DNA of 64,000 nucleotides from IMG/VR virus record IMGVR_UViG_3300008262_000040; one strand, written 5' to 3'. Shown one piece after another: positions 1 through 64,000 of this stretch (its first letter is position 1; each line of letters opens with the position of its first letter). The position numbers and the translations under genes are program-made. This DNA comes from a virus. The notes beneath the pieces were generated by a model. It had not been told where the DNA came from. It did not search any database and saw nothing but the letters and a program-made list of their open reading frames with translations.

Positions 1-159
1 GTTTCTCTTAGGATGAGTAACTACTCTTTCAAACACATTTTCTACGCTAAAGCTAATGTTGAACAGCGCTTTTGTTCCTGCGAAGTTTGGGTCTGGTATC
101 TCGTTGTCTAAGTATTCGTAAAACGCTTGAAACGCGTGGGTAACATTTTCAAATAACAT
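1..159 (-). CDS. Thymidylate synthase-family protein (ThyA / dUMP hydroxymethylase-like), N-terminal part; runs off the window
   Basis: Own translation MLFENVTHAFQAFYEYLDNEIPDPNFAGTKALFNISFSVENVFERVVTHPKRN resembles the N-terminus of phage TS-family proteins; lies next to dCMP deaminase and dUTPase. Confidence 0.6.
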   Translation of the reverse strand, partial: MLFENVTHAFQAFYEYLDNEIPDPNFAGTKALFNISFSVENVFERVVTHPKRN

Positions 160-619
160 GTTTTTCTACTTTTATGAATTTTTTTAATAGTTCTATGCCT
201 GATATATCTCTGTACTCTTCCAAATATACAACTCTTTTTATACCTGATTGTAAGATATATTTCGAGCACTCTATGCAAGGGGACAGGGTGACGTAAAGAG
301 TCGAGTCTTGTACAGCGTTTCCAGTCTTAGCGGCTTTTATCACAGCATTCATTTCTGCGTGAAGCACCAAACTCTTTGTCTTGTTATCAGTGTCCTCACA
401 ACAATTGTCCATGCCAGCTGGCGTTCCATTATACCCCATGCTCATGACGTTACCGTCTTTTTCAAGTATGGCTCCCACTTTACTCCTTTGACAATGTGAA
501 AGCGTCGATACAGCAATGGCCATGGTCATGTACACACCATCTAATCGTCTTTGCTTAGAAGACTCCTGTGCTTCCAAATCCTCCGGAACCCCTTTCTGTA
601 TTCTTTTCTGGTAATTCAT
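149..619 (-). CDS. dCMP deaminase (start codon uncertain)
   Basis: HAEMNA and PCIEC zinc motifs, GYNG motif. Confidence 0.93.
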   Translation of the reverse strand: MNYQKRIQKGVPEDLEAQESSKQRRLDGVYMTMAIAVSTLSHCQRSKVGAILEKDGNVMSMGYNGTPAGMDNCCEDTDNKTKSLVLHAEMNAVIKAAKTGNAVQDSTLYVTLSPCIECSKYILQSGIKRVVYLEEYRDISGIELLKKFIKVEKHVI

Positions 620-992
620 CTACTAATTCTACGTTTTCGAAGTTAATTGGAATCAACACGAACTGCATGATCTTTTGTTCTGGCTGAATTGTTTGCGATT
701 GGTTAGATACGTTAAAGACGTGTATGTGAATCTCTCCTGTGTAATCTGGGTCCACTAACTGAGCTCCGTAGATTAGACCCTGTTTTGTTGATACACCGCT
801 CTTATTCATAGCCACCAACCCGTATCCATCAGGTACGTTTGCTTTGATACCGCTTGGGATCAGCACCGATTCACCTGGCTGCAGAGTTTTTGGTTCTTGA
901 ATGTAGTCTTTAGGCAGGAAAAAGTCTATGCCTGCGCTGTCTGGTGTGCCTCTGGAAGGCGTCTTTACGTCTCTTACTTTTTTGATTTTCAT
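555..992 (-). CDS. dut: Trimeric dUTPase
   Basis: SAGIDF, KSG, VDPDYTGEI, QFV and RGSGGFGSTG motifs; likely start MKIKK at 992. Confidence 0.95.
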   Translation of the reverse strand: MKIKKVRDVKTPSRGTPDSAGIDFFLPKDYIQEPKTLQPGESVLIPSGIKANVPDGYGLVAMNKSGVSTKQGLIYGAQLVDPDYTGEIHIHVFNVSNQSQTIQPEQKIMQFVLIPINFENVELVDELPEKNTERGSGGFGSTGVF

Positions 993-1255
993 TGTTTTTC
1001 TTTTTTGTCTTTTTTTCTTTTCCATTCGACAGTTACGTAGGTGCCAAAGAAAGCTCCTATCACTGCCGCAATTATAAAGCTCCTGTCTTCTGTGTATTGG
1101 GTTACAGCAAATGCACCGAATAGGTAAATGAGAGATCCATAAATACCTGACATAAAACTGTTTCTCTCTTCGATTTTAATGAAGTAAAGGGCCCAACACA
1201 CGTCTGCTAGGAATAGCGTAAGAGCTACTCCCATAAATGTAATAATGTAAGTCAT
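989..1255 (-). CDS. Small membrane protein
   Basis: Three hydrophobic segments; likely start MTYIITF at 1255. Confidence 0.6.
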   Translation of the reverse strand: MTYIITFMGVALTLFLADVCWALYFIKIEERNSFMSGIYGSLIYLFGAFAVTQYTEDRSFIIAAVIGAFFGTYVTVEWKRKKDKKEKQ

Positions 1256-1260
1256 AACTT

Positions 1261-1539
1261 TTATTTTTTGGTTGATAAATACTGGTCTAACGACGCCATG
1301 TAGGCAATAGCGTCTAGGTAGTTGTCGTACTTGTAATTCCAAGAAGCTCTAGATAGTTTTAAGGCTATAAGTACGTTGTAAGCATCTTGTGTTGTAATTT
1401 CCTTCCTTGACATTTCAGAGGCTATTCTAGCCGTCTGTTCCATGCCTTCTATGAATTGTCCGTACATGCGCTCTTTCTCTTCGTTTCTTTCGAAGACTAT
1501 GTCATGAGCTTCTTGCAATATGCTTTTTTTATGTTTCAT
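1261..1539 (-). CDS. DUF6378-like helical protein (nucleotide-metabolism associated)
   Basis: SILQEA...YG...LKLSR...DNYLDAIAY pattern. Confidence 0.6.
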   Translation of the reverse strand: MKHKKSILQEAHDIVFERNEEKERMYGQFIEGMEQTARIASEMSRKEITTQDAYNVLIALKLSRASWNYKYDNYLDAIAYMASLDQYLSTKK

Positions 1540-1639
1540 AACTGTAATTTACTATATTTTTGTAATTCCCCAAAGAATATTATTTTGGTAAAATAGAACG
1601 GTTACACACTTTTTATTACGATTCTTACATAAGTGTATA

Positions 1640-2035
1640 CTACTGATAAGACTTCCCGGTGCCTTTGTATATGAGTTTAATTGCCGATTTTGGTATTGCT
1701 TCAAATGTAATGATGCGCTTATCTTGCACCTTAAAATTTGGATCATTATACCAAGTATTGTTAAGACCTGTTGTATCTATCTGATAGATGTCATCATCGT
1801 AGGTAGAATCCCACCAATCTTTTTTATTGTCAGAATTAACCGCAAATATAACTTTGCCATCAATTTTGGTATCGGTTAACCATGCTTCACTCTTTCCTTG
1901 AGGTATCAGTCCAACAGAATTTATCTTATCTCTAAAAATAGGATTAGACGTATGATAAATATATCTATTTACTTTAACAGGTATTAGGTTTTTTGATTTT
2001 TTTTCTAATATAAATAGATCAATTAGCTTTATCAT
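1640..2035 (-). CDS. Hypothetical protein with ADP-ribosyltransferase/KptA-like signature
   Basis: IYHTS...I..VGLIP...VIF...IYQID...IPKSAI pattern; likely start MIKLIDL at 2035, below a GTATTTAT motif. Confidence 0.5.
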   Translation of the reverse strand: MIKLIDLFILEKKSKNLIPVKVNRYIYHTSNPIFRDKINSVGLIPQGKSEAWLTDTKIDGKVIFAVNSDNKKDWWDSTYDDDIYQIDTTGLNNTWYNDPNFKVQDKRIITFEAIPKSAIKLIYKGTGKSYQ

Positions 2036-2078
2036 AGTAATAGTTTTATTTATATAAATACGAAATAAGATGATAAAA

Positions 2079-2966
2079 TCAATAATCGCAGTACTTTTTA
2101 AAGTCACCGAAGTCTCCCCATACTCGGTTCGAATCTACATCGCTTGGTTTTAGATTTGGCTTCCTCATTGCTGGTGCAACGTTCCAAAAGTAGTCTCCCT
2201 GTTTCCCGTGGCTTTTTAACATTTCCCATCCCTTAGCATCGTAAGTTAAAACGCAATCAAATGGCGGTTTAAATCTAGCATCCTTAGTGAAGGCTTTATC
2301 GTAGCTGTAGAAGTTTGCACGACCTAACTCTCCCTCTTGAATATTTCTGGCTACTGCAACTGCGTTGAACTCAGTTTTTGGTAGAGCTATCTGTAAAGTA
2401 CGGGACAAAACCCCTGTAGAAAACACACTCCACATTGTTTTTATGTCCATATCTTTGAAGTTATCGTAAAACACTCTAACTCCACCTGCCACAACCATCT
2501 CGTGTTTCAATCCAAATGGAAGGTATTTTGCTCCCATCTTCTCAGCGAACTTCTTTGCCCATATGTTTGCGGTTGGCATGGCTGGTATCCTTACGAACAA
2601 CGGTATACCACCTTCCTCTATAGCTGTGAGTTGATGCTCTGAGGCTTTCTCTGAAGCTGGCATTACTAAGTACAGTTTCTTATTGTACTTCTTTGCCAAA
2701 TAACATAAAGAGTACGGAGCGTATCCTGTCCTCGGTGCTACATAAACTAACGAGTCTTCCTTTACTTGAGAAATAAAGAAATCTGCCATCTTTGTTTTAG
2801 TACCGTATTTGAATTCACCGTCGTCTATTACGTTGAAGCCATCTATTTGCTTTTTTACGAAAGTGTAGTCGTGATTATAATCTTTAGTGATGTTTAGATA
2901 GTACTCGAGATCCCTACCGTTTGTTTGGTCAAGACTTTCTTTTGTGGTGCACTTATTTAAGAACAT
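2079..2966 (-). CDS. PLP-dependent enzyme, fold type II (tryptophan synthase beta-like)
   Basis: GTK lysine, VYVAPRTGYA, STGVLS glycine loop, YDAK, FWNVA. Confidence 0.75.
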   Translation of the reverse strand: MFLNKCTTKESLDQTNGRDLEYYLNITKDYNHDYTFVKKQIDGFNVIDDGEFKYGTKTKMADFFISQVKEDSLVYVAPRTGYAPYSLCYLAKKYNKKLYLVMPASEKASEHQLTAIEEGGIPLFVRIPAMPTANIWAKKFAEKMGAKYLPFGLKHEMVVAGGVRVFYDNFKDMDIKTMWSVFSTGVLSRTLQIALPKTEFNAVAVARNIQEGELGRANFYSYDKAFTKDARFKPPFDCVLTYDAKGWEMLKSHGKQGDYFWNVAPAMRKPNLKPSDVDSNRVWGDFGDFKKYCDY

Positions 2967-2986
2967 ACATACTATTTATTGTTATT

Positions 2987-3012
2987 AAAAAAAGCGGCGA
3001 TTAAGCCGCTTT
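2987..3012 (-). terminator. Intrinsic terminator after groEL
   Basis: AAAGCGGC-ttaatc-GCCGCTTT hairpin followed by a T run on the minus strand. Confidence 0.85.
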
Positions 3013-3015
3013 GTA

Positions 3016-4635
3016 TTACATCATTCCAGCCATAGGATCGAGTTGCGAACTCTCATCCTTATCCTTTTTCTGGAATACGATAGACTCTGTGGTGAGTATG
3101 GTACCAGCGACAGAAGCAGCGTTCTTTAGTGCAGTTATCACAACCTTTGCTGGGTCGATGATGCCGGATTCAAAGGCGTCTACCAATCTGTGATTCTTTG
3201 CGTCGTAGACTTGACCTTCGCCTGGTATGTTTTCGAACCAGTTCTCAATGCCAGCGTTAGATAAGATCTTTTTGAAAGGGGCTTGTAAAGCGTTACGTAC
3301 AATGTCCCTAGCTATAGATACGTTATCGCTATTTTCTGCTCTGTGGTTAAGTGCCACTCTGTATAATGTTGCCCCACCGCCTGGTACGATACCATCTGCC
3401 AATGCTGCTTTAGTCGCAAATAGTGCATCTTCTACTCTGTCTTTCTTTTCTTTGATCTCAACCTCAGAGTTTCCTCCAACGTTTATGATGGCTACTCCAC
3501 CTATCATTTTGCCTAAGCGTTCTTGTAGCTTTTCCCTTTCAAAGAACGATGTTGCTTTCTCGATCTGTTCTTTGATCTCGTTAGCTCTTGCTTCGATCTT
3601 CTCTGTTTCTCCTTTACCGTCGACGATTGTTGTTTCGTCCTTAGATACTGTCACAAGTCTTGTAGTTCCGAGATACTGACTCAGGTTCGCAGCAGAGATT
3701 TTATCAAGCTTGTGTCCCTTGTCTTTAGATAACAACTGTCCGCCTGTTAACACTGCAATGTCTTCTAGAATGAGAGTCTTTCTATCTCCAAAATCTGGCG
3801 CTTTGACTGCACACACTTGTACGATTCCACGCATCTTGTTAACGATCATCGTGGCCAGTGCCTCGTCTCCAAAGTCCTCAGCTATCACTAACAACGGTTT
3901 GTTCTCTGAGTTGGCTTTCGTCATAACTTGTAAGAGTTCCTGTGCTGTAGAGATACGTCCATCGTACAACAAAATGTAAGGATTCTCCAATACTGCCTGC
4001 ATCGTAGTGTTGTTTGTTACGAAGTACGGACTCTTGTAGCCTCTTTCGAACTGCATGCCCTCAACCACCTCTAGTTCTGTTTCACCAGACTTTGACTCTT
4101 CAATGGTAACCACGCCCTCTCTGCCTACTTTGTCTATGGCTGCAGCGATAAGATTTCCAACTTCTGTATCGTTGTTACCAGATATGGAAGCCACGTGTTT
4201 AATCTGCTCTTCAGAACTTATGTCTACTGCAAGACTTTTGATCTCTTTTACTATTTCATCAACGATGTTATCTATCTCCTTCTTTACTGCTACTGCGTTA
4301 ACTCCCTGGCGAATTTCCTTCAATCCGGCCTTAACCATCTCTGTAGCTATTAGAGTAGACGTAGTTGTACCATCGCCAGCTTCGTTTGCTGACTTAATCG
4401 ATACCTGCTTTACTAATTGTGCTCCGATGTCTTCAATATCGTCTTCTAATTTGTTGAAGCTCTTTGCTACTGAAACACCGTCTTTAGTAACTTTTACCTC
4501 TCCGTTTGGTTCACGGATTAGTACAGTTCTACCACCTGGTCCCAACGTTGAAGACACTGATGCGTTCAGCTTCTCTACGCCAGCCAATAACTTTTCTTTT
4601 AATTCTTGTCCGAATACGCTTTTTGTTGTGCTCAT
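3016..4635 (-). CDS. groEL: Chaperonin GroEL
   Basis: STLGPGG, VTKDGVSVA, AGDGTTTS, EGMQFERGY, GIVPGGG motifs. Confidence 0.98.
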   Translation of the reverse strand: MSTTKSVFGQELKEKLLAGVEKLNASVSSTLGPGGRTVLIREPNGEVKVTKDGVSVAKSFNKLEDDIEDIGAQLVKQVSIKSANEAGDGTTTSTLIATEMVKAGLKEIRQGVNAVAVKKEIDNIVDEIVKEIKSLAVDISSEEQIKHVASISGNNDTEVGNLIAAAIDKVGREGVVTIEESKSGETELEVVEGMQFERGYKSPYFVTNNTTMQAVLENPYILLYDGRISTAQELLQVMTKANSENKPLLVIAEDFGDEALATMIVNKMRGIVQVCAVKAPDFGDRKTLILEDIAVLTGGQLLSKDKGHKLDKISAANLSQYLGTTRLVTVSKDETTIVDGKGETEKIEARANEIKEQIEKATSFFEREKLQERLGKMIGGVAIINVGGNSEVEIKEKKDRVEDALFATKAALADGIVPGGGATLYRVALNHRAENSDNVSIARDIVRNALQAPFKKILSNAGIENWFENIPGEGQVYDAKNHRLVDAFESGIIDPAKVVITALKNAASVAGTILTTESIVFQKKDKDESSQLDPMAGMM

Positions 4636-4641
4636 ATTTTT

Positions 4642-4935
4642 TTAGTTTTCTAAGATTGCCAATATTTCTGTTTCTTTGATTAAAATGTAATCTTCGCCGT
4701 CAACTGTTACTTTCATAGATCCCATCTTAGGAATCAATACTTTCTGTCCCTTTTCCAATTTCGTCTTGTAGTAAGTACCCTGTTGCCAGTTGTAAGTATC
4801 AGATGAAGCTACTACTTCTCCAACCTCAGGTTTTTCTTTTCCCATGTCAGGAATGACTATGTTGCCGTAAGTCATTTCGTCCTCTTCTATCCATTTTAGG
4901 ACTGCGATTCCGTTAATCGGTTTTAATTTACTCAT
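4642..4935 (-). CDS. groES: Co-chaperonin GroES
   Basis: LKPING...GNIVIPD..KEKP..GEVVA...EILAIL; immediately upstream of groEL; start MSKLKP at 4935. Confidence 0.93.
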   Translation of the reverse strand: MSKLKPINGIAVLKWIEEDEMTYGNIVIPDMGKEKPEVGEVVASSDTYNWQQGTYYKTKLEKGQKVLIPKMGSMKVTVDGEDYILIKETEILAILEN

Positions 4936-4949
4936 GTTTCTGTTTTTAT

Positions 4950-5141
4950 TTAATCGTTTATTATTTCGGCCTCTTCGATCAATTGGCAAAAGTACATGAT
5001 ATTGTCCCTTCTAAAGACAATGTCAGTTTTTAACCAGTCTTTAACCATATCAACGTTTTTTATTCGTTCTTCTGGCCAAGCTCTCTTAATCTGGTAGAGG
5101 GATCCGTTTACTGAAATGTAATTTTTACAAATAGATAACAT
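4950..5141 (-). CDS. Hypothetical protein (63 aa)
   Basis: ORF fills the space between hsp20 and groES. Confidence 0.7.
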   Translation of the reverse strand: MLSICKNYISVNGSLYQIKRAWPEERIKNVDMVKDWLKTDIVFRRDNIMYFCQLIEEAEIIND

Positions 5142-5164
5142 AACTTTACTTGGTAGGCTTAGCT

Positions 5165-5575
5165 TTAATTGATGGTGATTTCTTTTAAGATTTTAGTCTT
5201 TTCTGCGGGAACGTCTAATATCAGAAGTCCCTTTTCCATCTTAGCCTCTAACTTTGCTAGATTGTATTTGTCAGCAACTCTCCAAGCTAGGTCGAAGGAT
5301 CGTCTTGCTATTCCACGTTGAATGTACTCACGAGATTCTGTTTCACCAGGTCCATCGTGAATAACCCTAAGCGTATTGCCTTCTACTTGGATTTTTAGGT
5401 CTTTCTTTTCCAAACCTACAACGGCCAATTCAAACCTTAGGCCTGTTTCAGTTTCGTAAATGTCTACGGGATAATTGATCTTTGTCTTGATGCTGTTGAA
5501 AGTGGAAGTGGTGTCAAAGAAATTCTTCCACATGATGTCGAATGGGTCCATTGCCCAATGTTGTAATTGTGTCAT
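5165..5575 (-). CDS. Small heat-shock protein Hsp20 (alpha-crystallin domain)
   Basis: YPVDIYE...ELAVVG...YIQRGIARRSF...AKMEKGLL. Confidence 0.95.
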   Translation of the reverse strand: MTQLQHWAMDPFDIMWKNFFDTTSTFNSIKTKINYPVDIYETETGLRFELAVVGLEKKDLKIQVEGNTLRVIHDGPGETESREYIQRGIARRSFDLAWRVADKYNLAKLEAKMEKGLLILDVPAEKTKILKEITIN

Positions 5576-5709
5576 TTTAAACCTCCTGTGTTTTGTGCTC
5601 CTATAAAGTGAGCGGTTAATGTTTGTTTTTTCGTAACTGCTAGCCTACCAAGTACTAGCGTTTGTATATAAATATACATACTTTTAAATTAGTATAACAA
5701 TATTAATCT

Positions 5710-8016
5710 CTAGTGACCATCTCTAAGGTTATGTGCGATAGCAGGAACTGCCACCAGAGGTACGTTCAACTTGGTTGTATTCTCCATCTTATCTTGTACT
5801 ATCTCTGCGGCTTCTTTTGCTCTCGATTCTTCTACTTCCATAACCAGCTGATCATGGATTTGGGCGATTACTTGACCGTTTATGCCTCTTTTTTGGAACT
5901 CTCTATTTATTGCAATAGCAGCTCTATTTACCACCGAAGCTGCCATACTCTGTATCTGAAAGTTCATTGAAGAGTTGACTCCGTTCTTGTATTGGCTTAT
6001 CAATCTGGTTGCTTTAACTTGTCCGTACTGTTTCTCTAATTGCTTTTTGAAATCGTAGTTCGTTATGGAATCACCAAACACTTCGTATATCTTCTTTAGA
6101 TTGTCCAAGTGTCGTATCCTACCGACCTGTGTTTTGATATAACCGTTCTCCTTTGCAAATAGCTTTGACTCTTCCATCCACTTCTTAAGATTTGGAAACC
6201 CGTTTAAGTAACCGTTAACAAGTTCTTCTGCTTCTTTTCTCTTAACACCTATAGTCATACCAAGCGCGTAAGGCGACATTCCATAAGGTATACCAAGAGA
6301 GTATGCTTTAGCTTTGTTTCTGAGAGCTGGTGCTACCTTCTTTAAGAAGTTTGAGTCTTTAGGATCGGGTGAGTATTGGTTGAGCTTCTCTGTTTTTATA
6401 GCGATGGTCGAATAGAAATCGTAGTCCTTAAAGAATATCTCGTACAATCCCTCGTCACCAGACACGTGAGAGAACACTCGAGGTTCCAATGACGAATAGT
6501 CACAATCTATGAAAATGTTACCTTCTTTTGGTACGAAGAAAGCTCTGATCATGTTGTTGTACTCTACCACTATTGGATCATCGTCGCCTTCTTCTTTAGG
6601 TCTTGGTAACTGCTGAGCATCTGATCCGTACCTACCAGAAACTGTTGCGTGTTGCTTGTAGTAGAAGTAGTAATTGCCGCCTTCCTCTGATTCTAAGAAG
6701 CGATCTACGTAGGTGGATTTTATTTTAAGCAGCTTGTTGTATACTCTAAGACTCTTGGCCCAGTTATGCTTCTTGAATATAGATTGTATGAGATCGTCAT
6801 CGAACTGTGGTTTACCAGTCTTTGTGGTTGATAGAGGCTTTATTCCTAAAGCCCCGAAAGCTATCTCACCCAAGTGATCCTTTGATTGAATGTTAAAGTA
6901 GTTTCCGTTGTTTTGGTCCTTCCACATTTTCACAGCTATCTTGATCTTAATATCTTCCTCAAGGAAAGTTGGATCGTTGGTCTCAAAGAAAGACTTTATG
7001 GGTCCATCTTCAAGGTTTGCGACAGAATTTGTGGTTATAGAATATTTACCGCTAGCTAACTTATCGAAAGGCAACTTAAGCTCTTCTACTAATTCTTGGG
7101 CAAACGCGCCCTTGTTGCTTGGTGGATAGTCCTCCATCGCTCTGTACATCACCCAAGTGCGCACCTCTGGCTTTTCTAACAGTTCCTTTGTTACTATGCT
7201 ATGATATCTAATCAAGTCATCAGAGACTCTCTGTTTAGCTTGGGTGATGAGTTCCATGTCCAATCTAACACCGCACTCTTCCATAGGTATTGTAACTTCC
7301 TTGTATAGAGGCATTACCTCGTCTTCGTAAAAGAACTTAGTTAGTCCCTCCTTTTCAAGTATCTGAGAGAAGTAGTTGTAGATCCTAAGAGTTAAGTCCG
7401 TATCAGCAACGGCGTACTTTCCAAGAATGGATAGGTCAGCTTTGTAAATCTCGTAATTGTCTTTAGATATCGAACCTCCGTTTGCCTTTATGGAAGTCTT
7501 TAGTTCTATTTGCTCTTCGTTGGCTTCCTTCTCTACGTCTAGTCCTATCTCAGCTTGAACAGACTTAGCTATCTCTTTCAAAGCAAATGGTGAACTTGAT
7601 CCGAACCCAGCTCCTTCCTCTCTTACAGTATGCACCATCAACATCGTATCAGCATGCACGCTTGGAGTTAGATCTATTCCGTAAAAGCACTTAACGAATC
7701 TCGTATCGAAAGATAGATTGTGTCCAATTATTTTTTTGCCAACAAGTAGTTCTATTAGCTTCTTAGCGACTGAATGGCAAGATTGTCCTTCTATTTCGTT
7801 CTCTATAAGCTTTTCACCTGAATAGATCATCGTCGGATAGTAGTAACCTGTACCCTCTTTAGTAGTTACTGAGAAACCTACAATTTTACCCTTTCTTGTG
7901 TTTAATGAATTGGTCTCCGTATCAAATGCTATTACGTCTGACTCTAATATGTACTTTGCTAACTCTTTTGTCTTTTCTGTTGAATCTACTATTACATAAC
8001 TTTTTTCTGTTGTCAT
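5710..8016 (-). CDS. polA: DNA polymerase family A with 3'-5' exonuclease domain (no 5'-3' nuclease domain)
   Basis: ExoI FDTET, ExoII GHNLSFD, ExoIII YAVAD; motif A DYSSLEPR, motif B RNKAKAYSLGIPYG, motif C IHDQ. Confidence 0.95.
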   Translation of the reverse strand: MTTEKSYVIVDSTEKTKELAKYILESDVIAFDTETNSLNTRKGKIVGFSVTTKEGTGYYYPTMIYSGEKLIENEIEGQSCHSVAKKLIELLVGKKIIGHNLSFDTRFVKCFYGIDLTPSVHADTMLMVHTVREEGAGFGSSSPFALKEIAKSVQAEIGLDVEKEANEEQIELKTSIKANGGSISKDNYEIYKADLSILGKYAVADTDLTLRIYNYFSQILEKEGLTKFFYEDEVMPLYKEVTIPMEECGVRLDMELITQAKQRVSDDLIRYHSIVTKELLEKPEVRTWVMYRAMEDYPPSNKGAFAQELVEELKLPFDKLASGKYSITTNSVANLEDGPIKSFFETNDPTFLEEDIKIKIAVKMWKDQNNGNYFNIQSKDHLGEIAFGALGIKPLSTTKTGKPQFDDDLIQSIFKKHNWAKSLRVYNKLLKIKSTYVDRFLESEEGGNYYFYYKQHATVSGRYGSDAQQLPRPKEEGDDDPIVVEYNNMIRAFFVPKEGNIFIDCDYSSLEPRVFSHVSGDEGLYEIFFKDYDFYSTIAIKTEKLNQYSPDPKDSNFLKKVAPALRNKAKAYSLGIPYGMSPYALGMTIGVKRKEAEELVNGYLNGFPNLKKWMEESKLFAKENGYIKTQVGRIRHLDNLKKIYEVFGDSITNYDFKKQLEKQYGQVKATRLISQYKNGVNSSMNFQIQSMAASVVNRAAIAINREFQKRGINGQVIAQIHDQLVMEVEESRAKEAAEIVQDKMENTTKLNVPLVAVPAIAHNLRDGH

Positions 8017-8018
8017 AA

Positions 8019-8219
8019 CTAACTTTCTTTATCTTTATTTTTGTATGGAAATAACTCGTTTAACTTATCTTTACGTCTTTCACAGCCGCAATCTTCATGA
8101 CCAAGCGACTCAGCTATCTTTTGAGCTAACTCGTCTATCCTAAGAAGCTCTGTTATCTTAGCTATAGTGTCTCCAAGACCTTCAGATGGTTTGTTTGTTT
8201 TCTGTTGCTTTTTCTTCAT
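8019..8219 (-). CDS. Small hypothetical phage protein with a CGC motif
   Basis: GLGDTIAKIT...DCGCERRK..LN..FPY. Confidence 0.65.
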   Translation of the reverse strand: MKKKQQKTNKPSEGLGDTIAKITELLRIDELAQKIAESLGHEDCGCERRKDKLNELFPYKNKDKES

Positions 8220-8382
8220 CTTGCTTCATTTTTACGCTAAAGAAAAGTATCATGACCTGGTTTGCCAAAGTCTGAAAGTCCCTTTTTAACTTTGTTATTT
8301 TAGCATGTTGGTATACTTGTAATACAAACAATACTATACATATAACGAAATATGCATTTTCTCGAGTGATAACGAATGTCAT
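8182..8382 (-). CDS. Small membrane-anchored hypothetical protein
   Basis: N-terminal hydrophobic helix; ATATTTAA motif upstream. Confidence 0.6.
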   Translation of the reverse strand: MTFVITRENAYFVICIVLFVLQVYQHAKITKLKRDFQTLANQVMILFFSVKMKQDEEKATENKQTI

Positions 8383-8402
8383 GTTTTTATTTTAAATATA
8401 AC

Positions 8403-10299
<1,897 letters not shown>

Positions 10300-10386
10300 T
10301 TTGCCTATAAATTTTATTTTTTAAACAATATAATATACCTTAGAGATTTCTCTCTAAAAAATTTTAATAATAAGTTCCGCTATTTA

Positions 10387-10587
10387 TTACTTGGGTAGAG
10401 TGCCTTTACTGTTATCAGTTGAGGCAATTGAAGACGGATTAGATTTCGCTTTACTAGCAGCGTTATTGCCAGTGCGACCTTTCCTTAACACTTCGCTTAA
10501 TATGAATCCTACGTATTTTATGGGGTTTTCAATTATTCTGTAACTATCCCCTTTTGGTGCCATGTTAAATTTACTAAGCAAACTCAT
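10387..10587 (-). CDS. Hypothetical protein (66 aa)
   Basis: ORF 20 nt downstream of an ATATTTAT motif. Confidence 0.6.
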   Translation of the reverse strand: MSLLSKFNMAPKGDSYRIIENPIKYVGFILSEVLRKGRTGNNAASKAKSNPSSIASTDNSKGTLPK

Positions 10588-10631
10588 AGTTAATCCGTTT
10601 TGTAATAATAAATATGCTAATTTTCGATTGT

Positions 10632-12008
10632 TTACAGACCTAACTCAAAAAACTTGCTAGATAAGTACTTTTTCTCATCGTTGTCTATTCTACTGAACCC
10701 AGAAGGGGCTGAACTCGTATCTACCTTAAGCTCGGAATCGTCCATTTCAGAAGCGTCTATGTCTATGTGTCCATTAGCTGTATTTATTTTAGCAGAAAAA
10801 GTCATACCATCGCTTCCAAATCTGTTTTTGATAACGTGAATTCTACCGGTTCCAGCGAGCTTATCTCCCCTTTTTCTTGATAGTGACATAGCAAAGTCGG
10901 CTATCATGATCTTATCGTAAGAACCAGCTATCTTATCGGCCTCGATAATGTCGTCTTTACTACCCATACGATTAACCTGACTAACTGTCCAAATTGGAGT
11001 CCTTATCTGCCTTGCCAAACCCTTGATTGAAGTATACACATCATCAATTTGATCTTTTCTTTCTGATGACTTAGACTTAGATCTCAGCAAGTCAACGTAA
11101 TCTATAATGACTAGATCTGGCTTGTGTCCAAGAGTTACGCACTTCTGAATGTGGGTCTCTATGCTAGAGGGCGTGGTTTTTCCCATTGGGTATTCTTTAA
11201 TGATTAACTTGCCAGGTAATGAGTTAATGGTCTCCTCTATCAATTTTCTACTCTCAGTCTTATGAATATTTTGAAAGTCTATTCCTGTGAGTATAGAATC
11301 GTAACGCTTACCTACATACTCTTGAGAAAGTTCTAGCGTGTAGTGACATACTGTGTATCCCATTTTAACTGCTGTGGCTCCCAAGTTAATTAAGAACCAA
11401 GATTTACCTCCACCTGGAGAACCCAATACCATGCCTAGATCACCAGCTCCGAGGCCTCCCATTAATAGGTCGTTGATGTGTGGCCAAATAGTTGGTACAG
11501 CGCCACGCTCTTCTAGTCTATATCTGCTTTCTAAGTCTTTTTCGTATTCGTGTCCTAAATCTCTGCTCTGTCCTGCTTTAAGAGCTTGATCGATCATAGA
11601 TCTGATGTCGTCGTACTGACCTTTTGTAAGCAACTCTACGGAGTTCATCAAAGCCTTTTTCAATTGTTGGTTCTTACAGAAGTTACTAAACTCTGTCTCA
11701 ACGTACTCTTGATCCTCGTTGATTGCTTTTAACGCCTCTTTAAGCTGCTCCACTATTGTTACTTTCAATACGTCGTTCTCAATCTTCTTTACTTCAACAG
11801 ATAAATACTCAGGAGTTGGATTTGCGTGGTACTTTGAGTAGTACTTTAGTGTTTCCTCAACTATCCACTTGTGAGCTGGGTTATCGAACTCCTCTGGGTT
11901 TAATAGATCGTAAACCCCGTGTAAGAACTCCTTGTGTTTTAGAAGCGACGATATTACCTTTATCTGAAAAGATACTCCGTACGCTTGTAAAGTGTTTAAT
12001 GTACTCAT
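10632..12008 (-). CDS. Replicative DnaB/gp41-like helicase
   Basis: Walker A GSPGGGKS, YTLE, IIDYVDL, SQVNR, IKNRFG. Confidence 0.93.
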   Translation of the reverse strand: MSTLNTLQAYGVSFQIKVISSLLKHKEFLHGVYDLLNPEEFDNPAHKWIVEETLKYYSKYHANPTPEYLSVEVKKIENDVLKVTIVEQLKEALKAINEDQEYVETEFSNFCKNQQLKKALMNSVELLTKGQYDDIRSMIDQALKAGQSRDLGHEYEKDLESRYRLEERGAVPTIWPHINDLLMGGLGAGDLGMVLGSPGGGKSWFLINLGATAVKMGYTVCHYTLELSQEYVGKRYDSILTGIDFQNIHKTESRKLIEETINSLPGKLIIKEYPMGKTTPSSIETHIQKCVTLGHKPDLVIIDYVDLLRSKSKSSERKDQIDDVYTSIKGLARQIRTPIWTVSQVNRMGSKDDIIEADKIAGSYDKIMIADFAMSLSRKRGDKLAGTGRIHVIKNRFGSDGMTFSAKINTANGHIDIDASEMDDSELKVDTSSAPSGFSRIDNDEKKYLSSKFFELGL

Positions 12009-12011
12009 GTA

Positions 12012-13028
12012 TTAATTATATTTGCTTAAGTTAAAAAAATGATTGTGTAACCATGTCCTTGGGTCTTTTATGCTCGCGCCTAGATCGTCTTCTTCATACA
12101 ATCTAAGAAATTCTTGCGAATTGAACTGCTTATAAGGTTCGAGTATTACATTTTTTATTACTTGTACGTCTTCGTCAGGTATGTTTGGAGATCTTAGATC
12201 CATCAATAATTTATTTATCTTTATCTGACTTTTGAAGTTAATTATGTTATTGTGTACCTTCTTCTTTCCAGTTTCACACACGTTAAGCACCTCTTCCAGA
12301 GTCATTTCCGTGCTCTTGGCCAGCGCAGGAAATTCCTTAAGTAAAGTCTTAGGTCCTAAACCTATAACACCCGGAACGTTATCCCCTGAGTCCCCAAGAA
12401 GCATCTTCTGTAATAAGAAGTTGTTTGGATGCACTCCGTATTCAGAAAGCACCCTACCTTCGTTATACAAAATCTTCTTTGTTGGAGAATAAATAGTAAC
12501 CTTTTCGCTGACAAGTTGCAAGTAGTCCCTATCGCTCGACATGATGGTGATATCTCCGTCCACTATTGAAGTCAAATATCCTATCACGTCGTCTGCCTCT
12601 ACTTTATCGATAGACAATATATCAACAGGCAAACAACGCAAATACTCTATGAGTCTTACGAGTTGATTGGTTATAGATTCTGACTCTTCTTCTTGACTTT
12701 CGTAGTGGTCCCAATTGGTTATTCTCTTTATACCTCTATTTGCTTTGTACTCTGGATAGATATATCGCTTATTTGTTGAAGACCCTTTGCCGTCAAATAC
12801 CAATATAACTCTTGTAGGTCTGACTATGTTTATCACTGAACCCATCGATCTAAGAAACCCAGTTAGTCCTCCTATGGGCGTTAAATTCCTATTTGTGTGC
12901 TGTATTACAGCGAATGCTCTCATGAATGTATTTAACGAATCTATGAGCAACACACGACTGTTTACCTTCAACTCCTCTTGCTTTTCTTCTTTCAAGGAGT
13001 CGAACAATTTTTTATAGTCTTCTCTCAT
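12012..13028 (-). CDS. 5'-3' exonuclease / flap endonuclease (T4 RNase H-like)
   Basis: LLIDSLN, VFDG, YKANR, EADD, SSDRD, GDSGDNVPGVIGLGPKT. Confidence 0.93.
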   Translation of the reverse strand: MREDYKKLFDSLKEEKQEELKVNSRVLLIDSLNTFMRAFAVIQHTNRNLTPIGGLTGFLRSMGSVINIVRPTRVILVFDGKGSSTNKRYIYPEYKANRGIKRITNWDHYESQEEESESITNQLVRLIEYLRCLPVDILSIDKVEADDVIGYLTSIVDGDITIMSSDRDYLQLVSEKVTIYSPTKKILYNEGRVLSEYGVHPNNFLLQKMLLGDSGDNVPGVIGLGPKTLLKEFPALAKSTEMTLEEVLNVCETGKKKVHNNIINFKSQIKINKLLMDLRSPNIPDEDVQVIKNVILEPYKQFNSQEFLRLYEEDDLGASIKDPRTWLHNHFFNLSKYN

Positions 13029-13038
13029 TTTTTGTTTT

Positions 13039-14109
13039 TTATTCTGATTCGTCGTACGCTATGGTAGTTTCTACTTGTTCTTCGATCAACTCAAAATCTG
13101 CAGACCCAAGAACTCTTATCCACTCTTCGGAATGTTCGTTTTTATAATTGTTTATCGCAGATGGAGAATCATCAATGAAACCGTGTGGAGTCATTATCAC
13201 CTTAGAAACAGCTGTAACTCCAGTGATGTGGTTCTTATCGCACGATATCCTTGTTCTTTTGGCGAATTCGATGTCTTTACCAGCCTTGCTTGCTTTGATC
13301 TTATTGGTACCAGCTTTTGCTACGTTACCAAAAGTGATTACGAGAGAGGCATCGAAGTACATTGTGTTTCCTCCTTTGTTCTGCAATGTTGGTTGACCCA
13401 TCGGATTGTCTGGTTTAGCTACCCACACCTTATTAATAGCGATCAAGGTATTTGTGAACGGTTGACTTTCCTTTCTGCTCAATACGATTCTCTGATTGAT
13501 GAAGTTACCGAACTGCTGTGACATAGCTCCTGCGTTCCACTCGTTGTTGTTAGTTGACTTCTCTACAGACATTCTACAAGGTATTGAGCCAACTGAGTCC
13601 CAAAAGAAGCACAGATCGTACGGTAGATTGCCCTTCTTCTGTTCGTCGAGTATGTCTGCTATGAACGCAGCTACGTCTTCTACACACTGTAACTTTTCAC
13701 GATCTATGAATATGAAGAATCCATCGTAATCGCAAACAACACCATCTTCGTTAGCAACCTCATTGAATTGTAGTCCCATAAGCCTCGCGTGCTCCCAAGA
13801 CCACTTCATCTCTGTAATAACGAAAACTGGTAGTATGCCCATCTTTTGACAGGACACTGCTGCTTCCAATAAGGCTGTGGTTTTGCCAGTATCTGAGTGG
13901 CCACGAAGTAGACTTATGTGTCCAACTGGAAGACCGGGTACTTGTAACGCCTCTTGAAACGATTTTGATAGTGGTATCCAACGATCGTCTTTGAACTTAA
14001 CAGACGTAGTGCTGAGGTTCTTCTTCTTTTTGAAACCTTCTAAGTTGAATCCCCCTTTAACTGCGTTAGATATAGCGCCGTTTAGACTTTGTTTTTTTTC
14101 TTTTGCCAT
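13039..14109 (-). CDS. RecA/UvsX-like recombinase
   Basis: Walker A GHSDTGKTT, Walker B FFWDSVG, KGG loop. Confidence 0.88.
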   Translation of the reverse strand: MAKEKKQSLNGAISNAVKGGFNLEGFKKKKNLSTTSVKFKDDRWIPLSKSFQEALQVPGLPVGHISLLRGHSDTGKTTALLEAAVSCQKMGILPVFVITEMKWSWEHARLMGLQFNEVANEDGVVCDYDGFFIFIDREKLQCVEDVAAFIADILDEQKKGNLPYDLCFFWDSVGSIPCRMSVEKSTNNNEWNAGAMSQQFGNFINQRIVLSRKESQPFTNTLIAINKVWVAKPDNPMGQPTLQNKGGNTMYFDASLVITFGNVAKAGTNKIKASKAGKDIEFAKRTRISCDKNHITGVTAVSKVIMTPHGFIDDSPSAINNYKNEHSEEWIRVLGSADFELIEEQVETTIAYDESE

Positions 14110-14122
14110 ATTAGATTAAAAT

Positions 14123-14139
14123 GCCCCTCTGGGAGGGGC
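14123..14139 (-). terminator. Hairpin/terminator after the SSB gene
   Basis: GCCCCTC-cca-GAGGGGC with T tracts on both sides. Confidence 0.7.
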
Positions 14140-14144
14140 TTTTT

Positions 14145-14924
14145 TTAGAAGTTGAAAATGTCGTCTATCTTAGAATCTAGGTTTGGTTTACCCGTATTCA
14201 AAGAAAACTTTGGAGTTTCTACTGGAGCTGCGGGCGTTTCTTCTGTTTCTTCCTCTTCGCTCTCTGGGTTTAGATAGCCCAACAAAGCGGCTTTCATGTC
14301 GTCGTAGCCGTAGCGCTTGAATTGAGTGACTGGATCTGGTTGTTCTGTCATCCACTTTTTAACTAGATCTGCGTTCTCTGACAACGGAGTTACCTTTGTT
14401 CTCACGCGGATCGTTGATTTGTTATAAGTCAAACCTGTTGATTCCTTACCCAATGTTTCGATCGTGATGTCTCGTCCCTGTAAAGGATCTGTGTAGTCTC
14501 CGACGTCCTCGTCTTCAGCGATTGATAAAAGATCCATGAAGATTTGTTTACCGAAGCCCCAAAGCATAACGCCTTTGTCTTCTTCGCCTCTAACGATAAC
14601 GGGTACGAAAACGCGCATCTTGGGTTCAAGCTTTTTGGCTAGTTGCCAGTCCTCACGGTTTGAAGACTTTCTAAGACCCTGTGCGAACTCTACGATTGGA
14701 TCTTTTTCTCCGAAGTTTGTCAGAGCGATCATCGTCTTGTTTCCAATCTCGTAGTGGAAATAGAGCTCTTTGAACGGGTTTGACTTGTTGTAAGCCGATG
14801 GTAGCACTCTCACCGAATGCTTACCTACTGTTGGGGACCAAAGGGTTTTTTGTAACTCACCCTTGGAACCGCCTTTTGGATTTTGCAAAGATTGTAGTCT
14901 TTGTCTTAGCATGTTAATGTCCAT
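14145..14924 (-). CDS. Single-stranded DNA-binding protein (gp32-like)
   Basis: VRVLP...PFKELYFHY...LWGFGK...YTDP..GRDI core; acidic tail ending IDDIFNF. Confidence 0.85.
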   Translation of the reverse strand: MDINMLRQRLQSLQNPKGGSKGELQKTLWSPTVGKHSVRVLPSAYNKSNPFKELYFHYEIGNKTMIALTNFGEKDPIVEFAQGLRKSSNREDWQLAKKLEPKMRVFVPVIVRGEEDKGVMLWGFGKQIFMDLLSIAEDEDVGDYTDPLQGRDITIETLGKESTGLTYNKSTIRVRTKVTPLSENADLVKKWMTEQPDPVTQFKRYGYDDMKAALLGYLNPESEEEETEETPAAPVETPKFSLNTGKPNLDSKIDDIFNF

Positions 14925-14949
14925 AGTATGTATACTGTTTGATAATAAA

Positions 14950-14957
14950 CAAATATA
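14950..14957 (-). promoter_or_regulatory. Bacteroidota-type -7 promoter element TATATTTG upstream of SSB
   Basis: Matches TAnnTTTG, 25 nt upstream of the start codon. Confidence 0.5.
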
Positions 14958-14988
14958 CGGAAAAAAATCGAAAGGAAAAAATTTTATT

Positions 14989-15414
14989 TTACAAGTTCAC
15001 GATTTTTTTAATTTCGGTGTTTAGTTTCCGAAATTTAGAGTCTTGTACCAGCAGTATGGAATTTTTGTAATCCTGCCAGTTAACGGGGTATTTGTTGTCA
15101 AGGACTCCACCGTTCAAGCTCATTATTAGAGCGTTAAGAGAATTGATCGTGTATAGCGTGTTGGTCTCTTTCTTTCTGTGCACAAGGATGGTGTTCTTCA
15201 TTATTCTTGGCTGATCGTCTGTGTAGTCTATGTTGTAGGTACACATCAGCTCTGAAGATTCTGGTGAACTCAAAACGAATATCTTTTTGTAAAGTACCGA
15301 GTATTCGCGATTTATTGACTCTACCAGCTCGTTTAGCCCTTCTTCTGTAGTAAATGTGCAAAACAGCTTGTTTTTTAGCATCTCTCTTGTTATTCTGTAT
15401 TCTTCTTTAAACAT
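14989..15414 (-). CDS. Hypothetical protein in the replication cluster (start may be 15381)
   Basis: Open frame between the PolA-like gene and SSB; ATATTTAT at 15417-15424. Confidence 0.75.
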   Translation of the reverse strand: MFKEEYRITREMLKNKLFCTFTTEEGLNELVESINREYSVLYKKIFVLSSPESSELMCTYNIDYTDDQPRIMKNTILVHRKKETNTLYTINSLNALIMSLNGGVLDNKYPVNWQDYKNSILLVQDSKFRKLNTEIKKIVNL

Positions 15415-15433
15415 TTATAAATATGTTTGTTTT

Positions 15434-16708
15434 TTACAAAAAGTATGTTTTTCCGTGTTTGTGTTTTACGACCATGCTGTCCTGCTCTAATACTTCCTTT
15501 ATTTTTAAAAGCAATTCTTTGCCATCTGACACAGCGTAGTCAAATAGGAAAGCGTCGTAAGTTATCAACACAAGTTTGCTCTTCTTTCCTTCTAAAAGAT
15601 CTTTCAATTGTAGGATCTTCTCTGCGTTTCTTTTAGTTTCCAAGTTCTGTACGTAGTAGTTCAACAGTTTGCTATCGTACATGTCTTCATCTCTTGTAAT
15701 ACTTATCCCAGTAGGTAGCTCCATGGACTCACCAGTAGCGCACCTCTGGCTTAGTTTTTTTGATAACGTTACCATAGCACTAAAGAATTCAATGTGCTGG
15801 TAAGCTTCTGGTACGCCCCCATATAAGTTTTTAAAGCTTATAGTCTTGGATTCTTTGTACTCCTCTTCTGTTAATGCATCTTTATTGAAGTACTGCTTAC
15901 CAAGATACTCGTGAACAGAGCTTTCTTTGAACTCGTAGCCAACTTCGTTACCTATTAGCCTGAGGTGGTAGCCATCGAAGTCGAACTCTACCAAATAGTC
16001 GTTTGAAGGTACAAAACAATCTCTATATTCTCTGTCTTTTGGTATAGCCAAAAAGTTTATACCGTTAAAAGAGTTAGTAGGTCTACCTGTTTGATTGTAC
16101 AGATTGTATTGGTTGTATATGTTATCTCCATCTATAGAAGCTTCTTCATTGTTTACTTTAAATTTCTCAAAAAATAGCTTTTTGTTTATCTTTATTGGAT
16201 TGCTTTCAACGTAAGAGTAAGCTGAAATAACACTATTAAGATTTTGATTTTTAGGTCTACTCATCTCGAACTTGTAAATATCGAAAACTCTCTCCAGTCT
16301 TTCGTAGTGTTTAACAACAGGAATTATCGAGTTTAATTCACTAGACCACTGGTATTTTTGTTCGTACTCAAGTTGAGCGTTTGTTCTCGTATCGTTTTGC
16401 GATTGTTTAGAAAAAGACAGATCAACGAAGTTGTCCACTTTCATGAAATGCGAGTGATACTTTTTGTCCAATACGTAGACAGTTTCGTGTTTTTGTATGA
16501 AATCGAGTATGTGTTCGTTGTCTATACCAAAACACTCGCTGTGATCGACGCAAAGCATGTAACCCTTTTCGCTGTTTCTATAATAGTATAAACAGGCTTT
16601 AGCTAATCTAGGATGAAAATTGTGATTATTTGGTATCAATTGTAAGAAACAACTGCTTTGTACCCTAAGCGAATCCAACTGATCCTTTGTTTCTACTATG
16701 AAATGCAT
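15434..16708 (-). CDS. Divergent, shortened family-A polymerase homolog
   Basis: TGRPTN..GINFLAIPK, motif A EFDFDGYHLR, motif B YKESKTISFKNLYG, NYYVQ, motif C TYDA. Confidence 0.8.
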   Translation of the reverse strand: MHFIVETKDQLDSLRVQSSCFLQLIPNNHNFHPRLAKACLYYYRNSEKGYMLCVDHSECFGIDNEHILDFIQKHETVYVLDKKYHSHFMKVDNFVDLSFSKQSQNDTRTNAQLEYEQKYQWSSELNSIIPVVKHYERLERVFDIYKFEMSRPKNQNLNSVISAYSYVESNPIKINKKLFFEKFKVNNEEASIDGDNIYNQYNLYNQTGRPTNSFNGINFLAIPKDREYRDCFVPSNDYLVEFDFDGYHLRLIGNEVGYEFKESSVHEYLGKQYFNKDALTEEEYKESKTISFKNLYGGVPEAYQHIEFFSAMVTLSKKLSQRCATGESMELPTGISITRDEDMYDSKLLNYYVQNLETKRNAEKILQLKDLLEGKKSKLVLITYDAFLFDYAVSDGKELLLKIKEVLEQDSMVVKHKHGKTYFL

Positions 16709-16760
16709 AACTTTTATTTTACACTAATGTACATTAATCGACACTAACAGTAAAATAAAT

Positions 16761-17399
16761 CTATTGGGTAGTGGTAGGTCTAGCAAACTTTGCGTAATCC
16801 TCACCTATAAAAGCTTTGAGACCTAAAAACTTGGTGTCTGCGCCTTCTATCAATCTTTTATTCGTGTCTACTATTCCTGCTCTAATATCGTATTGAGATA
16901 GTCTAACTGTGTTCAATGGTCCTGTTAACTTCCATAATATAGACTGTATTTGATAGTAAGATACGTCGTATTCAACAGTTCCCTGCTCTATACCTACATA
17001 CTCTTGTTCGGAGATCTCTTTTACATAACCCTGTTCGTTTATCTTTTTTACAAAGAATCTGTAAAAGTATCCTCTGTTATAATCTGGTTCTGTTGGTTTT
17101 GGGTGATAACTTGTTGGTTGGGTTCTATCTTTGGGCTCTACAACAGCTGCCGCGGTTATGGTAAATTGTGATCTAGACTCTGGCGATAATCGACCTCGTT
17201 GGTTTGTTGATAGAAGATTGTTTTTTATCGGGTCTAACCTTTCGTTTGGGCCGACAGCTGGATTAGCGCCTGTATAAAACTTGCCATCATAAGTAGCATA
17301 GTATAACCCACTATATGGCACACCATTTAGCCTATATTCATTTCCGCGTGTTGTAAGATTTGTTTTTACTCTAAAAGACGGATAGTATCTAATCGGCAT
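16761..17399 (-). CDS. Hypothetical protein, probably baseplate-associated
   Basis: Last gene of the tail/baseplate operon. Confidence 0.6.
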   Translation of the reverse strand: MPIRYYPSFRVKTNLTTRGNEYRLNGVPYSGLYYATYDGKFYTGANPAVGPNERLDPIKNNLLSTNQRGRLSPESRSQFTITAAAVVEPKDRTQPTSYHPKPTEPDYNRGYFYRFFVKKINEQGYVKEISEQEYVGIEQGTVEYDVSYYQIQSILWKLTGPLNTVRLSQYDIRAGIVDTNKRLIEGADTKFLGLKAFIGEDYAKFARPTTTQ

Positions 17400-17407
17400 T
17401 TTATGAA

Positions 17408-20400
17408 TTATTTAAAATCTTTTATAATGTTCCATGCGCCTAAACCAGATTTTCTTCTTTCTGCTCTTTTTTGAGAATCTGTTATATATGGAACTGAAAA
17501 CTCATAATAATCAATCCAATACAGCGCTGCCAATTCTGCGCCAGTGGCGTCATTAGGCACACTTTTTAATTTCGAAACTAGATTGGGCCTAGAAGAAGCT
17601 TCTTTCAATATAAATAGCATCTGAGTTTCAAGATTGTCTGCTGATGCACCTCCTCTGCTATTTACAAAATTAACATAATTATCTAATCTTTTACCAACCC
17701 ATTGCGGAATTCCATAAGCAGTAACTCTTTTTCCATTATATGTTGGCGTTGTGAACATTCCTGTTTTTACAGCAGCTGTTTGTTGATCTGTCTTTTGCCC
17801 CTTCCCACTTCCAGCTTCGACAGTGGTTTTTCCTGAACCCCTTTCTGTAGCTCCTATTATCCAAACGTAGGGGTTTAAACCGGATTCTCGATACATAGTA
17901 CCCAACGCACCTGCTGCAGCTGCTTGACTATAACCCTCTGCTTTAAATAATAGCCACATTTTTTCAAGATCTCCTCTAGCTCTTGATAAATTATCGGCCA
18001 GTACATTTCCAGTTTGGTATAGATCTCCGGTTGGAACAAAACCTGGAACGCCTAAATTTGATTCTTGAGAATTATTAGTAGGTTTAGGAACCCCTTTCCA
18101 TGTTCCATCGACTAATTTTGATGGCTTGTTTTGATACCCAGCTATGTTTTTTACGTAATACATGTTAGCTTTTACGTCTGTTGTCCAAGAGTTGTTCTGT
18201 ATAGTGTGATCTAGACCTGTGATTATAAACCCAACTCTGCGTGTCGCGTTTTGTCCAAATCCTCCAGCCGCTATGGTATAAGAATAGGGTAGCATCTCTT
18301 CAGGTATTGTAAAAGCGTGATAAATTTCTGGATCTTTTTCAGTATTCCTTGCTTTTGCAACAGCCTCTATGTAATAATTGATAGCCTGTTCTACTCCCTC
18401 TTCTGATCTGCTTCCCCCTAAATAATAACCCTTAACTGATTCATTGAATCTAGAGGCAGCGAGTGCTTTTCTTTGAAGCTCCAAAGAGCCTGTATTTAAT
18501 TTAGCTTTAGCATTGTCGTTTACTGCTGTAGTAACAGGTCTATATCTATTTATCGCGTAAAGACTTGAATTTCCTACGCCTGTTCCATCTGTACCAGCCG
18601 TTGTTTGGTTTTTTACGTCTGAATTCGCACTTATAGCAAGCATATTGCTCAATTTTGTGCTATTATCTGTTTGTATTGTAAAAGATCTAGCTATTGACTG
18701 TTTTCCAAAAACCGGGATTTCGTATGGGACTGTATTTAGTATGTTTACGTTGTCTACAGCATTCATCACGTTATTTCCAGGTATAGCTTGATCGTCTACT
18801 ACACAGAAACAGTTAGAGTAGTCATCGTACGCGAGTCTAAGCACATTGAAATTTCCCAAGGATTTACTAAGATCAGACAGTATTTCGTCCATTAAAGATC
18901 TAAAATAAACAGAGTTAGTTTCATCTTTTGTAGCGTGACTTCTTATAGTATCTAACAGGTAGTCTATGCTAACAAGCACATTCATCAATTTCCCTCTATA
19001 GTTAGGTAACGCCGAATTGTTTGTTGTTTGAAACTTAAACGGTGGAAGAGTCTTTGATACCGCATCGGTTGTCCATAGATCTGTTGCGTTTGACTCTTTA
19101 TTAACCGCTATTATTTTATCACCCTGCAGTATTTTTGGATCGAAAAGCTTTTTATAAGAACTTAATTCTCCCTTGAACGGAACTACGAATTTGTAAGGAT
19201 TTGCGCTTAACATAAAATCGGAGGATAGTATTATGTTGCTTCCTTGATTGAAATCTAAATAGAAGAGAGGTATGTTTAGATCCGGTTCTGTGGTATCATA
19301 CAAAAATCCGCAGTGATTAAGGATCATAAAAAAGAATCCCATAGTTACATACGTCGGATAGTGTATATCTCCCCCTTCAACTAGGTTTTTAGATTGATAG
19401 TAAGGTATAACAAAAGATTGGAGTATCTCAGCAAAATTAATCGCGTATTCTTTGTCCTGTCTTATAGCTTCTAATACAGTTGGATCATTTACCCCATCGT
19501 CTTTCATCAAATTTCTATGAAAACCAAATAAAGCGTTTGTTAAAAATCTATCTTTTTTACCAAAATTAGAAGCAGCATAATACGCGTTGTCCGTAATAGC
19601 TTTATTTATTATTTCGTCTGGTTTTTCTATAATCTGTTGCAAATTTCCTTTTCCAAAAGCGCCGTCAGCAAATATGTTGTACAGAGACTGTTTATCCTTT
19701 CCTTTTGGATCACCCCACTTTATAGAATCGACTTTGCTTATCTCTCCGTTACCGCTTATGAATCTTTCTATGGTCAACAGTTGAATCGTCCTAAGTATGC
19801 CCTCCATCTGCGATTTGTACATTGCAGCTTCTGAATTCTGTAGATCGTCTACCTTCACTTTTGTATAATCGGGCGGTACGTACGCTGGGATTTGAGCGCC
19901 CTGACTAGGCACTGGAGGAGCTACGTTAGTCGAAGGATTGGGCGATATATAAGCATCTGTTATTTGCCATTTAGTTACCAAATCAAAATCTGATATACCT
20001 ATACCAATTCTAACATCTTGTTTTACGTAAACTGTTTTTTTTGGTATATTTGCTCGACCGGTTTGTACTATAGGACCAATTGTGCCTGGTAAATTATCCA
20101 CTGGTATCAATCCTTCAAATATTGCTCCGTATTCGCTGTTAACTTGTATTTGTAATAGAGATAACAACCAATTTCCTGATAGAACTTGTACTATAGCATC
20201 AACTATTTTTTGTCTCGTTTCTCCTTCTTTTCCCGGCCCATCAGTTTCTACATTTCCCGTCTTAAAGGCTGGATCATATGTAACACCCGAGGTTTTTGAA
20301 AATTTTGTAGAATATCTTATGTATATCTTTCTTGTTCCTATTGATTTTCTAACTGCGCCACTAGCGTATTCTATTGTATAAAATCCATCATCCTCCCCTG

Positions 20401-22177
20401 TTGGAAAATTTCCAAAGGTGCCAGTACGTAAAGTGTCATTCGCCGCGTAATCTACATCAAAATAAGTTATGTAACCATTAGCGTCTTTTGTTTCTAGAAC
20501 AATAGTTTTACCTGCTCCACCATCCACATTTAATTTATCTGGGGAACCACCTTGAATTGCAGTAACGCCTGTGTTAACATTAGCAGAGGTTGATATATTA
20601 TTTGGTCCCAAAATAGTATTCAAATCAGTATTTACAGATCCCAGACCGAGTATACTTCTTATTTGGGGTAAATTCCAATTAAATGCAGCTTTTACGTTAT
20701 TGGGTCTTAATAAAGCTCCAGGAAAAGTTTTTTCTTTAAGTCTAAGTACAGTTTTTTCTTTTTGTAAAATGTAATAATACTTTTCTTGATCGTTTTTTTG
20801 ATTTCTGTCTTCTACATATATATTATCTGTTGATCCAGGATACTTAGGGTCATTCAGCGTAGAATATCTTTTAGTATCTTTTTTAACATCTGCAACAAAT
20901 TGATCAAATTTCAAAGGACCAGGATCTGGAGTATTTATTGGTTTTCCTGAAGACTTATCCACAATATTAGAACCATTACACTCAAAGGTTGTGATCGTTG
21001 TTCCTTTTCTAAAAGTAGAATTTATAAAAAATACGTAGTCTTTTAGTTCTGATGTTGCTGCAGAAGGTTTTGCGTATGTTTCGTTATTGACGGTGACTAT
21101 TTGAAATTCTCCTGCGTATATTCTGTCTCTTATGCAACCAGGGTAATTATCTCTATTGCTTGGATCGTTCTTTGCAGCCGATGTTTGAGCTGTTATTAGG
21201 GCAACCTTTTCCTCGTATTCTCGTCTTGCTATAGCTTCAGCTTGATTTTTGTTTATGTTTGTAATAATGTTAGCTATTTTGCCTATAGCGTCTTTAAATG
21301 TATCGGGAAGCGAGGCTATCGTGTTAGTTCTCATAGACTCAGCCAACATACCAGGACCTATGACTTTTAGTTTACAGTCGTAACCACCTTCTGTGTTTGA
21401 CGTAAAGCTAAAATTTGTAACAAGGCCAACCATTGCGTCGTAATTACCGTCTGTTTGCCTTATCGCTTTGGCTATTTCAACCCTGAGTTTAGCCTCGTCC
21501 ATATCTGCTTTGAATGGGTCTACAGCGTAGTCTTCTGATTTTTGAAGAACGTCGTAAGGCTCTAACTGATTTGTAGGATTGTTTTTTTGTTTGTAGAAGA
21601 ATGTGTTTCCCCACTCAATGAACATGGTGTATCCAAGCTTAAAGTAGAGAATATCTACTACGTCCAACTGTTGTTTAGTGTTTACTTTAAAGTCTATGTC
21701 TGCCTGTAGTATAGAACCGAGTTTACCCTGTGTGGTTATCTTAGCTGCAGTTATGCCTGCTATAGGTCTTAATCCGTAAGTTGGATCTATGTTATTGACA
21801 TCGAAGTACGGTTTGGGTTCGTATCTCGGTGCTGTAGTATTTTTAAAATCGTCTAACGGATCACTATTCCTATCTGGCGAAATCTGTGTTACGTCCATCT
21901 TTCCAGTATACGCACTGGTACCGCCAAATAAAACGAAAGATTTTGCTAATTTTTCTTCGTCAGAAGGCAATTTTGTGATTCTCTTAATCGAATCAGCGTA
22001 CGATCCAGTTATGTTTACTGATGAAACTACCCTGATCCATCCGCTTTTGTTTGCCATGTATACTAGAGCATTATCGTCTCTAGTATCTAAAGTTTTATCG
22101 CTCCTTATGTAAAACTGATTTATTACATATTCTGGCACAGGTTGGCCGAGTATACTATCTAGTTCTGTGTAACCCAT
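17408..22177 (-). CDS. Large baseplate hub-like protein with a C-terminal phage-tail-lysozyme domain
   Basis: Follows the LysM/gp53-like gene; C-terminal AAAAGALGTMYRESGLNP...AYGIPQW. Confidence 0.65.
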   Translation of the reverse strand: MGYTELDSILGQPVPEYVINQFYIRSDKTLDTRDDNALVYMANKSGWIRVVSSVNITGSYADSIKRITKLPSDEEKLAKSFVLFGGTSAYTGKMDVTQISPDRNSDPLDDFKNTTAPRYEPKPYFDVNNIDPTYGLRPIAGITAAKITTQGKLGSILQADIDFKVNTKQQLDVVDILYFKLGYTMFIEWGNTFFYKQKNNPTNQLEPYDVLQKSEDYAVDPFKADMDEAKLRVEIAKAIRQTDGNYDAMVGLVTNFSFTSNTEGGYDCKLKVIGPGMLAESMRTNTIASLPDTFKDAIGKIANIITNINKNQAEAIARREYEEKVALITAQTSAAKNDPSNRDNYPGCIRDRIYAGEFQIVTVNNETYAKPSAATSELKDYVFFINSTFRKGTTITTFECNGSNIVDKSSGKPINTPDPGPLKFDQFVADVKKDTKRYSTLNDPKYPGSTDNIYVEDRNQKNDQEKYYYILQKEKTVLRLKEKTFPGALLRPNNVKAAFNWNLPQIRSILGLGSVNTDLNTILGPNNISTSANVNTGVTAIQGGSPDKLNVDGGAGKTIVLETKDANGYITYFDVDYAANDTLRTGTFGNFPTGEDDGFYTIEYASGAVRKSIGTRKIYIRYSTKFSKTSGVTYDPAFKTGNVETDGPGKEGETRQKIVDAIVQVLSGNWLLSLLQIQVNSEYGAIFEGLIPVDNLPGTIGPIVQTGRANIPKKTVYVKQDVRIGIGISDFDLVTKWQITDAYISPNPSTNVAPPVPSQGAQIPAYVPPDYTKVKVDDLQNSEAAMYKSQMEGILRTIQLLTIERFISGNGEISKVDSIKWGDPKGKDKQSLYNIFADGAFGKGNLQQIIEKPDEIINKAITDNAYYAASNFGKKDRFLTNALFGFHRNLMKDDGVNDPTVLEAIRQDKEYAINFAEILQSFVIPYYQSKNLVEGGDIHYPTYVTMGFFFMILNHCGFLYDTTEPDLNIPLFYLDFNQGSNIILSSDFMLSANPYKFVVPFKGELSSYKKLFDPKILQGDKIIAVNKESNATDLWTTDAVSKTLPPFKFQTTNNSALPNYRGKLMNVLVSIDYLLDTIRSHATKDETNSVYFRSLMDEILSDLSKSLGNFNVLRLAYDDYSNCFCVVDDQAIPGNNVMNAVDNVNILNTVPYEIPVFGKQSIARSFTIQTDNSTKLSNMLAISANSDVKNQTTAGTDGTGVGNSSLYAINRYRPVTTAVNDNAKAKLNTGSLELQRKALAASRFNESVKGYYLGGSRSEEGVEQAINYYIEAVAKARNTEKDPEIYHAFTIPEEMLPYSYTIAAGGFGQNATRRVGFIITGLDHTIQNNSWTTDVKANMYYVKNIAGYQNKPSKLVDGTWKGVPKPTNNSQESNLGVPGFVPTGDLYQTGNVLADNLSRARGDLEKMWLLFKAEGYSQAAAAGALGTMYRESGLNPYVWIIGATERGSGKTTVEAGSGKGQKTDQQTAAVKTGMFTTPTYNGKRVTAYGIPQWVGKRLDNYVNFVNSRGGASADNLETQMLFILKEASSRPNLVSKLKSVPNDATGAELAALYWIDYYEFSVPYITDSQKRAERRKSGLGAWNIIKDFK

Positions 22178-22486
22178 TTATCGTGTTGAATTTTCTGTTT
22201 TGTATAAATTGTTTATAGGTACTGGATTAACTGGTATCCTTAACTGCATGCCTACTGGAGGGTATATAGAGTCTCCAGGAAGTGAGTTAGCTGTAGCTAT
22301 TACCCACCAGTAGCTCATATCTCCGTAAAAGTCAAGAGCTATTAGATCTAACCTATCTCCCAATGTGGTTATAACATAGTTATCCCCCTCTGTAACAGGA
22401 ATGTCGGGGTACACGTTTGTTTGATAAGACCTTTTCTTTCCCTCTACGTTTAGTTTAGTTGGTATGGTTTCGTATCTATAAGGCAT
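22178..22486 (-). CDS. LysM-like baseplate wedge protein (gp53-like)
   Basis: GDRLDLIALDFYGD..YWWVIATAN...GMQLRIP. Confidence 0.8.
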   Translation of the reverse strand: MPYRYETIPTKLNVEGKKRSYQTNVYPDIPVTEGDNYVITTLGDRLDLIALDFYGDMSYWWVIATANSLPGDSIYPPVGMQLRIPVNPVPINNLYKTENSTR

Positions 22487-22497
22487 TTTTTACTTTT

Positions 22498-24342
22498 TTA
22501 AAAATAAGCTGGGGGCACGCGTTTAGCCTCTCTCTCCTGTTCTCTTTGTTCACGTCTGTCATTTCTACGAATTTGTCTTGCTGCTTTATTGTTATTTCTA
22601 GTTTGTTGTCTTTTGCGTCTTCTGGCAACTTTTTCTGATTCTCTAATAGGCTCTGTATCGTAAAAATCTACGTTAAGAGCATCAGGTCCGTTTCTATCCA
22701 TATCTCTATTGTATATTATGCTATTTGGAGAACCTGGATCAACTACTCGCTCAGGCATTGTTTCGTGTATTGGTTTAAATGATATCTGTACGTCTAAATA
22801 GTGAGGAAGTTGGTATCCGTTGTTTATTTCCCAAGAAGAGTCTTGATTTATTGTAATATTTACGCTCTCTATGAAACCTGGTACTCTATAGAGATAGTCA
22901 CCGATAGTAACTCTGGTAACAGACGTTCTCATCACGCCAGAGTCAGAATAATCTGGATACACCTGAGATGCTAAAGCGTTTAGTTTGTTGTATAATGGAA
23001 CTAAGTCTCTTGGATTCTCCGCTGCTACCCTAAATCCAAAACCTATCGTCCTGCTATATCCTTGATAAATGAAAAAATCTTCTCCTCGGCCTAGATACTT
23101 AAATGAGTTATAAGTGCCTTGGTGATTGTCTGTTAGCCCGTTTGTGAGATAAGCTCTAAATTGTATAAAAATGCCCAAAGCTGGATTATTGTTATTTATA
23201 CATTCGAAACCAAATTTTATTAAATCGTCTATTGCTCCATCTGTATTTTCCCAAAGCGTGTTCGAATCATACACTCTTATTCCAGATTGAGCTATTTCGT
23301 CAGGAGCGCTTATATCGTCCCCAGCTCTATAACCATTAGACATCTTATATGTGATCTCTCTAGACTTATCCTTTTCTCCAGTTTTAAAATCTTGTATATC
23401 AAATTGAACAGGGTAATTATGTATAGTTGCAGCACCTGATTGATCTTCAGTTACAACCCTATTGTTAAGATTGACGCTAGACTTTCTAAGAGCGTTTACA
23501 GTTTGACTCATTATCTGATCGTAGGTCATACTCGCGCCAGATCTTGTTTTTCTAACAGCCAATGAAGTATCATCAAATCTCCGTATTATTGTATTACCTA
23601 TGCCGTAAACAGAGCCAGGTCCACCTAAGTAGTTCTGTATAACGTTTCTGTTCAACGATATACCAACTTGATTTATCTTATTTATGGCTCCCAATACTGT
23701 TCCTCTCGCGACTATCTGATCTGAGCTTCTTAACTTAAGCTGTTGTAGTATTAATAGTCTGTTTTCCAATTCAACTTCATCAGAGCTCATTCTGTTTTGA
23801 GCACCCACAGTCTTATCGTAATATTTAGCTGTAAGATCAAACGGAAACAAACCTGCTCTTGGCAAATGAAATCCTGTGCCAGAAACTCCAACTTGCGCTA
23901 AGGTGTTTTTTCCCATATTGTACACCCTTGTGTTTTCTAGTATTCCTGGAAGAGCACTTACATTATTAAAAGAGTCTGTAAAAGTATTTCCTGTCTCTGT
24001 TTTTGGGTTGCTCAATTGCAAACCTATCTGTTTGTTTATGAACGCTGTACCACGTGGTGCGTCTTTTAGAAATTTAGCTATCCTCTCCCGATCTATCTGT
24101 GACGATATGGTGAGTGTTTGGGTGCCTATCTCTAGGTTTGTTTTTCCGCCCCTTATTGGATAATCTAATGAGTTTCTGTTCGTGATGGCGTAGTCCACAA
24201 GAGTTTGGGGAGCGCCCTGCGTTGCGTATCTGTCTCCTATTATGGGAGTCTGTATGTATGGTTGCCCTGAATTGCCACCGTTCAGCCTATCGTTGCCGAA
24301 TTTTAGTGATGTGAGGTTTGTTTTTAAATCTAACAGTGGCAT
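22498..24342 (-). CDS. Baseplate / tail-tube initiator-like protein
   Basis: Between tape measure and LysM gene; tube-like domain FRAYL...YLGRGE..FIYQGYSRTI.F.F. Confidence 0.55.
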   Translation of the reverse strand: MPLLDLKTNLTSLKFGNDRLNGGNSGQPYIQTPIIGDRYATQGAPQTLVDYAITNRNSLDYPIRGGKTNLEIGTQTLTISSQIDRERIAKFLKDAPRGTAFINKQIGLQLSNPKTETGNTFTDSFNNVSALPGILENTRVYNMGKNTLAQVGVSGTGFHLPRAGLFPFDLTAKYYDKTVGAQNRMSSDEVELENRLLILQQLKLRSSDQIVARGTVLGAINKINQVGISLNRNVIQNYLGGPGSVYGIGNTIIRRFDDTSLAVRKTRSGASMTYDQIMSQTVNALRKSSVNLNNRVVTEDQSGAATIHNYPVQFDIQDFKTGEKDKSREITYKMSNGYRAGDDISAPDEIAQSGIRVYDSNTLWENTDGAIDDLIKFGFECINNNNPALGIFIQFRAYLTNGLTDNHQGTYNSFKYLGRGEDFFIYQGYSRTIGFGFRVAAENPRDLVPLYNKLNALASQVYPDYSDSGVMRTSVTRVTIGDYLYRVPGFIESVNITINQDSSWEINNGYQLPHYLDVQISFKPIHETMPERVVDPGSPNSIIYNRDMDRNGPDALNVDFYDTEPIRESEKVARRRKRQQTRNNNKAARQIRRNDRREQREQEREAKRVPPAYF

Positions 24343-24371
24343 TTTTGTCTTTTGTGCTTTTTATATTATTT

Positions 24372-26774
24372 TTATCCTGATGTGCTTATTATTCTATTGC
24401 CATCAATCTTTCCCTTACCATTTTGAACGTCGTTCTTTTTTATGACTTGGTTGATCTCTTGACCATCCAACATTGTTTTTATTACTATGTATTGGTCTCC
24501 TCCTCGAGCATTAAGATCTTTAGCAACAGCGTCTGCTTGAGCTCTCGATTGGTACATCATGTTGGTGTTCACAGAAGTGGCTCCAAAATTTCCTCCAACT
24601 GATCTCACGCGATTAGCCATTGCCATTCCACCTGATTTGAAAAAGCTCGCTCTTTCCATCCACTTGTCTTCATCTGTGAAAGGTAAGTCAGCAACTACCT
24701 CAAACAAATCGCCTATGAGTCCTGAAACCATCTCTATCGCGCCAGCTATAGCGTCTCTAACCCATTTTATGATACCACGGATGGTGTTTGGGTCTGTTAG
24801 CATATTTACGAACCCTTCTATCTTTTCTATGATTCCTGATCTTTCGACGAAGTCTATAACGCCCTGCTTTATCTTCTCAATCAAAGCCATCAATTTTTCT
24901 TGAGTTGATGCTTGAACCATGGTTTGGTATGCTTGATCTCCCAAAGCTGCGGCCATTTCTTTTTCTGTTCCGTATTTCTTAAGTGCTAATTGGTACATCT
25001 CTCTAGCGTTCTCAGTCCCCTTTGCTCCTAACTTTGAATACATCTCCTGTTTCTGTAGCATGTCTGCCATTTGGTCCCTAGACATGCCCATAGCTTCTGC
25101 TAAACTCTGAGCTTGTAACCTATTCATCTTCAAGAAGTCAGCGCTAGAACCTACGTGTTTGTTGATCTCAGCTGCTGCTCCTGCTAGATCGTTGTTCAAA
25201 AACAGCTCTCTGGCTTTATTTAAGTTTATTTCTTTACCTGTAAGTATTTGCGCCTCCATTTCCTTTGTCACGCTAGACTCAAAATCAAGAAACGAATCAG
25301 CCATTGAATCTAGCTGTTTCATGTCCATTCCCATGGCCTTTATTGTCAATAAGCTTTTTGTTAACTGGGCTGGATATTTAGAAAACGTAAGTCCCAACAC
25401 GCCCGATAGACTGGTAACCTCTTTTAATATTTTTTGATAGTTGAACTGTACTCCTGTTGCCCTTTCTAGTCCTTTTACCTGAGCTAGTACGTTTTTAACA
25501 ACGCCTTGGGTGGACTTACCAGTTATAGTAGAAACCTCTGCTAACTTCGATCGAGTTTCAAGCTCCAATCCTGCAAAGTCTTTCAACATTATGTTCGTCT
25601 GTAAAGTCGCGTCAGATATCCTATTGTTTACCTCTAATTGACCTGCTAATTCGGAGAAAGATTCTAATAGCTTTTTAGAAGTAACGAATACATTTCCTCC
25701 GCTAAAAGATATGTCTTGGAAGTGTCTGTTTAACTGTCTAGCTTGACCAGACGTCATTCCCAAGTTTCTACCAGCTTTCACTATAGCATCATCTACTCCA
25801 ACAACTACGTCTAACAAAGCTGAGAATCCGTCTATTAGCCCGCTAAGCATACCACCTATGAAAGGTATATTTTTTGCCATGCTAGATATTCCACCCGTAA
25901 GTCCAGATACGACGCCTCCGCCTTCTGGCGTTAGTGCCTTTAGTCCAGCAGTGGTCGCTCCAAAAGCAGAGCCTAGAGCGCCTTTTACTGCGTTTTTTGC
26001 TTTTGATATGCCTACAACTAATGCGCCTGCTATAACTGCTGGATCTAATATATTTTGCACCATAGTTTTTCCCGCTGCTTTTATACCAGCTGCTAATACT
26101 TTCCATTTACCAGCATTAGTTACTTTTCCGTTAGCATCAACTGTTTTTCTTGCCGCAAATGTCATGGCGTTATATGCTTCTTCACCAACCCCTATCTTAT
26201 CTGCAAAAATTTTCATTAAATTTCCCGAGATGCCTAACTGCTTACTAACTTTTTTCTCATTTTCGAAAGCTATTTCTCCTGATTTTCTCTCCTCTTGAGA
26301 AACTTCAAGCATTTTTTTGTGGTAATCTAAATTTTGAAGTTCTATATTACCACGCAATCTAGCTTCATTAACAGCAATCTGAGCTTCAACGCGCTCTTTC
26401 ATTTTTAAAGTTGTTGCTTTTTTAAGTAAGCTTTCTAGAGTTTCTCTATTTTTTAATTCTTTTTGAGTTTCTTTCGATAATCCAGCTTCTAAATCAGCAA
26501 CTTTCCTACCAGCTATATATTCTTTTTGTTTAAGATTGTTAAGCTCTCTATTTACTTCTTTGAGATTTATGCTTCCCTTATTTAATGAGTCGATTCTAGC
26601 TGCTATCTTATTATAGCTTTTTTGCATTCTATCCAATTCCTGAGAGGCCGATCTTAGTAAATTGTTATAATCCCCTTGATCCTCTATGAGTTCTTTTAAT
26701 GCTGCTCTCGCGTCTAATATAGACTTATTGCTTGTGCCAGGATTCGATGGATTATTTGGTGTGGGTGTCGCCAT
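24372..26774 (-). CDS. Tape measure protein
   Basis: 800-aa helical Ala/Gly/Lys-rich protein after the tail chaperone-like genes. Confidence 0.8.
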   Translation of the reverse strand: MATPTPNNPSNPGTSNKSILDARAALKELIEDQGDYNNLLRSASQELDRMQKSYNKIAARIDSLNKGSINLKEVNRELNNLKQKEYIAGRKVADLEAGLSKETQKELKNRETLESLLKKATTLKMKERVEAQIAVNEARLRGNIELQNLDYHKKMLEVSQEERKSGEIAFENEKKVSKQLGISGNLMKIFADKIGVGEEAYNAMTFAARKTVDANGKVTNAGKWKVLAAGIKAAGKTMVQNILDPAVIAGALVVGISKAKNAVKGALGSAFGATTAGLKALTPEGGGVVSGLTGGISSMAKNIPFIGGMLSGLIDGFSALLDVVVGVDDAIVKAGRNLGMTSGQARQLNRHFQDISFSGGNVFVTSKKLLESFSELAGQLEVNNRISDATLQTNIMLKDFAGLELETRSKLAEVSTITGKSTQGVVKNVLAQVKGLERATGVQFNYQKILKEVTSLSGVLGLTFSKYPAQLTKSLLTIKAMGMDMKQLDSMADSFLDFESSVTKEMEAQILTGKEINLNKARELFLNNDLAGAAAEINKHVGSSADFLKMNRLQAQSLAEAMGMSRDQMADMLQKQEMYSKLGAKGTENAREMYQLALKKYGTEKEMAAALGDQAYQTMVQASTQEKLMALIEKIKQGVIDFVERSGIIEKIEGFVNMLTDPNTIRGIIKWVRDAIAGAIEMVSGLIGDLFEVVADLPFTDEDKWMERASFFKSGGMAMANRVRSVGGNFGATSVNTNMMYQSRAQADAVAKDLNARGGDQYIVIKTMLDGQEINQVIKKNDVQNGKGKIDGNRIISTSG

Positions 26775-26809
26775 TTATGATTTACTATACAAATAAATAT
26801 GTAAGCAAT

Positions 26810-27133
26810 TTATTTTTTTGGCTTTGACGCCGTTGTTGAATAAGAGTACTGTTTTGCAGCTTCCATGACCTCTTTTGGTATCTTGACTTTATTCATATTA
26901 GTCTTATCTGTAACTACTCGATTTGCTTCGTTTCTCATCTCTTCCACTTTTTCTAGATGTGCGTTTATCTTCTTTATGTTAAACCGTCTGTGAATAATGG
27001 GCATATTCCAAACCTCTGACCATGAGAAGCCACCACCACCGTGATACACTAATTCAAAACACTCTGTCATGAAAATAGGTTTGTATTCTACACCTGGAAA
27101 CAAAGGATACCATATAGCAGTACCGTTTTTCAT
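26810..27133 (-). CDS. Tail/baseplate assembly protein (gp51-like)
   Basis: FELVYHGGGGFSWSEVWNMP..RRF; position before tape measure. Confidence 0.55.
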   Translation of the reverse strand: MKNGTAIWYPLFPGVEYKPIFMTECFELVYHGGGGFSWSEVWNMPIIHRRFNIKKINAHLEKVEEMRNEANRVVTDKTNMNKVKIPKEVMEAAKQYSYSTTASKPKK

Positions 27134-27136
27134 GTT

Positions 27137-27904
27137 TTAGTCTTCGAACTGTGGGAAGAAGAACGAAACTCCCATTGGCATGTCTGTAGTAATCTCTTCT
27201 CCGCTGTTTAACGTAAACGTGATCTTAGTATCTATGTCTGGTGTGTTCTTAGCTATGTCTTGTCTTAGAGATACAGCGTCCCTAGCCAAAAGGTAACCGT
27301 CATCGATGAATTCTCTGATTGTTTTAGTGCTATAGTCGCCGTTAACTGATGTTATCTGGTGTTTTAGCCTTGTTGATAATTGGCCGATCTCAGCGTTTGC
27401 TATCTTCTTCATGCCCTTTATCTCAGCATCAATCTTTCTATCATCGTCAACTGTCAATAGTCTATATGTAACGGTGTTTTTTGAGTGAGGTAGTTCGAAA
27501 GTGAATTCATTCTTCTCGTCGTATAAGTCGTAATTAACGTCTTTGTACTTCAAAGATTGTAAGTCTATTGTAACAGACTCCTCTTGCTCCGAACCATCGG
27601 CTTTGTACTTGAACGTATAGTCCTTTCCGTAACCTAGAATCCTGGCGGCGATCAACAACGCATTACGGTCTCCTATGAGAAGATCCTCGTACCTTATATC
27701 GCTCTTAATAACAGACTTAAGCATGCGTTCTATCGCTAAGCCCTGACGTAACAGGTTCGCATTGGTGAGAATGTCCTCTTCCTTTGCTGTCATGTATTTC
27801 ATTTCGACAGAACCTTTTGATAACGGATTGTCTTTTGCGTAAAGTTTTCCCTTGCTTGGGAGGTCGATCATTTCTGTTGGAACCGAGAATTTCTTTTCTG
27901 ACAT
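27137..27904 (-). CDS. Baseplate hub assembly protein / tail chaperone (gp26-like)
   Basis: LPSKG..Y, MTAKEEDIL, LLIAARILGYG, C-terminal FFFP. Confidence 0.75.
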   Translation of the reverse strand: MSEKKFSVPTEMIDLPSKGKLYAKDNPLSKGSVEMKYMTAKEEDILTNANLLRQGLAIERMLKSVIKSDIRYEDLLIGDRNALLIAARILGYGKDYTFKYKADGSEQEESVTIDLQSLKYKDVNYDLYDEKNEFTFELPHSKNTVTYRLLTVDDDRKIDAEIKGMKKIANAEIGQLSTRLKHQITSVNGDYSTKTIREFIDDGYLLARDAVSLRQDIAKNTPDIDTKITFTLNSGEEITTDMPMGVSFFFPQFED

Positions 27905-27913
27905 AGATTTGTT

Positions 27914-28297
27914 TTAATATAAATATACGTATATAAAATTTATGTCACCAACTGGTCCGAGTACATTCAAGCTACAGTCTTTCTTGTAAAAGTCGGAGTA
28001 ACCGTCGCGGCCTGTTACAGACTCGTGATGCAATCTCACCCATTCCATAACGGCTTGTTGTCCGCTTGGGCTGATGGGGTTATAAAGCGTTAGAGTCATG
28101 TCTCTCCACTCTGCGCGGCCTTTGAGCTTACGGTATACGTTGATGTGATCCAATTTGATCTCATTCAAAGTAACACCTGGAGCGTCAGCCTTTTTAATCA
28201 TGAATGAAGGAATACCGTCTACGAAGAATACGAACCGATTCTGTACCGTTGGTTCGAATGCTGTAAACATTATTTCGTTTGCGTCCAATATTGGCAT
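27914..28297 (-). CDS. Tail tube protein (gp19-like), C-terminally truncated
   Basis: FEP...NRF...W..MTLTLYNPI...EWVR...GY..FYKKD..L.VLGPVGD; frame then runs into AT-rich intergenic DNA. Confidence 0.85.
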   Translation of the reverse strand: MPILDANEIMFTAFEPTVQNRFVFFVDGIPSFMIKKADAPGVTLNEIKLDHINVYRKLKGRAEWRDMTLTLYNPISPSGQQAVMEWVRLHHESVTGRDGYSDFYKKDCSLNVLGPVGDINFIYVYLY

Positions 28298-28328
28298 CTT
28301 ACTGTGTTTTTATTTTGTATAAATATGC

Positions 28329-28475
28329 TTATTTATCTTTTTTATCTTTCGCAACCTCTTCTTTCTTCTTTTCGTCCTTAGCTCCCTTTTTCTTCTGCAA
28401 TTCTTTTTTTATGCTCTCGTAAAGGGCTTTTGGCACTCTAATCTCTATAACTGTATCGTCGCTGATGTGTTTCAT
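28329..28475 (-). CDS. Small Lys/Glu-rich protein (48 aa), not in the ORF track
   Basis: Own translation MKHISDDTVIEIRVPKALYESIKKELQKKKGAKDEKKKEEVAKDKKDK fills the sheath-tube gap. Confidence 0.65.
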   Translation of the reverse strand: MKHISDDTVIEIRVPKALYESIKKELQKKKGAKDEKKKEEVAKDKKDK

Positions 28476-28493
28476 CTGTTTGTTTTTTACCTA

Positions 28494-30671
28494 TTAAGAA
28501 AAGCTGGTTCCTGTTGGTAATATGTTAAAGTTCAAGTATACAAATTCAGCAGCTCTTGTAGGCTGTAAGTATATGCTACCTATCAATTGGTTTCTGTCTA
28601 TAACGTCAGGGGTGTTGTTGCTTTCGTCCATTATAACTTGGAAAGCGTATAGACCCTGGCGCTGTTGAACTGTTTCAAGGTATGGATTAACTTGGTTCAA
28701 GAATTTGTTTCTTGTTGCTTGAGTGTTTGGTTCGAATACCAAAGTTTCTCCGATCTGACCGATGTAGCTCTTAAGTGCTATCAACAATCTTCTAACATTC
28801 ACGCGATCTAGAGCAGAAGCTGCAGCTTGTAAAGTCTTCTGACCGTATACAACTGTTCCTACTCCAGGGAAGTTAGCGATTGGGTTAACACGACCTTGAT
28901 ATAGATTGTTTCTGTCTGTAATGCTAAGCTTTCTTTCTGGCTGTAACACTGTTCCTAGGCCACCGCGGTTAAGACCAGCTGGTGCGAACCACTCTGCAGA
29001 AACTTTATCGTTGTACTCGTATATCGCAGGGATTAGAGTAGAGGCTGGCACAAAGTTAATTTTGCCGGTTTCGCGACTTCTAACTTGTAGCCAAGGCCAG
29101 TAAGTAGCTCCGTAAGAGTTATCGTAAGTAGATGCTTCTGTTACAGCTTGGGTTAGATTTTGAGCATATCCAACAGTGTCTATAACAGCTATACAATCTC
29201 CACGTTCTTGTGCCAAAGTTAGCATACTGTTTATTTGAGTAGGAGCGTTTTGGCTAGTTAAACCTGGAGCGAACAATGTATCAAAGCGATAAGCGTCTTT
29301 GTTTCCAAGTAAGCTGAACGCTACATTATAGTTTGATCTCAAAAGTCCCTGAATGTTATTAGCGTTACTATCTGTTGAAGTTACTGGTATGTTTTCATAA
29401 AGATTCAAATTAGCAAGACCAAAGCTTCCAAAAAGCGCTCCAGTTGCTCCACCAAACGCTCCGTTAACTGAACCAGATCCTAACAAAGGTAGACTAGTAA
29501 AGTATTGTGATTTTGGTTGGCCAGTTGCATCGAAGTATCCTGGTGTTGGCGTGTTTACAGACTTAACGCGTACGTACTTGCTCTTATTTTGATAGCTTCC
29601 GTATGTCTGTAAGTAGTAATTTCCAAATTCGTCAGCTACAGGCACTTCGTATTGATCACCTATAACGTATCCTATGTAATTACTTTGGTTTGGATCTAAA
29701 GATAAACCGGTCCAAGTTTCTAGTATTGTTTTACTGTTGTTGTAATCGTCTCCGCGTCTTACTAACAAGCTAAATGTTCCTGAACCTGAATCAACTGATG
29801 CTATTTCCCATCTTACGTTTGCGCTAGAACCGCTAGGCAAAGCTCCGTTTGTAACAGTACCGCCTATGTTGTTCATTGTAACTCCAGTTGAAAGAGTTTC
29901 TAACGTAAAAGCGTAGTCGTTAATCGCGTTTGTACCACCAGATAAAGTACCCAAAAGCGTCATTGAACCTGTTGAAGCTCCAAACCATCCTCCAACATAA
30001 AACTTATATCCGTTGAATGATGTACCTGCTGAAGATGCACTAATTATTAGATTATTTCCTTGAGCGGTTATTGTTACTTGTGTATCAGCTGAGGCGCTTG
30101 CGTTATTAAATGCAGCTAATGAAGAACTCCACTGAGCTAATGTGTATGAACCACCTGCACCAGGGCTAAAATAACCGTAATCTAATGCAGAGTTATATTG
30201 GCTGTAATCTGAGCCAAATGTAGCTGGCATCAAATAGTAGTAATTATCATTGTTGTCTACTATCGTAAAAGGCGTGTAAGACGCGGTTTGAGCTGCGTTT
30301 AAGGCACTAACATTTATGCTTACAGCAGCAACTCCACCTTGAACTGAACTCAAAGCGTTTGTTACTGAGGCTGTAGCTGATGTGTATGATCCAGATGCGA
30401 CTCTTGTAACCATCAAAGAATCTCCGCCTTGTTCAAAGTAGTTCAAAGCTGCAACGCTAGTTAGGTATTCGTAACTGTATCCTCCAGAAATAAAAGCCGC
30501 TCCGAAGATGGCTTTATATTCCGAATAAGAAGTTACTCTTGTTGGTATATTAACCGGTCCTGTTACTGTTGGACCTACTATTGCGGCTCCGGTTTCTACT
30601 GGGCCTTGTACTATTTGTGATAGATCGTTTTCTTGTAGAAAAACTCCTGGGGAAATCAACACTTCGCTCAT
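28494..30671 (-). CDS. Contractile tail sheath protein (gp18-like)
   Basis: ISPGVFLQE, YGATYWPW, WFAPAGLNRG, VNPI, GQKTL, RVNVRRL. Confidence 0.96.
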   Translation of the reverse strand: MSEVLISPGVFLQENDLSQIVQGPVETGAAIVGPTVTGPVNIPTRVTSYSEYKAIFGAAFISGGYSYEYLTSVAALNYFEQGGDSLMVTRVASGSYTSATASVTNALSSVQGGVAAVSINVSALNAAQTASYTPFTIVDNNDNYYYLMPATFGSDYSQYNSALDYGYFSPGAGGSYTLAQWSSSLAAFNNASASADTQVTITAQGNNLIISASSAGTSFNGYKFYVGGWFGASTGSMTLLGTLSGGTNAINDYAFTLETLSTGVTMNNIGGTVTNGALPSGSSANVRWEIASVDSGSGTFSLLVRRGDDYNNSKTILETWTGLSLDPNQSNYIGYVIGDQYEVPVADEFGNYYLQTYGSYQNKSKYVRVKSVNTPTPGYFDATGQPKSQYFTSLPLLGSGSVNGAFGGATGALFGSFGLANLNLYENIPVTSTDSNANNIQGLLRSNYNVAFSLLGNKDAYRFDTLFAPGLTSQNAPTQINSMLTLAQERGDCIAVIDTVGYAQNLTQAVTEASTYDNSYGATYWPWLQVRSRETGKINFVPASTLIPAIYEYNDKVSAEWFAPAGLNRGGLGTVLQPERKLSITDRNNLYQGRVNPIANFPGVGTVVYGQKTLQAAASALDRVNVRRLLIALKSYIGQIGETLVFEPNTQATRNKFLNQVNPYLETVQQRQGLYAFQVIMDESNNTPDVIDRNQLIGSIYLQPTRAAEFVYLNFNILPTGTSFS

Positions 30672-30719
30672 TGGGTATTGTTTTTATCTATCAATAAATA
30701 TGTAAATTTACATCAAAAT

Positions 30720-30962
30720 TTATTGATTGAACTCACCAGTCTCTAAATTAATGCTTACCGCTCCGTATTTTTCGTTTAGCTCTGAAAATAACGCTGTTTC
30801 TCTTTTTTTAATATCGACAATGTTTTTCTTTACCTCTTGTAATTGGTTGTCGATTAGGATCTTTTGATATTCTAATTCTCCCACTGCAGAGATGGCTTGT
30901 AACACATCGTCTCTAACCATCTTAACTTTTGCTAATTCGTCTTCTGTGAGTCTTTTTTCCAT
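30720..30962 (-). CDS. Small coiled-coil hypothetical protein
   Basis: Heptad-rich helix ending KYGAVSINLETGEF. Confidence 0.65.
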   Translation of the reverse strand: MEKRLTEDELAKVKMVRDDVLQAISAVGELEYQKILIDNQLQEVKKNIVDIKKRETALFSELNEKYGAVSINLETGEFNQ

Positions 30963-30965
30963 AAA

Positions 30966-31235
30966 CTATTGTTTTTTTGCTTTTTTACTTGTTGATTTTT
31001 TTGCTGTTTGAGTAGCCTTTTTAGCTGGTGTTGGCTTTTTCTTTATAGACGGTTCAACTGGTTGCTCTGTGGCAACGATAGGATCTTCTTCTACCATCAC
31101 AAAATTGGTGATTTTAGGAGAATTTTGTTCTTCTTCAAAAGAACTAACTGATTCTTCGACTTTTGATGTCTTTTTTAACTTAACGTAAATTATAGCCGCT
31201 AATACAGCTACGGAAATTAGAATTGTTAGTAACAT
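30966..31235 (-). CDS. Membrane-anchored protein with a Lys-rich tail
   Basis: N-terminal TM helix; ATATTTAT upstream. Confidence 0.65.
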   Translation of the reverse strand: MLLTILISVAVLAAIIYVKLKKTSKVEESVSSFEEEQNSPKITNFVMVEEDPIVATEQPVEPSIKKKPTPAKKATQTAKKSTSKKAKKQ

Positions 31236-31317
31236 AAATTGTTTTTTTTGTTAACGTATGTATTTACAAATATAAATATATCAAAATTTATGAAAACACA
31301 ACAATTTTAGTTTCTTG

Positions 31318-31557
31318 TTAGTCGACGAAGTCTGTGATACAGCCTTTTTCTGTTAGATCTTCAACGTTTTTAGAAGCTCTAAGTTCTGCCCTAGCTATTT
31401 CTTTTTCAGTAAAAAGCAAACAGCGTTCGTTCTTACCATTTGCGTCTTCAACCCAGACAGACACGTACCCTTTGTTTTCGTTTTTCTTTTTACGTGTATT
31501 CCACACTCTAATTAAGCGTCCAGCTTTTACTCTTACTTGATCAATTAAATTTGCCAT
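31318..31557 (-). CDS. Hypothetical protein
   Basis: Co-oriented ORF with normal spacing. Confidence 0.65.
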   Translation of the reverse strand: MANLIDQVRVKAGRLIRVWNTRKKKNENKGYVSVWVEDANGKNERCLLFTEKEIARAELRASKNVEDLTEKGCITDFVD

Positions 31558-31568
31558 ATATTTGTGTT

Positions 31569-31994
31569 TTATATTATTTTATACCACCACAGCCATCCCA
31601 AAAGTCTTACTACATAATATCTAAAATAGTTGTCAAACCTATTATCGTTTGTTATGTTAGTCCAAAATAGCATCTCTTTGTCACACTGTGCCCTAGTCAT
31701 ACCATAAGCTCTCTGGACGTACAAAACGTCGTGAACTAAATAACCAAATAGACCATCATTGAACGGTCTTACGAAGCTCCAGAGCCACTTGGGCACTGTC
31801 GACATATCGTATAAAAAACCTTTAGGTATATTTATTACTTTACCACAACTTAATTCTACAGTAATAGGTTGTTGTAACTTCCAATACTTTTGGCTTTTAT
31901 TTGAGTAGACGTAAGATTGCACTATTAGCTCATCTGATAGTAGCTGCTCTACTACGTTATCTTTAGTAATATAGTTTACTCTTGCCACCTGCAA
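31569..31994 (-). CDS. DUF1353-family protein
   Basis: IPKGFLYDMSTVP..LW...LVHDVLY...RAQCD. Confidence 0.75.
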   Translation of the reverse strand: MQVARVNYITKDNVVEQLLSDELIVQSYVYSNKSQKYWKLQQPITVELSCGKVINIPKGFLYDMSTVPKWLWSFVRPFNDGLFGYLVHDVLYVQRAYGMTRAQCDKEMLFWTNITNDNRFDNYFRYYVVRLLGWLWWYKII

Positions 31995-32346
31995 TGGAAT
32001 CTGTTACTATTTGTAAGTTGCTGGTTCTAATAAACGTTACTTGTTCGCCTAAACTGATCCATTCAGGATCATCGTTTGCAACACCAGCTTGTATTTGTGG
32101 TGTTAGCATATCCATCATTTCAGTATTTACATTATTGTAACTGCCTTCTGGCTTTTGTGCTAAGATTGAGAACACGTTCACTACTGTCGGTACATCTATT
32201 TCAACAGTTGCTACATCGTCGTCTTGTAATCCCTGACACGCTGTTTTAATCTTTTCCAGCGTTGGAAATGAAACGTAAGCTGCCGCTCCGAATAAAATGT
32301 CTGCTATCAGAAAATAGTGTTTTGCTTTTAATTGTACCTGTATCAT
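31963..32346 (-). CDS. Hypothetical protein
   Basis: Co-oriented ORF. Confidence 0.65.
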   Translation of the reverse strand: MIQVQLKAKHYFLIADILFGAAAYVSFPTLEKIKTACQGLQDDDVATVEIDVPTVVNVFSILAQKPEGSYNNVNTEMMDMLTPQIQAGVANDDPEWISLGEQVTFIRTSNLQIVTDSIAGGKSKLYY

Positions 32347-32347
32347 G

Positions 32348-32638
32348 TTATGGTTTTGAAAAATAATATATAATATCTGCTATAATAAATATAAAGGCGG
32401 GGATGAAAGCTCCGATTACCGTCCATTTAAAATCTCTCCAGTCAAACTTAGTTTTCTTTACCTTTTCATCATACACCTCTTTCACTACACCTGTGCTTGC
32501 TGCCACAGCTAAAGCTACAACAGCAGATAACCACTGTTCAAAAGCGAAATTGGCTAATATAAACATAAATATCCAAATCACCATTCCTGCCCAGAAATGC
32601 ATTTCATCATCTAGTTTTTTAAATCCAATATTGATCAT
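32348..32638 (-). CDS. Small membrane protein (YfiM/VanZ-like pattern)
   Basis: HFWAG...G..KEVYD...FDWRD...T..G between TM helices. Confidence 0.55.
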   Translation of the reverse strand: MINIGFKKLDDEMHFWAGMVIWIFMFILANFAFEQWLSAVVALAVAASTGVVKEVYDEKVKKTKFDWRDFKWTVIGAFIPAFIFIIADIIYYFSKP

Positions 32639-33981
32639 TGTTTGATTATTTTAAATGATTTTACTCCATCTATGTTCACTATATAAATACCTGAAGAATA
32701 TTTACTAATATCAATTGTATTTATTTTTTGAATATTTCTTATTGATTTTAACAGAGTTCCTGTTATTGAATATATTCTTATTTCTGTAAAATTATTACGA
32801 TTTGGTAAATTGATCTGATATATTCCTGTATTGGAATTACCGCTTATATTTATTAATTCAATTTGTCTTTGTATTTGGGTTTGGATATTAGGTAAATCAA
32901 GATTAAGTGCTTCTTCAACAGTAAATGTTCCTTCTACACTGTAACTACCAATCATTCCATAATTACTTATATTAGCATTAGCAACATTATTTATACTAAT
33001 ATGATAAGTTCCTGCGTTAAGTGTTGTATCCAAAACAGCGTTTAATCTTGTTAATGGATTATACTTCTGTAATAAAGTAGTTCCATTATATAAACTCATC
33101 TCAATATCTATATTAGCTTTTGATCTGTTTCCACCTAAGTTATATGGATTAGCTATTAACATGAGTCTACCTCTCTTAGGAAGAATTATTCTATAAAAGT
33201 CTGTGTCGTTTGTTCTATTAATTAATTCAGAAAAACTTAGCGTATTAATATTAATACTAACAGGCGTTGATTGTTCAATTGTATTTCCAACACCATCTGG
33301 TCTATATCCAAATCCGTTAGTTGATGATGTTATCACTGCTAAATCATCTTGTAAACTTGTACAACCAAAACTAGTTGGACCGTTATGCCATACAGTCAGA
33401 TTACGTGAGTAGCTGTCTCCCATAATAGGAGACCAGCTAGTTTCTCCTACTCCTCTTCCTGGGTTGTACTCAAATACAAATCCGCCTGTGCTATTACATT
33501 GGCTTTGGTGATATAAGTTTAATGTGTGTCCTATCTCATGAGATGCACATTCTCCTGAGTTTCTTCCTGTTTTTAATATATCAGTAAATACAAAACAAGG
33601 AACTTCTAGTCCCCAGAGAAAGGATTGAAAATATGCAACTCCACCAACGCCTGCGTACCACTCAGAGGTATCTGTTATAATTACCCTCTGTCTTCTAAGT
33701 AGCGGAGCTGCAAAATAAACAGAGGAATCTGTTGTGACATTAACATTAAACGGTCTGAAATCCTCAGCAACTATCTTAAATGCAGAATCCATCTGAGCTG
33801 TTGTTAGTTTACTTGGTGTAGCGTAGAAGGGAACACCATTATTCCAGTAAGGAGTATTAACAGTTTGACCATCAAAATCTAGATAGAATGTTGCTTTAGC
33901 TGAAGGGAAGCTGTTTAGTCCATACGGTACTTGTCCATTTACACTTAAAGCAAGAAATAATAGTGTTAATATTCTTACCAT
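32635..33981 (-). CDS. Secreted zinc metalloprotease (metzincin) with PPC-like domain and T9SS type-A C-terminal sorting domain
   Basis: Signal peptide MVRILTLLFLALSVNG; HEIGHTLNLYH; Met-turn PIMG; C-terminal IYSITG...IDISKYSSGIYIVNI...KIIKQ. Confidence 0.85.
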   Translation of the reverse strand: MVRILTLLFLALSVNGQVPYGLNSFPSAKATFYLDFDGQTVNTPYWNNGVPFYATPSKLTTAQMDSAFKIVAEDFRPFNVNVTTDSSVYFAAPLLRRQRVIITDTSEWYAGVGGVAYFQSFLWGLEVPCFVFTDILKTGRNSGECASHEIGHTLNLYHQSQCNSTGGFVFEYNPGRGVGETSWSPIMGDSYSRNLTVWHNGPTSFGCTSLQDDLAVITSSTNGFGYRPDGVGNTIEQSTPVSININTLSFSELINRTNDTDFYRIILPKRGRLMLIANPYNLGGNRSKANIDIEMSLYNGTTLLQKYNPLTRLNAVLDTTLNAGTYHISINNVANANISNYGMIGSYSVEGTFTVEEALNLDLPNIQTQIQRQIELINISGNSNTGIYQINLPNRNNFTEIRIYSITGTLLKSIRNIQKINTIDISKYSSGIYIVNIDGVKSFKIIKQ

Positions 33982-33983
33982 GT

Positions 33984-34460
33984 TTAATCGGGTATTAAAT
34001 CTGAAGCCTCTTTTTTATTCCAGTAATATTTTCCGTCGTGGTCATCTTTTTCTAGTACCAATATATCCTTGTGATCGTTTGACATCAATAATGCTCTATA
34101 TATTACTTCACCAGGCATTATTGTTACTTTAGATACAATAAGCATTAAATCTTTAATATCATATGATTTTAATGCCATTATATTAGTGGGATCATGGTTG
34201 TGTATTGATGTTACTTTGCCTTTGAAGATAGTATTTTTAGTTAGTTCAATTTCTACTTCCCCATCTATAGACATTGATAATATGTCTTCAATGTAATTTT
34301 CATTAAATAGTGATTTAGTAGTATCTTTAGTAAACAGTTGTGGTTTGTTTACATTTCTGTCTTTAGCTGTTTGAAATTGTATTGTTTGAGAGAATGAAGT
34401 AGTGATTAGCACTATTAGTAATATAATAAATAATGCGCGGAACAATGTAATCGTTCTCAT
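33984..34460 (-). CDS. Exported hypothetical protein (signal peptide), partner of the metalloprotease
   Basis: N-terminal signal peptide ending SFSQ; stop 2 nt from the protease start. Confidence 0.7.
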   Translation of the reverse strand: MRTITLFRALFIILLIVLITTSFSQTIQFQTAKDRNVNKPQLFTKDTTKSLFNENYIEDILSMSIDGEVEIELTKNTIFKGKVTSIHNHDPTNIMALKSYDIKDLMLIVSKVTIMPGEVIYRALLMSNDHKDILVLEKDDHDGKYYWNKKEASDLIPD

Positions 34461-34551
34461 AGGCTGTTAGTTAAATTATTACATTATGGGTAACCTGCTA
34501 TATTAATAATTATGATTACTTTTTATATATTAAAGATTCGTTTTATGTCTC

Positions 34552-37080
34552 TTATCCTATGTATGCTACTGAGAAGTTATCGTTCTGATCGAATGAAATT
34601 TCACCAACTGCTACTACCATTTTAAGTGTATCTCCTACTTCTAATTTAGAAATAGTACTACCACCAGCATGGTTCATTGTAGTATTAGCGCCAAATTCAA
34701 TCATTATTTGGGGAGTTCCTGTTACTCCACCTGTATTGTTTTTATATACTATCAGCTGAGATATTGTGCCTAAACTGTTTGAGTTTGTTCTAGTTACTAA
34801 GTTTACTTGATATAATCCCGCTATTGGTGCTGTGAATGTACCAGTTGAATTATTCCATCCACCGCCTTGTTGGTAATCCACATTCAAGTAACTACCTGAT
34901 AAAGTTGTTACTGCTGTTTTTCCGCCTCCTGCTCCAGTTACTCTAAATGCAGGTCTATTAGGCATTGTTATAGAACCGCTTGTTATATTTATACTACCTG
35001 TTGCTAGTGTTATTGAACCTCCTGTTGTTGTTATTGATCCTGTTACAGTCAATCCATTTGTATAATTACCGCTTCCGCTAACATCTAGGTTGTAATTGGG
35101 TGATACTACATTTATACCTATACGTCCATTAGCAGATCCAGAAAATGGCAATAAAGATGATGTTTGTATATAAGACCCCGTACCAAATAATATTCCACCG
35201 ATATTTATTGAATTTTGACTATTATCAGGTAAAGTTATATTAGTACCTATTATTATATTATTTACTGATATTCCACTTGTCGTATATCTACTTGCGACAT
35301 TATAACCAATCAATGTGGAATATGATGCATTATATGCATTTTGTCCGGCCGCATACCCAATAAAGTTTGAATATTTTGCATTAGTTGCACTACCACCAGC
35401 AGCTTCACCTAAAAAGTTTGAGTTGTTTGCATTAGTTGCGCTGGCTCCGGCATTAAATCCTAAAAAGTTTGAATTGTAGGCGTTTGTTGCTGAAAAACCA
35501 GTGGCACTTCCTAAAAAGTTTGAGTTATTCGCATTTGACGCTGCTTGACCAGCCTGACTGCCAATAAAGTTTGATCTATTGGCTGTTATTGCTGTAATTC
35601 CTGCTGCATATCCTATAAAGTTAGCTTGATAAGCATTTGTTGCTTCCCAGCCTGCTTGATTTCCTAAAAAATTTGAGTTTAGAGCATTTGATGCATTTTT
35701 ACCAGCTTGATTTCCTAAAAAGTTTGAGTTGTTTGCATTTGTTGCTTCCCAGCCTGCTTGATTTCCTAAAAAATTTGAGTTTAGAGCATTTGATGCCTCT
35801 TTCCCAGCTTGATTTCCTAAAAAGTTTGAATTGTAGGCGTTTGTTGCGCTGGCTCCGGCATTAAATCCTAAAAAGATAGAGTGTGAAGCGTTCGTTGACG
35901 ACTCTCCTGAGTTTAAACCTAAAAATATAGAATGGGTTGTACTTTTTGCGCCATTTCCATCTAATGGAAAATTAGAGTAAAGTGACGTATTTACAGTCTC
36001 AATAGCATACTTTGGATTACTTGATTGAGCTGTGCCATCTTCATATATTAACTGTCCGTCTTTTGATATTAAAATTTTATCGTAACTAAACTCACCTGTA
36101 GTGTTTGTAGTATCCCAACTATTAAATCTTATTGCATAATACTCGTCTGTACTTAAATCGTGCATTATAAGTTGTAGACCTACAATGTTAATTGGGTTGC
36201 CATTTATAGCGGTGTAAAACTTATTATATTTTCTATTTCTAACATTGGTTAATGTACCCCATCCGTAATCGATGCGATCGGTATAAATTGAGTTCCACTC
36301 TGTTTTTATTGGTGATCTATCATAGTTAGTATCATACTCATTTTCGTAATATGTATTGTATATTCCACTTCCAGCATCATCTCTTTTTATTATTGTTGTA
36401 GGTGATATTGTATCTATAGTTGATGGAGAGTTGGCTGGTCTAGTAAAGGATGATGATTGAAAGTATGAACTGGATATTTCATATCTATCATAAGCAAATC
36501 CTCCCCCTGCAGCTCCTGCTGTCCACTTATAAAACTTAACCAAGTAATATTTACCGGTACTGGTATCATTCATTACCATTGGTAAATTAACAATAAAATT
36601 ACCAGCTTGTTGATTAACAGCTTGACCCCACGTACCATAATTCCTATAAGGTATCGACTGTAAATCTCCCCAACCATACGATTTTTGATCAGTATAAATA
36701 GAATTCCATAGTGTACCCGAAGGGCTGGTGGCACCACTTGAAACTGCCTCTAAAGCAGCGTTGTAAATACCTCCCGCGTTGTCTCTAGCTATCTCAGTAA
36801 TTCCAGATGCTATAATATCTATTTGAGATGAGCTGTATGGGGTCTTTTCAAATGTAACTTTTGATAGATTTGTACTAGTAAAGTTGCTTATCTCAAGACT
36901 CCCAGTGATAATCGCAGAACCGCTATAAGGAAACCCGTTACCTGTACCTCCTCCAGCGCTATTTAAGGCATAAGACGCTGTTCCAAATAAACTACCAGTA
37001 GCATGCAAACTACCACTACTATCCAACTGCGGATAGCCATAAGGCTGGTTTGCTCTGTCTAGCGTGATAATTGTTTTCAT
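34552..37080 (-). CDS. Fibre/adhesin-like protein with 17-aa repeats and a C-terminal C1q-like domain
   Basis: SNFLGxxAG repeats; PAFRV...TGTFTAPIAGLYQV C1q-like motif. Confidence 0.7.
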   Translation of the reverse strand: MKTIITLDRANQPYGYPQLDSSGSLHATGSLFGTASYALNSAGGGTGNGFPYSGSAIITGSLEISNFTSTNLSKVTFEKTPYSSSQIDIIASGITEIARDNAGGIYNAALEAVSSGATSPSGTLWNSIYTDQKSYGWGDLQSIPYRNYGTWGQAVNQQAGNFIVNLPMVMNDTSTGKYYLVKFYKWTAGAAGGGFAYDRYEISSSYFQSSSFTRPANSPSTIDTISPTTIIKRDDAGSGIYNTYYENEYDTNYDRSPIKTEWNSIYTDRIDYGWGTLTNVRNRKYNKFYTAINGNPINIVGLQLIMHDLSTDEYYAIRFNSWDTTNTTGEFSYDKILISKDGQLIYEDGTAQSSNPKYAIETVNTSLYSNFPLDGNGAKSTTHSIFLGLNSGESSTNASHSIFLGFNAGASATNAYNSNFLGNQAGKEASNALNSNFLGNQAGWEATNANNSNFLGNQAGKNASNALNSNFLGNQAGWEATNAYQANFIGYAAGITAITANRSNFIGSQAGQAASNANNSNFLGSATGFSATNAYNSNFLGFNAGASATNANNSNFLGEAAGGSATNAKYSNFIGYAAGQNAYNASYSTLIGYNVASRYTTSGISVNNIIIGTNITLPDNSQNSINIGGILFGTGSYIQTSSLLPFSGSANGRIGINVVSPNYNLDVSGSGNYTNGLTVTGSITTTGGSITLATGSINITSGSITMPNRPAFRVTGAGGGKTAVTTLSGSYLNVDYQQGGGWNNSTGTFTAPIAGLYQVNLVTRTNSNSLGTISQLIVYKNNTGGVTGTPQIMIEFGANTTMNHAGGSTISKLEVGDTLKMVVAVGEISFDQNDNFSVAYIG
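35305..35934 (-). repeat. Coding tandem repeat, ~13 x 51 bp (17 aa)
   Basis: NAxxSNFLGxxAGxxAT units, including a near-exact 102-bp two-unit duplication. Confidence 0.92.
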
Positions 37081-37106
37081 TTATGTTGAGTTGTTGTTTT
37101 AATCTG

Positions 37107-37185
37107 GAATCCTCCGAAGAGGATTCTGTTTTTCTATCAGCCTCCGAAGAGGACAGACTTACACCTGTAATCCTTCGAAAAGGAT
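37107..37185 (-). other. Three tandem TTCG(UUCG)-loop hairpins in an intergenic region
   Basis: GAATCCTC-TTCG-GAGGATTC, CCTC-TTCG-GAGG and ATCCTT-TTCG-AAGGAT on the minus strand. Confidence 0.8.
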
Positions 37186-37193
37186 CAAGTATC

Positions 37194-38240
37194 TTAAGCT
37201 ATCTTCCACCCCCAAGCGTAAAAGTACTTGAGTGTTTCCGATGTGTCAATATCGTCTAAAAAATACCCCTCTTTGGGGAATATTTTTACAGTATCGCTCA
37301 TAGGTCCTATAATATACCTTCCAGCATTGTTTGGATCGTCTATTACGATTGCAAATTTAACATACAAATTCACTTTTGGTTGTATGTAGGAAAGAGGTCG
37401 CTGTTGCATATACTTTTTAACACCTCTCTTAGTTGTAACACAAACAGTGTTCTCAGTACCGTCTAATATATTATTAGTACTCCCACTAACTTTCATTGGA
37501 AAAAATTCCCTACCCATATAACCTACAGATGATCCAGAAACTCTTGTAAAATACCATCTTAACGGATTGAAGCCCTCTAGTAGTGTTGGTTTTCCTGATC
37601 CGGTTGCTACAGTCCATTCTGTCGTGAAATCTGTAAATGAGGATGTATATTTAGGATAAGCTCCTTCTCCAAACACTTGGCTATAATTATTGTTTCCGCT
37701 AAAATTGTCATAGACTGATACGTTTGTAAAACTGGGAGAAACTGATCCTCCTCCACTGTCTACGTAGCTTCCAGAAAAGCTTGCTGGGTGGCTAAAATAT
37801 TTTCCGTATTTTTGATTGTTTGCTCTTAAGTTTGGATTACCATTATGCTGTCTTCCCATTTTTTTACTTCCCTGATACACAAACAAAAAATATCTTGGAT
37901 TGTAATTTAAAAACGTATCGTCGCTCGATTGATACGTTAATTTTAAAACATCGTTATTCCAAGATGTAGCGATAGCACCTGGTAAACCAGAACCGTTACC
38001 TAGGTTTGATATAGCTTGGTTGTATACATGAGGAGGGGGGTTGTTGTCCTGCTTCGATCCATACACAATAGGCTTCGGTACATTCAAACCAGTACCTCCA
38101 CCCCCACCAACAGGCGTAACGACTCCGTTTTCGTTTACTGTTATCGGATTACCAGAGGAGTCAACTCCGAACACCACCTTATTTGAATTTGGTGCCGATG
38201 GAAATGTATTGTTTTTGTCTATTACTATATAACTTGGCAT
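37194..38240 (-). CDS. MPSYI-family protein 1 (putative virion appendage)
   Basis: Shared ~50-aa N-terminus plus poly-Gly linker. Confidence 0.65.
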   Translation of the reverse strand: MPSYIVIDKNNTFPSAPNSNKVVFGVDSSGNPITVNENGVVTPVGGGGGTGLNVPKPIVYGSKQDNNPPPHVYNQAISNLGNGSGLPGAIATSWNNDVLKLTYQSSDDTFLNYNPRYFLFVYQGSKKMGRQHNGNPNLRANNQKYGKYFSHPASFSGSYVDSGGGSVSPSFTNVSVYDNFSGNNNYSQVFGEGAYPKYTSSFTDFTTEWTVATGSGKPTLLEGFNPLRWYFTRVSGSSVGYMGREFFPMKVSGSTNNILDGTENTVCVTTKRGVKKYMQQRPLSYIQPKVNLYVKFAIVIDDPNNAGRYIIGPMSDTVKIFPKEGYFLDDIDTSETLKYFYAWGWKIA

Positions 38241-38286
38241 GTTCTGTTATAAATATTTTAAATGTTAGTATTAGTGTAAGGTTATA

Positions 38287-39006
38287 TTATGCTATTACTA
38301 CATAGCTCCAAACATTACCTGTGTTTAGGTTATTAGACGTGTCTAGTTCATTACCATTTATACTATCTCTTATACTAGCTCCATTTTCGCTTTTTATTGC
38401 ATAAAAGAATGGACTATTGATGCTAGATGGAGTTAGTACTCCGGTTTCTTTAAATATAAATGTGAAGTTATCGACTTTACAGTAATTAGCTACTAAATTG
38501 TTGGGTTTATCAAAATAGTTACCACTACCGGTAAACCTTGTATATAGACTGTGGCTAGCAAACACCCCATTAAGAAAATCTACGTAGTTAGTTGCATATG
38601 TACCGAATCCATCATCCCTATAATTTACATCGGATGAGGTCACGTTTAATGTATAAGGATTACACGATGAGATGTTTATTCCGTTTACTTGACCAGCTAC
38701 TAATTCAAGATTCAAATAATCTCCGGGGTCGTTGTTTTCAGCTAATGATGTAAATTTATCAATATCATAGCTAGCTCCAAATCCAATTGTACCTTGTATC
38801 CAGTTAGAGTAGCTACGATATTCTACGTAGTCACCTGCGCACGGTACAGGGGGTGTGTTTCCTCCTCCGCTTCCTATTACAGTTACATTTCCACTATTAT
38901 CTACTGTTACTAATTGCCCAGATGTGTTAACACCGGCAATAACTTTGCTGGCATTAGGTGCAGGTGGAAAGATTCCTTGTTTGTCTAATTCTATGTAGCT
39001 TGGCAT
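38287..39006 (-). CDS. MPSYI-family protein 2
   Basis: Shared N-terminus; C-domain paralogous to 39446..40189 (YRDDGFG...NYVDF). Confidence 0.65.
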   Translation of the reverse strand: MPSYIELDKQGIFPPAPNASKVIAGVNTSGQLVTVDNSGNVTVIGSGGGNTPPVPCAGDYVEYRSYSNWIQGTIGFGASYDIDKFTSLAENNDPGDYLNLELVAGQVNGINISSCNPYTLNVTSSDVNYRDDGFGTYATNYVDFLNGVFASHSLYTRFTGSGNYFDKPNNLVANYCKVDNFTFIFKETGVLTPSSINSPFFYAIKSENGASIRDSINGNELDTSNNLNTGNVWSYVVIA

Positions 39007-39017
39007 ATATTTTTTAT

Positions 39018-39449
39018 TTATGGTTCAATTAATACTTTGTGTCCTTCACCTCCAGCAAAATCAATACGAACGCCTACTATATTTGATAACTCTTCTTTAG
39101 TAGGTGTTACAGCGGCAACTATAATACAATCGTAATCACTATACTTTACTCTACACTTGTAGTCTATAGCATACTGCTCTGCTTCTGCATTTGTTTTCCA
39201 AGTTCCTTTTACTCTAGATCCTGTTGCCCAAACCTTTACTGTTGTGTTTGGATTTCTGCTTTTGGTTATGTTGTATATTTCTAAATATATTTGTTTTGTT
39301 TCTTCATCAAATTCACTAAATGAATTTATGATAGGTTTGTTTTGAATGACAGGCTGATAAGGTATACCAGCAGCCTCCCTCCAGTTTGCTCCTAGAAGTT
39401 GCTTTAGTTCTGCTACGCTATAGTTTCTATGTTTTTCTAGGATGCTCAT
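39018..39449 (-). CDS. Minimal nucleotidyltransferase-like protein (Pol beta superfamily)
   Basis: VWATGSRVKG...SDYD...RIDF motif; likely start MSILEK at 39449. Confidence 0.6.
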   Translation of the reverse strand: MSILEKHRNYSVAELKQLLGANWREAAGIPYQPVIQNKPIINSFSEFDEETKQIYLEIYNITKSRNPNTTVKVWATGSRVKGTWKTNAEAEQYAIDYKCRVKYSDYDCIIVAAVTPTKEELSNIVGVRIDFAGGEGHKVLIEP

Positions 39450-40189
39450 GGTGCTGGAATTTGAAACCAAGATTTAGGTGCACTATTAGATAATAAATTT
39501 TCAATAATGACTCTATAGTCTGATGTATTTTGCAAGCTTCCGTTTACTGAAAAATTATCACATATGTTAAAGCCAAAATTTCCCTGTATACTATATAATA
39601 TATCATTCACAGGCACTCCGTCCACTTGACCTTCTTCACTAAATATAAATAAGAAGTCATCAGTTAAACAAAAGCTTCCTGTAAACCCTATCGCTGAATT
39701 GTATGCTAATGTGGTGCTTCCTGTTATTCTGGTATACAAGCTTTGACTTTGAAATATAGCGTTTATAAAATCTACGTAATTTACAGGGAACAGACCAAAT
39801 CCATCGTCTCTATATGTTAAATTAGTATAGTCTACTGTTGCAGATTGACCTGTTATGGCTCTTGATATCGGTCTTCCGTTTGCTGTTCCGCCTATAAATG
39901 TAAAAGTTAAATAGTCGCTTTGGTCTGCTTCTGATGCTATAGTATCCCATTTAGATCCACCAGACCAGGCATCCAAACCATACACCCACCTATTATAGCT
40001 CTGTACGTTTATATAGTCAGAAGCAGCAGGTGTTACTGATCCGCCTCCACCGCTTCCTATCACGGTTATATTGCCGGTATTATTAACTAAAACAGCGTTC
40101 CCACTCGTATTCACACCGAATACTACTTTACCAACATTTGATGCTGTTGGAAACGATGCTTCTTTGTCTATTTCTATATAACTTGGCAT
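39446..40189 (-). CDS. MPSYI-family protein 3
   Basis: Shared N-terminus plus poly-Gly linker. Confidence 0.65.
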   Translation of the reverse strand: MPSYIEIDKEASFPTASNVGKVVFGVNTSGNAVLVNNTGNITVIGSGGGGSVTPAASDYINVQSYNRWVYGLDAWSGGSKWDTIASEADQSDYLTFTFIGGTANGRPISRAITGQSATVDYTNLTYRDDGFGLFPVNYVDFINAIFQSQSLYTRITGSTTLAYNSAIGFTGSFCLTDDFLFIFSEEGQVDGVPVNDILYSIQGNFGFNICDNFSVNGSLQNTSDYRVIIENLLSNSAPKSWFQIPAP

Positions 40190-40202
40190 AAGTTAATTTC
40201 GT

Positions 40203-42896
40203 TTATTCTATTACTCCTGGTCCTGTTATTGGTCCACTTAAATATAATGTTCCACCTATTTTTAAAGATCCGCTTACTACTATCGATCCACTATTTGAAA
40301 GATCTCCCAACACGTAATATTCAGCTTGATCATCTACAATAAATATACTTGACGTCTGTACTAATAGGTTAGAAGGATTGAAGATAGAGTCGTAGGTTGC
40401 TATACGATTCACCTTGCTTGGATAGGTTCTATTTCTCAAAAACGTAGCCATGTTGGGTACGTTTATAGTTCCATCACCATCTATTTGAGGGAAGCCGTAA
40501 GGCTGGTTTGCTTTGTCGTATGTTACTATTTTGGTGTTGGATAGAAGAGTACCTGGTCCTACTATAGTGCCTGCATTCAATACTGCTTCCCCAACAATTA
40601 AAGATCCGCTTATTATTATCGATCCGCTATTTGTTAGTGTTCCTAAAACAAAATATTCTGCACCTTGTTGAATTATTAAAGTATCACCGCTTTCAACTAT
40701 AAGATTATTGTGGTTGAAAATGTTTTGATTAGCGTATACTACGGAGACCGTATCTGTTACATTATTAACAAATATATTTGATCCACCGCCTCCTCCGTAC
40801 GGTAGTCCGTTTTGGTATATGCCTCCCGTAAAGTTAATATCACCCGATACGTCTAGCTCGTAGCTTGGATTGGGTTGGTTTATACCTACTTTACCATTTG
40901 CTGATCCTGAGTACGGGTTTGTTGTTATGTCTGAATAGGAACCTGTTGCGAATATTATTGCACCTAAATTAATAGAATCTGATCTATTTTCATCTAGGGT
41001 TATGTTTGTACCTATGATGATGTTATTAGGACCCGATCCTGATAGGTTAGTGTGGTCGTCTATTATAAAGTTGTAGTTGGCACCTGCTCTATATCCTATA
41101 AAAGTAGAATGTGATGCATAAGAAGCTATATAACCAGCGGCATTGCCAATAAAGTTAGCTTGATAAGCATTTGTTGCTTGATAACCAACACTCTGCCCTA
41201 AGAAGTTTGAGTATTGCGCATTCGTTGCTTCAAAACCAGCATATTGACCTATAAAATTTGAGTTTAGAGCATTTGTTGCTTGTCTACCAGCATAATAGCC
41301 TAAAAAGTTTGAGCTATAAGCATTTATTGCTTGAAAACCGGCAAATCGACCTAAGAAGTTTGAGGAGGCAGCATTTGTTGCTTGATAACCAGCACTCTGC
41401 CCTAAGAAGTTTGAGTAGGCAGCGTTTGTTCCATTAGTACCAGCACTATCACCTAAAAATATAGAGTTGTCTGTATTAAAATTAGTAGTCGAAGGATTCG
41501 TTGAATATAATGTTGATCCAGATGTTGCTATTACACCTCCACCTCCACCTCCGCTTCCTGTATTCACCGTTATAGGAAAAGTACTTCCGTCACCTTTTGT
41601 AAATGTTATTGTATTTAATGATACAGATGCTGTTGTAAGTAATGAGCCTGTATTTACTGTCCCTCCACCACCTCCTATAGCGCTTGAAGCTGTAAAGGAT
41701 ACTTGGCCAGTAGTAGTATCATAAGTTAATACGTTATTATTTCCACCTGATTGTACTGCTCCTGATACAAACAACGAGCCTGTTATTGTTAATCCGTTTG
41801 TGTAATTTCCGCTTCCGCTAACATCTAGATTATATCTAGGAGACACTATGTTGATACCTACACGTCCGTTTCCTACTGATCCCGAAAGAGGATCACCTGA
41901 TAATGTTGAGTAAGATCCAGTAGCAAATATTAATCCTCCTATGTTTATAGAGTTTACTGCTCCAATTGGTAGAGTTATGTTTGCACCAATAATGATATTA
42001 TTTGCTCCTATTCCGGGACCTATGCTAGGTTGGTATCCAGCTCTATAACCGAGTATAGTAGAGTATGATGCACTTGCTGCCTGAAAACCAGCGCCAGTAC
42101 CTAAAAAGTTTGAATTGTCAGCATTTGTAGCATAAAAACCAGAGAGGCTGCCTAAAAAGTTTGAGTTATTGGCATTTGTTGCTTGGTAACCAGCATTTAA
42201 TCCTAAAAAGTTAGAGCTTTGAGCATTCGTTGCTCCCAAACCAGCGAGGTAGCCTAAAAAGTTTGAATAATATGCATTTGTTGCTGCTTGACCAGCATAT
42301 CGACCTAAAAAGTTTGAGTTATTGGCATTTGTTGCTGCTTGACCAGCATACTCACCTAAAAAATTTGAGTTATTGGCATTTGTTGCTTGAAGGCCAGCGG
42401 CTTGACCTAAAAAGTTTGAATGGATAGCGTTTGTTGCTTGAAAGCCAGCACTCTGCCCTAAGAAGTTTGAGTAGCTAGCACTTGTTGCATTATGACCAGC
42501 ACTCTGCCCTAAAAAGTTTGAGAGAATGGCAGTTGTTGCTTGAAAGCCAGCATTGTGCCCTAAAAAGTTTGAGTAGCTAGCACTCGTTGCTTGAAAGCCA
42601 GCACTCTGCCCTAAAAAGTTTGAGTTCCTAGCATTTGGTGCTTGAAAGCCAGCATTCTGCCCTAAAAATATAGATTGAGTTGCGCTAAAGTTAGTGGTCG
42701 AAGGATTCGTTGAATATAATGTTGATCCTAAAACATCTATTGGACGAGTTGATGATATTGCAAAAGATGCACTAGTGCTAAATGATGCAGTACCGAACAG
42801 TGAACCGGTAATTCCCCCTGTAACACTTAAGGAGCCTGTAATTGTAGAGTTGTCTAGCGCAATCAGACCGTTGCGCGCTACGAATTCGTTTGCCAT
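40203..42896 (-). CDS. Fibre-like protein with two blocks of 17-aa repeats
   Basis: MANEFVARNG start; internally duplicated GSTLYSTNPSTTNF plus repeat module. Confidence 0.7.
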   Translation of the reverse strand: MANEFVARNGLIALDNSTITGSLSVTGGITGSLFGTASFSTSASFAISSTRPIDVLGSTLYSTNPSTTNFSATQSIFLGQNAGFQAPNARNSNFLGQSAGFQATSASYSNFLGHNAGFQATTAILSNFLGQSAGHNATSASYSNFLGQSAGFQATNAIHSNFLGQAAGLQATNANNSNFLGEYAGQAATNANNSNFLGRYAGQAATNAYYSNFLGYLAGLGATNAQSSNFLGLNAGYQATNANNSNFLGSLSGFYATNADNSNFLGTGAGFQAASASYSTILGYRAGYQPSIGPGIGANNIIIGANITLPIGAVNSINIGGLIFATGSYSTLSGDPLSGSVGNGRVGINIVSPRYNLDVSGSGNYTNGLTITGSLFVSGAVQSGGNNNVLTYDTTTGQVSFTASSAIGGGGGTVNTGSLLTTASVSLNTITFTKGDGSTFPITVNTGSGGGGGGVIATSGSTLYSTNPSTTNFNTDNSIFLGDSAGTNGTNAAYSNFLGQSAGYQATNAASSNFLGRFAGFQAINAYSSNFLGYYAGRQATNALNSNFIGQYAGFEATNAQYSNFLGQSVGYQATNAYQANFIGNAAGYIASYASHSTFIGYRAGANYNFIIDDHTNLSGSGPNNIIIGTNITLDENRSDSINLGAIIFATGSYSDITTNPYSGSANGKVGINQPNPSYELDVSGDINFTGGIYQNGLPYGGGGGSNIFVNNVTDTVSVVYANQNIFNHNNLIVESGDTLIIQQGAEYFVLGTLTNSGSIIISGSLIVGEAVLNAGTIVGPGTLLSNTKIVTYDKANQPYGFPQIDGDGTINVPNMATFLRNRTYPSKVNRIATYDSIFNPSNLLVQTSSIFIVDDQAEYYVLGDLSNSGSIVVSGSLKIGGTLYLSGPITGPGVIE
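41082..41468 (-). repeat. Coding tandem repeat, ~8 x 51 bp
   Basis: NAxxSNF(L/I)GxxAGxxAT units. Confidence 0.9.
42036..42677 (-). repeat. Coding tandem repeat, ~13 x 51 bp
   Basis: NAxxSNFLGxxAGxxAT units. Confidence 0.92.
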
Positions 42897-42966
42897 GTTT
42901 CACTACCTCAGTTCACTGTCCCTGAGGTGCGGTTTGATATAAATATCGTGAATTTGTTTATTTTTA

Positions 42967-43698
42967 TTATAACCCGTATCTTCCTTTTAGTGCGTTGTAG
43001 TTTTGTGTTATTTCTGCTAGTGTAAGAATTCTATTATACACCATACAATTGAACTGTGTCATAGGTGCATCTATATTAAAGAAAGGCCTATACGATCCTA
43101 AAACATAATTTCCTGGCCCTTGAGACCAATTTGAGTCTATTGTATTATTACCCGCCTGTATAGCAGTCATTTCTGTTAGATTATAATACATTCTGGTAGT
43201 TTGTGTAGATCTATTAAAGGTAAGTGTGTACATGTAAGTTTGATTATTATTTAAAGGTGTTGTACCCCTATAATCGGTTGAATTGCCTACAACTGTTCCA
43301 CCTGCATAGAATCTCATTGTATTAGTCCATAATCCGGATTCTGTTCCTATTTCAAAGACGTAGCCAAAAGGAATACTTGTACTATATTTAGAAAAAATAG
43401 GACTTCTTGCTGATAGATTTCTGATGTTGGCAAATGATATTATCGTTATAGCGTCGCTTATGTTCGAAGCCAAACTGTTGCTCCCCACTACATGGTCGTT
43501 TATACCATCATATACAATACCTCCCCCTCCTATTGTAGTAAATGTAGGTCCGTTAGTTAAAGTTGCATTATATCTATTTCCGCTAATATCTCCCCATGTA
43601 GTGTCACTACCAGGATAAGAATCCTTTTTAGCAGCGTCTAGATTTAATACTAAACCTCTTGTTACTATACTACCATAATATGCTATTCTTCCTGCCAT
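42967..43698 (-). CDS. LamG/concanavalin-A-like lectin-domain protein 1
   Basis: GLVLNLDAA...SYPG...W.D...YNRILT.AEI.QNYNA..RY. Confidence 0.8.
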   Translation of the reverse strand: MAGRIAYYGSIVTRGLVLNLDAAKKDSYPGSDTTWGDISGNRYNATLTNGPTFTTIGGGGIVYDGINDHVVGSNSLASNISDAITIISFANIRNLSARSPIFSKYSTSIPFGYVFEIGTESGLWTNTMRFYAGGTVVGNSTDYRGTTPLNNNQTYMYTLTFNRSTQTTRMYYNLTEMTAIQAGNNTIDSNWSQGPGNYVLGSYRPFFNIDAPMTQFNCMVYNRILTLAEITQNYNALKGRYGL

Positions 43699-44393
43699 TA
43701 TAGTCCGAATCGGGTTTTGGTTGTGTTAAAATTTTGGAAAATCTCTCTAGCACTGAGAGTGCGGTTGTATACTTGATAGTTAGCGATTCTTCCTCTACCA
43801 AATGTTATATTTGATGCTGTATTTCCCATTATAGAAAAATTATTAACTGTTGAAAGTAGGTTTCCTGATAGGGATCCCCCTGTTGCTTGTAAAATTCCAT
43901 TTACATATAAAAATATTGTTTGTCCGCTGTATATTGCAGTTACATTAAACCACGTATTATTTTGTGCAAACGCTCCTATGTTCGTACCTGTCGTATACCA
44001 TGCGTTATTTGTTGTTGCAATAGCCCATTGAACAGAGTTAGAGGAGTAGATTAATCTATATGACAATTCTCTTCCAGTTATTGCACTAGCTATTATGCTA
44101 GTCCCATTAATATTAGAAGGGTCCATATTACACCATGTAGATATAGTTACTTGATTTGTTATAGTTGGGTTTGATATGAAACTTATACTGTCATTTGTTC
44201 CATCAAACACAATACTTCCACCATTAGCACTACTGAACGTAGGACCGTTTACTAGAGTGGCATTATTACCATTCCTAGTTAAATCACTCCACGTAGTACC
44301 TGTACCTGGATAGCTTTTTGTGTTGGATGCATCTAGGTATAAGACTAATCCGTCTGTTATTATATTAGGTCCTCCGCTTACTGTACTTACCAT
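43698..44393 (-). CDS. LamG-like lectin-domain protein 2
   Basis: Same conserved termini. Confidence 0.8.
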   Translation of the reverse strand: MVSTVSGGPNIITDGLVLYLDASNTKSYPGTGTTWSDLTRNGNNATLVNGPTFSSANGGSIVFDGTNDSISFISNPTITNQVTISTWCNMDPSNINGTSIIASAITGRELSYRLIYSSNSVQWAIATTNNAWYTTGTNIGAFAQNNTWFNVTAIYSGQTIFLYVNGILQATGGSLSGNLLSTVNNFSIMGNTASNITFGRGRIANYQVYNRTLSAREIFQNFNTTKTRFGL

Positions 44394-44395
44394 AG

Positions 44396-45127
44396 TTATA
44401 CTCCGAATCGGGTTCTAGTTGCGTTAAAATTTTGTGCTATTTCTGCTACACTAAGTGAGCGATTATAATATCTGATGGTGTAGCAGCTTCCTCCGAAATA
44501 TCCGTACTCTGCACCTCCAACTGTTGATGCTCTCAAATACACAGCTGTTCTAGGACTCAACAATCCCTGTCTTGCAAACTGTGAATTTATGTATAAGGTT
44601 GGTCGTTTAGATGTATAAACTACTACTATATTTGTTGCTTGGGAGATGGTTGTTTGGTGTACTAATAATGGTGGCATGTATCCTCCGCTGTGTTCATAAA
44701 CACTAACTCCATTTGTACCTATGGAAACACCAGCTCCTGCATTAGGGGGATCTTCATAAAAGGCTCTACTTAAGTATTTTTGACCTCCTGTACCTCTTAT
44801 TCCTGTTGTTGATTCTGTATCTATCTCATGCGTTTGAGTCGGCAAACACCATAGGTCTATTGTAAAATTGTCAATAGCAAGAGGAGGTTGTGCATACAGA
44901 CTATTTAGATTACTAACAAACTGGCAAAGATCGTTGCTACCATCAAATATTATAGCTCCACCGTTAGCACTACTAAATGTAGGTCCGTTTACTAATGTTC
45001 CACTATAAGCTCCTCTACCTAAATCATTCCACGTAGTACCTGTACCTGGATAGCTCTTTATATTAGCAGCATCTAGATACAATATTAGCCCGCCAGTCAC
45101 TATTTTAGGAGAAAAATTAAATGCCAT
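44396..45127 (-). CDS. LamG-like lectin-domain protein 3
   Basis: Same conserved termini. Confidence 0.8.
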   Translation of the reverse strand: MAFNFSPKIVTGGLILYLDAANIKSYPGTGTTWNDLGRGAYSGTLVNGPTFSSANGGAIIFDGSNDLCQFVSNLNSLYAQPPLAIDNFTIDLWCLPTQTHEIDTESTTGIRGTGGQKYLSRAFYEDPPNAGAGVSIGTNGVSVYEHSGGYMPPLLVHQTTISQATNIVVVYTSKRPTLYINSQFARQGLLSPRTAVYLRASTVGGAEYGYFGGSCYTIRYYNRSLSVAEIAQNFNATRTRFGV

Positions 45128-45131
45128 AACA

Positions 45132-48100
45132 TTAAATTGATCTTATTATTGCTTTTATTGTCCAACCACTTCCTGTTGTTACGTTTCCTGTAACAGTTAA
45201 ATTACTACCTGATACTGATCCAGTAAACATCAGTCTTGATGTGTTTCCAAAATCAGTAGTAGAATTATCTGTAAAGTTAGCTAATGATCCTGACCATATA
45301 GCCATAAATTGACCCGCTCTTGCATTGGAGCCCGATTTTGCAGTGTATTCCATGAATATACCGTCGTATGATGATGTTGGTACTGCATATATTGTAAAGC
45401 TGCCACTGTTGGTTGTTGTTGTTCTAAATGTTGTGTTTAGTGATGGTGCTAGATAGTTACCCATTAATGTGGTGCTATCTGAGAATACTTCCATGATAGG
45501 AAGACCGCTTATGTCATTTACACTAAACAATGACCCTGATAAACTATCTACAATACTAAATAATTCGCCTTGTGAACCTTGTACTGTAAAGAGAGGTTGT
45601 GCTGATCCTGATCCTAGTATAGTTACTCTTTGTGTGCCTGAGCCTGATACTAGGAGAGTGGATGATGTTATAGCTGATGATACTGCTACGCTGCCTGTGA
45701 TATTTGCACCACCTGCTGATATTGTTAATGTGTTTTGTAGTCTTGTAGTGCCGTTTACATCTAATAAAAAGCCTCCATCAGTTATAGTTCCTATTCCTAC
45801 TCTTCCATTAGCAAAGAATCTCGATGTAGTAGTGCCTGCTATATCAAGCGGATTGCTACTAAGAGTTAATGTTCTAGCAGATGTAAGTGTTCCATTTGTG
45901 TTATATATGTTAGGAGCAAACGAAGCACTCACTGCATTTTGCACAAACGAGGCTGTACTAGCAAACGATGCACTTATTGCATTTAATACATAAGAGGCAC
46001 TTTGAGCGTTTTGAACAAACGAAGCAGTTGATGCAAATGAACTACTTACTGCGTTTAATATGTATGAAGATGTTGTAGCGTTGTTTGCCCAACTTGCTGT
46101 ACCTAATAAAGATCCTGTGATATTATTTGAGACAAATAATGATCCGGTAATCTGTGTATTACTATTTATCGATACTATACTTCCATTATCACTGATGTTA
46201 CTATCATTCAAATGCTCTATACCTGTACCTTTAGGTATTCTATTTTGAGTTAGGTAAGTTTCATTACCTACATTATTGTAGGTTTCTGGGCCTAGTAAAA
46301 ATACAGAGGAGGTGATGGGTGCAGATTGGTGTATAAATATGAATTGATCCTTTTCTGAATCAAATAGAAATGAACCTGAATGCTGCGGTGACGATCCAGA
46401 ATCTATTACTGCTAATCCTCCAAAACGAACAGATGGCGTAAATGTATTTACAGTGATTAGATTAGTACCTATGTTTAAGGTTGATTCTGATATGTACTGT
46501 ATTGAAGAGGAGCCTAATACAGTAAGATTATTTACTATTGTTAAAGATCCTGTAATGGTTTGATTGCCAACAAACACATTCGAACCTGTTGTTGCAAAAG
46601 TTGTACTATCTTTACCATCTAATAAGTCAGAATTTGAAGCATAGGATGCTGTTCCAAGTAATGAGCCTGTAAATGAAGTTGCTGATAATGAGCCCGTTAA
46701 TCCGTAAGAACCGGTTAACTGTTTTGAATTTATCCATAGAGATCCACTTCTAACCAATAGATCACCGTTACTCTCTGTTGTTGTTTTTACGTCGTGTAAT
46801 TCTGTTAACTCGAAGCCGTTTACTACGTTGATAAAAATAACGCCTGTAGTAGCATTGTTTACTATTACAACACCTAATCTAACTTCATGTAATGGAGCGT
46901 CAGGCGCTACGTTTGTAAATTGACCACTTGATGATAAAAATAATCTATCACCAACAGCAAAACCGTTTGTGTTTATATTTGTTATTAATCCACTTGTTAT
47001 AACATATCCGTGTCTATTACCCCCTGTTCCTGGTATTAATGTTGCTGCCAATCCTATTGTGCCTGCTGATGAGGGATCTATTTCCCAGCTAGCGGTAGCA
47101 ACAGTTGGTGTGTTTCCTTGAGCTCCATTTATATATACTACCTTACCCGCTTGTATATCTTCTCCTGTAGCATTATAAACCCTAACAACACTTTGATGTC
47201 CAACATCTATACTAAAATTATTTTTGTCTGTATCGATTTGAATAGTTTTAATATCATCATTCCAATGTATTCTACCTTCTAGATGCGGGTAACCATCTGT
47301 TGTTGTAAAATCAATGTAATCTACTGTTGATATAGATCCTGATACTGTTAAATTTTGTGCATATGATGCCGTTTGGGCGTATGAAGCGCTCAATGCTTGC
47401 AGAGCGTATGAACTACTTATAGCTTTTGATGAAGATATTGCATAAGATGCTGTTAAAGCGTACGAGGACGATAATGCATAAGAACTACTTATAGCGTTTT
47501 GGGCCCAACTAGCTGTCCCTGTAAATTGTCCTATAAATGAACCCGTAAATGATCCCGTGTTATATGATGATGTAAATGCGTTAAACGATGCAGTAGTCGT
47601 GTATCCACTTAAATCTATAACAGGAATATTCAATGCGTATGATGCGGTAATAGCATTTCTAGCCCAACTAGCAGTTCCAAATAAAGACCCGGTAATATTA
47701 GGTGCATTTAGTGAGCCGGTTACATTCAATCCATTTTTCATATCAACCTGTCCGGTTGACTGAACTGTCATTTGATTGCTCGAGCCAAATCGAGTAGAGC
47801 CATTTACATCGAGTCTAAAACCGCTATCTACAAACACACCTCCGTTTTGGAATAACCAGTTACCTGTTTCAAAACTTCTTGCTCTTGTAGTTCCTGCTCC
47901 AACTGATATAATTATGTTATCACTGAGTCCGGCAGGTAGGCCTGTCTGTGTACCTATTATTATGTTATTAGAACCGCTTAATATACCTCTACCAGCATTA
48001 TCTCCAATGTATATGTTTCGGCTTCCACTAATGTTATCTTGTCCAGCTTGATTACCTATACCTGTATTTCTACTTCCTATTACATTTCTCCACAAAGCAT

Positions 48101-48851
48101 CTAAACCAACAGCTGCATTTCGTGTACCTGTTGTTGTATCACCGAGTGCCCATCCTCCAAAAGCAGTATTATTAAAACCGGTTGTTAAATTTTGCAGTGC
48201 TCTAAATCCAAAAGCATCGTTTTGTACTCCAGCAAACCCCCCAGCTCCTACGCCTGTCCAATTATCCATGGCTTCTGCACCAAACCACGTTGATGTATGC
48301 CAACCACCTGCTTTAATTAACATTCTAGCTGATTGGTTGTCTCTGTTAGCAGCTTCAATTATAAGCTGTGGAAATTTTTCAGTCCCATTAGTATAAGATG
48401 ATGATAGTATAGAGCCTGAAGGTGCTACTGAAATGTATAAGCTATTACGAACTACTACACTGCCTGTATTATTAACATTATTTATTTCTAAATTTCTATA
48501 TGAACCGCTACCTATGTTTAATTGATAGTTGCTAATATCAACAGAACGATTACCTGTTAATATTCCATTGGTATTGTAAATATTAGGGGCGTATGATGCA
48601 CTTTGCGCCCAGCTAGCAGTTCCTTCTAAGGATCCAATAAAAGATCCAGTAAATGATCCTGAAAATGAACCTGAATTTGAACCTGAATTTGAACCTATTG
48701 GTACTACTGTAATTCCACTAGAACCTGACACCTTCATGTATGCCTTACCATCAAACGTATTGAGCGCTATCTCACCAAAATCAATAGATTCCGTTGTAGG
48801 GATTTTGCCTGGTACGTTACTGCGGCGCAGTTTAAGATACTGGTTTGACAT
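45132..48851 (-). CDS. Long tail-fibre-like protein
   Basis: N-terminal LKLRRS..PGKIP....GEIALNTFDGK fibre module; GSFTGSL.GTAS.A repeats; NT.xG beta-helix stretch. Confidence 0.75.
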   Translation of the reverse strand: MSNQYLKLRRSNVPGKIPTTESIDFGEIALNTFDGKAYMKVSGSSGITVVPIGSNSGSNSGSFSGSFTGSFIGSLEGTASWAQSASYAPNIYNTNGILTGNRSVDISNYQLNIGSGSYRNLEINNVNNTGSVVVRNSLYISVAPSGSILSSSYTNGTEKFPQLIIEAANRDNQSARMLIKAGGWHTSTWFGAEAMDNWTGVGAGGFAGVQNDAFGFRALQNLTTGFNNTAFGGWALGDTTTGTRNAAVGLDALWRNVIGSRNTGIGNQAGQDNISGSRNIYIGDNAGRGILSGSNNIIIGTQTGLPAGLSDNIIISVGAGTTRARSFETGNWLFQNGGVFVDSGFRLDVNGSTRFGSSNQMTVQSTGQVDMKNGLNVTGSLNAPNITGSLFGTASWARNAITASYALNIPVIDLSGYTTTASFNAFTSSYNTGSFTGSFIGQFTGTASWAQNAISSSYALSSSYALTASYAISSSKAISSSYALQALSASYAQTASYAQNLTVSGSISTVDYIDFTTTDGYPHLEGRIHWNDDIKTIQIDTDKNNFSIDVGHQSVVRVYNATGEDIQAGKVVYINGAQGNTPTVATASWEIDPSSAGTIGLAATLIPGTGGNRHGYVITSGLITNINTNGFAVGDRLFLSSSGQFTNVAPDAPLHEVRLGVVIVNNATTGVIFINVVNGFELTELHDVKTTTESNGDLLVRSGSLWINSKQLTGSYGLTGSLSATSFTGSLLGTASYASNSDLLDGKDSTTFATTGSNVFVGNQTITGSLTIVNNLTVLGSSSIQYISESTLNIGTNLITVNTFTPSVRFGGLAVIDSGSSPQHSGSFLFDSEKDQFIFIHQSAPITSSVFLLGPETYNNVGNETYLTQNRIPKGTGIEHLNDSNISDNGSIVSINSNTQITGSLFVSNNITGSLLGTASWANNATTSSYILNAVSSSFASTASFVQNAQSASYVLNAISASFASTASFVQNAVSASFAPNIYNTNGTLTSARTLTLSSNPLDIAGTTTSRFFANGRVGIGTITDGGFLLDVNGTTRLQNTLTISAGGANITGSVAVSSAITSSTLLVSGSGTQRVTILGSGSAQPLFTVQGSQGELFSIVDSLSGSLFSVNDISGLPIMEVFSDSTTLMGNYLAPSLNTTFRTTTTNSGSFTIYAVPTSSYDGIFMEYTAKSGSNARAGQFMAIWSGSLANFTDNSTTDFGNTSRLMFTGSVSGSNLTVTGNVTTGSGWTIKAIIRSI

Positions 48852-48920
48852 GTGTCAATAGTGGATTAGTATGTACTAATATTATGTTGGGTGACTATAT
48901 AGTCAATAATAAATATACAA

Positions 48921-49172
48921 TTAAATAGGAGAGGTTGGTACTAACCCTGCTGTATTTAAAGAATCATGCAAATCTATAATGTTTTGGGCATTTTGTTTTT
49001 GCCAGTCAACCCATTCTATTGAGTACCCATGTGTATCCAATTCTGTTTTAATGCTCTGATATTGTGATAAAAATGAATCAGCAAAGGTAGAATGACCTTG
49101 CATATAAGAAACTCCAAATTGTACTAATCTACCAAATTTGTAAATGTATTCGTCTGAATAAAAAGTTGCCAT
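48921..49172 (-). CDS. Hypothetical protein
   Basis: Co-oriented ORF between fibre genes. Confidence 0.6.
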   Translation of the reverse strand: MATFYSDEYIYKFGRLVQFGVSYMQGHSTFADSFLSQYQSIKTELDTHGYSIEWVDWQKQNAQNIIDLHDSLNTAGLVPTSPI

Positions 49173-49183
49173 GTTGTATTATT

Positions 49184-51910
49184 TTATATACTAAAAATTA
49201 ATTCCGCTCCATAAACACTAGTAGATCCTCCAGTAGATCTACTCATAATAACTTCAAATTTAACAAAGTCCACTGGTTGGCTTAAATATGTGTCGGGGAT
49301 AGTGAAACCTATGGTTGCGTGTTGTAAACCAAAGTTTGTACCAACTTGATTGATATAGGTAGCTGACGTCATCGCATCACTAGACGTTGAACCTCCAGCA
49401 CTACTGTAAATCACTCTTAATCCAAGTTGATTAGCTACTCCACCATATTGCTCATAAGTGATAACTTTTACACCAAATCCATAAAATCCTCCTACATATG
49501 TACACAATAATGATGATATATCTTGAGCCAATGACATACCTAATGTACCTGCCCCTAAATTTTGCGTACCAGCACCACCATTAATAACATAATCTGAGAT
49601 GTTGTTAAATCCTAATTTGTATGCTCTTCTTGTAAGGTTATAAGATCTATTATTTTGATGTGTGATAATTGAACCTGATACTATTAGATTTTGATTTAAA
49701 ACATTAACAAAAGAAGCGGTACTAGCAAATGATGCACTTACGGCATTTAGTACGTAAGAAGCACTTTGAGCATTTTCTACATAACTAGCTGTTTCTGAGT
49801 AGGAAGATGATGTTACGTATAGTATTGAAGAAGTTACAGTGATCGCATATGAAGCAGTTTCAGCAGTTAATGCATAAGAAGCAGTTTCAGCTAAGAAAGC
49901 ATATGATGCTGTTCCTAAAAGAGAGCCCATAATGCTGCCAGTTACATTTAATGATCCTGATATTGTTTGATTTCCGACAAATGCATTAGATCCTGTTGTT
50001 GCAAGGGTACCGGATACTGCTGTAAATATTGGATCGGTTTCAACGTAGTAAGAAGCAGTTGCTGCCACTCCCTGCAGTGATCCGGTAAAAGATCCTGTAT
50101 TGTAGCTGGATGTAAATGCGTTGAAGGTATTATTTGTTGTGTATCCTGATAGATCTACTGAGCCTGTGTTTACAGTAATGTCAAATGTAGATGCATCGCC
50201 TTTTGTAAAAGTTATTGTATTGTTAGATACAGAAGCAGTTACGAGTAGTGAACCGGTATCAGTTGGTGTGAAAGGTGCCCAAGATGCAGATATTGCTATA
50301 CTAGCAGTTCCGAACAGAGAGCCTGTAAATGAACCGGTAAACGATCCAGTATTGTAACTTGAAGTAAAGCTATTAAATGAAGAAGTAGTTACTAGTGAAC
50401 CTGTATCAATAGTGACTCCTGCATTCAATGCATATGAGGCTGTTAATGCAAAACTAGCCGTTCCTTCTAATGAGCCTGTAAAGGACGAAACAGATCCTGA
50501 GGGAGCTACTATTTCCGTTACTATTAAAGCTCCCGATACTGCGAGACCTTCTGCAGTGGATGATAATGTTGCTTGTAAAGTACCAGTACTATCTACGAAA
50601 TTAATAGTTCCGTTTGATACCCAAATATCTTTCCAAGCGTTTGTAGCACTACCCAAGCTAAAGCTTGACGTTGTACTTATACCGTCTGTAGCAGGGATAA
50701 TTGAACCTGATACTTCAACTGACCCAGACATTGTTATTTTGTCTGATTCAATGGTCATCTTTAAATTAGTATACCCACCCGCTGAAAAACGTATTATGGA
50801 ATCAGCGCCTGAAGAAGCTGTTGAGTCTGTAGATAACCACAGTCCTTTAGTTCCTCCAAAGAAAGCATAATCTGCGTCTGTTGGATTGGTTGCTGATTTT
50901 ATACCAAACACTGCTCTTTCACCCGCACTATTTTCAGCAGCATAGAAAGCGTCTGCTGCAACATTAGTATTGGTATTTGTTACTGTAATCCCTTCCCAAT
51001 AAGTTGGTACTGATGTTGTTATGATTATGTCATCATTGGTAGCTATTGAACCCGAGATTGTTTGATTGCCGTTAAATGTATTTGAGCCTGTTGTTGCTAA
51101 ATTTCCAGCTCCTGTTATATCGCCAGGAACGCTTAAGGTTCCATCGTCATCGAATATCCAAGTATGTTGAGTTGAACCTGTTTGAGAATTGATTTGAACC
51201 CAATGTTTTTCGTTGAATGAATTATCTAAGTTTCTTACAACTACATTAGATTTTTCACCACCTAAATACAAATAAGCGCTTGATGAATCTATAATACCAC
51301 CAGCACGAATATGAATGTGATTTGGTGTTGTTGGGTCTAAGACTACATATTGATCTGTTACAATAGATACATCTGGTTGTAATGTAAGAGTTGTGTATCC
51401 ATTTCCATCACCTGAGCTAGCTGATATAGATTGTATTACGCTTCCATCTCCGAAGTTTATTGAGCCTGAGATCGTTTGGTTGCCGTTAAATATATTTGAG
51501 CCTGTTGTTGCAAGTGAGCTGGTGTCAACAGAAGTAGCAGATCCAGTGGCTACAGTGATATTAAAGGTAGATGCGTCTCCTTTCGTGAAAGTAATTATAT
51601 TGCTATTAACTGATGCTGTTACTAATAACGATCCTGTATCTGTTGATTCTCCATTTAGAGCGTAGGACGCTGTTAGCGCGTAAGATGCTGATGTTACTGT
51701 TGTATCTATTGTACTACCTGAATATAATAAAGATCCAGAAATTATTACAGATCCACTAAGCAACACTCCGTTACTTTTAAGATATAATCCGCTATCACTA
51801 CCACTACCATCTGTAATGCCTTTAAAAGCGTTTGTTATTAATCCATTATCTTCTGTTTTTAACAGTGATTGGTAGGTATCTTTAATTTTTTGTCCGGTTA
51901 ATGATGCCAT
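49184..51910 (-). CDS. Fibre-like Ser/Thr/Gly-rich structural protein
   Basis: Repeated ATTGSNxFxGNQTISGS, ITFTKGDASTF and ASYA modules. Confidence 0.7.
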   Translation of the reverse strand: MASLTGQKIKDTYQSLLKTEDNGLITNAFKGITDGSGSDSGLYLKSNGVLLSGSVIISGSLLYSGSTIDTTVTSASYALTASYALNGESTDTGSLLVTASVNSNIITFTKGDASTFNITVATGSATSVDTSSLATTGSNIFNGNQTISGSINFGDGSVIQSISASSGDGNGYTTLTLQPDVSIVTDQYVVLDPTTPNHIHIRAGGIIDSSSAYLYLGGEKSNVVVRNLDNSFNEKHWVQINSQTGSTQHTWIFDDDGTLSVPGDITGAGNLATTGSNTFNGNQTISGSIATNDDIIITTSVPTYWEGITVTNTNTNVAADAFYAAENSAGERAVFGIKSATNPTDADYAFFGGTKGLWLSTDSTASSGADSIIRFSAGGYTNLKMTIESDKITMSGSVEVSGSIIPATDGISTTSSFSLGSATNAWKDIWVSNGTINFVDSTGTLQATLSSTAEGLAVSGALIVTEIVAPSGSVSSFTGSLEGTASFALTASYALNAGVTIDTGSLVTTSSFNSFTSSYNTGSFTGSFTGSLFGTASIAISASWAPFTPTDTGSLLVTASVSNNTITFTKGDASTFDITVNTGSVDLSGYTTNNTFNAFTSSYNTGSFTGSLQGVAATASYYVETDPIFTAVSGTLATTGSNAFVGNQTISGSLNVTGSIMGSLLGTASYAFLAETASYALTAETASYAITVTSSILYVTSSSYSETASYVENAQSASYVLNAVSASFASTASFVNVLNQNLIVSGSIITHQNNRSYNLTRRAYKLGFNNISDYVINGGAGTQNLGAGTLGMSLAQDISSLLCTYVGGFYGFGVKVITYEQYGGVANQLGLRVIYSSAGGSTSSDAMTSATYINQVGTNFGLQHATIGFTIPDTYLSQPVDFVKFEVIMSRSTGGSTSVYGAELIFSI

Positions 51911-51959
51911 TGTTATAATATTGTGTCTTCTATAAATATTGTGATTGTTCTGTTTATCG

Positions 51960-52346
51960 TTAATATTCTCCTAAATCTATACTGTCAAAAGAGTTCTCGT
52001 CACCAAAAGTATCAACTCCTTCTATAGTAATAGAACCTGTATTGTACACGCTAGACGTTACATACGTAGCTCCGTGTATCACAAAATCTGGTATGATCGC
52101 TCTATCACCTTCCCATGTTGAAAATGCCTCTTCCCATGTTGCATTTGTTTCGTTCCACGCCATCTGCCCTGTTGGCATTGGATTCCTCTGTCCGTCCCAG
52201 GTACCGTACGCTTGTTCCCAAGTTTGATTAGCTTGATCCCAATTTGTTTGCCCAGCCATAATTCTAGAACTACTTAGTATCAATTGATCATCGATAGCAT
52301 TGTAGTGTAAGTTGGATAGTACTTGTTTTAATTTTAATCTTGCCAT
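51960..52346 (-). CDS. Hypothetical protein with Trp heptad repeats
   Basis: Two W-x6-W-x6-W blocks. Confidence 0.65.
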   Translation of the reverse strand: MARLKLKQVLSNLHYNAIDDQLILSSSRIMAGQTNWDQANQTWEQAYGTWDGQRNPMPTGQMAWNETNATWEEAFSTWEGDRAIIPDFVIHGATYVTSSVYNTGSITIEGVDTFGDENSFDSIDLGEY

Positions 52347-53602
52347 TATGCACTAAATTTACCAATTCCTACAATCTCGTCGTCGTACTCTAATTCGTAA
52401 GACAACAATTCTGGGTTTATAACTAACGTTGATGTGCCTGATGATTGGGTAAAGCTAACTATCGCTGTCTTTTCTATCAATTGTCCATTACAGAAGAACG
52501 TAAAATTATCGACTGATGTAGCGGGTAAACCACTTGGAGCGACTAGCCATCCAGACGCAAAAGTAACTGTTGTTGGTGTTGATACAATACCTGACAATTC
52601 TTTGTTTGTGTTTATATAAGTTATCGCTTCTGTTGGCACGTTACTTATTATTTGATTTATTACTGTGTTATTTGAGTCAGCTGCTATCACGTTAGCAAGT
52701 TTCTTACTAGTAGATTTCTTAGTCGTAGCGAATTGTTCTATACCAGAATTGGTTATTTCCAAACCAAATACTATTTTTGATACCCCGTAGTATTTTGTAG
52801 CATTGGCCATCTTTTTATTTATGGTATCTGGTATTAGGTAACCGTTAAGAGTTACATTGAAATTTGTTTTAACAGCTCTGTCTTCTCCCTGTTCGTACTG
52901 TGTACTATCGGTAAACGTTTCTATAGAACTGTGGAAAAGAAATCTATTGGGATCTCCCCAATAAGCCCTAGAAGCAAAATTCAAAGCTTCTACAACCTTA
53001 TCCATCTGTTCCATGTAATGGGTCCAAACTACGCACTCGTACTCTACTGTTACGTAATCTGGTGTGGCTACCGCAACGTACTCTTTCTCTGGAGATCTAT
53101 TAGCTAGTAAGTTAAAGTTGCTATAGAAATTTCTTGTTGAGTATCTTTTTTCGAACAGTTGTAAGTTGTGAACTAAGTTACCGTCCAATTTAAAACCCAA
53201 ATTCCTATTTTGTGTTATGGTGTTTCTTTTGAATACAAGTAGCGGCGCCATCAGTTTGCCCTCTTTATCCCTAAAGTAACCGTCCTTTTGAAAGTTCTTC
53301 CAATTTTCTGCTGATCCGTATATTATCGGTATCGCTATTCTATTATTGTTCTGTACTACAAAGAGTTTTAACACCTTTTCGAAGTAGTACATCACCGCCT
53401 CATCTATGTCCTTTATACCTATGGAAAAGTCTTTATCTTGCGGTGTATCAGAAGCTACTTGATACGATCTATTTATTTCGGGCATTCCAGACTTCTTAGG
53501 TTCTGAAAAGACTTTAGTCGGATCGCTATAGCCTTTCACGTAAGGCTCTGACAGCGACGTCATAAATTCTCTTCTATTCCTTGGTCTTGTGCCTTGATTC
53601 AT
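52346..53602 (-). CDS. Tail terminator / sheath stabiliser (gp15-like) with C-terminal extension
   Basis: IPIIYG..ENW...P.YVTVEYE..VWT...MDKVVE; follows the neck genes. Confidence 0.6.
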   Translation of the reverse strand: MNQGTRPRNRREFMTSLSEPYVKGYSDPTKVFSEPKKSGMPEINRSYQVASDTPQDKDFSIGIKDIDEAVMYYFEKVLKLFVVQNNNRIAIPIIYGSAENWKNFQKDGYFRDKEGKLMAPLLVFKRNTITQNRNLGFKLDGNLVHNLQLFEKRYSTRNFYSNFNLLANRSPEKEYVAVATPDYVTVEYECVVWTHYMEQMDKVVEALNFASRAYWGDPNRFLFHSSIETFTDSTQYEQGEDRAVKTNFNVTLNGYLIPDTINKKMANATKYYGVSKIVFGLEITNSGIEQFATTKKSTSKKLANVIAADSNNTVINQIISNVPTEAITYINTNKELSGIVSTPTTVTFASGWLVAPSGLPATSVDNFTFFCNGQLIEKTAIVSFTQSSGTSTLVINPELLSYELEYDDEIVGIGKFSA

Positions 53603-53603
53603 T

Positions 53604-54095
53604 TTACAGTCTGTTTTGTTTTATTCCCAATATGTCAGGACTAGTTAAATGGGTTAAAACTAGTAAAGAGTAAGAATCGCCAAAGTTTTCTAACCCTTGT
53701 TCGTATGAGTAATCATTATCTTTACCAACTATGAATTGATTCTCATTAACCCCATCCACATGGTAAAAACTCTCATTATACATTATAGCGTCTCCAACTT
53801 CAGGTACTACGTTTGCTTGCTCTAAATGGTATTTCATAAATCTAAACGTAATAGGTCGATCAACGTCAACACCAAAGTTCTCTTTCTTAAACGCAAAATC
53901 ACCGCGTTCAATCAAACAGTTTATTAGCACCGGACCAATGAAGTATTTATTCTGCGCTTCACCGTAAACGTTGGACTCTGTGTCTTGTAGTCTTACTTTA
54001 TAGTATCCGCAATTCTGGGATATGACGTTTTCTAAGAGCTCTCTTGATATGCCCCTAAAAGTACTTATGTCCCTTCTTGTGCCAAACAGTGCCAT
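53604..54095 (-). CDS. Neck / head-closure protein (gp14-like)
   Basis: YYKV....NVYGEA...PEVGDAI; position in the gene order. Confidence 0.65.
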   Translation of the reverse strand: MALFGTRRDISTFRGISRELLENVISQNCGYYKVRLQDTESNVYGEAQNKYFIGPVLINCLIERGDFAFKKENFGVDVDRPITFRFMKYHLEQANVVPEVGDAIMYNESFYHVDGVNENQFIVGKDNDYSYEQGLENFGDSYSLLVLTHLTSPDILGIKQNRL

Positions 54096-54096
54096 G

Positions 54097-55263
54097 TTAC
54101 AGTATAAATATTGGTATTGGTACTTGGTTCAATGTGTCGTTCAAAGACTGATTTTCCGCTTGCTTCCTTTCTAACTGTGACCTTCTACTCATGTCCTCTA
54201 AATCGCCTCTAAGCTTATCTCTTAACGCGGTCTTCATGTCTCTACCCATAGCTACAAGATCTCCTGCATTTAGTGTAACCTCCGCTCCTGGTATTGGAAC
54301 AGTTGAGTATTTACCCCTGATCAGTCCTAATAATTCTGCGCAAAGAGCTAATGTATACTCAAATATCCACTGCTTTCCTGGATAGTTTATCTGATTGTAT
54401 GTTATAGCTCCGTAAGGAACATTTGATGGATTGCTTACTAGGCCAGGATTAGTTCCATAATAGCTATTTCCCGCTATGTTAGATGTTTCGCTTCTCTTCG
54501 CGTATTGGAAGAACAAAAGCATATCGTCGTTTTCCGGTATTGGAAATATGCGTATCTTATTATTTATTAGTTCGAAGCTAAACGCTGAACGTCTAACCAT
54601 ATTTGACATCTCTATCTCTTGAATTCTTTGAATGTCCCAATAAACTGGGAACAATACGAAGTTTAGACCTGGGGAATAACTCGCCCAACCAAAGTTTTCT
54701 GTAGCTCCTTGGTAGTTTATAGAACCGCCTATGTATGGATCGTAGTATTGGTTAACAGCTGGATTTGATTCATAGAATATACGCTTTATCTGTATCCTAT
54801 CGTTAGAAGCTAATCCTCCTGAAGTTATCGCCCACTGTTGTAGGTCGTAAACCTGTTGATTCTTTTTAAGAGTCAATGAACCAGTGTACCATTCTGTGTT
54901 ACCCCCAACGCCAGCTGCCTCTCCGTAATCATCAGCTATAGCTATGATGTTATTCAAAGAAGGCGTAATTACTGTGTTATTCAATAGAGAAGACGTTGGA
55001 GATCCCTCTATGCTTATGTAATTGTCTTTTATCTTTATTTGATAAAGTTCTTCTGCGTAAACAGATATCGCTTCTTCAAAACATGCATATATGTTTAGAT
55101 CGTCCAATTCTACGTCCATTACCCCATAACCCAACTTTCTTGCAACGAAGTTTGCGACCTTGGGTCCATCTGATTGGAACTGCGGATCACTATCGTAGAA
55201 ACCGAAAGGCGTGTTTCCAGCTATCGGTATGGGCGTTCCATCGTATATTGCGGGATTTGGCAT
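54097..55263 (-). CDS. Neck / head-tail adaptor protein (gp13-like)
   Basis: RKLGYGVMDVEL...WIFEYTLAL..ELLG.IRGKY...VTLN. Confidence 0.8.
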   Translation of the reverse strand: MPNPAIYDGTPIPIAGNTPFGFYDSDPQFQSDGPKVANFVARKLGYGVMDVELDDLNIYACFEEAISVYAEELYQIKIKDNYISIEGSPTSSLLNNTVITPSLNNIIAIADDYGEAAGVGGNTEWYTGSLTLKKNQQVYDLQQWAITSGGLASNDRIQIKRIFYESNPAVNQYYDPYIGGSINYQGATENFGWASYSPGLNFVLFPVYWDIQRIQEIEMSNMVRRSAFSFELINNKIRIFPIPENDDMLLFFQYAKRSETSNIAGNSYYGTNPGLVSNPSNVPYGAITYNQINYPGKQWIFEYTLALCAELLGLIRGKYSTVPIPGAEVTLNAGDLVAMGRDMKTALRDKLRGDLEDMSRRSQLERKQAENQSLNDTLNQVPIPIFIL

Positions 55264-55268
55264 GTTAT

Positions 55269-55940
55269 TTAATCTAAGTGTTCTTTATATATTTTTAGTA
55301 TGTCTTCTACTATTGGGTCCCTGTGGTTCTTCTTAAGCGTTATCACTTCGAAACCGGGTACCTCTTTGAAATTTGTACACAGAAACTGAAATCCGCTCAT
55401 CTTCCTGTCTTTTAAATCTATCTGAGACACATCCCCGCACACTATCATCTTCGTTCCTATGCATATCCTACCCAAAAGCAACTCCATCTGTCTGTGGGTT
55501 ATGTTTTGGGCTTCGTCAACAACTACGCAACTATTTGTCAAATTCCTTCCTCTCATGAACGCCAACGGTATCACCTCGATCCTTCCCTCTGTTATCTCCT
55601 TATCTATCTTCTCCTTACTGTACAATCTATACATGTTGTCGTATATGGCTGCGGTGTAGGGAGCCAGCTTAGCGTCTTTGTCTCCTGGAAGGTAACCTAT
55701 TTCCTCTCCTGATGTAACAGCTGGTCTCGTTAGTATTATCTTTTCTACTTCTCTTCTAAACAATAGGTCTAAGGCGACCTGTGCTGCTACCGATTTTCCA
55801 GATCCAGCTTGACCCTTAACAACCGTTATCTTGTTGTTTAGTATCGCTGCTTTTGTCTCTTTTTGCTCCTCATTCAGTGTTACCTGAAACTTTATAGGAT
55901 TCTTTGGCTTTCTTTTTTGCGAAACAGGTTGATTTTCCAT
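55269..55940 (-). CDS. phoH: PhoH-family ATPase
   Basis: GQAGSGKS, LTRPAV, GYLPG, AFMRGR, DEAQN, GDVSQID, HR; start MENQ at 55940. Confidence 0.95.
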   Translation of the reverse strand: MENQPVSQKRKPKNPIKFQVTLNEEQKETKAAILNNKITVVKGQAGSGKSVAAQVALDLLFRREVEKIILTRPAVTSGEEIGYLPGDKDAKLAPYTAAIYDNMYRLYSKEKIDKEITEGRIEVIPLAFMRGRNLTNSCVVVDEAQNITHRQMELLLGRICIGTKMIVCGDVSQIDLKDRKMSGFQFLCTNFKEVPGFEVITLKKNHRDPIVEDILKIYKEHLD

Positions 55941-56110
55941 CTTGTAACTGTGTTTTATATAAATATGCACAAGGTAGCAACGCTCTACACTATTTTGTTA
56001 AGCGCCAAAAGTCACCAGGAGCTCATGGGGTAAGCTGTTTTTTAGGCATATTGTTGTATAGGTAGGAGAAAATGAGCTTTGGGTGAGCTCAGGGTGTCAC
56101 TTGGGAGCAT

Positions 56111-56137
56111 AAAAAAGGCCGGCTTACGGGCCGACCT
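56111..56137 (-). terminator. Intrinsic terminator after the major capsid gene
   Basis: AGGTCGGC-ccgtaa-GCCGGCCT followed by a T run. Confidence 0.88.
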
Positions 56138-56159
56138 ATTTTAGTATACGGTGTTAATA

Positions 56160-57818
56160 TTAGATAACGTTTGTATCTGCTACTACAACTAAACCATAAA
56201 ACTCGGGCCTGATCATTGTCATCGCGTAACGAGTCATGATACCTTTGCGAGGTGTAAAAGTATTAGGATCGTAAACGAGAGGAGTCATGATCAATGGAAC
56301 GTACGGAGAGTATACAGCGCCACACTCAAGGAACTGGTTACCGCGATAACCCATAAGGATCACGTTCTCAGTCATGTAAGGGTTCTTGTAAACTTTGTAA
56401 CGGCTGTTCAAAGCACCGATCTTCTGTACACCGAAAGCATACTTCATTGTGTCAGCAGCTCCATCAGTATCAGCAGCAAATCCAGGGATTGACTCGAGGA
56501 TTGTAGCAACTGTAGGAGAAACTACCATGAAGTTAGCGCCGCCACGTAAAGTTCGTTGGTGGATGATGTTAGACACCTTCTGAAGTTTGATACCAAGTGT
56601 TTGGAACCAAGTCATTTGAGTGTAAAACACACCAGATACGTTGCTATCGTATTGCGTATAAGAAGCGTTGATTTGGCTACCAACCTTAGCAGACCAGTAC
56701 TCAACGGTAGGAGCATTTTGGATTAGCATATCCATTACTTCGAGGTCGATCTCAAGAGAGATGTGCTCAGAAAGGATGCCAGTCAATTCAGCTTCAGCGT
56801 CAAGAGAGTGGTAAGCGTTAAGGTCTTGTGCAAATTCAGGAGTCCATTGTGCTTTCAACTTACGAGTCTTAGCAGAAACGGTCTGATTCTTCATCTGTAC
56901 GTTGATCTCAGGGATAACGATAGATGTGTTAGAAGCAGCATTAGGAACTGAAGGTAAACCAGCTCTGTCTTCGAAGTCACCGCGAGAGTTGAAGTCTGTC
57001 TTCTTATTGTAGTTAACCACGTAAGTAGCTGTACCTGCGAAAGATGCAAGAGCTTTATTTACGAAGAAATTAACATATACACCAGCAGCGCTAGAAGAAA
57101 GAGCAGTGAACTGTTGTAAGTTATCAGCAGCGTTAACTGTAGAACCAGAAGTGATGATGAAAGCTCTAACCCCGTCTACGTTGATGTCAGCACCAAGAGA
57201 AGAAGTAGGAACAGTTACCTTAGTGATTGTCTTAGCTGCAACAGATGCAGAGAAATCAGCATTAAACTCCAATTCTGCAAAAGTAGCAGAAGCACTTGTA
57301 GCGGTAGAAGAGCTAACAGAAGCGCTAAACTGATTCAAAGAGTAACCGAACTTACCAGCGCCGTAAAGACCACCAGCAGCCAAGTTACCAAAGTTAGCAG
57401 AAGGAGTACCGTAGATTGAGTTACCAGCTCCAAAAGGATTCTTATCGTTTCCGTATTGGAAATCAAGGTAGAATACTAGGCCTGCAGGAAGGTTCATAGG
57501 TTGAACGCTAACGAATTCTTTCGCAGCGATCTGTCCCATGATCTTACGAACCAATGGAAGAGCTACGCCAGCCCATTGTTCGCCAGTTCCGTTACCGCTC
57601 CATGTGTTACCGCCTTGGTTTGTGTTAGTGGTTTCAACTACGAGCTGTTTTGCTTGGTTTTCTAACAACACTGCCATGTTGTTCTTTTCGTAATCCTGTA
57701 GACCTTCTAAAAGTCCGGATTTTTCCCATTTTTTTGAAAGGCGAGTAGCAACACCCGTTTGGCTTTCAAAGGCAGTTTGGGCTGATTCGCTTAGAAGCGA
57801 GCTTACTAAATTTGCCAT
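56160..57818 (-). CDS. Major capsid protein (T4 gp23-like)
   Basis: KWEKSGLLEG, VQPMNLPAGLVFY, AKTRKLKAQWTPEFAQDL, YSPYVPL, MTRY; start MANLV at 57818. Confidence 0.96.
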   Translation of the reverse strand: MANLVSSLLSESAQTAFESQTGVATRLSKKWEKSGLLEGLQDYEKNNMAVLLENQAKQLVVETTNTNQGGNTWSGNGTGEQWAGVALPLVRKIMGQIAAKEFVSVQPMNLPAGLVFYLDFQYGNDKNPFGAGNSIYGTPSANFGNLAAGGLYGAGKFGYSLNQFSASVSSSTATSASATFAELEFNADFSASVAAKTITKVTVPTSSLGADINVDGVRAFIITSGSTVNAADNLQQFTALSSSAAGVYVNFFVNKALASFAGTATYVVNYNKKTDFNSRGDFEDRAGLPSVPNAASNTSIVIPEINVQMKNQTVSAKTRKLKAQWTPEFAQDLNAYHSLDAEAELTGILSEHISLEIDLEVMDMLIQNAPTVEYWSAKVGSQINASYTQYDSNVSGVFYTQMTWFQTLGIKLQKVSNIIHQRTLRGGANFMVVSPTVATILESIPGFAADTDGAADTMKYAFGVQKIGALNSRYKVYKNPYMTENVILMGYRGNQFLECGAVYSPYVPLIMTPLVYDPNTFTPRKGIMTRYAMTMIRPEFYGLVVVADTNVI

Positions 57819-57853
57819 TGTGATTATTGGTTTTTTGTTTTGTTTTTGATTTT

Positions 57854-59020
57854 TTATTTGATACCTGCGATCTTTTGCCACCTGTTAACGAAAGCGTCAG
57901 CTTCCACGATGTTAGTTTTAGGTGCTACTCCGATCGGTTTTGATGCGAAACCTACAGATTCTTTGATAATCTGTGATTTTTTAGCTTGGAAAGATTCGCT
58001 AAGCGTCTCGTAAGTGTTTTTAACTTCTTTGATGCTTACGTTTCTATCGAAAGCTTTAACTACTTTTACTTTTTCAGACTCGGTCAAAGATTTAGCTTTG
58101 AAGATCTTGTTCATGTAAAGAAGCTTAGCATTCAAGAGGTTGATTTCGTTGATGCTCTCTCTCAATTCAGCGATTGTTTCTTTTGCCATTTTGAGTTCTT
58201 CTTCCATGCCGTGATGTTTTTCTTCTGCAACTGGTGCAGAGTCTCCATCGATGTCTACTCCGACCTTTTCAGCAGCCTTAGCCAATTCAGCTTTTTCTCC
58301 CTTATCTGTTAATGCCGCCCAATATCCTTTAATCATTGGTATAGCTTTTGGTAAAGCAATAGCTCCCGCTACTACTGCACCAACAACGCCTAAACCTAAT
58401 AAGAAAGTGTTCTCAGGTGATACATTACCAAAAAGGTCTAATGCAGCTTTTTTAGCTCCAGTCATTACGTCTTCTTCAACGTGATCTTTACCCTCTTCGT
58501 ACTTTTCAGCTTCCATTTCAGCTAAGATTTCGTCCAAAGATAGTGGGGCTTCTTCTGATCCTTCACCGGCTTCGTCTCCCATTTCAGCAGCTTGAGGCAT
58601 CAAAGCGGCTTTAAGATCTCCCAAAGTTAGTTGAACCACCTTTGTGTCGTCTGATACAGCTTCTTCTTCATCAGCAACTTCGTCATCGGAATCAGCTTCG
58701 TCTTCGTCGTCACCCTCTGCTTCGTTGATTGCTCCCTCTTCTTGACCATCAAGTTCGTCGAGCTCAGCAAGAATTTCTTCTAAAGTAGCGTCAGTAACTT
58801 CGTCAATGCCTTCTTCTTTCATTGCACCTTCCTCTTCGTATCCCTCTTCGTAAGTACCTTCTTCAAGATCTTCTTCGAGTTCTTCAGAGAGTTTAAGGCG
58901 CATCATTTCTTGAATAGCGGGCTCAAGTGCTTCTTGCATGATTGATTTTGCGTTTGCAATTGCACCGGCACGTAATGCTTTAGCGTCAAGAATCGCTTCT
59001 TTGTAAATTTTGTTGTCCAT
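57854..59020 (-). CDS. Prohead scaffolding/core protein
   Basis: Highly acidic; between protease and MCP; INLLNAKLLY and C-terminal RWQKIAGIK. Confidence 0.8.
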   Translation of the reverse strand: MDNKIYKEAILDAKALRAGAIANAKSIMQEALEPAIQEMMRLKLSEELEEDLEEGTYEEGYEEEGAMKEEGIDEVTDATLEEILAELDELDGQEEGAINEAEGDDEDEADSDDEVADEEEAVSDDTKVVQLTLGDLKAALMPQAAEMGDEAGEGSEEAPLSLDEILAEMEAEKYEEGKDHVEEDVMTGAKKAALDLFGNVSPENTFLLGLGVVGAVVAGAIALPKAIPMIKGYWAALTDKGEKAELAKAAEKVGVDIDGDSAPVAEEKHHGMEEELKMAKETIAELRESINEINLLNAKLLYMNKIFKAKSLTESEKVKVVKAFDRNVSIKEVKNTYETLSESFQAKKSQIIKESVGFASKPIGVAPKTNIVEADAFVNRWQKIAGIK

Positions 59021-59140
59021 AATTTTTTTTTGGTTTTTAATTGCTTATTGTAGATTGAAGCAATATGTGTTTTTTTGATCTAGTGCAATAGTGGGATTTG
59101 CACATTTATCAATAAATATGTATATTTTTGGTAGAATCGC

Positions 59141-59695
59141 TTAATTAACGCAACAAACTCCTGACATTTCGCAAATAAGATCGCGCATGAGCTGATTTGC
59201 TTTGCTGTATTTTGTGTCTTGTTGTTGGAAATTAACAGATTCGTTTATGCCTATACCTACAGATTGTTGCGGTCTCATGTAAGCTCCGTAGGTGCTGGGT
59301 TGAGATACGAAGTCCCAACAGATGATGTCTAGATCTTCTTCAACTCGAACTAGACCTTCGCCTATCTGAGTAGTGGAACCCAAAGCCCTTGAAGATATGC
59401 CTACTGTAATGTTGTTTAGGAAGAGCTCCTTTAGTATGTTGCCTGACGGCGTAGGTAGTATCTCAACCTTTCCGTAGAGATCCTTTCCCTTCCACCACAG
59501 TTCTAATATGTTGTGTGATACGTTCTTTAAGTTTATGATGGAAGACTCTGGGTGATCCAATTCTCCCAACGCTCTGTTCTCAGCTATTGGACCTGATACG
59601 TATTTCTCAACCTGAGGATATAGTACATCGTAAGGATAAATGCGCCGGTTTGCGTTTGGTTTATCACAAGCTTGCACAAGACCAATCACGACCAT
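59141..59695 (-). CDS. Prohead protease (T4 gp21-like)
   Basis: NANRRIYP, ALGELDHP, VSH, TPSG, GISSRALG, WDFVSQPS. Confidence 0.93.
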   Translation of the reverse strand: MVVIGLVQACDKPNANRRIYPYDVLYPQVEKYVSGPIAENRALGELDHPESSIINLKNVSHNILELWWKGKDLYGKVEILPTPSGNILKELFLNNITVGISSRALGSTTQIGEGLVRVEEDLDIICWDFVSQPSTYGAYMRPQQSVGIGINESVNFQQQDTKYSKANQLMRDLICEMSGVCCVN

Positions 59696-59760
59696 GTTTC
59701 TGGTCTTTGCGTCGATTGATTCCTTTAAAATGTTAGTCGGTTGGAATACCGAGTGGTCTA

Positions 59761-61695
59761 TCAGTAGCTGTTTGGATTAGAAAAACCGCTCTTTCTTAAA
59801 TCATTAGCCATATTAGTAGCATCACCAGCGCTTTTTACAGGAATAATTTTTTCCCCTCTATTGGTTGAAATTGCTACGGCGGCTCCTCCCTCTTTTAATT
59901 TAGACTTTATCATTTCTTTGATCTTCTCTTTATTTTCTCCCTCTTCCATTTTGTTCAATCTTTCGATTATGGCAGCTATTTTTTCCTCTTTTGTCATGTC
60001 TTGCCACCAGCTTCTAGGAATCACATTGCCGCTTCCTCTAACAGATCCTAGATTTGGAAGCTTAGCAAACGCCGCGTCTCTAGCTGCTTTGTCTGGATCT
60101 ACCTGTATTGGTTCATCGGTTGTTTGTATTGGCTCTTCTTCGTCCTTATCCATGAGCTTATTTATAACATTGAACTGATAGTCTTTTATATTACTATCTT
60201 CTAATTCAACTGTTAACGTACCGCCAATTACCTCTTTAACTATCCCTTGGCCGTCTGGGGTTTTTACTTCCATGCCGGGGTGGTATTCTCTAGAAACGTT
60301 CTCCTGAAGCCACTGTTTTAGATTCTCTATTACGGCAGTTTTATTTTCATCTAGACCGAGTTCTTTTCTAGCTGAACTCGTATCTCCCATTAATATGCTC
60401 TGTACAGCTTGTTTGAGCTCTTCTTTGTTTGAAGCAGCTTCTACGCTACCGTAAAATTCATTATCCCACTTTGATGCTAATTGTGATTTTGGGTTAGCGA
60501 AATTTTTTCTGTACCAACCTTTAACTTTCATCTTCATCAAATCAAAGTCTTCTGCTTCTTTATCTTGTGGGCTTAGTAATGGTCCACCAGGTCTTGGTTT
60601 CATATACTCATCGTCCTCTATGTTTTCTTTTATGACTTTTTCGGTTCCTATTACTCCTTTATCTGGCATTACTTTAACGCCCTTTGGCTTACCTTTTCTA
60701 TTTTCTTTCTTAGACGCCTTCGTGTTAGCCTTATCAGCTTTGAAGCCCTTAGGCTTTCTCATCGCATTCTTCTTATCTACCAATTCTTTTTTTAGCTCTG
60801 TAGCTTCAAGCTCTTTGTCCTGTTTTTCAACCTTCTTTACGTTTGCTACTATCTGATCGTCGTACGCATTTGGATTCTTTTTAAGCTTCCTTGCCACTTT
60901 CTCTTTTACCTTATCGATTGTAGTATTGTCGTAAGTCTTTTCTTTCTTTAGCTCAGCTTCCATGCCCTTTTTAACAGCATAGGGAGACATTCTATCGAGT
61001 ATTTGTTCTGCGTCAAGCTTGTGTGCTTCGTTTACAGGCTCTGATTTGTTTAATTGTCCACTTTCTACTTTTTGTTCTGCTTTTCTCACCAAACTTGCTA
61101 TTCTTTCTACAGAATCTTCAATAGGTATATCAAACATTCCGACTCCTAAGTCTATTTCTCTACCACCCTCATCAGGAAGCGCTTGTAGTACGCGTTTCTT
61201 ACTTTTATATAGTCCAAAAAGTTTCTTTGTTATCTCGGTAGTGTAGTATTTAAAACTTACGTCTATGGTAGAGAATTCATCAAATCCCTTATAATCTCTT
61301 TTTTTCAATTCATAATCTGATGGACCTACAAACATTGTTAATGTATTTCCATTTGGAAAAGTTTTCCATGCAAATAACGTTTTATAACCTCCATATGGAT
61401 CTATTTCTGTTTCAAATCCCATAGATTCTAACTTTGCTACTAGAGGTTGAACTAGATCTTTTAGTGTAGCTTCATCTATAGTTGTAACTGGGGGAGCGTC
61501 AAAGAAAGCTCCACTAACTTCTTTAGTTATGTTTTCGGACACAAGTCTTTTGCTCTTCAATATGTTTACAGCGTCAGTAAAAGAAGTCACAGGGCTAATG
61601 AACTGTGGAAACTGTCTGCGGGCTTCCCTAACGAAATATTCACGGGTTGTCTTACCCTCTTGTAGCTGTTGATAAAGTTTGGTTATGTTTGTCAT
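59761..61695 (-). CDS. Large charged head-associated protein
   Basis: In the head operon; many (L/I/V)-x-E motifs; ATATTTAT 4 nt upstream. Confidence 0.65.
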   Translation of the reverse strand: MTNITKLYQQLQEGKTTREYFVREARRQFPQFISPVTSFTDAVNILKSKRLVSENITKEVSGAFFDAPPVTTIDEATLKDLVQPLVAKLESMGFETEIDPYGGYKTLFAWKTFPNGNTLTMFVGPSDYELKKRDYKGFDEFSTIDVSFKYYTTEITKKLFGLYKSKKRVLQALPDEGGREIDLGVGMFDIPIEDSVERIASLVRKAEQKVESGQLNKSEPVNEAHKLDAEQILDRMSPYAVKKGMEAELKKEKTYDNTTIDKVKEKVARKLKKNPNAYDDQIVANVKKVEKQDKELEATELKKELVDKKNAMRKPKGFKADKANTKASKKENRKGKPKGVKVMPDKGVIGTEKVIKENIEDDEYMKPRPGGPLLSPQDKEAEDFDLMKMKVKGWYRKNFANPKSQLASKWDNEFYGSVEAASNKEELKQAVQSILMGDTSSARKELGLDENKTAVIENLKQWLQENVSREYHPGMEVKTPDGQGIVKEVIGGTLTVELEDSNIKDYQFNVINKLMDKDEEEPIQTTDEPIQVDPDKAARDAAFAKLPNLGSVRGSGNVIPRSWWQDMTKEEKIAAIIERLNKMEEGENKEKIKEMIKSKLKEGGAAVAISTNRGEKIIPVKSAGDATNMANDLRKSGFSNPNSY

Positions 61696-61713
61696 ACTAA
61701 TAAATATGTTAAG

Positions 61714-61842
61714 TTAGCGTCCTTGCCCTTGATAAGTCCTTTCTTTTCTGTCGTGTTTGTTGTGAGACTTCTGAGCTTTTCCTTTCTTTCTTTTGCCGAA
61801 ACTTATTTTACGGCTCTCTCCTGCTGATTTTGCTTTTGCCAT
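61714..61842 (-). CDS. Small basic protein (42 aa) ending YQGQGR, not in the ORF track
   Basis: Own translation MAKAKSAGESRKISFGKRKKGKAQKSHNKHDRKERTYQGQGR. Confidence 0.75.
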   Translation of the reverse strand: MAKAKSAGESRKISFGKRKKGKAQKSHNKHDRKERTYQGQGR

Positions 61843-61844
61843 TT

Positions 61845-62951
61845 TTACTTTATGCTTTTGTATTTTTTGTATATCTCGCTGATGGATATTTGAAGCTTTT
61901 CCATCAATTTGTTTGTGTGACTCTTGTACTCCTGTAGACCAAGCTCTTCCTTCATTGTCTTAACGTAATCTATCACCTTCTCAGCTTCGTACAGCTTCTT
62001 TCTAACCAGCTTCATCGCTTCGTGCATCTGCTGCTCTTTGCTTCTGGTAACTGTTTCTTTTTTGAATCTGTGATAGTTCTCGTTTATTTGACTTTGGCTA
62101 CTTATAATAAAATCAGCTATTTCTACAGCATTTTTTAATCCACCTAACTGACTATATTTTATAGGTCCTTTATATCCAAGTTCTTTTCTAAGATAATTAG
62201 CAAAATCTACATGGAATTCAAGACGTGGAAGCTGTTTACCTATCTTTTTTTCTATAGCCACTAATAATTTTAATCGTTTGATGCGATTTTCATATGCACT
62301 CATTACAGAATAGTCGTTCTTTTGATGGGCAACTGATAGGAGGTTTTCTACTCTTTCTAGCTCTTGAGCGTTGGAATCAGAGTGATTTTCGTTTTTAGTG
62401 CTTTTCTCGTAAGTGTCTGTGAACCAATCGTAATCGTCTTCATCGTCGTCTTGTTCGTACGGTTCGTAAATATCATCGTCGTTGTATGTTTGCTCGGCTT
62501 CATCTATATCTAGTCTTGGCTTCTCTTCGAAGTCTTTTATTCCTGCTGGTATGGTTATGTCCGACTGGTGATATATAGACTTTGTGTTGTTTTTGAACTG
62601 AAGCGTAAAGTACTTTCCGTCTTCTGTAACGTCTACTATTTCGCCTATTTTATTGTGATTTACGTTACCCTTCATCGTCACCTTAGCTTTGTCTCCAACT
62701 TCAAAACCCTCGTTTACTCCCCATAAATCGCTGTATTGGAATCCTCCTGTGTCTTTAGTGTGACCCGGTCTAAAGCCCTTAAGCTTCTTGTATCCTGATA
62801 GTTCGTCCTCGGTAAAAGGGTTTCTTTTCTTTTTGCTTGCGTGTAAGGAAGCATTGTAAGCTCCGTCTGCGCCTGTTACATTTTGCTCGTCAAACGATGA
62901 TTGCTCTTCCCTAAGTTTTAAAGTAGCAAAAGAGTTATTGAATGGCTTCAT
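61845..62951 (-). CDS. Head-associated hypothetical protein with an SH3/KOW-like module
   Basis: FEVGDKAKV...GEIVDV...FTLQF module between xxE motifs. Confidence 0.6.
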   Translation of the reverse strand: MKPFNNSFATLKLREEQSSFDEQNVTGADGAYNASLHASKKKRNPFTEDELSGYKKLKGFRPGHTKDTGGFQYSDLWGVNEGFEVGDKAKVTMKGNVNHNKIGEIVDVTEDGKYFTLQFKNNTKSIYHQSDITIPAGIKDFEEKPRLDIDEAEQTYNDDDIYEPYEQDDDEDDYDWFTDTYEKSTKNENHSDSNAQELERVENLLSVAHQKNDYSVMSAYENRIKRLKLLVAIEKKIGKQLPRLEFHVDFANYLRKELGYKGPIKYSQLGGLKNAVEIADFIISSQSQINENYHRFKKETVTRSKEQQMHEAMKLVRKKLYEAEKVIDYVKTMKEELGLQEYKSHTNKLMEKLQISISEIYKKYKSIK

Positions 62952-62954
62952 GTT

Positions 62955-63803
62955 TTACTTCTGTTTTAGTATGTCTATGAGCTCTATGTATTGTAACAGA
63001 TTTGATATAGCGTCGTCTTTTATTGACTCGTTTTGCTTTATTGGATTAAGAAGCTTTATCGTTTCGTTTAGCCTTATTACTGTTACTTTGTCTTCTATGC
63101 CCTTTTTGATCTCAACCAATTCTGTTTTGATTTGTTTTATCAATCCGTTCAAATAGTTCTTAAGACTTTCAGTTTCTGATATGTTGTTTATGTATTCTTT
63201 CAACACCTCTTTCTGTCTTTCTGAGAAGTTGTTGTACTTTGAATTGAACTTTTCTACCATTAACTTGTACGCCAACAGTCTGATTTCTTTGTCCTCTTTC
63301 ATGAGATCTTGAACCATAGTAGCGCTGATGGGTTTATTTTTTAACTCCTCGTCCGTTATGTGTTCCAAGAGGTTTATCTTATTCAGCAATACCTGCTTTG
63401 TGTCAACTGTTTGACTGTATTGCGACTCAAACACAGTGTATATAGATGCGTAAGTCTTATAGTTGTCTATCTTAGCTTTAAAGAAGTCGTCTATGTTATA
63501 GTTGTTCTTTATCTCTTTTATGAGGTTGTATTTTTCTCTGTTCAACTTTTCGTTGTCAAGCTTCTTTCTCTGTTCTAACACAGTGCTTATGAACATCTCT
63601 GCTTTTGACTCAGATAGTTTCTCTGTTGTGTTGAACATGTTATAAAGTTGGTACTCTTTGCCCAACTCGGTGTTGACAAAATACTTCTTGAGTATCTTAA
63701 CGGCTTTGGTGTCTTTGTTTTGTACCAAATCGGCGGTAGTTTGTCTAACTAGTAGTTCAAAGAGTATCGCCGGGTTTCTGTATTTGCTGTGTTTAACTGC
63801 CAT
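62955..63803 (-). CDS. Helical hypothetical protein of the head cluster
   Basis: KHSKYRNPAILFELLVRQ start; directly after the putative portal. Confidence 0.7.
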   Translation of the reverse strand: MAVKHSKYRNPAILFELLVRQTTADLVQNKDTKAVKILKKYFVNTELGKEYQLYNMFNTTEKLSESKAEMFISTVLEQRKKLDNEKLNREKYNLIKEIKNNYNIDDFFKAKIDNYKTYASIYTVFESQYSQTVDTKQVLLNKINLLEHITDEELKNKPISATMVQDLMKEDKEIRLLAYKLMVEKFNSKYNNFSERQKEVLKEYINNISETESLKNYLNGLIKQIKTELVEIKKGIEDKVTVIRLNETIKLLNPIKQNESIKDDAISNLLQYIELIDILKQK

Positions 63804-63840
63804 ATTGCGTTAATAGTCTATCTATAAATATAACAAATAA

Positions 63841-63999
63841 TTACTCGGGATCTTGTAATATGTTACTTTCGTCTAAAAGATCTGTGGATTCAAATAGCTT
63901 CACTTTTCTTTGAGACTTATTAGCTATCTTATCAAGCATTTGTTTATTTTTTAACAACTCTGCCATAGTGCTTTCTAACGCTAATGGTCCTCCTCTGTA
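63841..63999 (-). CDS. C-terminus of an upstream gene, probably the portal protein
   Basis: Open frame YRGGPLALES...LLDESNILQDPE*; T4-like gene order puts the portal here. Confidence 0.5.
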   Translation of the reverse strand, partial: YRGGPLALESTMAELLKNKQMLDKIANKSQRKVKLFESTDLLDESNILQDPE

Positions 64000-64000
64000 T

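Follow-up and report, generated by a model that had tools for sequence, protein, structure and literature searches.

A divPolA1-family polymerase with histidine at the sugar gate heads a conserved phage replication module

The divPolA1 family was described by computer analysis (Yutin, Tolstoy, Mutz, Wolf, Krupovic, Koonin 2024, Virol J 21:200, PMC11348598), and the excerpted text of that article places it in 14 phages with genomes of 155−190 kb, alongside a regular polymerase. According to the same excerpts, all three exonuclease Asp residues are replaced in divPolA1, it is divPolA1 and not the regular polymerase that lies in the conserved replication context, and matches to RNA polymerases are reported for divPolA2 and none for divPolA1 (PMC11348598). 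Both families and the T7-like single-subunit RNA polymerases are PolA-derived, with unusual or missing thumbs. A trimmed family-A polymerase is also found in the CcPol-MP or PolA-SSB primases of Bacillota mobile elements (Bebel 2020, PMC7581432; Rice 2023, PMC10061031), which have in common with divPolA1 a shortened thumb, a small protein encoded next to the polymerase and a helicase nearby. CcPol retains the equivalents of Glu710 and Phe762 of Klenow fragment (Bebel 2020, PMC7581432), and its partner MP adopts an OB fold (Rice 2023, PMC10061031). TV-Pol (Iyer, Abhiman, Aravind 2008, PMC2579912), for which a role in priming and extension was proposed, is like divPolA1 a minimal PolA-like core. 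Its fingers keep the RxxxK motif, its thumb consists of two helices, and a D5-type helicase is either fused to it or lies next to it (PMC2579912).

Here we analyzed a viral DNA of 64,000 nucleotides (IMG/VR record IMGVR_UViG_3300008262_000040), referred to as the window, which encodes a divPolA1 protein (P0001), a compact Klenow-like family-A polymerase of 424 aa. The family is abundant in public metagenomes and swaps one of the most conserved PolA residues for a near-invariant His. How this His gate affects sugar selection, by maintaining, relaxing or inverting it, bears on polymerase mechanism and on the engineering of small polymerases, as well as on why a large-phage clade keeps a second polymerase yet freely swaps its main one. 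If divPolA1 is an ordinary short-patch DNA polymerase, the finding amounts to routine annotation.

Fold and family assignment

The open reading frame was confirmed at exactly 15434..16708, the position given in an earlier sequence-only reading of this DNA, but on the minus strand. The AF2 model of the polymerase alone (pLDDT 96.6) showed the Klenow/Bst fold along its whole length: VIA-align superimposed residues 1−424 on Bst large fragment with a Z of 26 over 400 aligned residues, with Z values of 24−26 against the bacterial Pol I large fragments, and Foldseek matched PolA structures at E 1e-17. The best 50 structural matches in either search consisted entirely of DNA polymerases; RNA polymerases were absent from them. 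A profile of 149 diverse homologues put every motif in register with E. coli Klenow fragment (E 1.1e-10), and hhalign against the window’s own 768-aa PolA gave the identical register. The match to the PolA fold is thus far beyond chance. Pfam, PHROGs and a single-sequence PDB search returned no match for the 424-aa protein and an NCBIfam search only a 16.6-bit partial match, so that the family was reached through homologue profiles; PF00476 (Family A DNA polymerase) was present in some homologues, with Pfam silent on the window protein itself.

By sequence comparison, the window protein is a divPolA1 member and a clear homologue of gp001 (‘DNA polymerase family A’) of the type carrier, Flavobacterium phage immuto, with 37% identity over 93% of the query (tblastn, E 1e-69). 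The gp001 gene occupies positions 1−1326 of immuto, and the A1 profile scored this ORF at E 2e-163. A 163,643-bp contig encodes a 336-aa protein that matches the window polymerase at 100% identity along its entire length, covering 79% of the query. The immuto and window proteins share the truncated thumb, the replaced ExoI Asp and the conserved palm residues; the type carriers and the window alike have an extra regular polymerase and the same downstream replication genes, and nothing sets the window protein apart from the family. The sequence-only reading had proposed an undescribed system, which does not hold for a family already named divPolA1 (Yutin et al. 2024, PMC11348598). In public metagenomes we counted 1,038 divPolA1 clusters at 50% identity and ~1,600 at 90% identity; the carriers are large aquatic phages with flavobacterial and cyanobacterial hosts.

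The overall fold, from the exonuclease-like domain through motif C, is common to divPolA1 and the Klenow, Bst and KlenTaq fragments, and the TGR, A, B, 6 and C motifs were all found. With ~155−180 residues fewer than the Pol I large fragments, ~85 of them from the thumb, divPolA1 is among the smallest intact Klenow-fold polymerases. The N-terminal 3′−5′ exonuclease-like domain (~residues 1−125; 16334..16708, minus strand), in which the model aligned from residue 1 onwards with Bst from residue 300 onwards, is probably catalytically dead by structure alignment and conservation; the exonuclease domains of Bst and Taq are dead as well. Its motifs, judged unrecognizable in the earlier reading, indeed appear to be gone: the position of the ExoI Asp is occupied by Ile, Leu or Val in all homologues, and only Glu6 is partly retained (76% of homologues). 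His32, His56 and Lys83 of this domain were nearly invariant among the 149 homologues. The thumb is reduced to a stub (~residues 175−200; 16109..16186, minus strand) consisting in the model of only two short helices, 176−182 and 188−191. In the HMM alignment, six profile positions between the IERNG and TGR motifs span ~91 Klenow residues, leaving ~85 thumb residues missing. In Pol I, thumb truncation lowers processivity, according to an article excerpt that cites the original work (Minnick 1996, as cited in PMC10061031). Unlike the T7-like RNA polymerases, the 424-aa protein contains no promoter-binding or RNA-separating domains.

Catalytic residues and the sugar gate

Conservation was counted over the same 149 homologues (identity down to 28%, mean column identity 33%). 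The TGR motif, TGRPTN (16073..16090, minus strand), aligned to TGRLSS and placed Arg209, present in 149/149 sequences, at Klenow Arg668. For motif A, DFDGYHLR (15959..15982, minus strand), the homologue profile efDfdaYHlrLia stood opposite Klenow SADYSQIELRIMA, which equates catalytic Asp243 with Asp705 and His248, encoded at 15965−15967 (minus strand), with the steric-gate Glu710. Motif B on the O-helix, YKESKTISFKNLYG (15818..15859, minus strand), gave the profile eykesKeitFkqlYG paired with QRRSAKAINFGLIYG; this pairing retains Lys288 (Lys758), Phe292 (Phe762) and Tyr296 (Tyr766), and replaces Arg754 with Tyr284 and Gly763 with Lys293. In motif C, YDAFLFD (15539..15559, minus strand), the pairing of ytYDSfLfD with QVHDELVFE identified Asp385 with Asp882 and Ala386 (Ala or Ser in the family) with Glu883. 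Motif 6, NYYVQNLETKRN (15626..15661, minus strand), contains Gln354, the equivalent of Gln849, and a family-specific invariant Glu357 opposite Klenow Ala852. The three motif assignments of the sequence-only reading, including the His at the gate, the two motif B substitutions and the intact catalytic Asp pair with YDA in motif C, were therefore all borne out by the profile alignment with Klenow fragment.

Both catalytic Asp residues, Asp243 and Asp385, were present in 149/149 homologues, as were Lys288, Gln354 and Glu357. His248 was found in 146/149 (98%), the remaining three having Gln; conservation of D/H/D among homologues was a check that the earlier reading had proposed. Phe292 (141/149), Tyr296 (145/149) and Gly297 were each kept in at least 91% of the sequences, Asp390 of motif C in 97%, and Tyr284 in 112/149. 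The invariance of Arg209, Asp243, Lys288, Gln354 and Asp385 at identities down to 28% indicates that the active site is under selection.

In PolA the gate Glu (Klenow Glu710) excludes ribonucleotides, and T7 RNA polymerase has Gly at this position. The gate Glu is labelled a highly conserved position across 19 PolA clusters (Czernecki et al.). This Glu, typical of PF00476, is absent from the window protein and from 146/149 homologues. The His gate distinguishes divPolA1 from CcPol, in which the Glu is kept, and from the T7-like RNA polymerases with their small Gly. It is a deviation within the Family A DNA polymerases and gives no ground for leaving the fold. The differences from Pol I thus include His for Glu710, Tyr for Arg754 and Ser/Ala for Glu883, while relative to TV-Pol the protein has YxxxK in place of RxxxK, an exonuclease-like N-terminal domain and a DnaB context. 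Beyond the PolA fold, we saw no sequence relationship to CcPol-MP. The excerpted text of Yutin et al. (PMC11348598) mentions neither the gate His, nearly invariant as it is, nor the Arg754 and Glu883 replacements (Tyr and Ser/Ala, respectively) or the invariant Glu357, and it is likewise silent on the co-inherited 141-aa gene and the metagenomic family size.

The replication module and its 141-aa companion

As the sequence-only reading had noticed, the polymerase gene heads a run of replication and recombination genes, namely the 141-aa gene followed by gp32, UvsX/RecA, a 5′−3′ exonuclease and DnaB. The co-linear genes from gp32 to DnaB span 10632..14924 on the minus strand and were assigned with Pfam and PHROG as the gp32 SSB (14145−14924), UvsX/RecA (13039−14109), the 5′−3′ exonuclease (FEN; 12012−13028) and a DnaB-like helicase (10632−12008). 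The 5′ nuclease that is part of Pol I is a separate gene in this phage, three genes downstream of divPolA1. The gene order of the module was identical in 80 IMG/VR loci, immuto, the Microcystis phage Mel-JY01 and the 484-kb phage LR756508, and no lesion-related gene was fixed in the module across the loci compared.

The separate full-length PolA was also confirmed, as a regular enzyme of 768 aa with 3′−5′ exonuclease and polymerase domains (5710..8016, minus strand; PF00476 at E 1e-67, PF01612 at E 6e-15) that has Glu at the gate (DYSSLEPR) and Leu at the Phe762 position. The regular polymerase is a PolA in the window, immuto and G001, and a PolB in Mel-JY01 and four near-complete genomes; LR756508 combines a PolB with a DnaE-like gene. 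Because the Toprim_2 Pfam model by itself overlooked most primases, the immuto primase protein served as the query. It revealed DnaG/Toprim primase genes in immuto, Mel-JY01, LR756508 and 4/4 near-complete IMG/VR relatives. Since the relatives carry a regular PolA or PolB together with a DnaG-type primase, divPolA1 fills no missing primase, in contrast to CcPol, and we reject a role as stand-in for one on the basis of the relatives with enough genome. A sigma-factor search in the relatives gave one match, below threshold.

The gene adjoining the polymerase, P0270 (14989..15414, minus strand), encodes the 141-aa protein that the earlier reading had named as a possible partner of the polymerase, and was found to be a strictly co-inherited and very conserved companion, with divPolA1 directly upstream of the P0270 homologue in 65/65 IMG/VR loci. 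It is 50% identical to immuto gp002 and 42% identical to its Mel-JY01 counterpart, has >7,900 homologues, and showed 33 invariant columns in 36 sequences. On one 172-kb contig it was more conserved than the polymerase (77% versus 50% identity). The AF2 model (pLDDT 88) predicted an alpha+beta fold of two beta-alpha-beta-beta units, different from the OB fold of the CcPol partner; no OB-fold match was obtained in the Foldseek and VIA-align searches. Foldseek against the PDB gave no match at E ≤ 0.001, BFVD matched only the protein’s own family, ESM Atlas matches reached TM ≤ 0.45, and a feature search returned no match. By VIA-align the best Z was 6.0, and the only full-length resemblance in the PDB was to polyomavirus T-antigen origin-binding domains, at Z 5.0−5.8, below the reliability mark of the tool. 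The intergenic spacer (15415..15433, minus strand) contains ATATTTAT at 15417−15424, just before the P0270 start, and, of 79 related loci, at least 51 have a TATTTAT core ahead of their P0270 homologue. This conserved element between the genes indicates that divPolA1 and P0270 need not be one unit. Five singletons had the 141-aa protein fused to a C-terminal polymerase part (two cases), gp32 (one), a FEN fragment (one) or other sequence (one); these fusions are hard to interpret, as misassembly or frameshifts may have produced them.

Possible roles of divPolA1

The reading that we favor, and to which we give an even chance, is that divPolA1 is an accessory, distributive and non-proofreading short-patch DNA polymerase of the gp32-UvsX-FEN-DnaB module. 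Such an enzyme would be a catalytically competent but trimmed family-A polymerase, in which the palm is kept, the exonuclease-like domain is probably dead, the fingers are shortened and hardly any thumb is left. Its gene stands first in a fixed module, ahead of those for the 141-aa protein, gp32, UvsX, FEN and DnaB, and is retained whichever main polymerase the phage uses. The 768-aa PolA would copy the bulk of the genome and divPolA1, with its presumably low processivity, would make short patches. Its tasks might include filling the gaps where Okazaki fragments meet, in concert with the separately encoded 5′ nuclease, as a ‘split Pol I’, and extension of UvsX/gp32 recombination intermediates. 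Against this assignment, 98% of the family have His where even the primase-like CcPol retains the conserved gate Glu, and an ordinary gap filler would have no need of the changes at Arg754 (to Tyr) and Glu883 (to Ser or Ala) or of the new Glu357. The replication context, tied to divPolA1 and not to the regular polymerase, could point to a more central role. In addition, synteny reflects vertical inheritance in one phage clade and is weak evidence for any given partner or task.

The unusual gate raises the alternative that sugar selectivity is relaxed or reversed or that the enzyme initiates chains, inserting rNTPs, extending or making RNA or mixed primers, or acting as a minimal RNA polymerase; we consider this unlikely. 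A polymerase of altered selectivity, possibly aided by the 141-aa protein as a DNA-binding partner, would have its parallel in CcPol-MP or in the T7-like RNA polymerases. His for the gate Glu in 146/149 homologues, Tyr for the triphosphate-contacting Arg754 and the nearly absent thumb are in its favor, as is the helix between TGR and motif A, which is only 4 residues long in the model (226−229); a short helix at this site was linked to room for the initiating nucleotide in RNA polymerases and CcPol (Bebel et al., PMC7581432). The precedent of a PolA-based primase made of a polymerase and a small protein, and the strict co-inheritance of the small neighbor gene, point the same way. However, the priming idea of the sequence-only reading loses its main contextual argument to the DnaG-type primase present in every relative with enough genome, and His is as bulky as Glu and may still exclude the 2′-OH. 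Phe292 and Tyr296 resemble DNA-polymerase residues, the best 50 structural matches in both searches were all DNA polymerases, P0270 is not an OB fold like MP, and the conserved TATTTAT lies between the two genes. It is a doubtful, if specific, proposal that the His gate, Tyr for Arg754 and the lost thumb jointly permit ribonucleotide use or chain initiation, which would give large aquatic phages a third way of making primers or short RNAs, one based on PolA and perhaps directed to DNA by a 141-aa protein that faintly resembles viral origin-binding domains.

A translesion polymerase that copes with UV or oxidative damage to phage DNA in sunlit waters, comparable to exonuclease-dead accessory PolAs such as Pol theta/nu or the actinobacterial APEX enzymes, also appears improbable. 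The enzyme has a probably dead exonuclease site and accompanies a proofreading polymerase, UvsX and gp32 are encoded close by, it occurs in aquatic phages that infect flavobacteria and cyanobacteria, and accessory exonuclease-dead PolAs elsewhere are tied to repair (cluster 4); but it is without any of the insertions that mark Pol theta/nu, its altered residues contact the sugar and triphosphate and not the template lesion pocket, and the module has no fixed lesion-related genes. That divPolA1 is the true replicative polymerase, with DNA grip supplied by an accessory factor (perhaps the 141-aa protein) and the regular PolA or PolB doing another job, strikes us as quite unlikely. This idea is consistent with the conserved replication context, with the swapping of the regular polymerase between families and with the 141-aa gene being more conserved than the polymerase, yet the lack of proofreading would be costly for a ~160 kb genome, and the regular polymerases are intact and carry exonuclease domains. 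The loss of Glu883, Arg754 and the exonuclease site might suggest an inactive relic with a structural or regulatory role. We regard this as very improbable, because both metal-binding Asp residues and the equivalents of Lys758, Arg668 and Gln849 are invariant in 149 sequences of 33% mean column identity.

The sequence-only reading had also mentioned a modified-nucleotide polymerase. This proposal found no support, since the altered gate residue faces the sugar and its replacement carries no information on nucleotides with modified bases. Genes for 7-deazaguanine were observed in immuto and in L008, but DpdA acts after replication.

Divergence, conservation and predicted fold of the 424-aa polymerase

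As the sequence-only reading had stated, the window encodes a second, minimal family-A polymerase, P0001 (424-aa ORF, 15434–16708, minus strand), besides a full PolA; the latter is a regular enzyme of 768 aa that has a 3′–5′ exonuclease domain (5710–8016, −). As a single sequence, P0001 gave zero matches in library scans (Pfam, PHROGs and a PDB search). When clustered at 90%, its relatives came to about 1,600, and at 50% identity to 1,038 clusters; nearly all were 410–460 aa long and some had a precomputed PF00476 match. A profile of 149 homologues (A1) matched the E. coli Klenow fragment (E 1.1e-10), and all motifs were in register: TGRPSN aligned to TGRLSS, motif A (DFDaYHlR) to DYSQIELR, motif B (eYkeSKeitFkqlYG) to QRRSAKAINFGLIYG, nYliQslET to NAPMQGTA, and motif C (YDSfLfD) to HDELVFE. 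This register paired His248 with Glu710, the sugar steric gate, Tyr284 with Arg754, Lys288 with Lys758, Phe292 with Phe762, Tyr296 with Tyr766, Gln354 with Gln849, Asp385 with Asp882, and Ser/Ala386 with Glu883. Identical pairing was obtained by hhalign of P0001 with the window's own PolA, which retained Glu at the gate (DYSSLEPR), and the window coordinates of every P0001 motif were confirmed by translation. The earlier assignments of His to the E710 position (DFDGYHLR), of a motif B keeping K/F/Y with Tyr replacing R754, and of a YDA motif C keeping its catalytic Asp were all borne out. The regular PolA carried Leu at the Phe762 position (AKAYSLGIPYG), which makes it one of the 'Leu762' enzymes described among PolAs of marine virioplankton.

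Among the 149 sequences, with identity to P0001 down to 28%, R209, K288, Q354, E357 and both catalytic Asp residues, D243 and D385, were invariant, while H248 was present in 146 (Gln in the remaining three), Y384 in 146, Y296 in 145, D390 in 144 and F292 in 141. The lack of Asp conservation that would have refuted the sequence-only reading was thus not seen. With His in 146/149 homologues, this gate residue is characteristic of the family and not peculiar to P0001. The family is also marked by Ser/Ala in place of Glu883 and by Glu357, a new invariant residue located three positions past Gln849. The reported loss of the exonuclease motifs held at ExoI: the ExoI Asp position was hydrophobic in all 149 sequences and the ExoI Glu was kept in 76%. 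The exonuclease-like domain (16334–16708, −), though regarded as a dead exonuclease, showed conserved His32 (95%), His56 (99%), Lys83 (91%) and Asp96 (89%), candidate residues for a remodelled metal or binding site.

An AlphaFold2 model of P0001 built with the alignment (pLDDT 96.6, pTM 0.93) matched PolA structures in Foldseek at E 1e-17, and VIA-align against Bst, Klenow-type and KlenTaq large fragments gave Z 24–26 over 350–400 aligned residues. Because the VIA-align matches spanned model residues 1–424, the protein is predicted to be a complete yet compacted large fragment, with an exonuclease-like domain followed by the polymerase domain; structure prediction, suggested earlier as a check, thus returned the Klenow/Bst fold. 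The compaction sits mainly in the thumb: about 91 Klenow residues in the IERNG-to-TGR stretch were bridged by six A1 positions, and the thumb region of the model contained two short helices only.

The closest annotated phage was Flavobacterium phage immuto, whose gp001 ('DNA polymerase family A', 37% identity, E 1e-69) headed the same gene order. Yutin et al. 2024 (PMC11348598) named this group divPolA1 and found it in 14 phages of 155–190 kb, immuto among them, which always have a regular PolA, PolB or PolC as well; they described conserved downstream replication genes, a truncated thumb, substitution of the exonuclease Asp residues and a palm whose key residues are kept, and concluded that polymerase activity is probably retained. 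The proposal of an undescribed system was therefore not sustained, P0001 being, by homology to the type carrier immuto, a new member of a family so far described computationally. The text of that paper contains neither 'steric' nor 'ribonucleotide', and 'primase' is confined to passages outside divPolA1. What the present analysis adds is that the His gate is nearly invariant and accompanied by further active-site substitutions, that a 141-aa gene is inherited along with the polymerase, that canonical primases are present as well, and that the family is large in metagenomes.

Gene order around divPolA1

The window comes from a large myovirus whose genes all lie on the minus strand, including a T4-type major capsid protein (56160–57881, −) and tail sheath (28494–30671, −). 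A 1,589-aa protein (17408–22177, −) directly upstream of the replication module showed weak endolysin and tape-measure-like matches only near residues 1402–1530; most related loci likewise have it upstream of divPolA1. A conserved 212-aa ORF (16761–17399, −) lies between the tail genes and divPolA1, making the latter the second gene after them; its product had no match in Pfam, PHROG or NCBIfam, and its position was kept in Microcystis phage Mel-JY01 (25% identity), the 484-kb phage assembly LR756508 and many IMG/VR loci. As noted earlier, the polymerase precedes the replication cluster, with the 141-aa ORF P0270 (14989–15414, −) between: a gp32-type SSB (14145–14924, −), UvsX/RecA recombinase (13039–14109, −), 5′–3′ exonuclease/FEN (12012–13028, −) and DnaB-like helicase (10632–12008, −). 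The ribonucleotide reductase that follows (8455–10299, −) contains PF21995, the insertion domain of B12-dependent class II enzymes. In immuto this position is taken by NrdA/NrdF, so the reductase type was swapped within the clade. GroEL (539 aa), GroES (115 aa) and Hsp20 (136 aa) (3016–5575, −) adjoin the regular PolA, as Yutin et al. 2024 (PMC11348598) state for all divPolA1 phages. A full 7-deazaguanine DNA-modification set (FolE, QueC, QueD, QueE, QueF, DpdA) was found in immuto (L004, 13000–62999), and QueC and PTPS directly after the replication module of a 114-kb relative (L008:19068–20473); the DNA of this clade is thus probably modified.

Main polymerases, primases and the proposed role of divPolA1

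immuto encodes a regular 777-aa PolA (gp199) and an annotated DnaG primase (gp091). In Mel-JY01, whose divPolA1 is 29% identical to P0001, no regular PolA was found and an 855-aa PolB stood in its stead, while LR756508 carried PolB and a DnaE-like gene; all three had a Toprim primase-sized ORF. Of five large IMG/VR contigs, one had a 768-aa PolA and four an 858–877-aa PolB. Since divPolA1 occurred alongside PolA, PolB or PolB with a DnaE-like gene, its presence does not depend on the type of main polymerase. All four contigs at least 94% complete encoded a protein 46–47% identical to the immuto primase. With DnaG/Toprim primases in these relatives, divPolA1 does not stand in for a missing primase, and the priming form of the repurposed-enzyme interpretation lost its chief support from genome context.

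divPolA1 combines an intact two-Asp active site with loss of the ExoI proofreading Asp and almost no thumb, has a fixed place beside SSB, recombinase, 5′ nuclease and helicase, and coexists with a proofreading main polymerase and DnaG primase. Pol I and its 5′ nuclease act together to remove primers. Thumb truncation lowers Pol I processivity, according to a statement cited in PMC10061031. From this cooperation and the processivity effect we infer, with an even chance of being right, that divPolA1 is a distributive short-patch DNA polymerase. Acting with the separate FEN, it would close gaps as a Pol I divided over two genes, or it would extend recombination intermediates made by UvsX, or both.

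The short-patch role leaves the changed gate, Arg754 and Glu883 positions unaccounted for, and these substitutions keep an altered-substrate or priming function, as in the repurposed-enzyme interpretation, open as an unlikely alternative. To our knowledge, CcPol, from Bacillota mobile elements, is the one proven PolA-based primase. CcPol keeps Glu at the gate and uses dNTPs (PMC7581432), and so offers no precedent for His. Translesion synthesis by divPolA1 is likewise unlikely, and a true replicase aided by an accessory grip factor is quite improbable. The alignment points to strong purifying selection on the intact two-Asp PolA active site; that divPolA1 is an inactive relic appears very improbable.

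The 141-aa companion and the TATTTAT element

P0270 shared 50% identity with immuto gp002 and 42% with its Mel-JY01 counterpart, values that make it better conserved than the polymerase. Its relatives exceeded 7,900, and 33 columns were invariant in 36 sequences. A P0270 profile fetched 80 IMG/VR loci, 65 of them with enough upstream DNA to judge, and divPolA1 lay directly upstream on the same strand in 65/65, mostly at a gap of −25 to +51 nt. The run of tail, 212-aa, divPolA1, 141-aa, gp32, UvsX, FEN, DnaB and reductase genes was collinear across these loci and, with insertions, in Mel-JY01 and LR756508. Because the whole run is collinear, the adjacency reflects common descent of one clade and alone is no evidence for a complex.

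A TATTTAT core was present between divPolA1 and the 141-aa gene in at least 51 of 79 loci. In the window, ATATTTAT occurred in 26 copies versus about 7 (7.1) expected, a number reached in none of 100 shuffles; 22 of the 26 were on the coding (minus) strand, mostly less than ~60 nt upstream of start codons, preceding structural and replication genes alike (for example 15417–15424, 26793–26800, 30694–30701, 42939–42946, 59112–59119, 61700–61707 and 63824–63831). The element is reminiscent of the T4 late promoter TATAAATA and may serve the phage as a promoter or as a signal for translation start; since it precedes the 141-aa gene, this gene may start its own expression unit.

The P0270 model (pLDDT 88) consisted of two beta-alpha-beta-beta units, a predicted fold different from the OB fold of MP, the partner of CcPol (PMC10061031), and gave no reliable structural match. 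Full-length resemblance was limited to polyomavirus T-antigen origin-binding domains (Z 5.0–5.8, 73–86 residues aligned, 10–18% identity), a model-based likeness that we treat as a lead, not a finding. In metagenome singletons, the 141-aa domain was continuous with a C-terminal portion of divPolA1 (P0392, P0395) or with gp32 (P0394); these proteins may be natural fusions or assembly errors.
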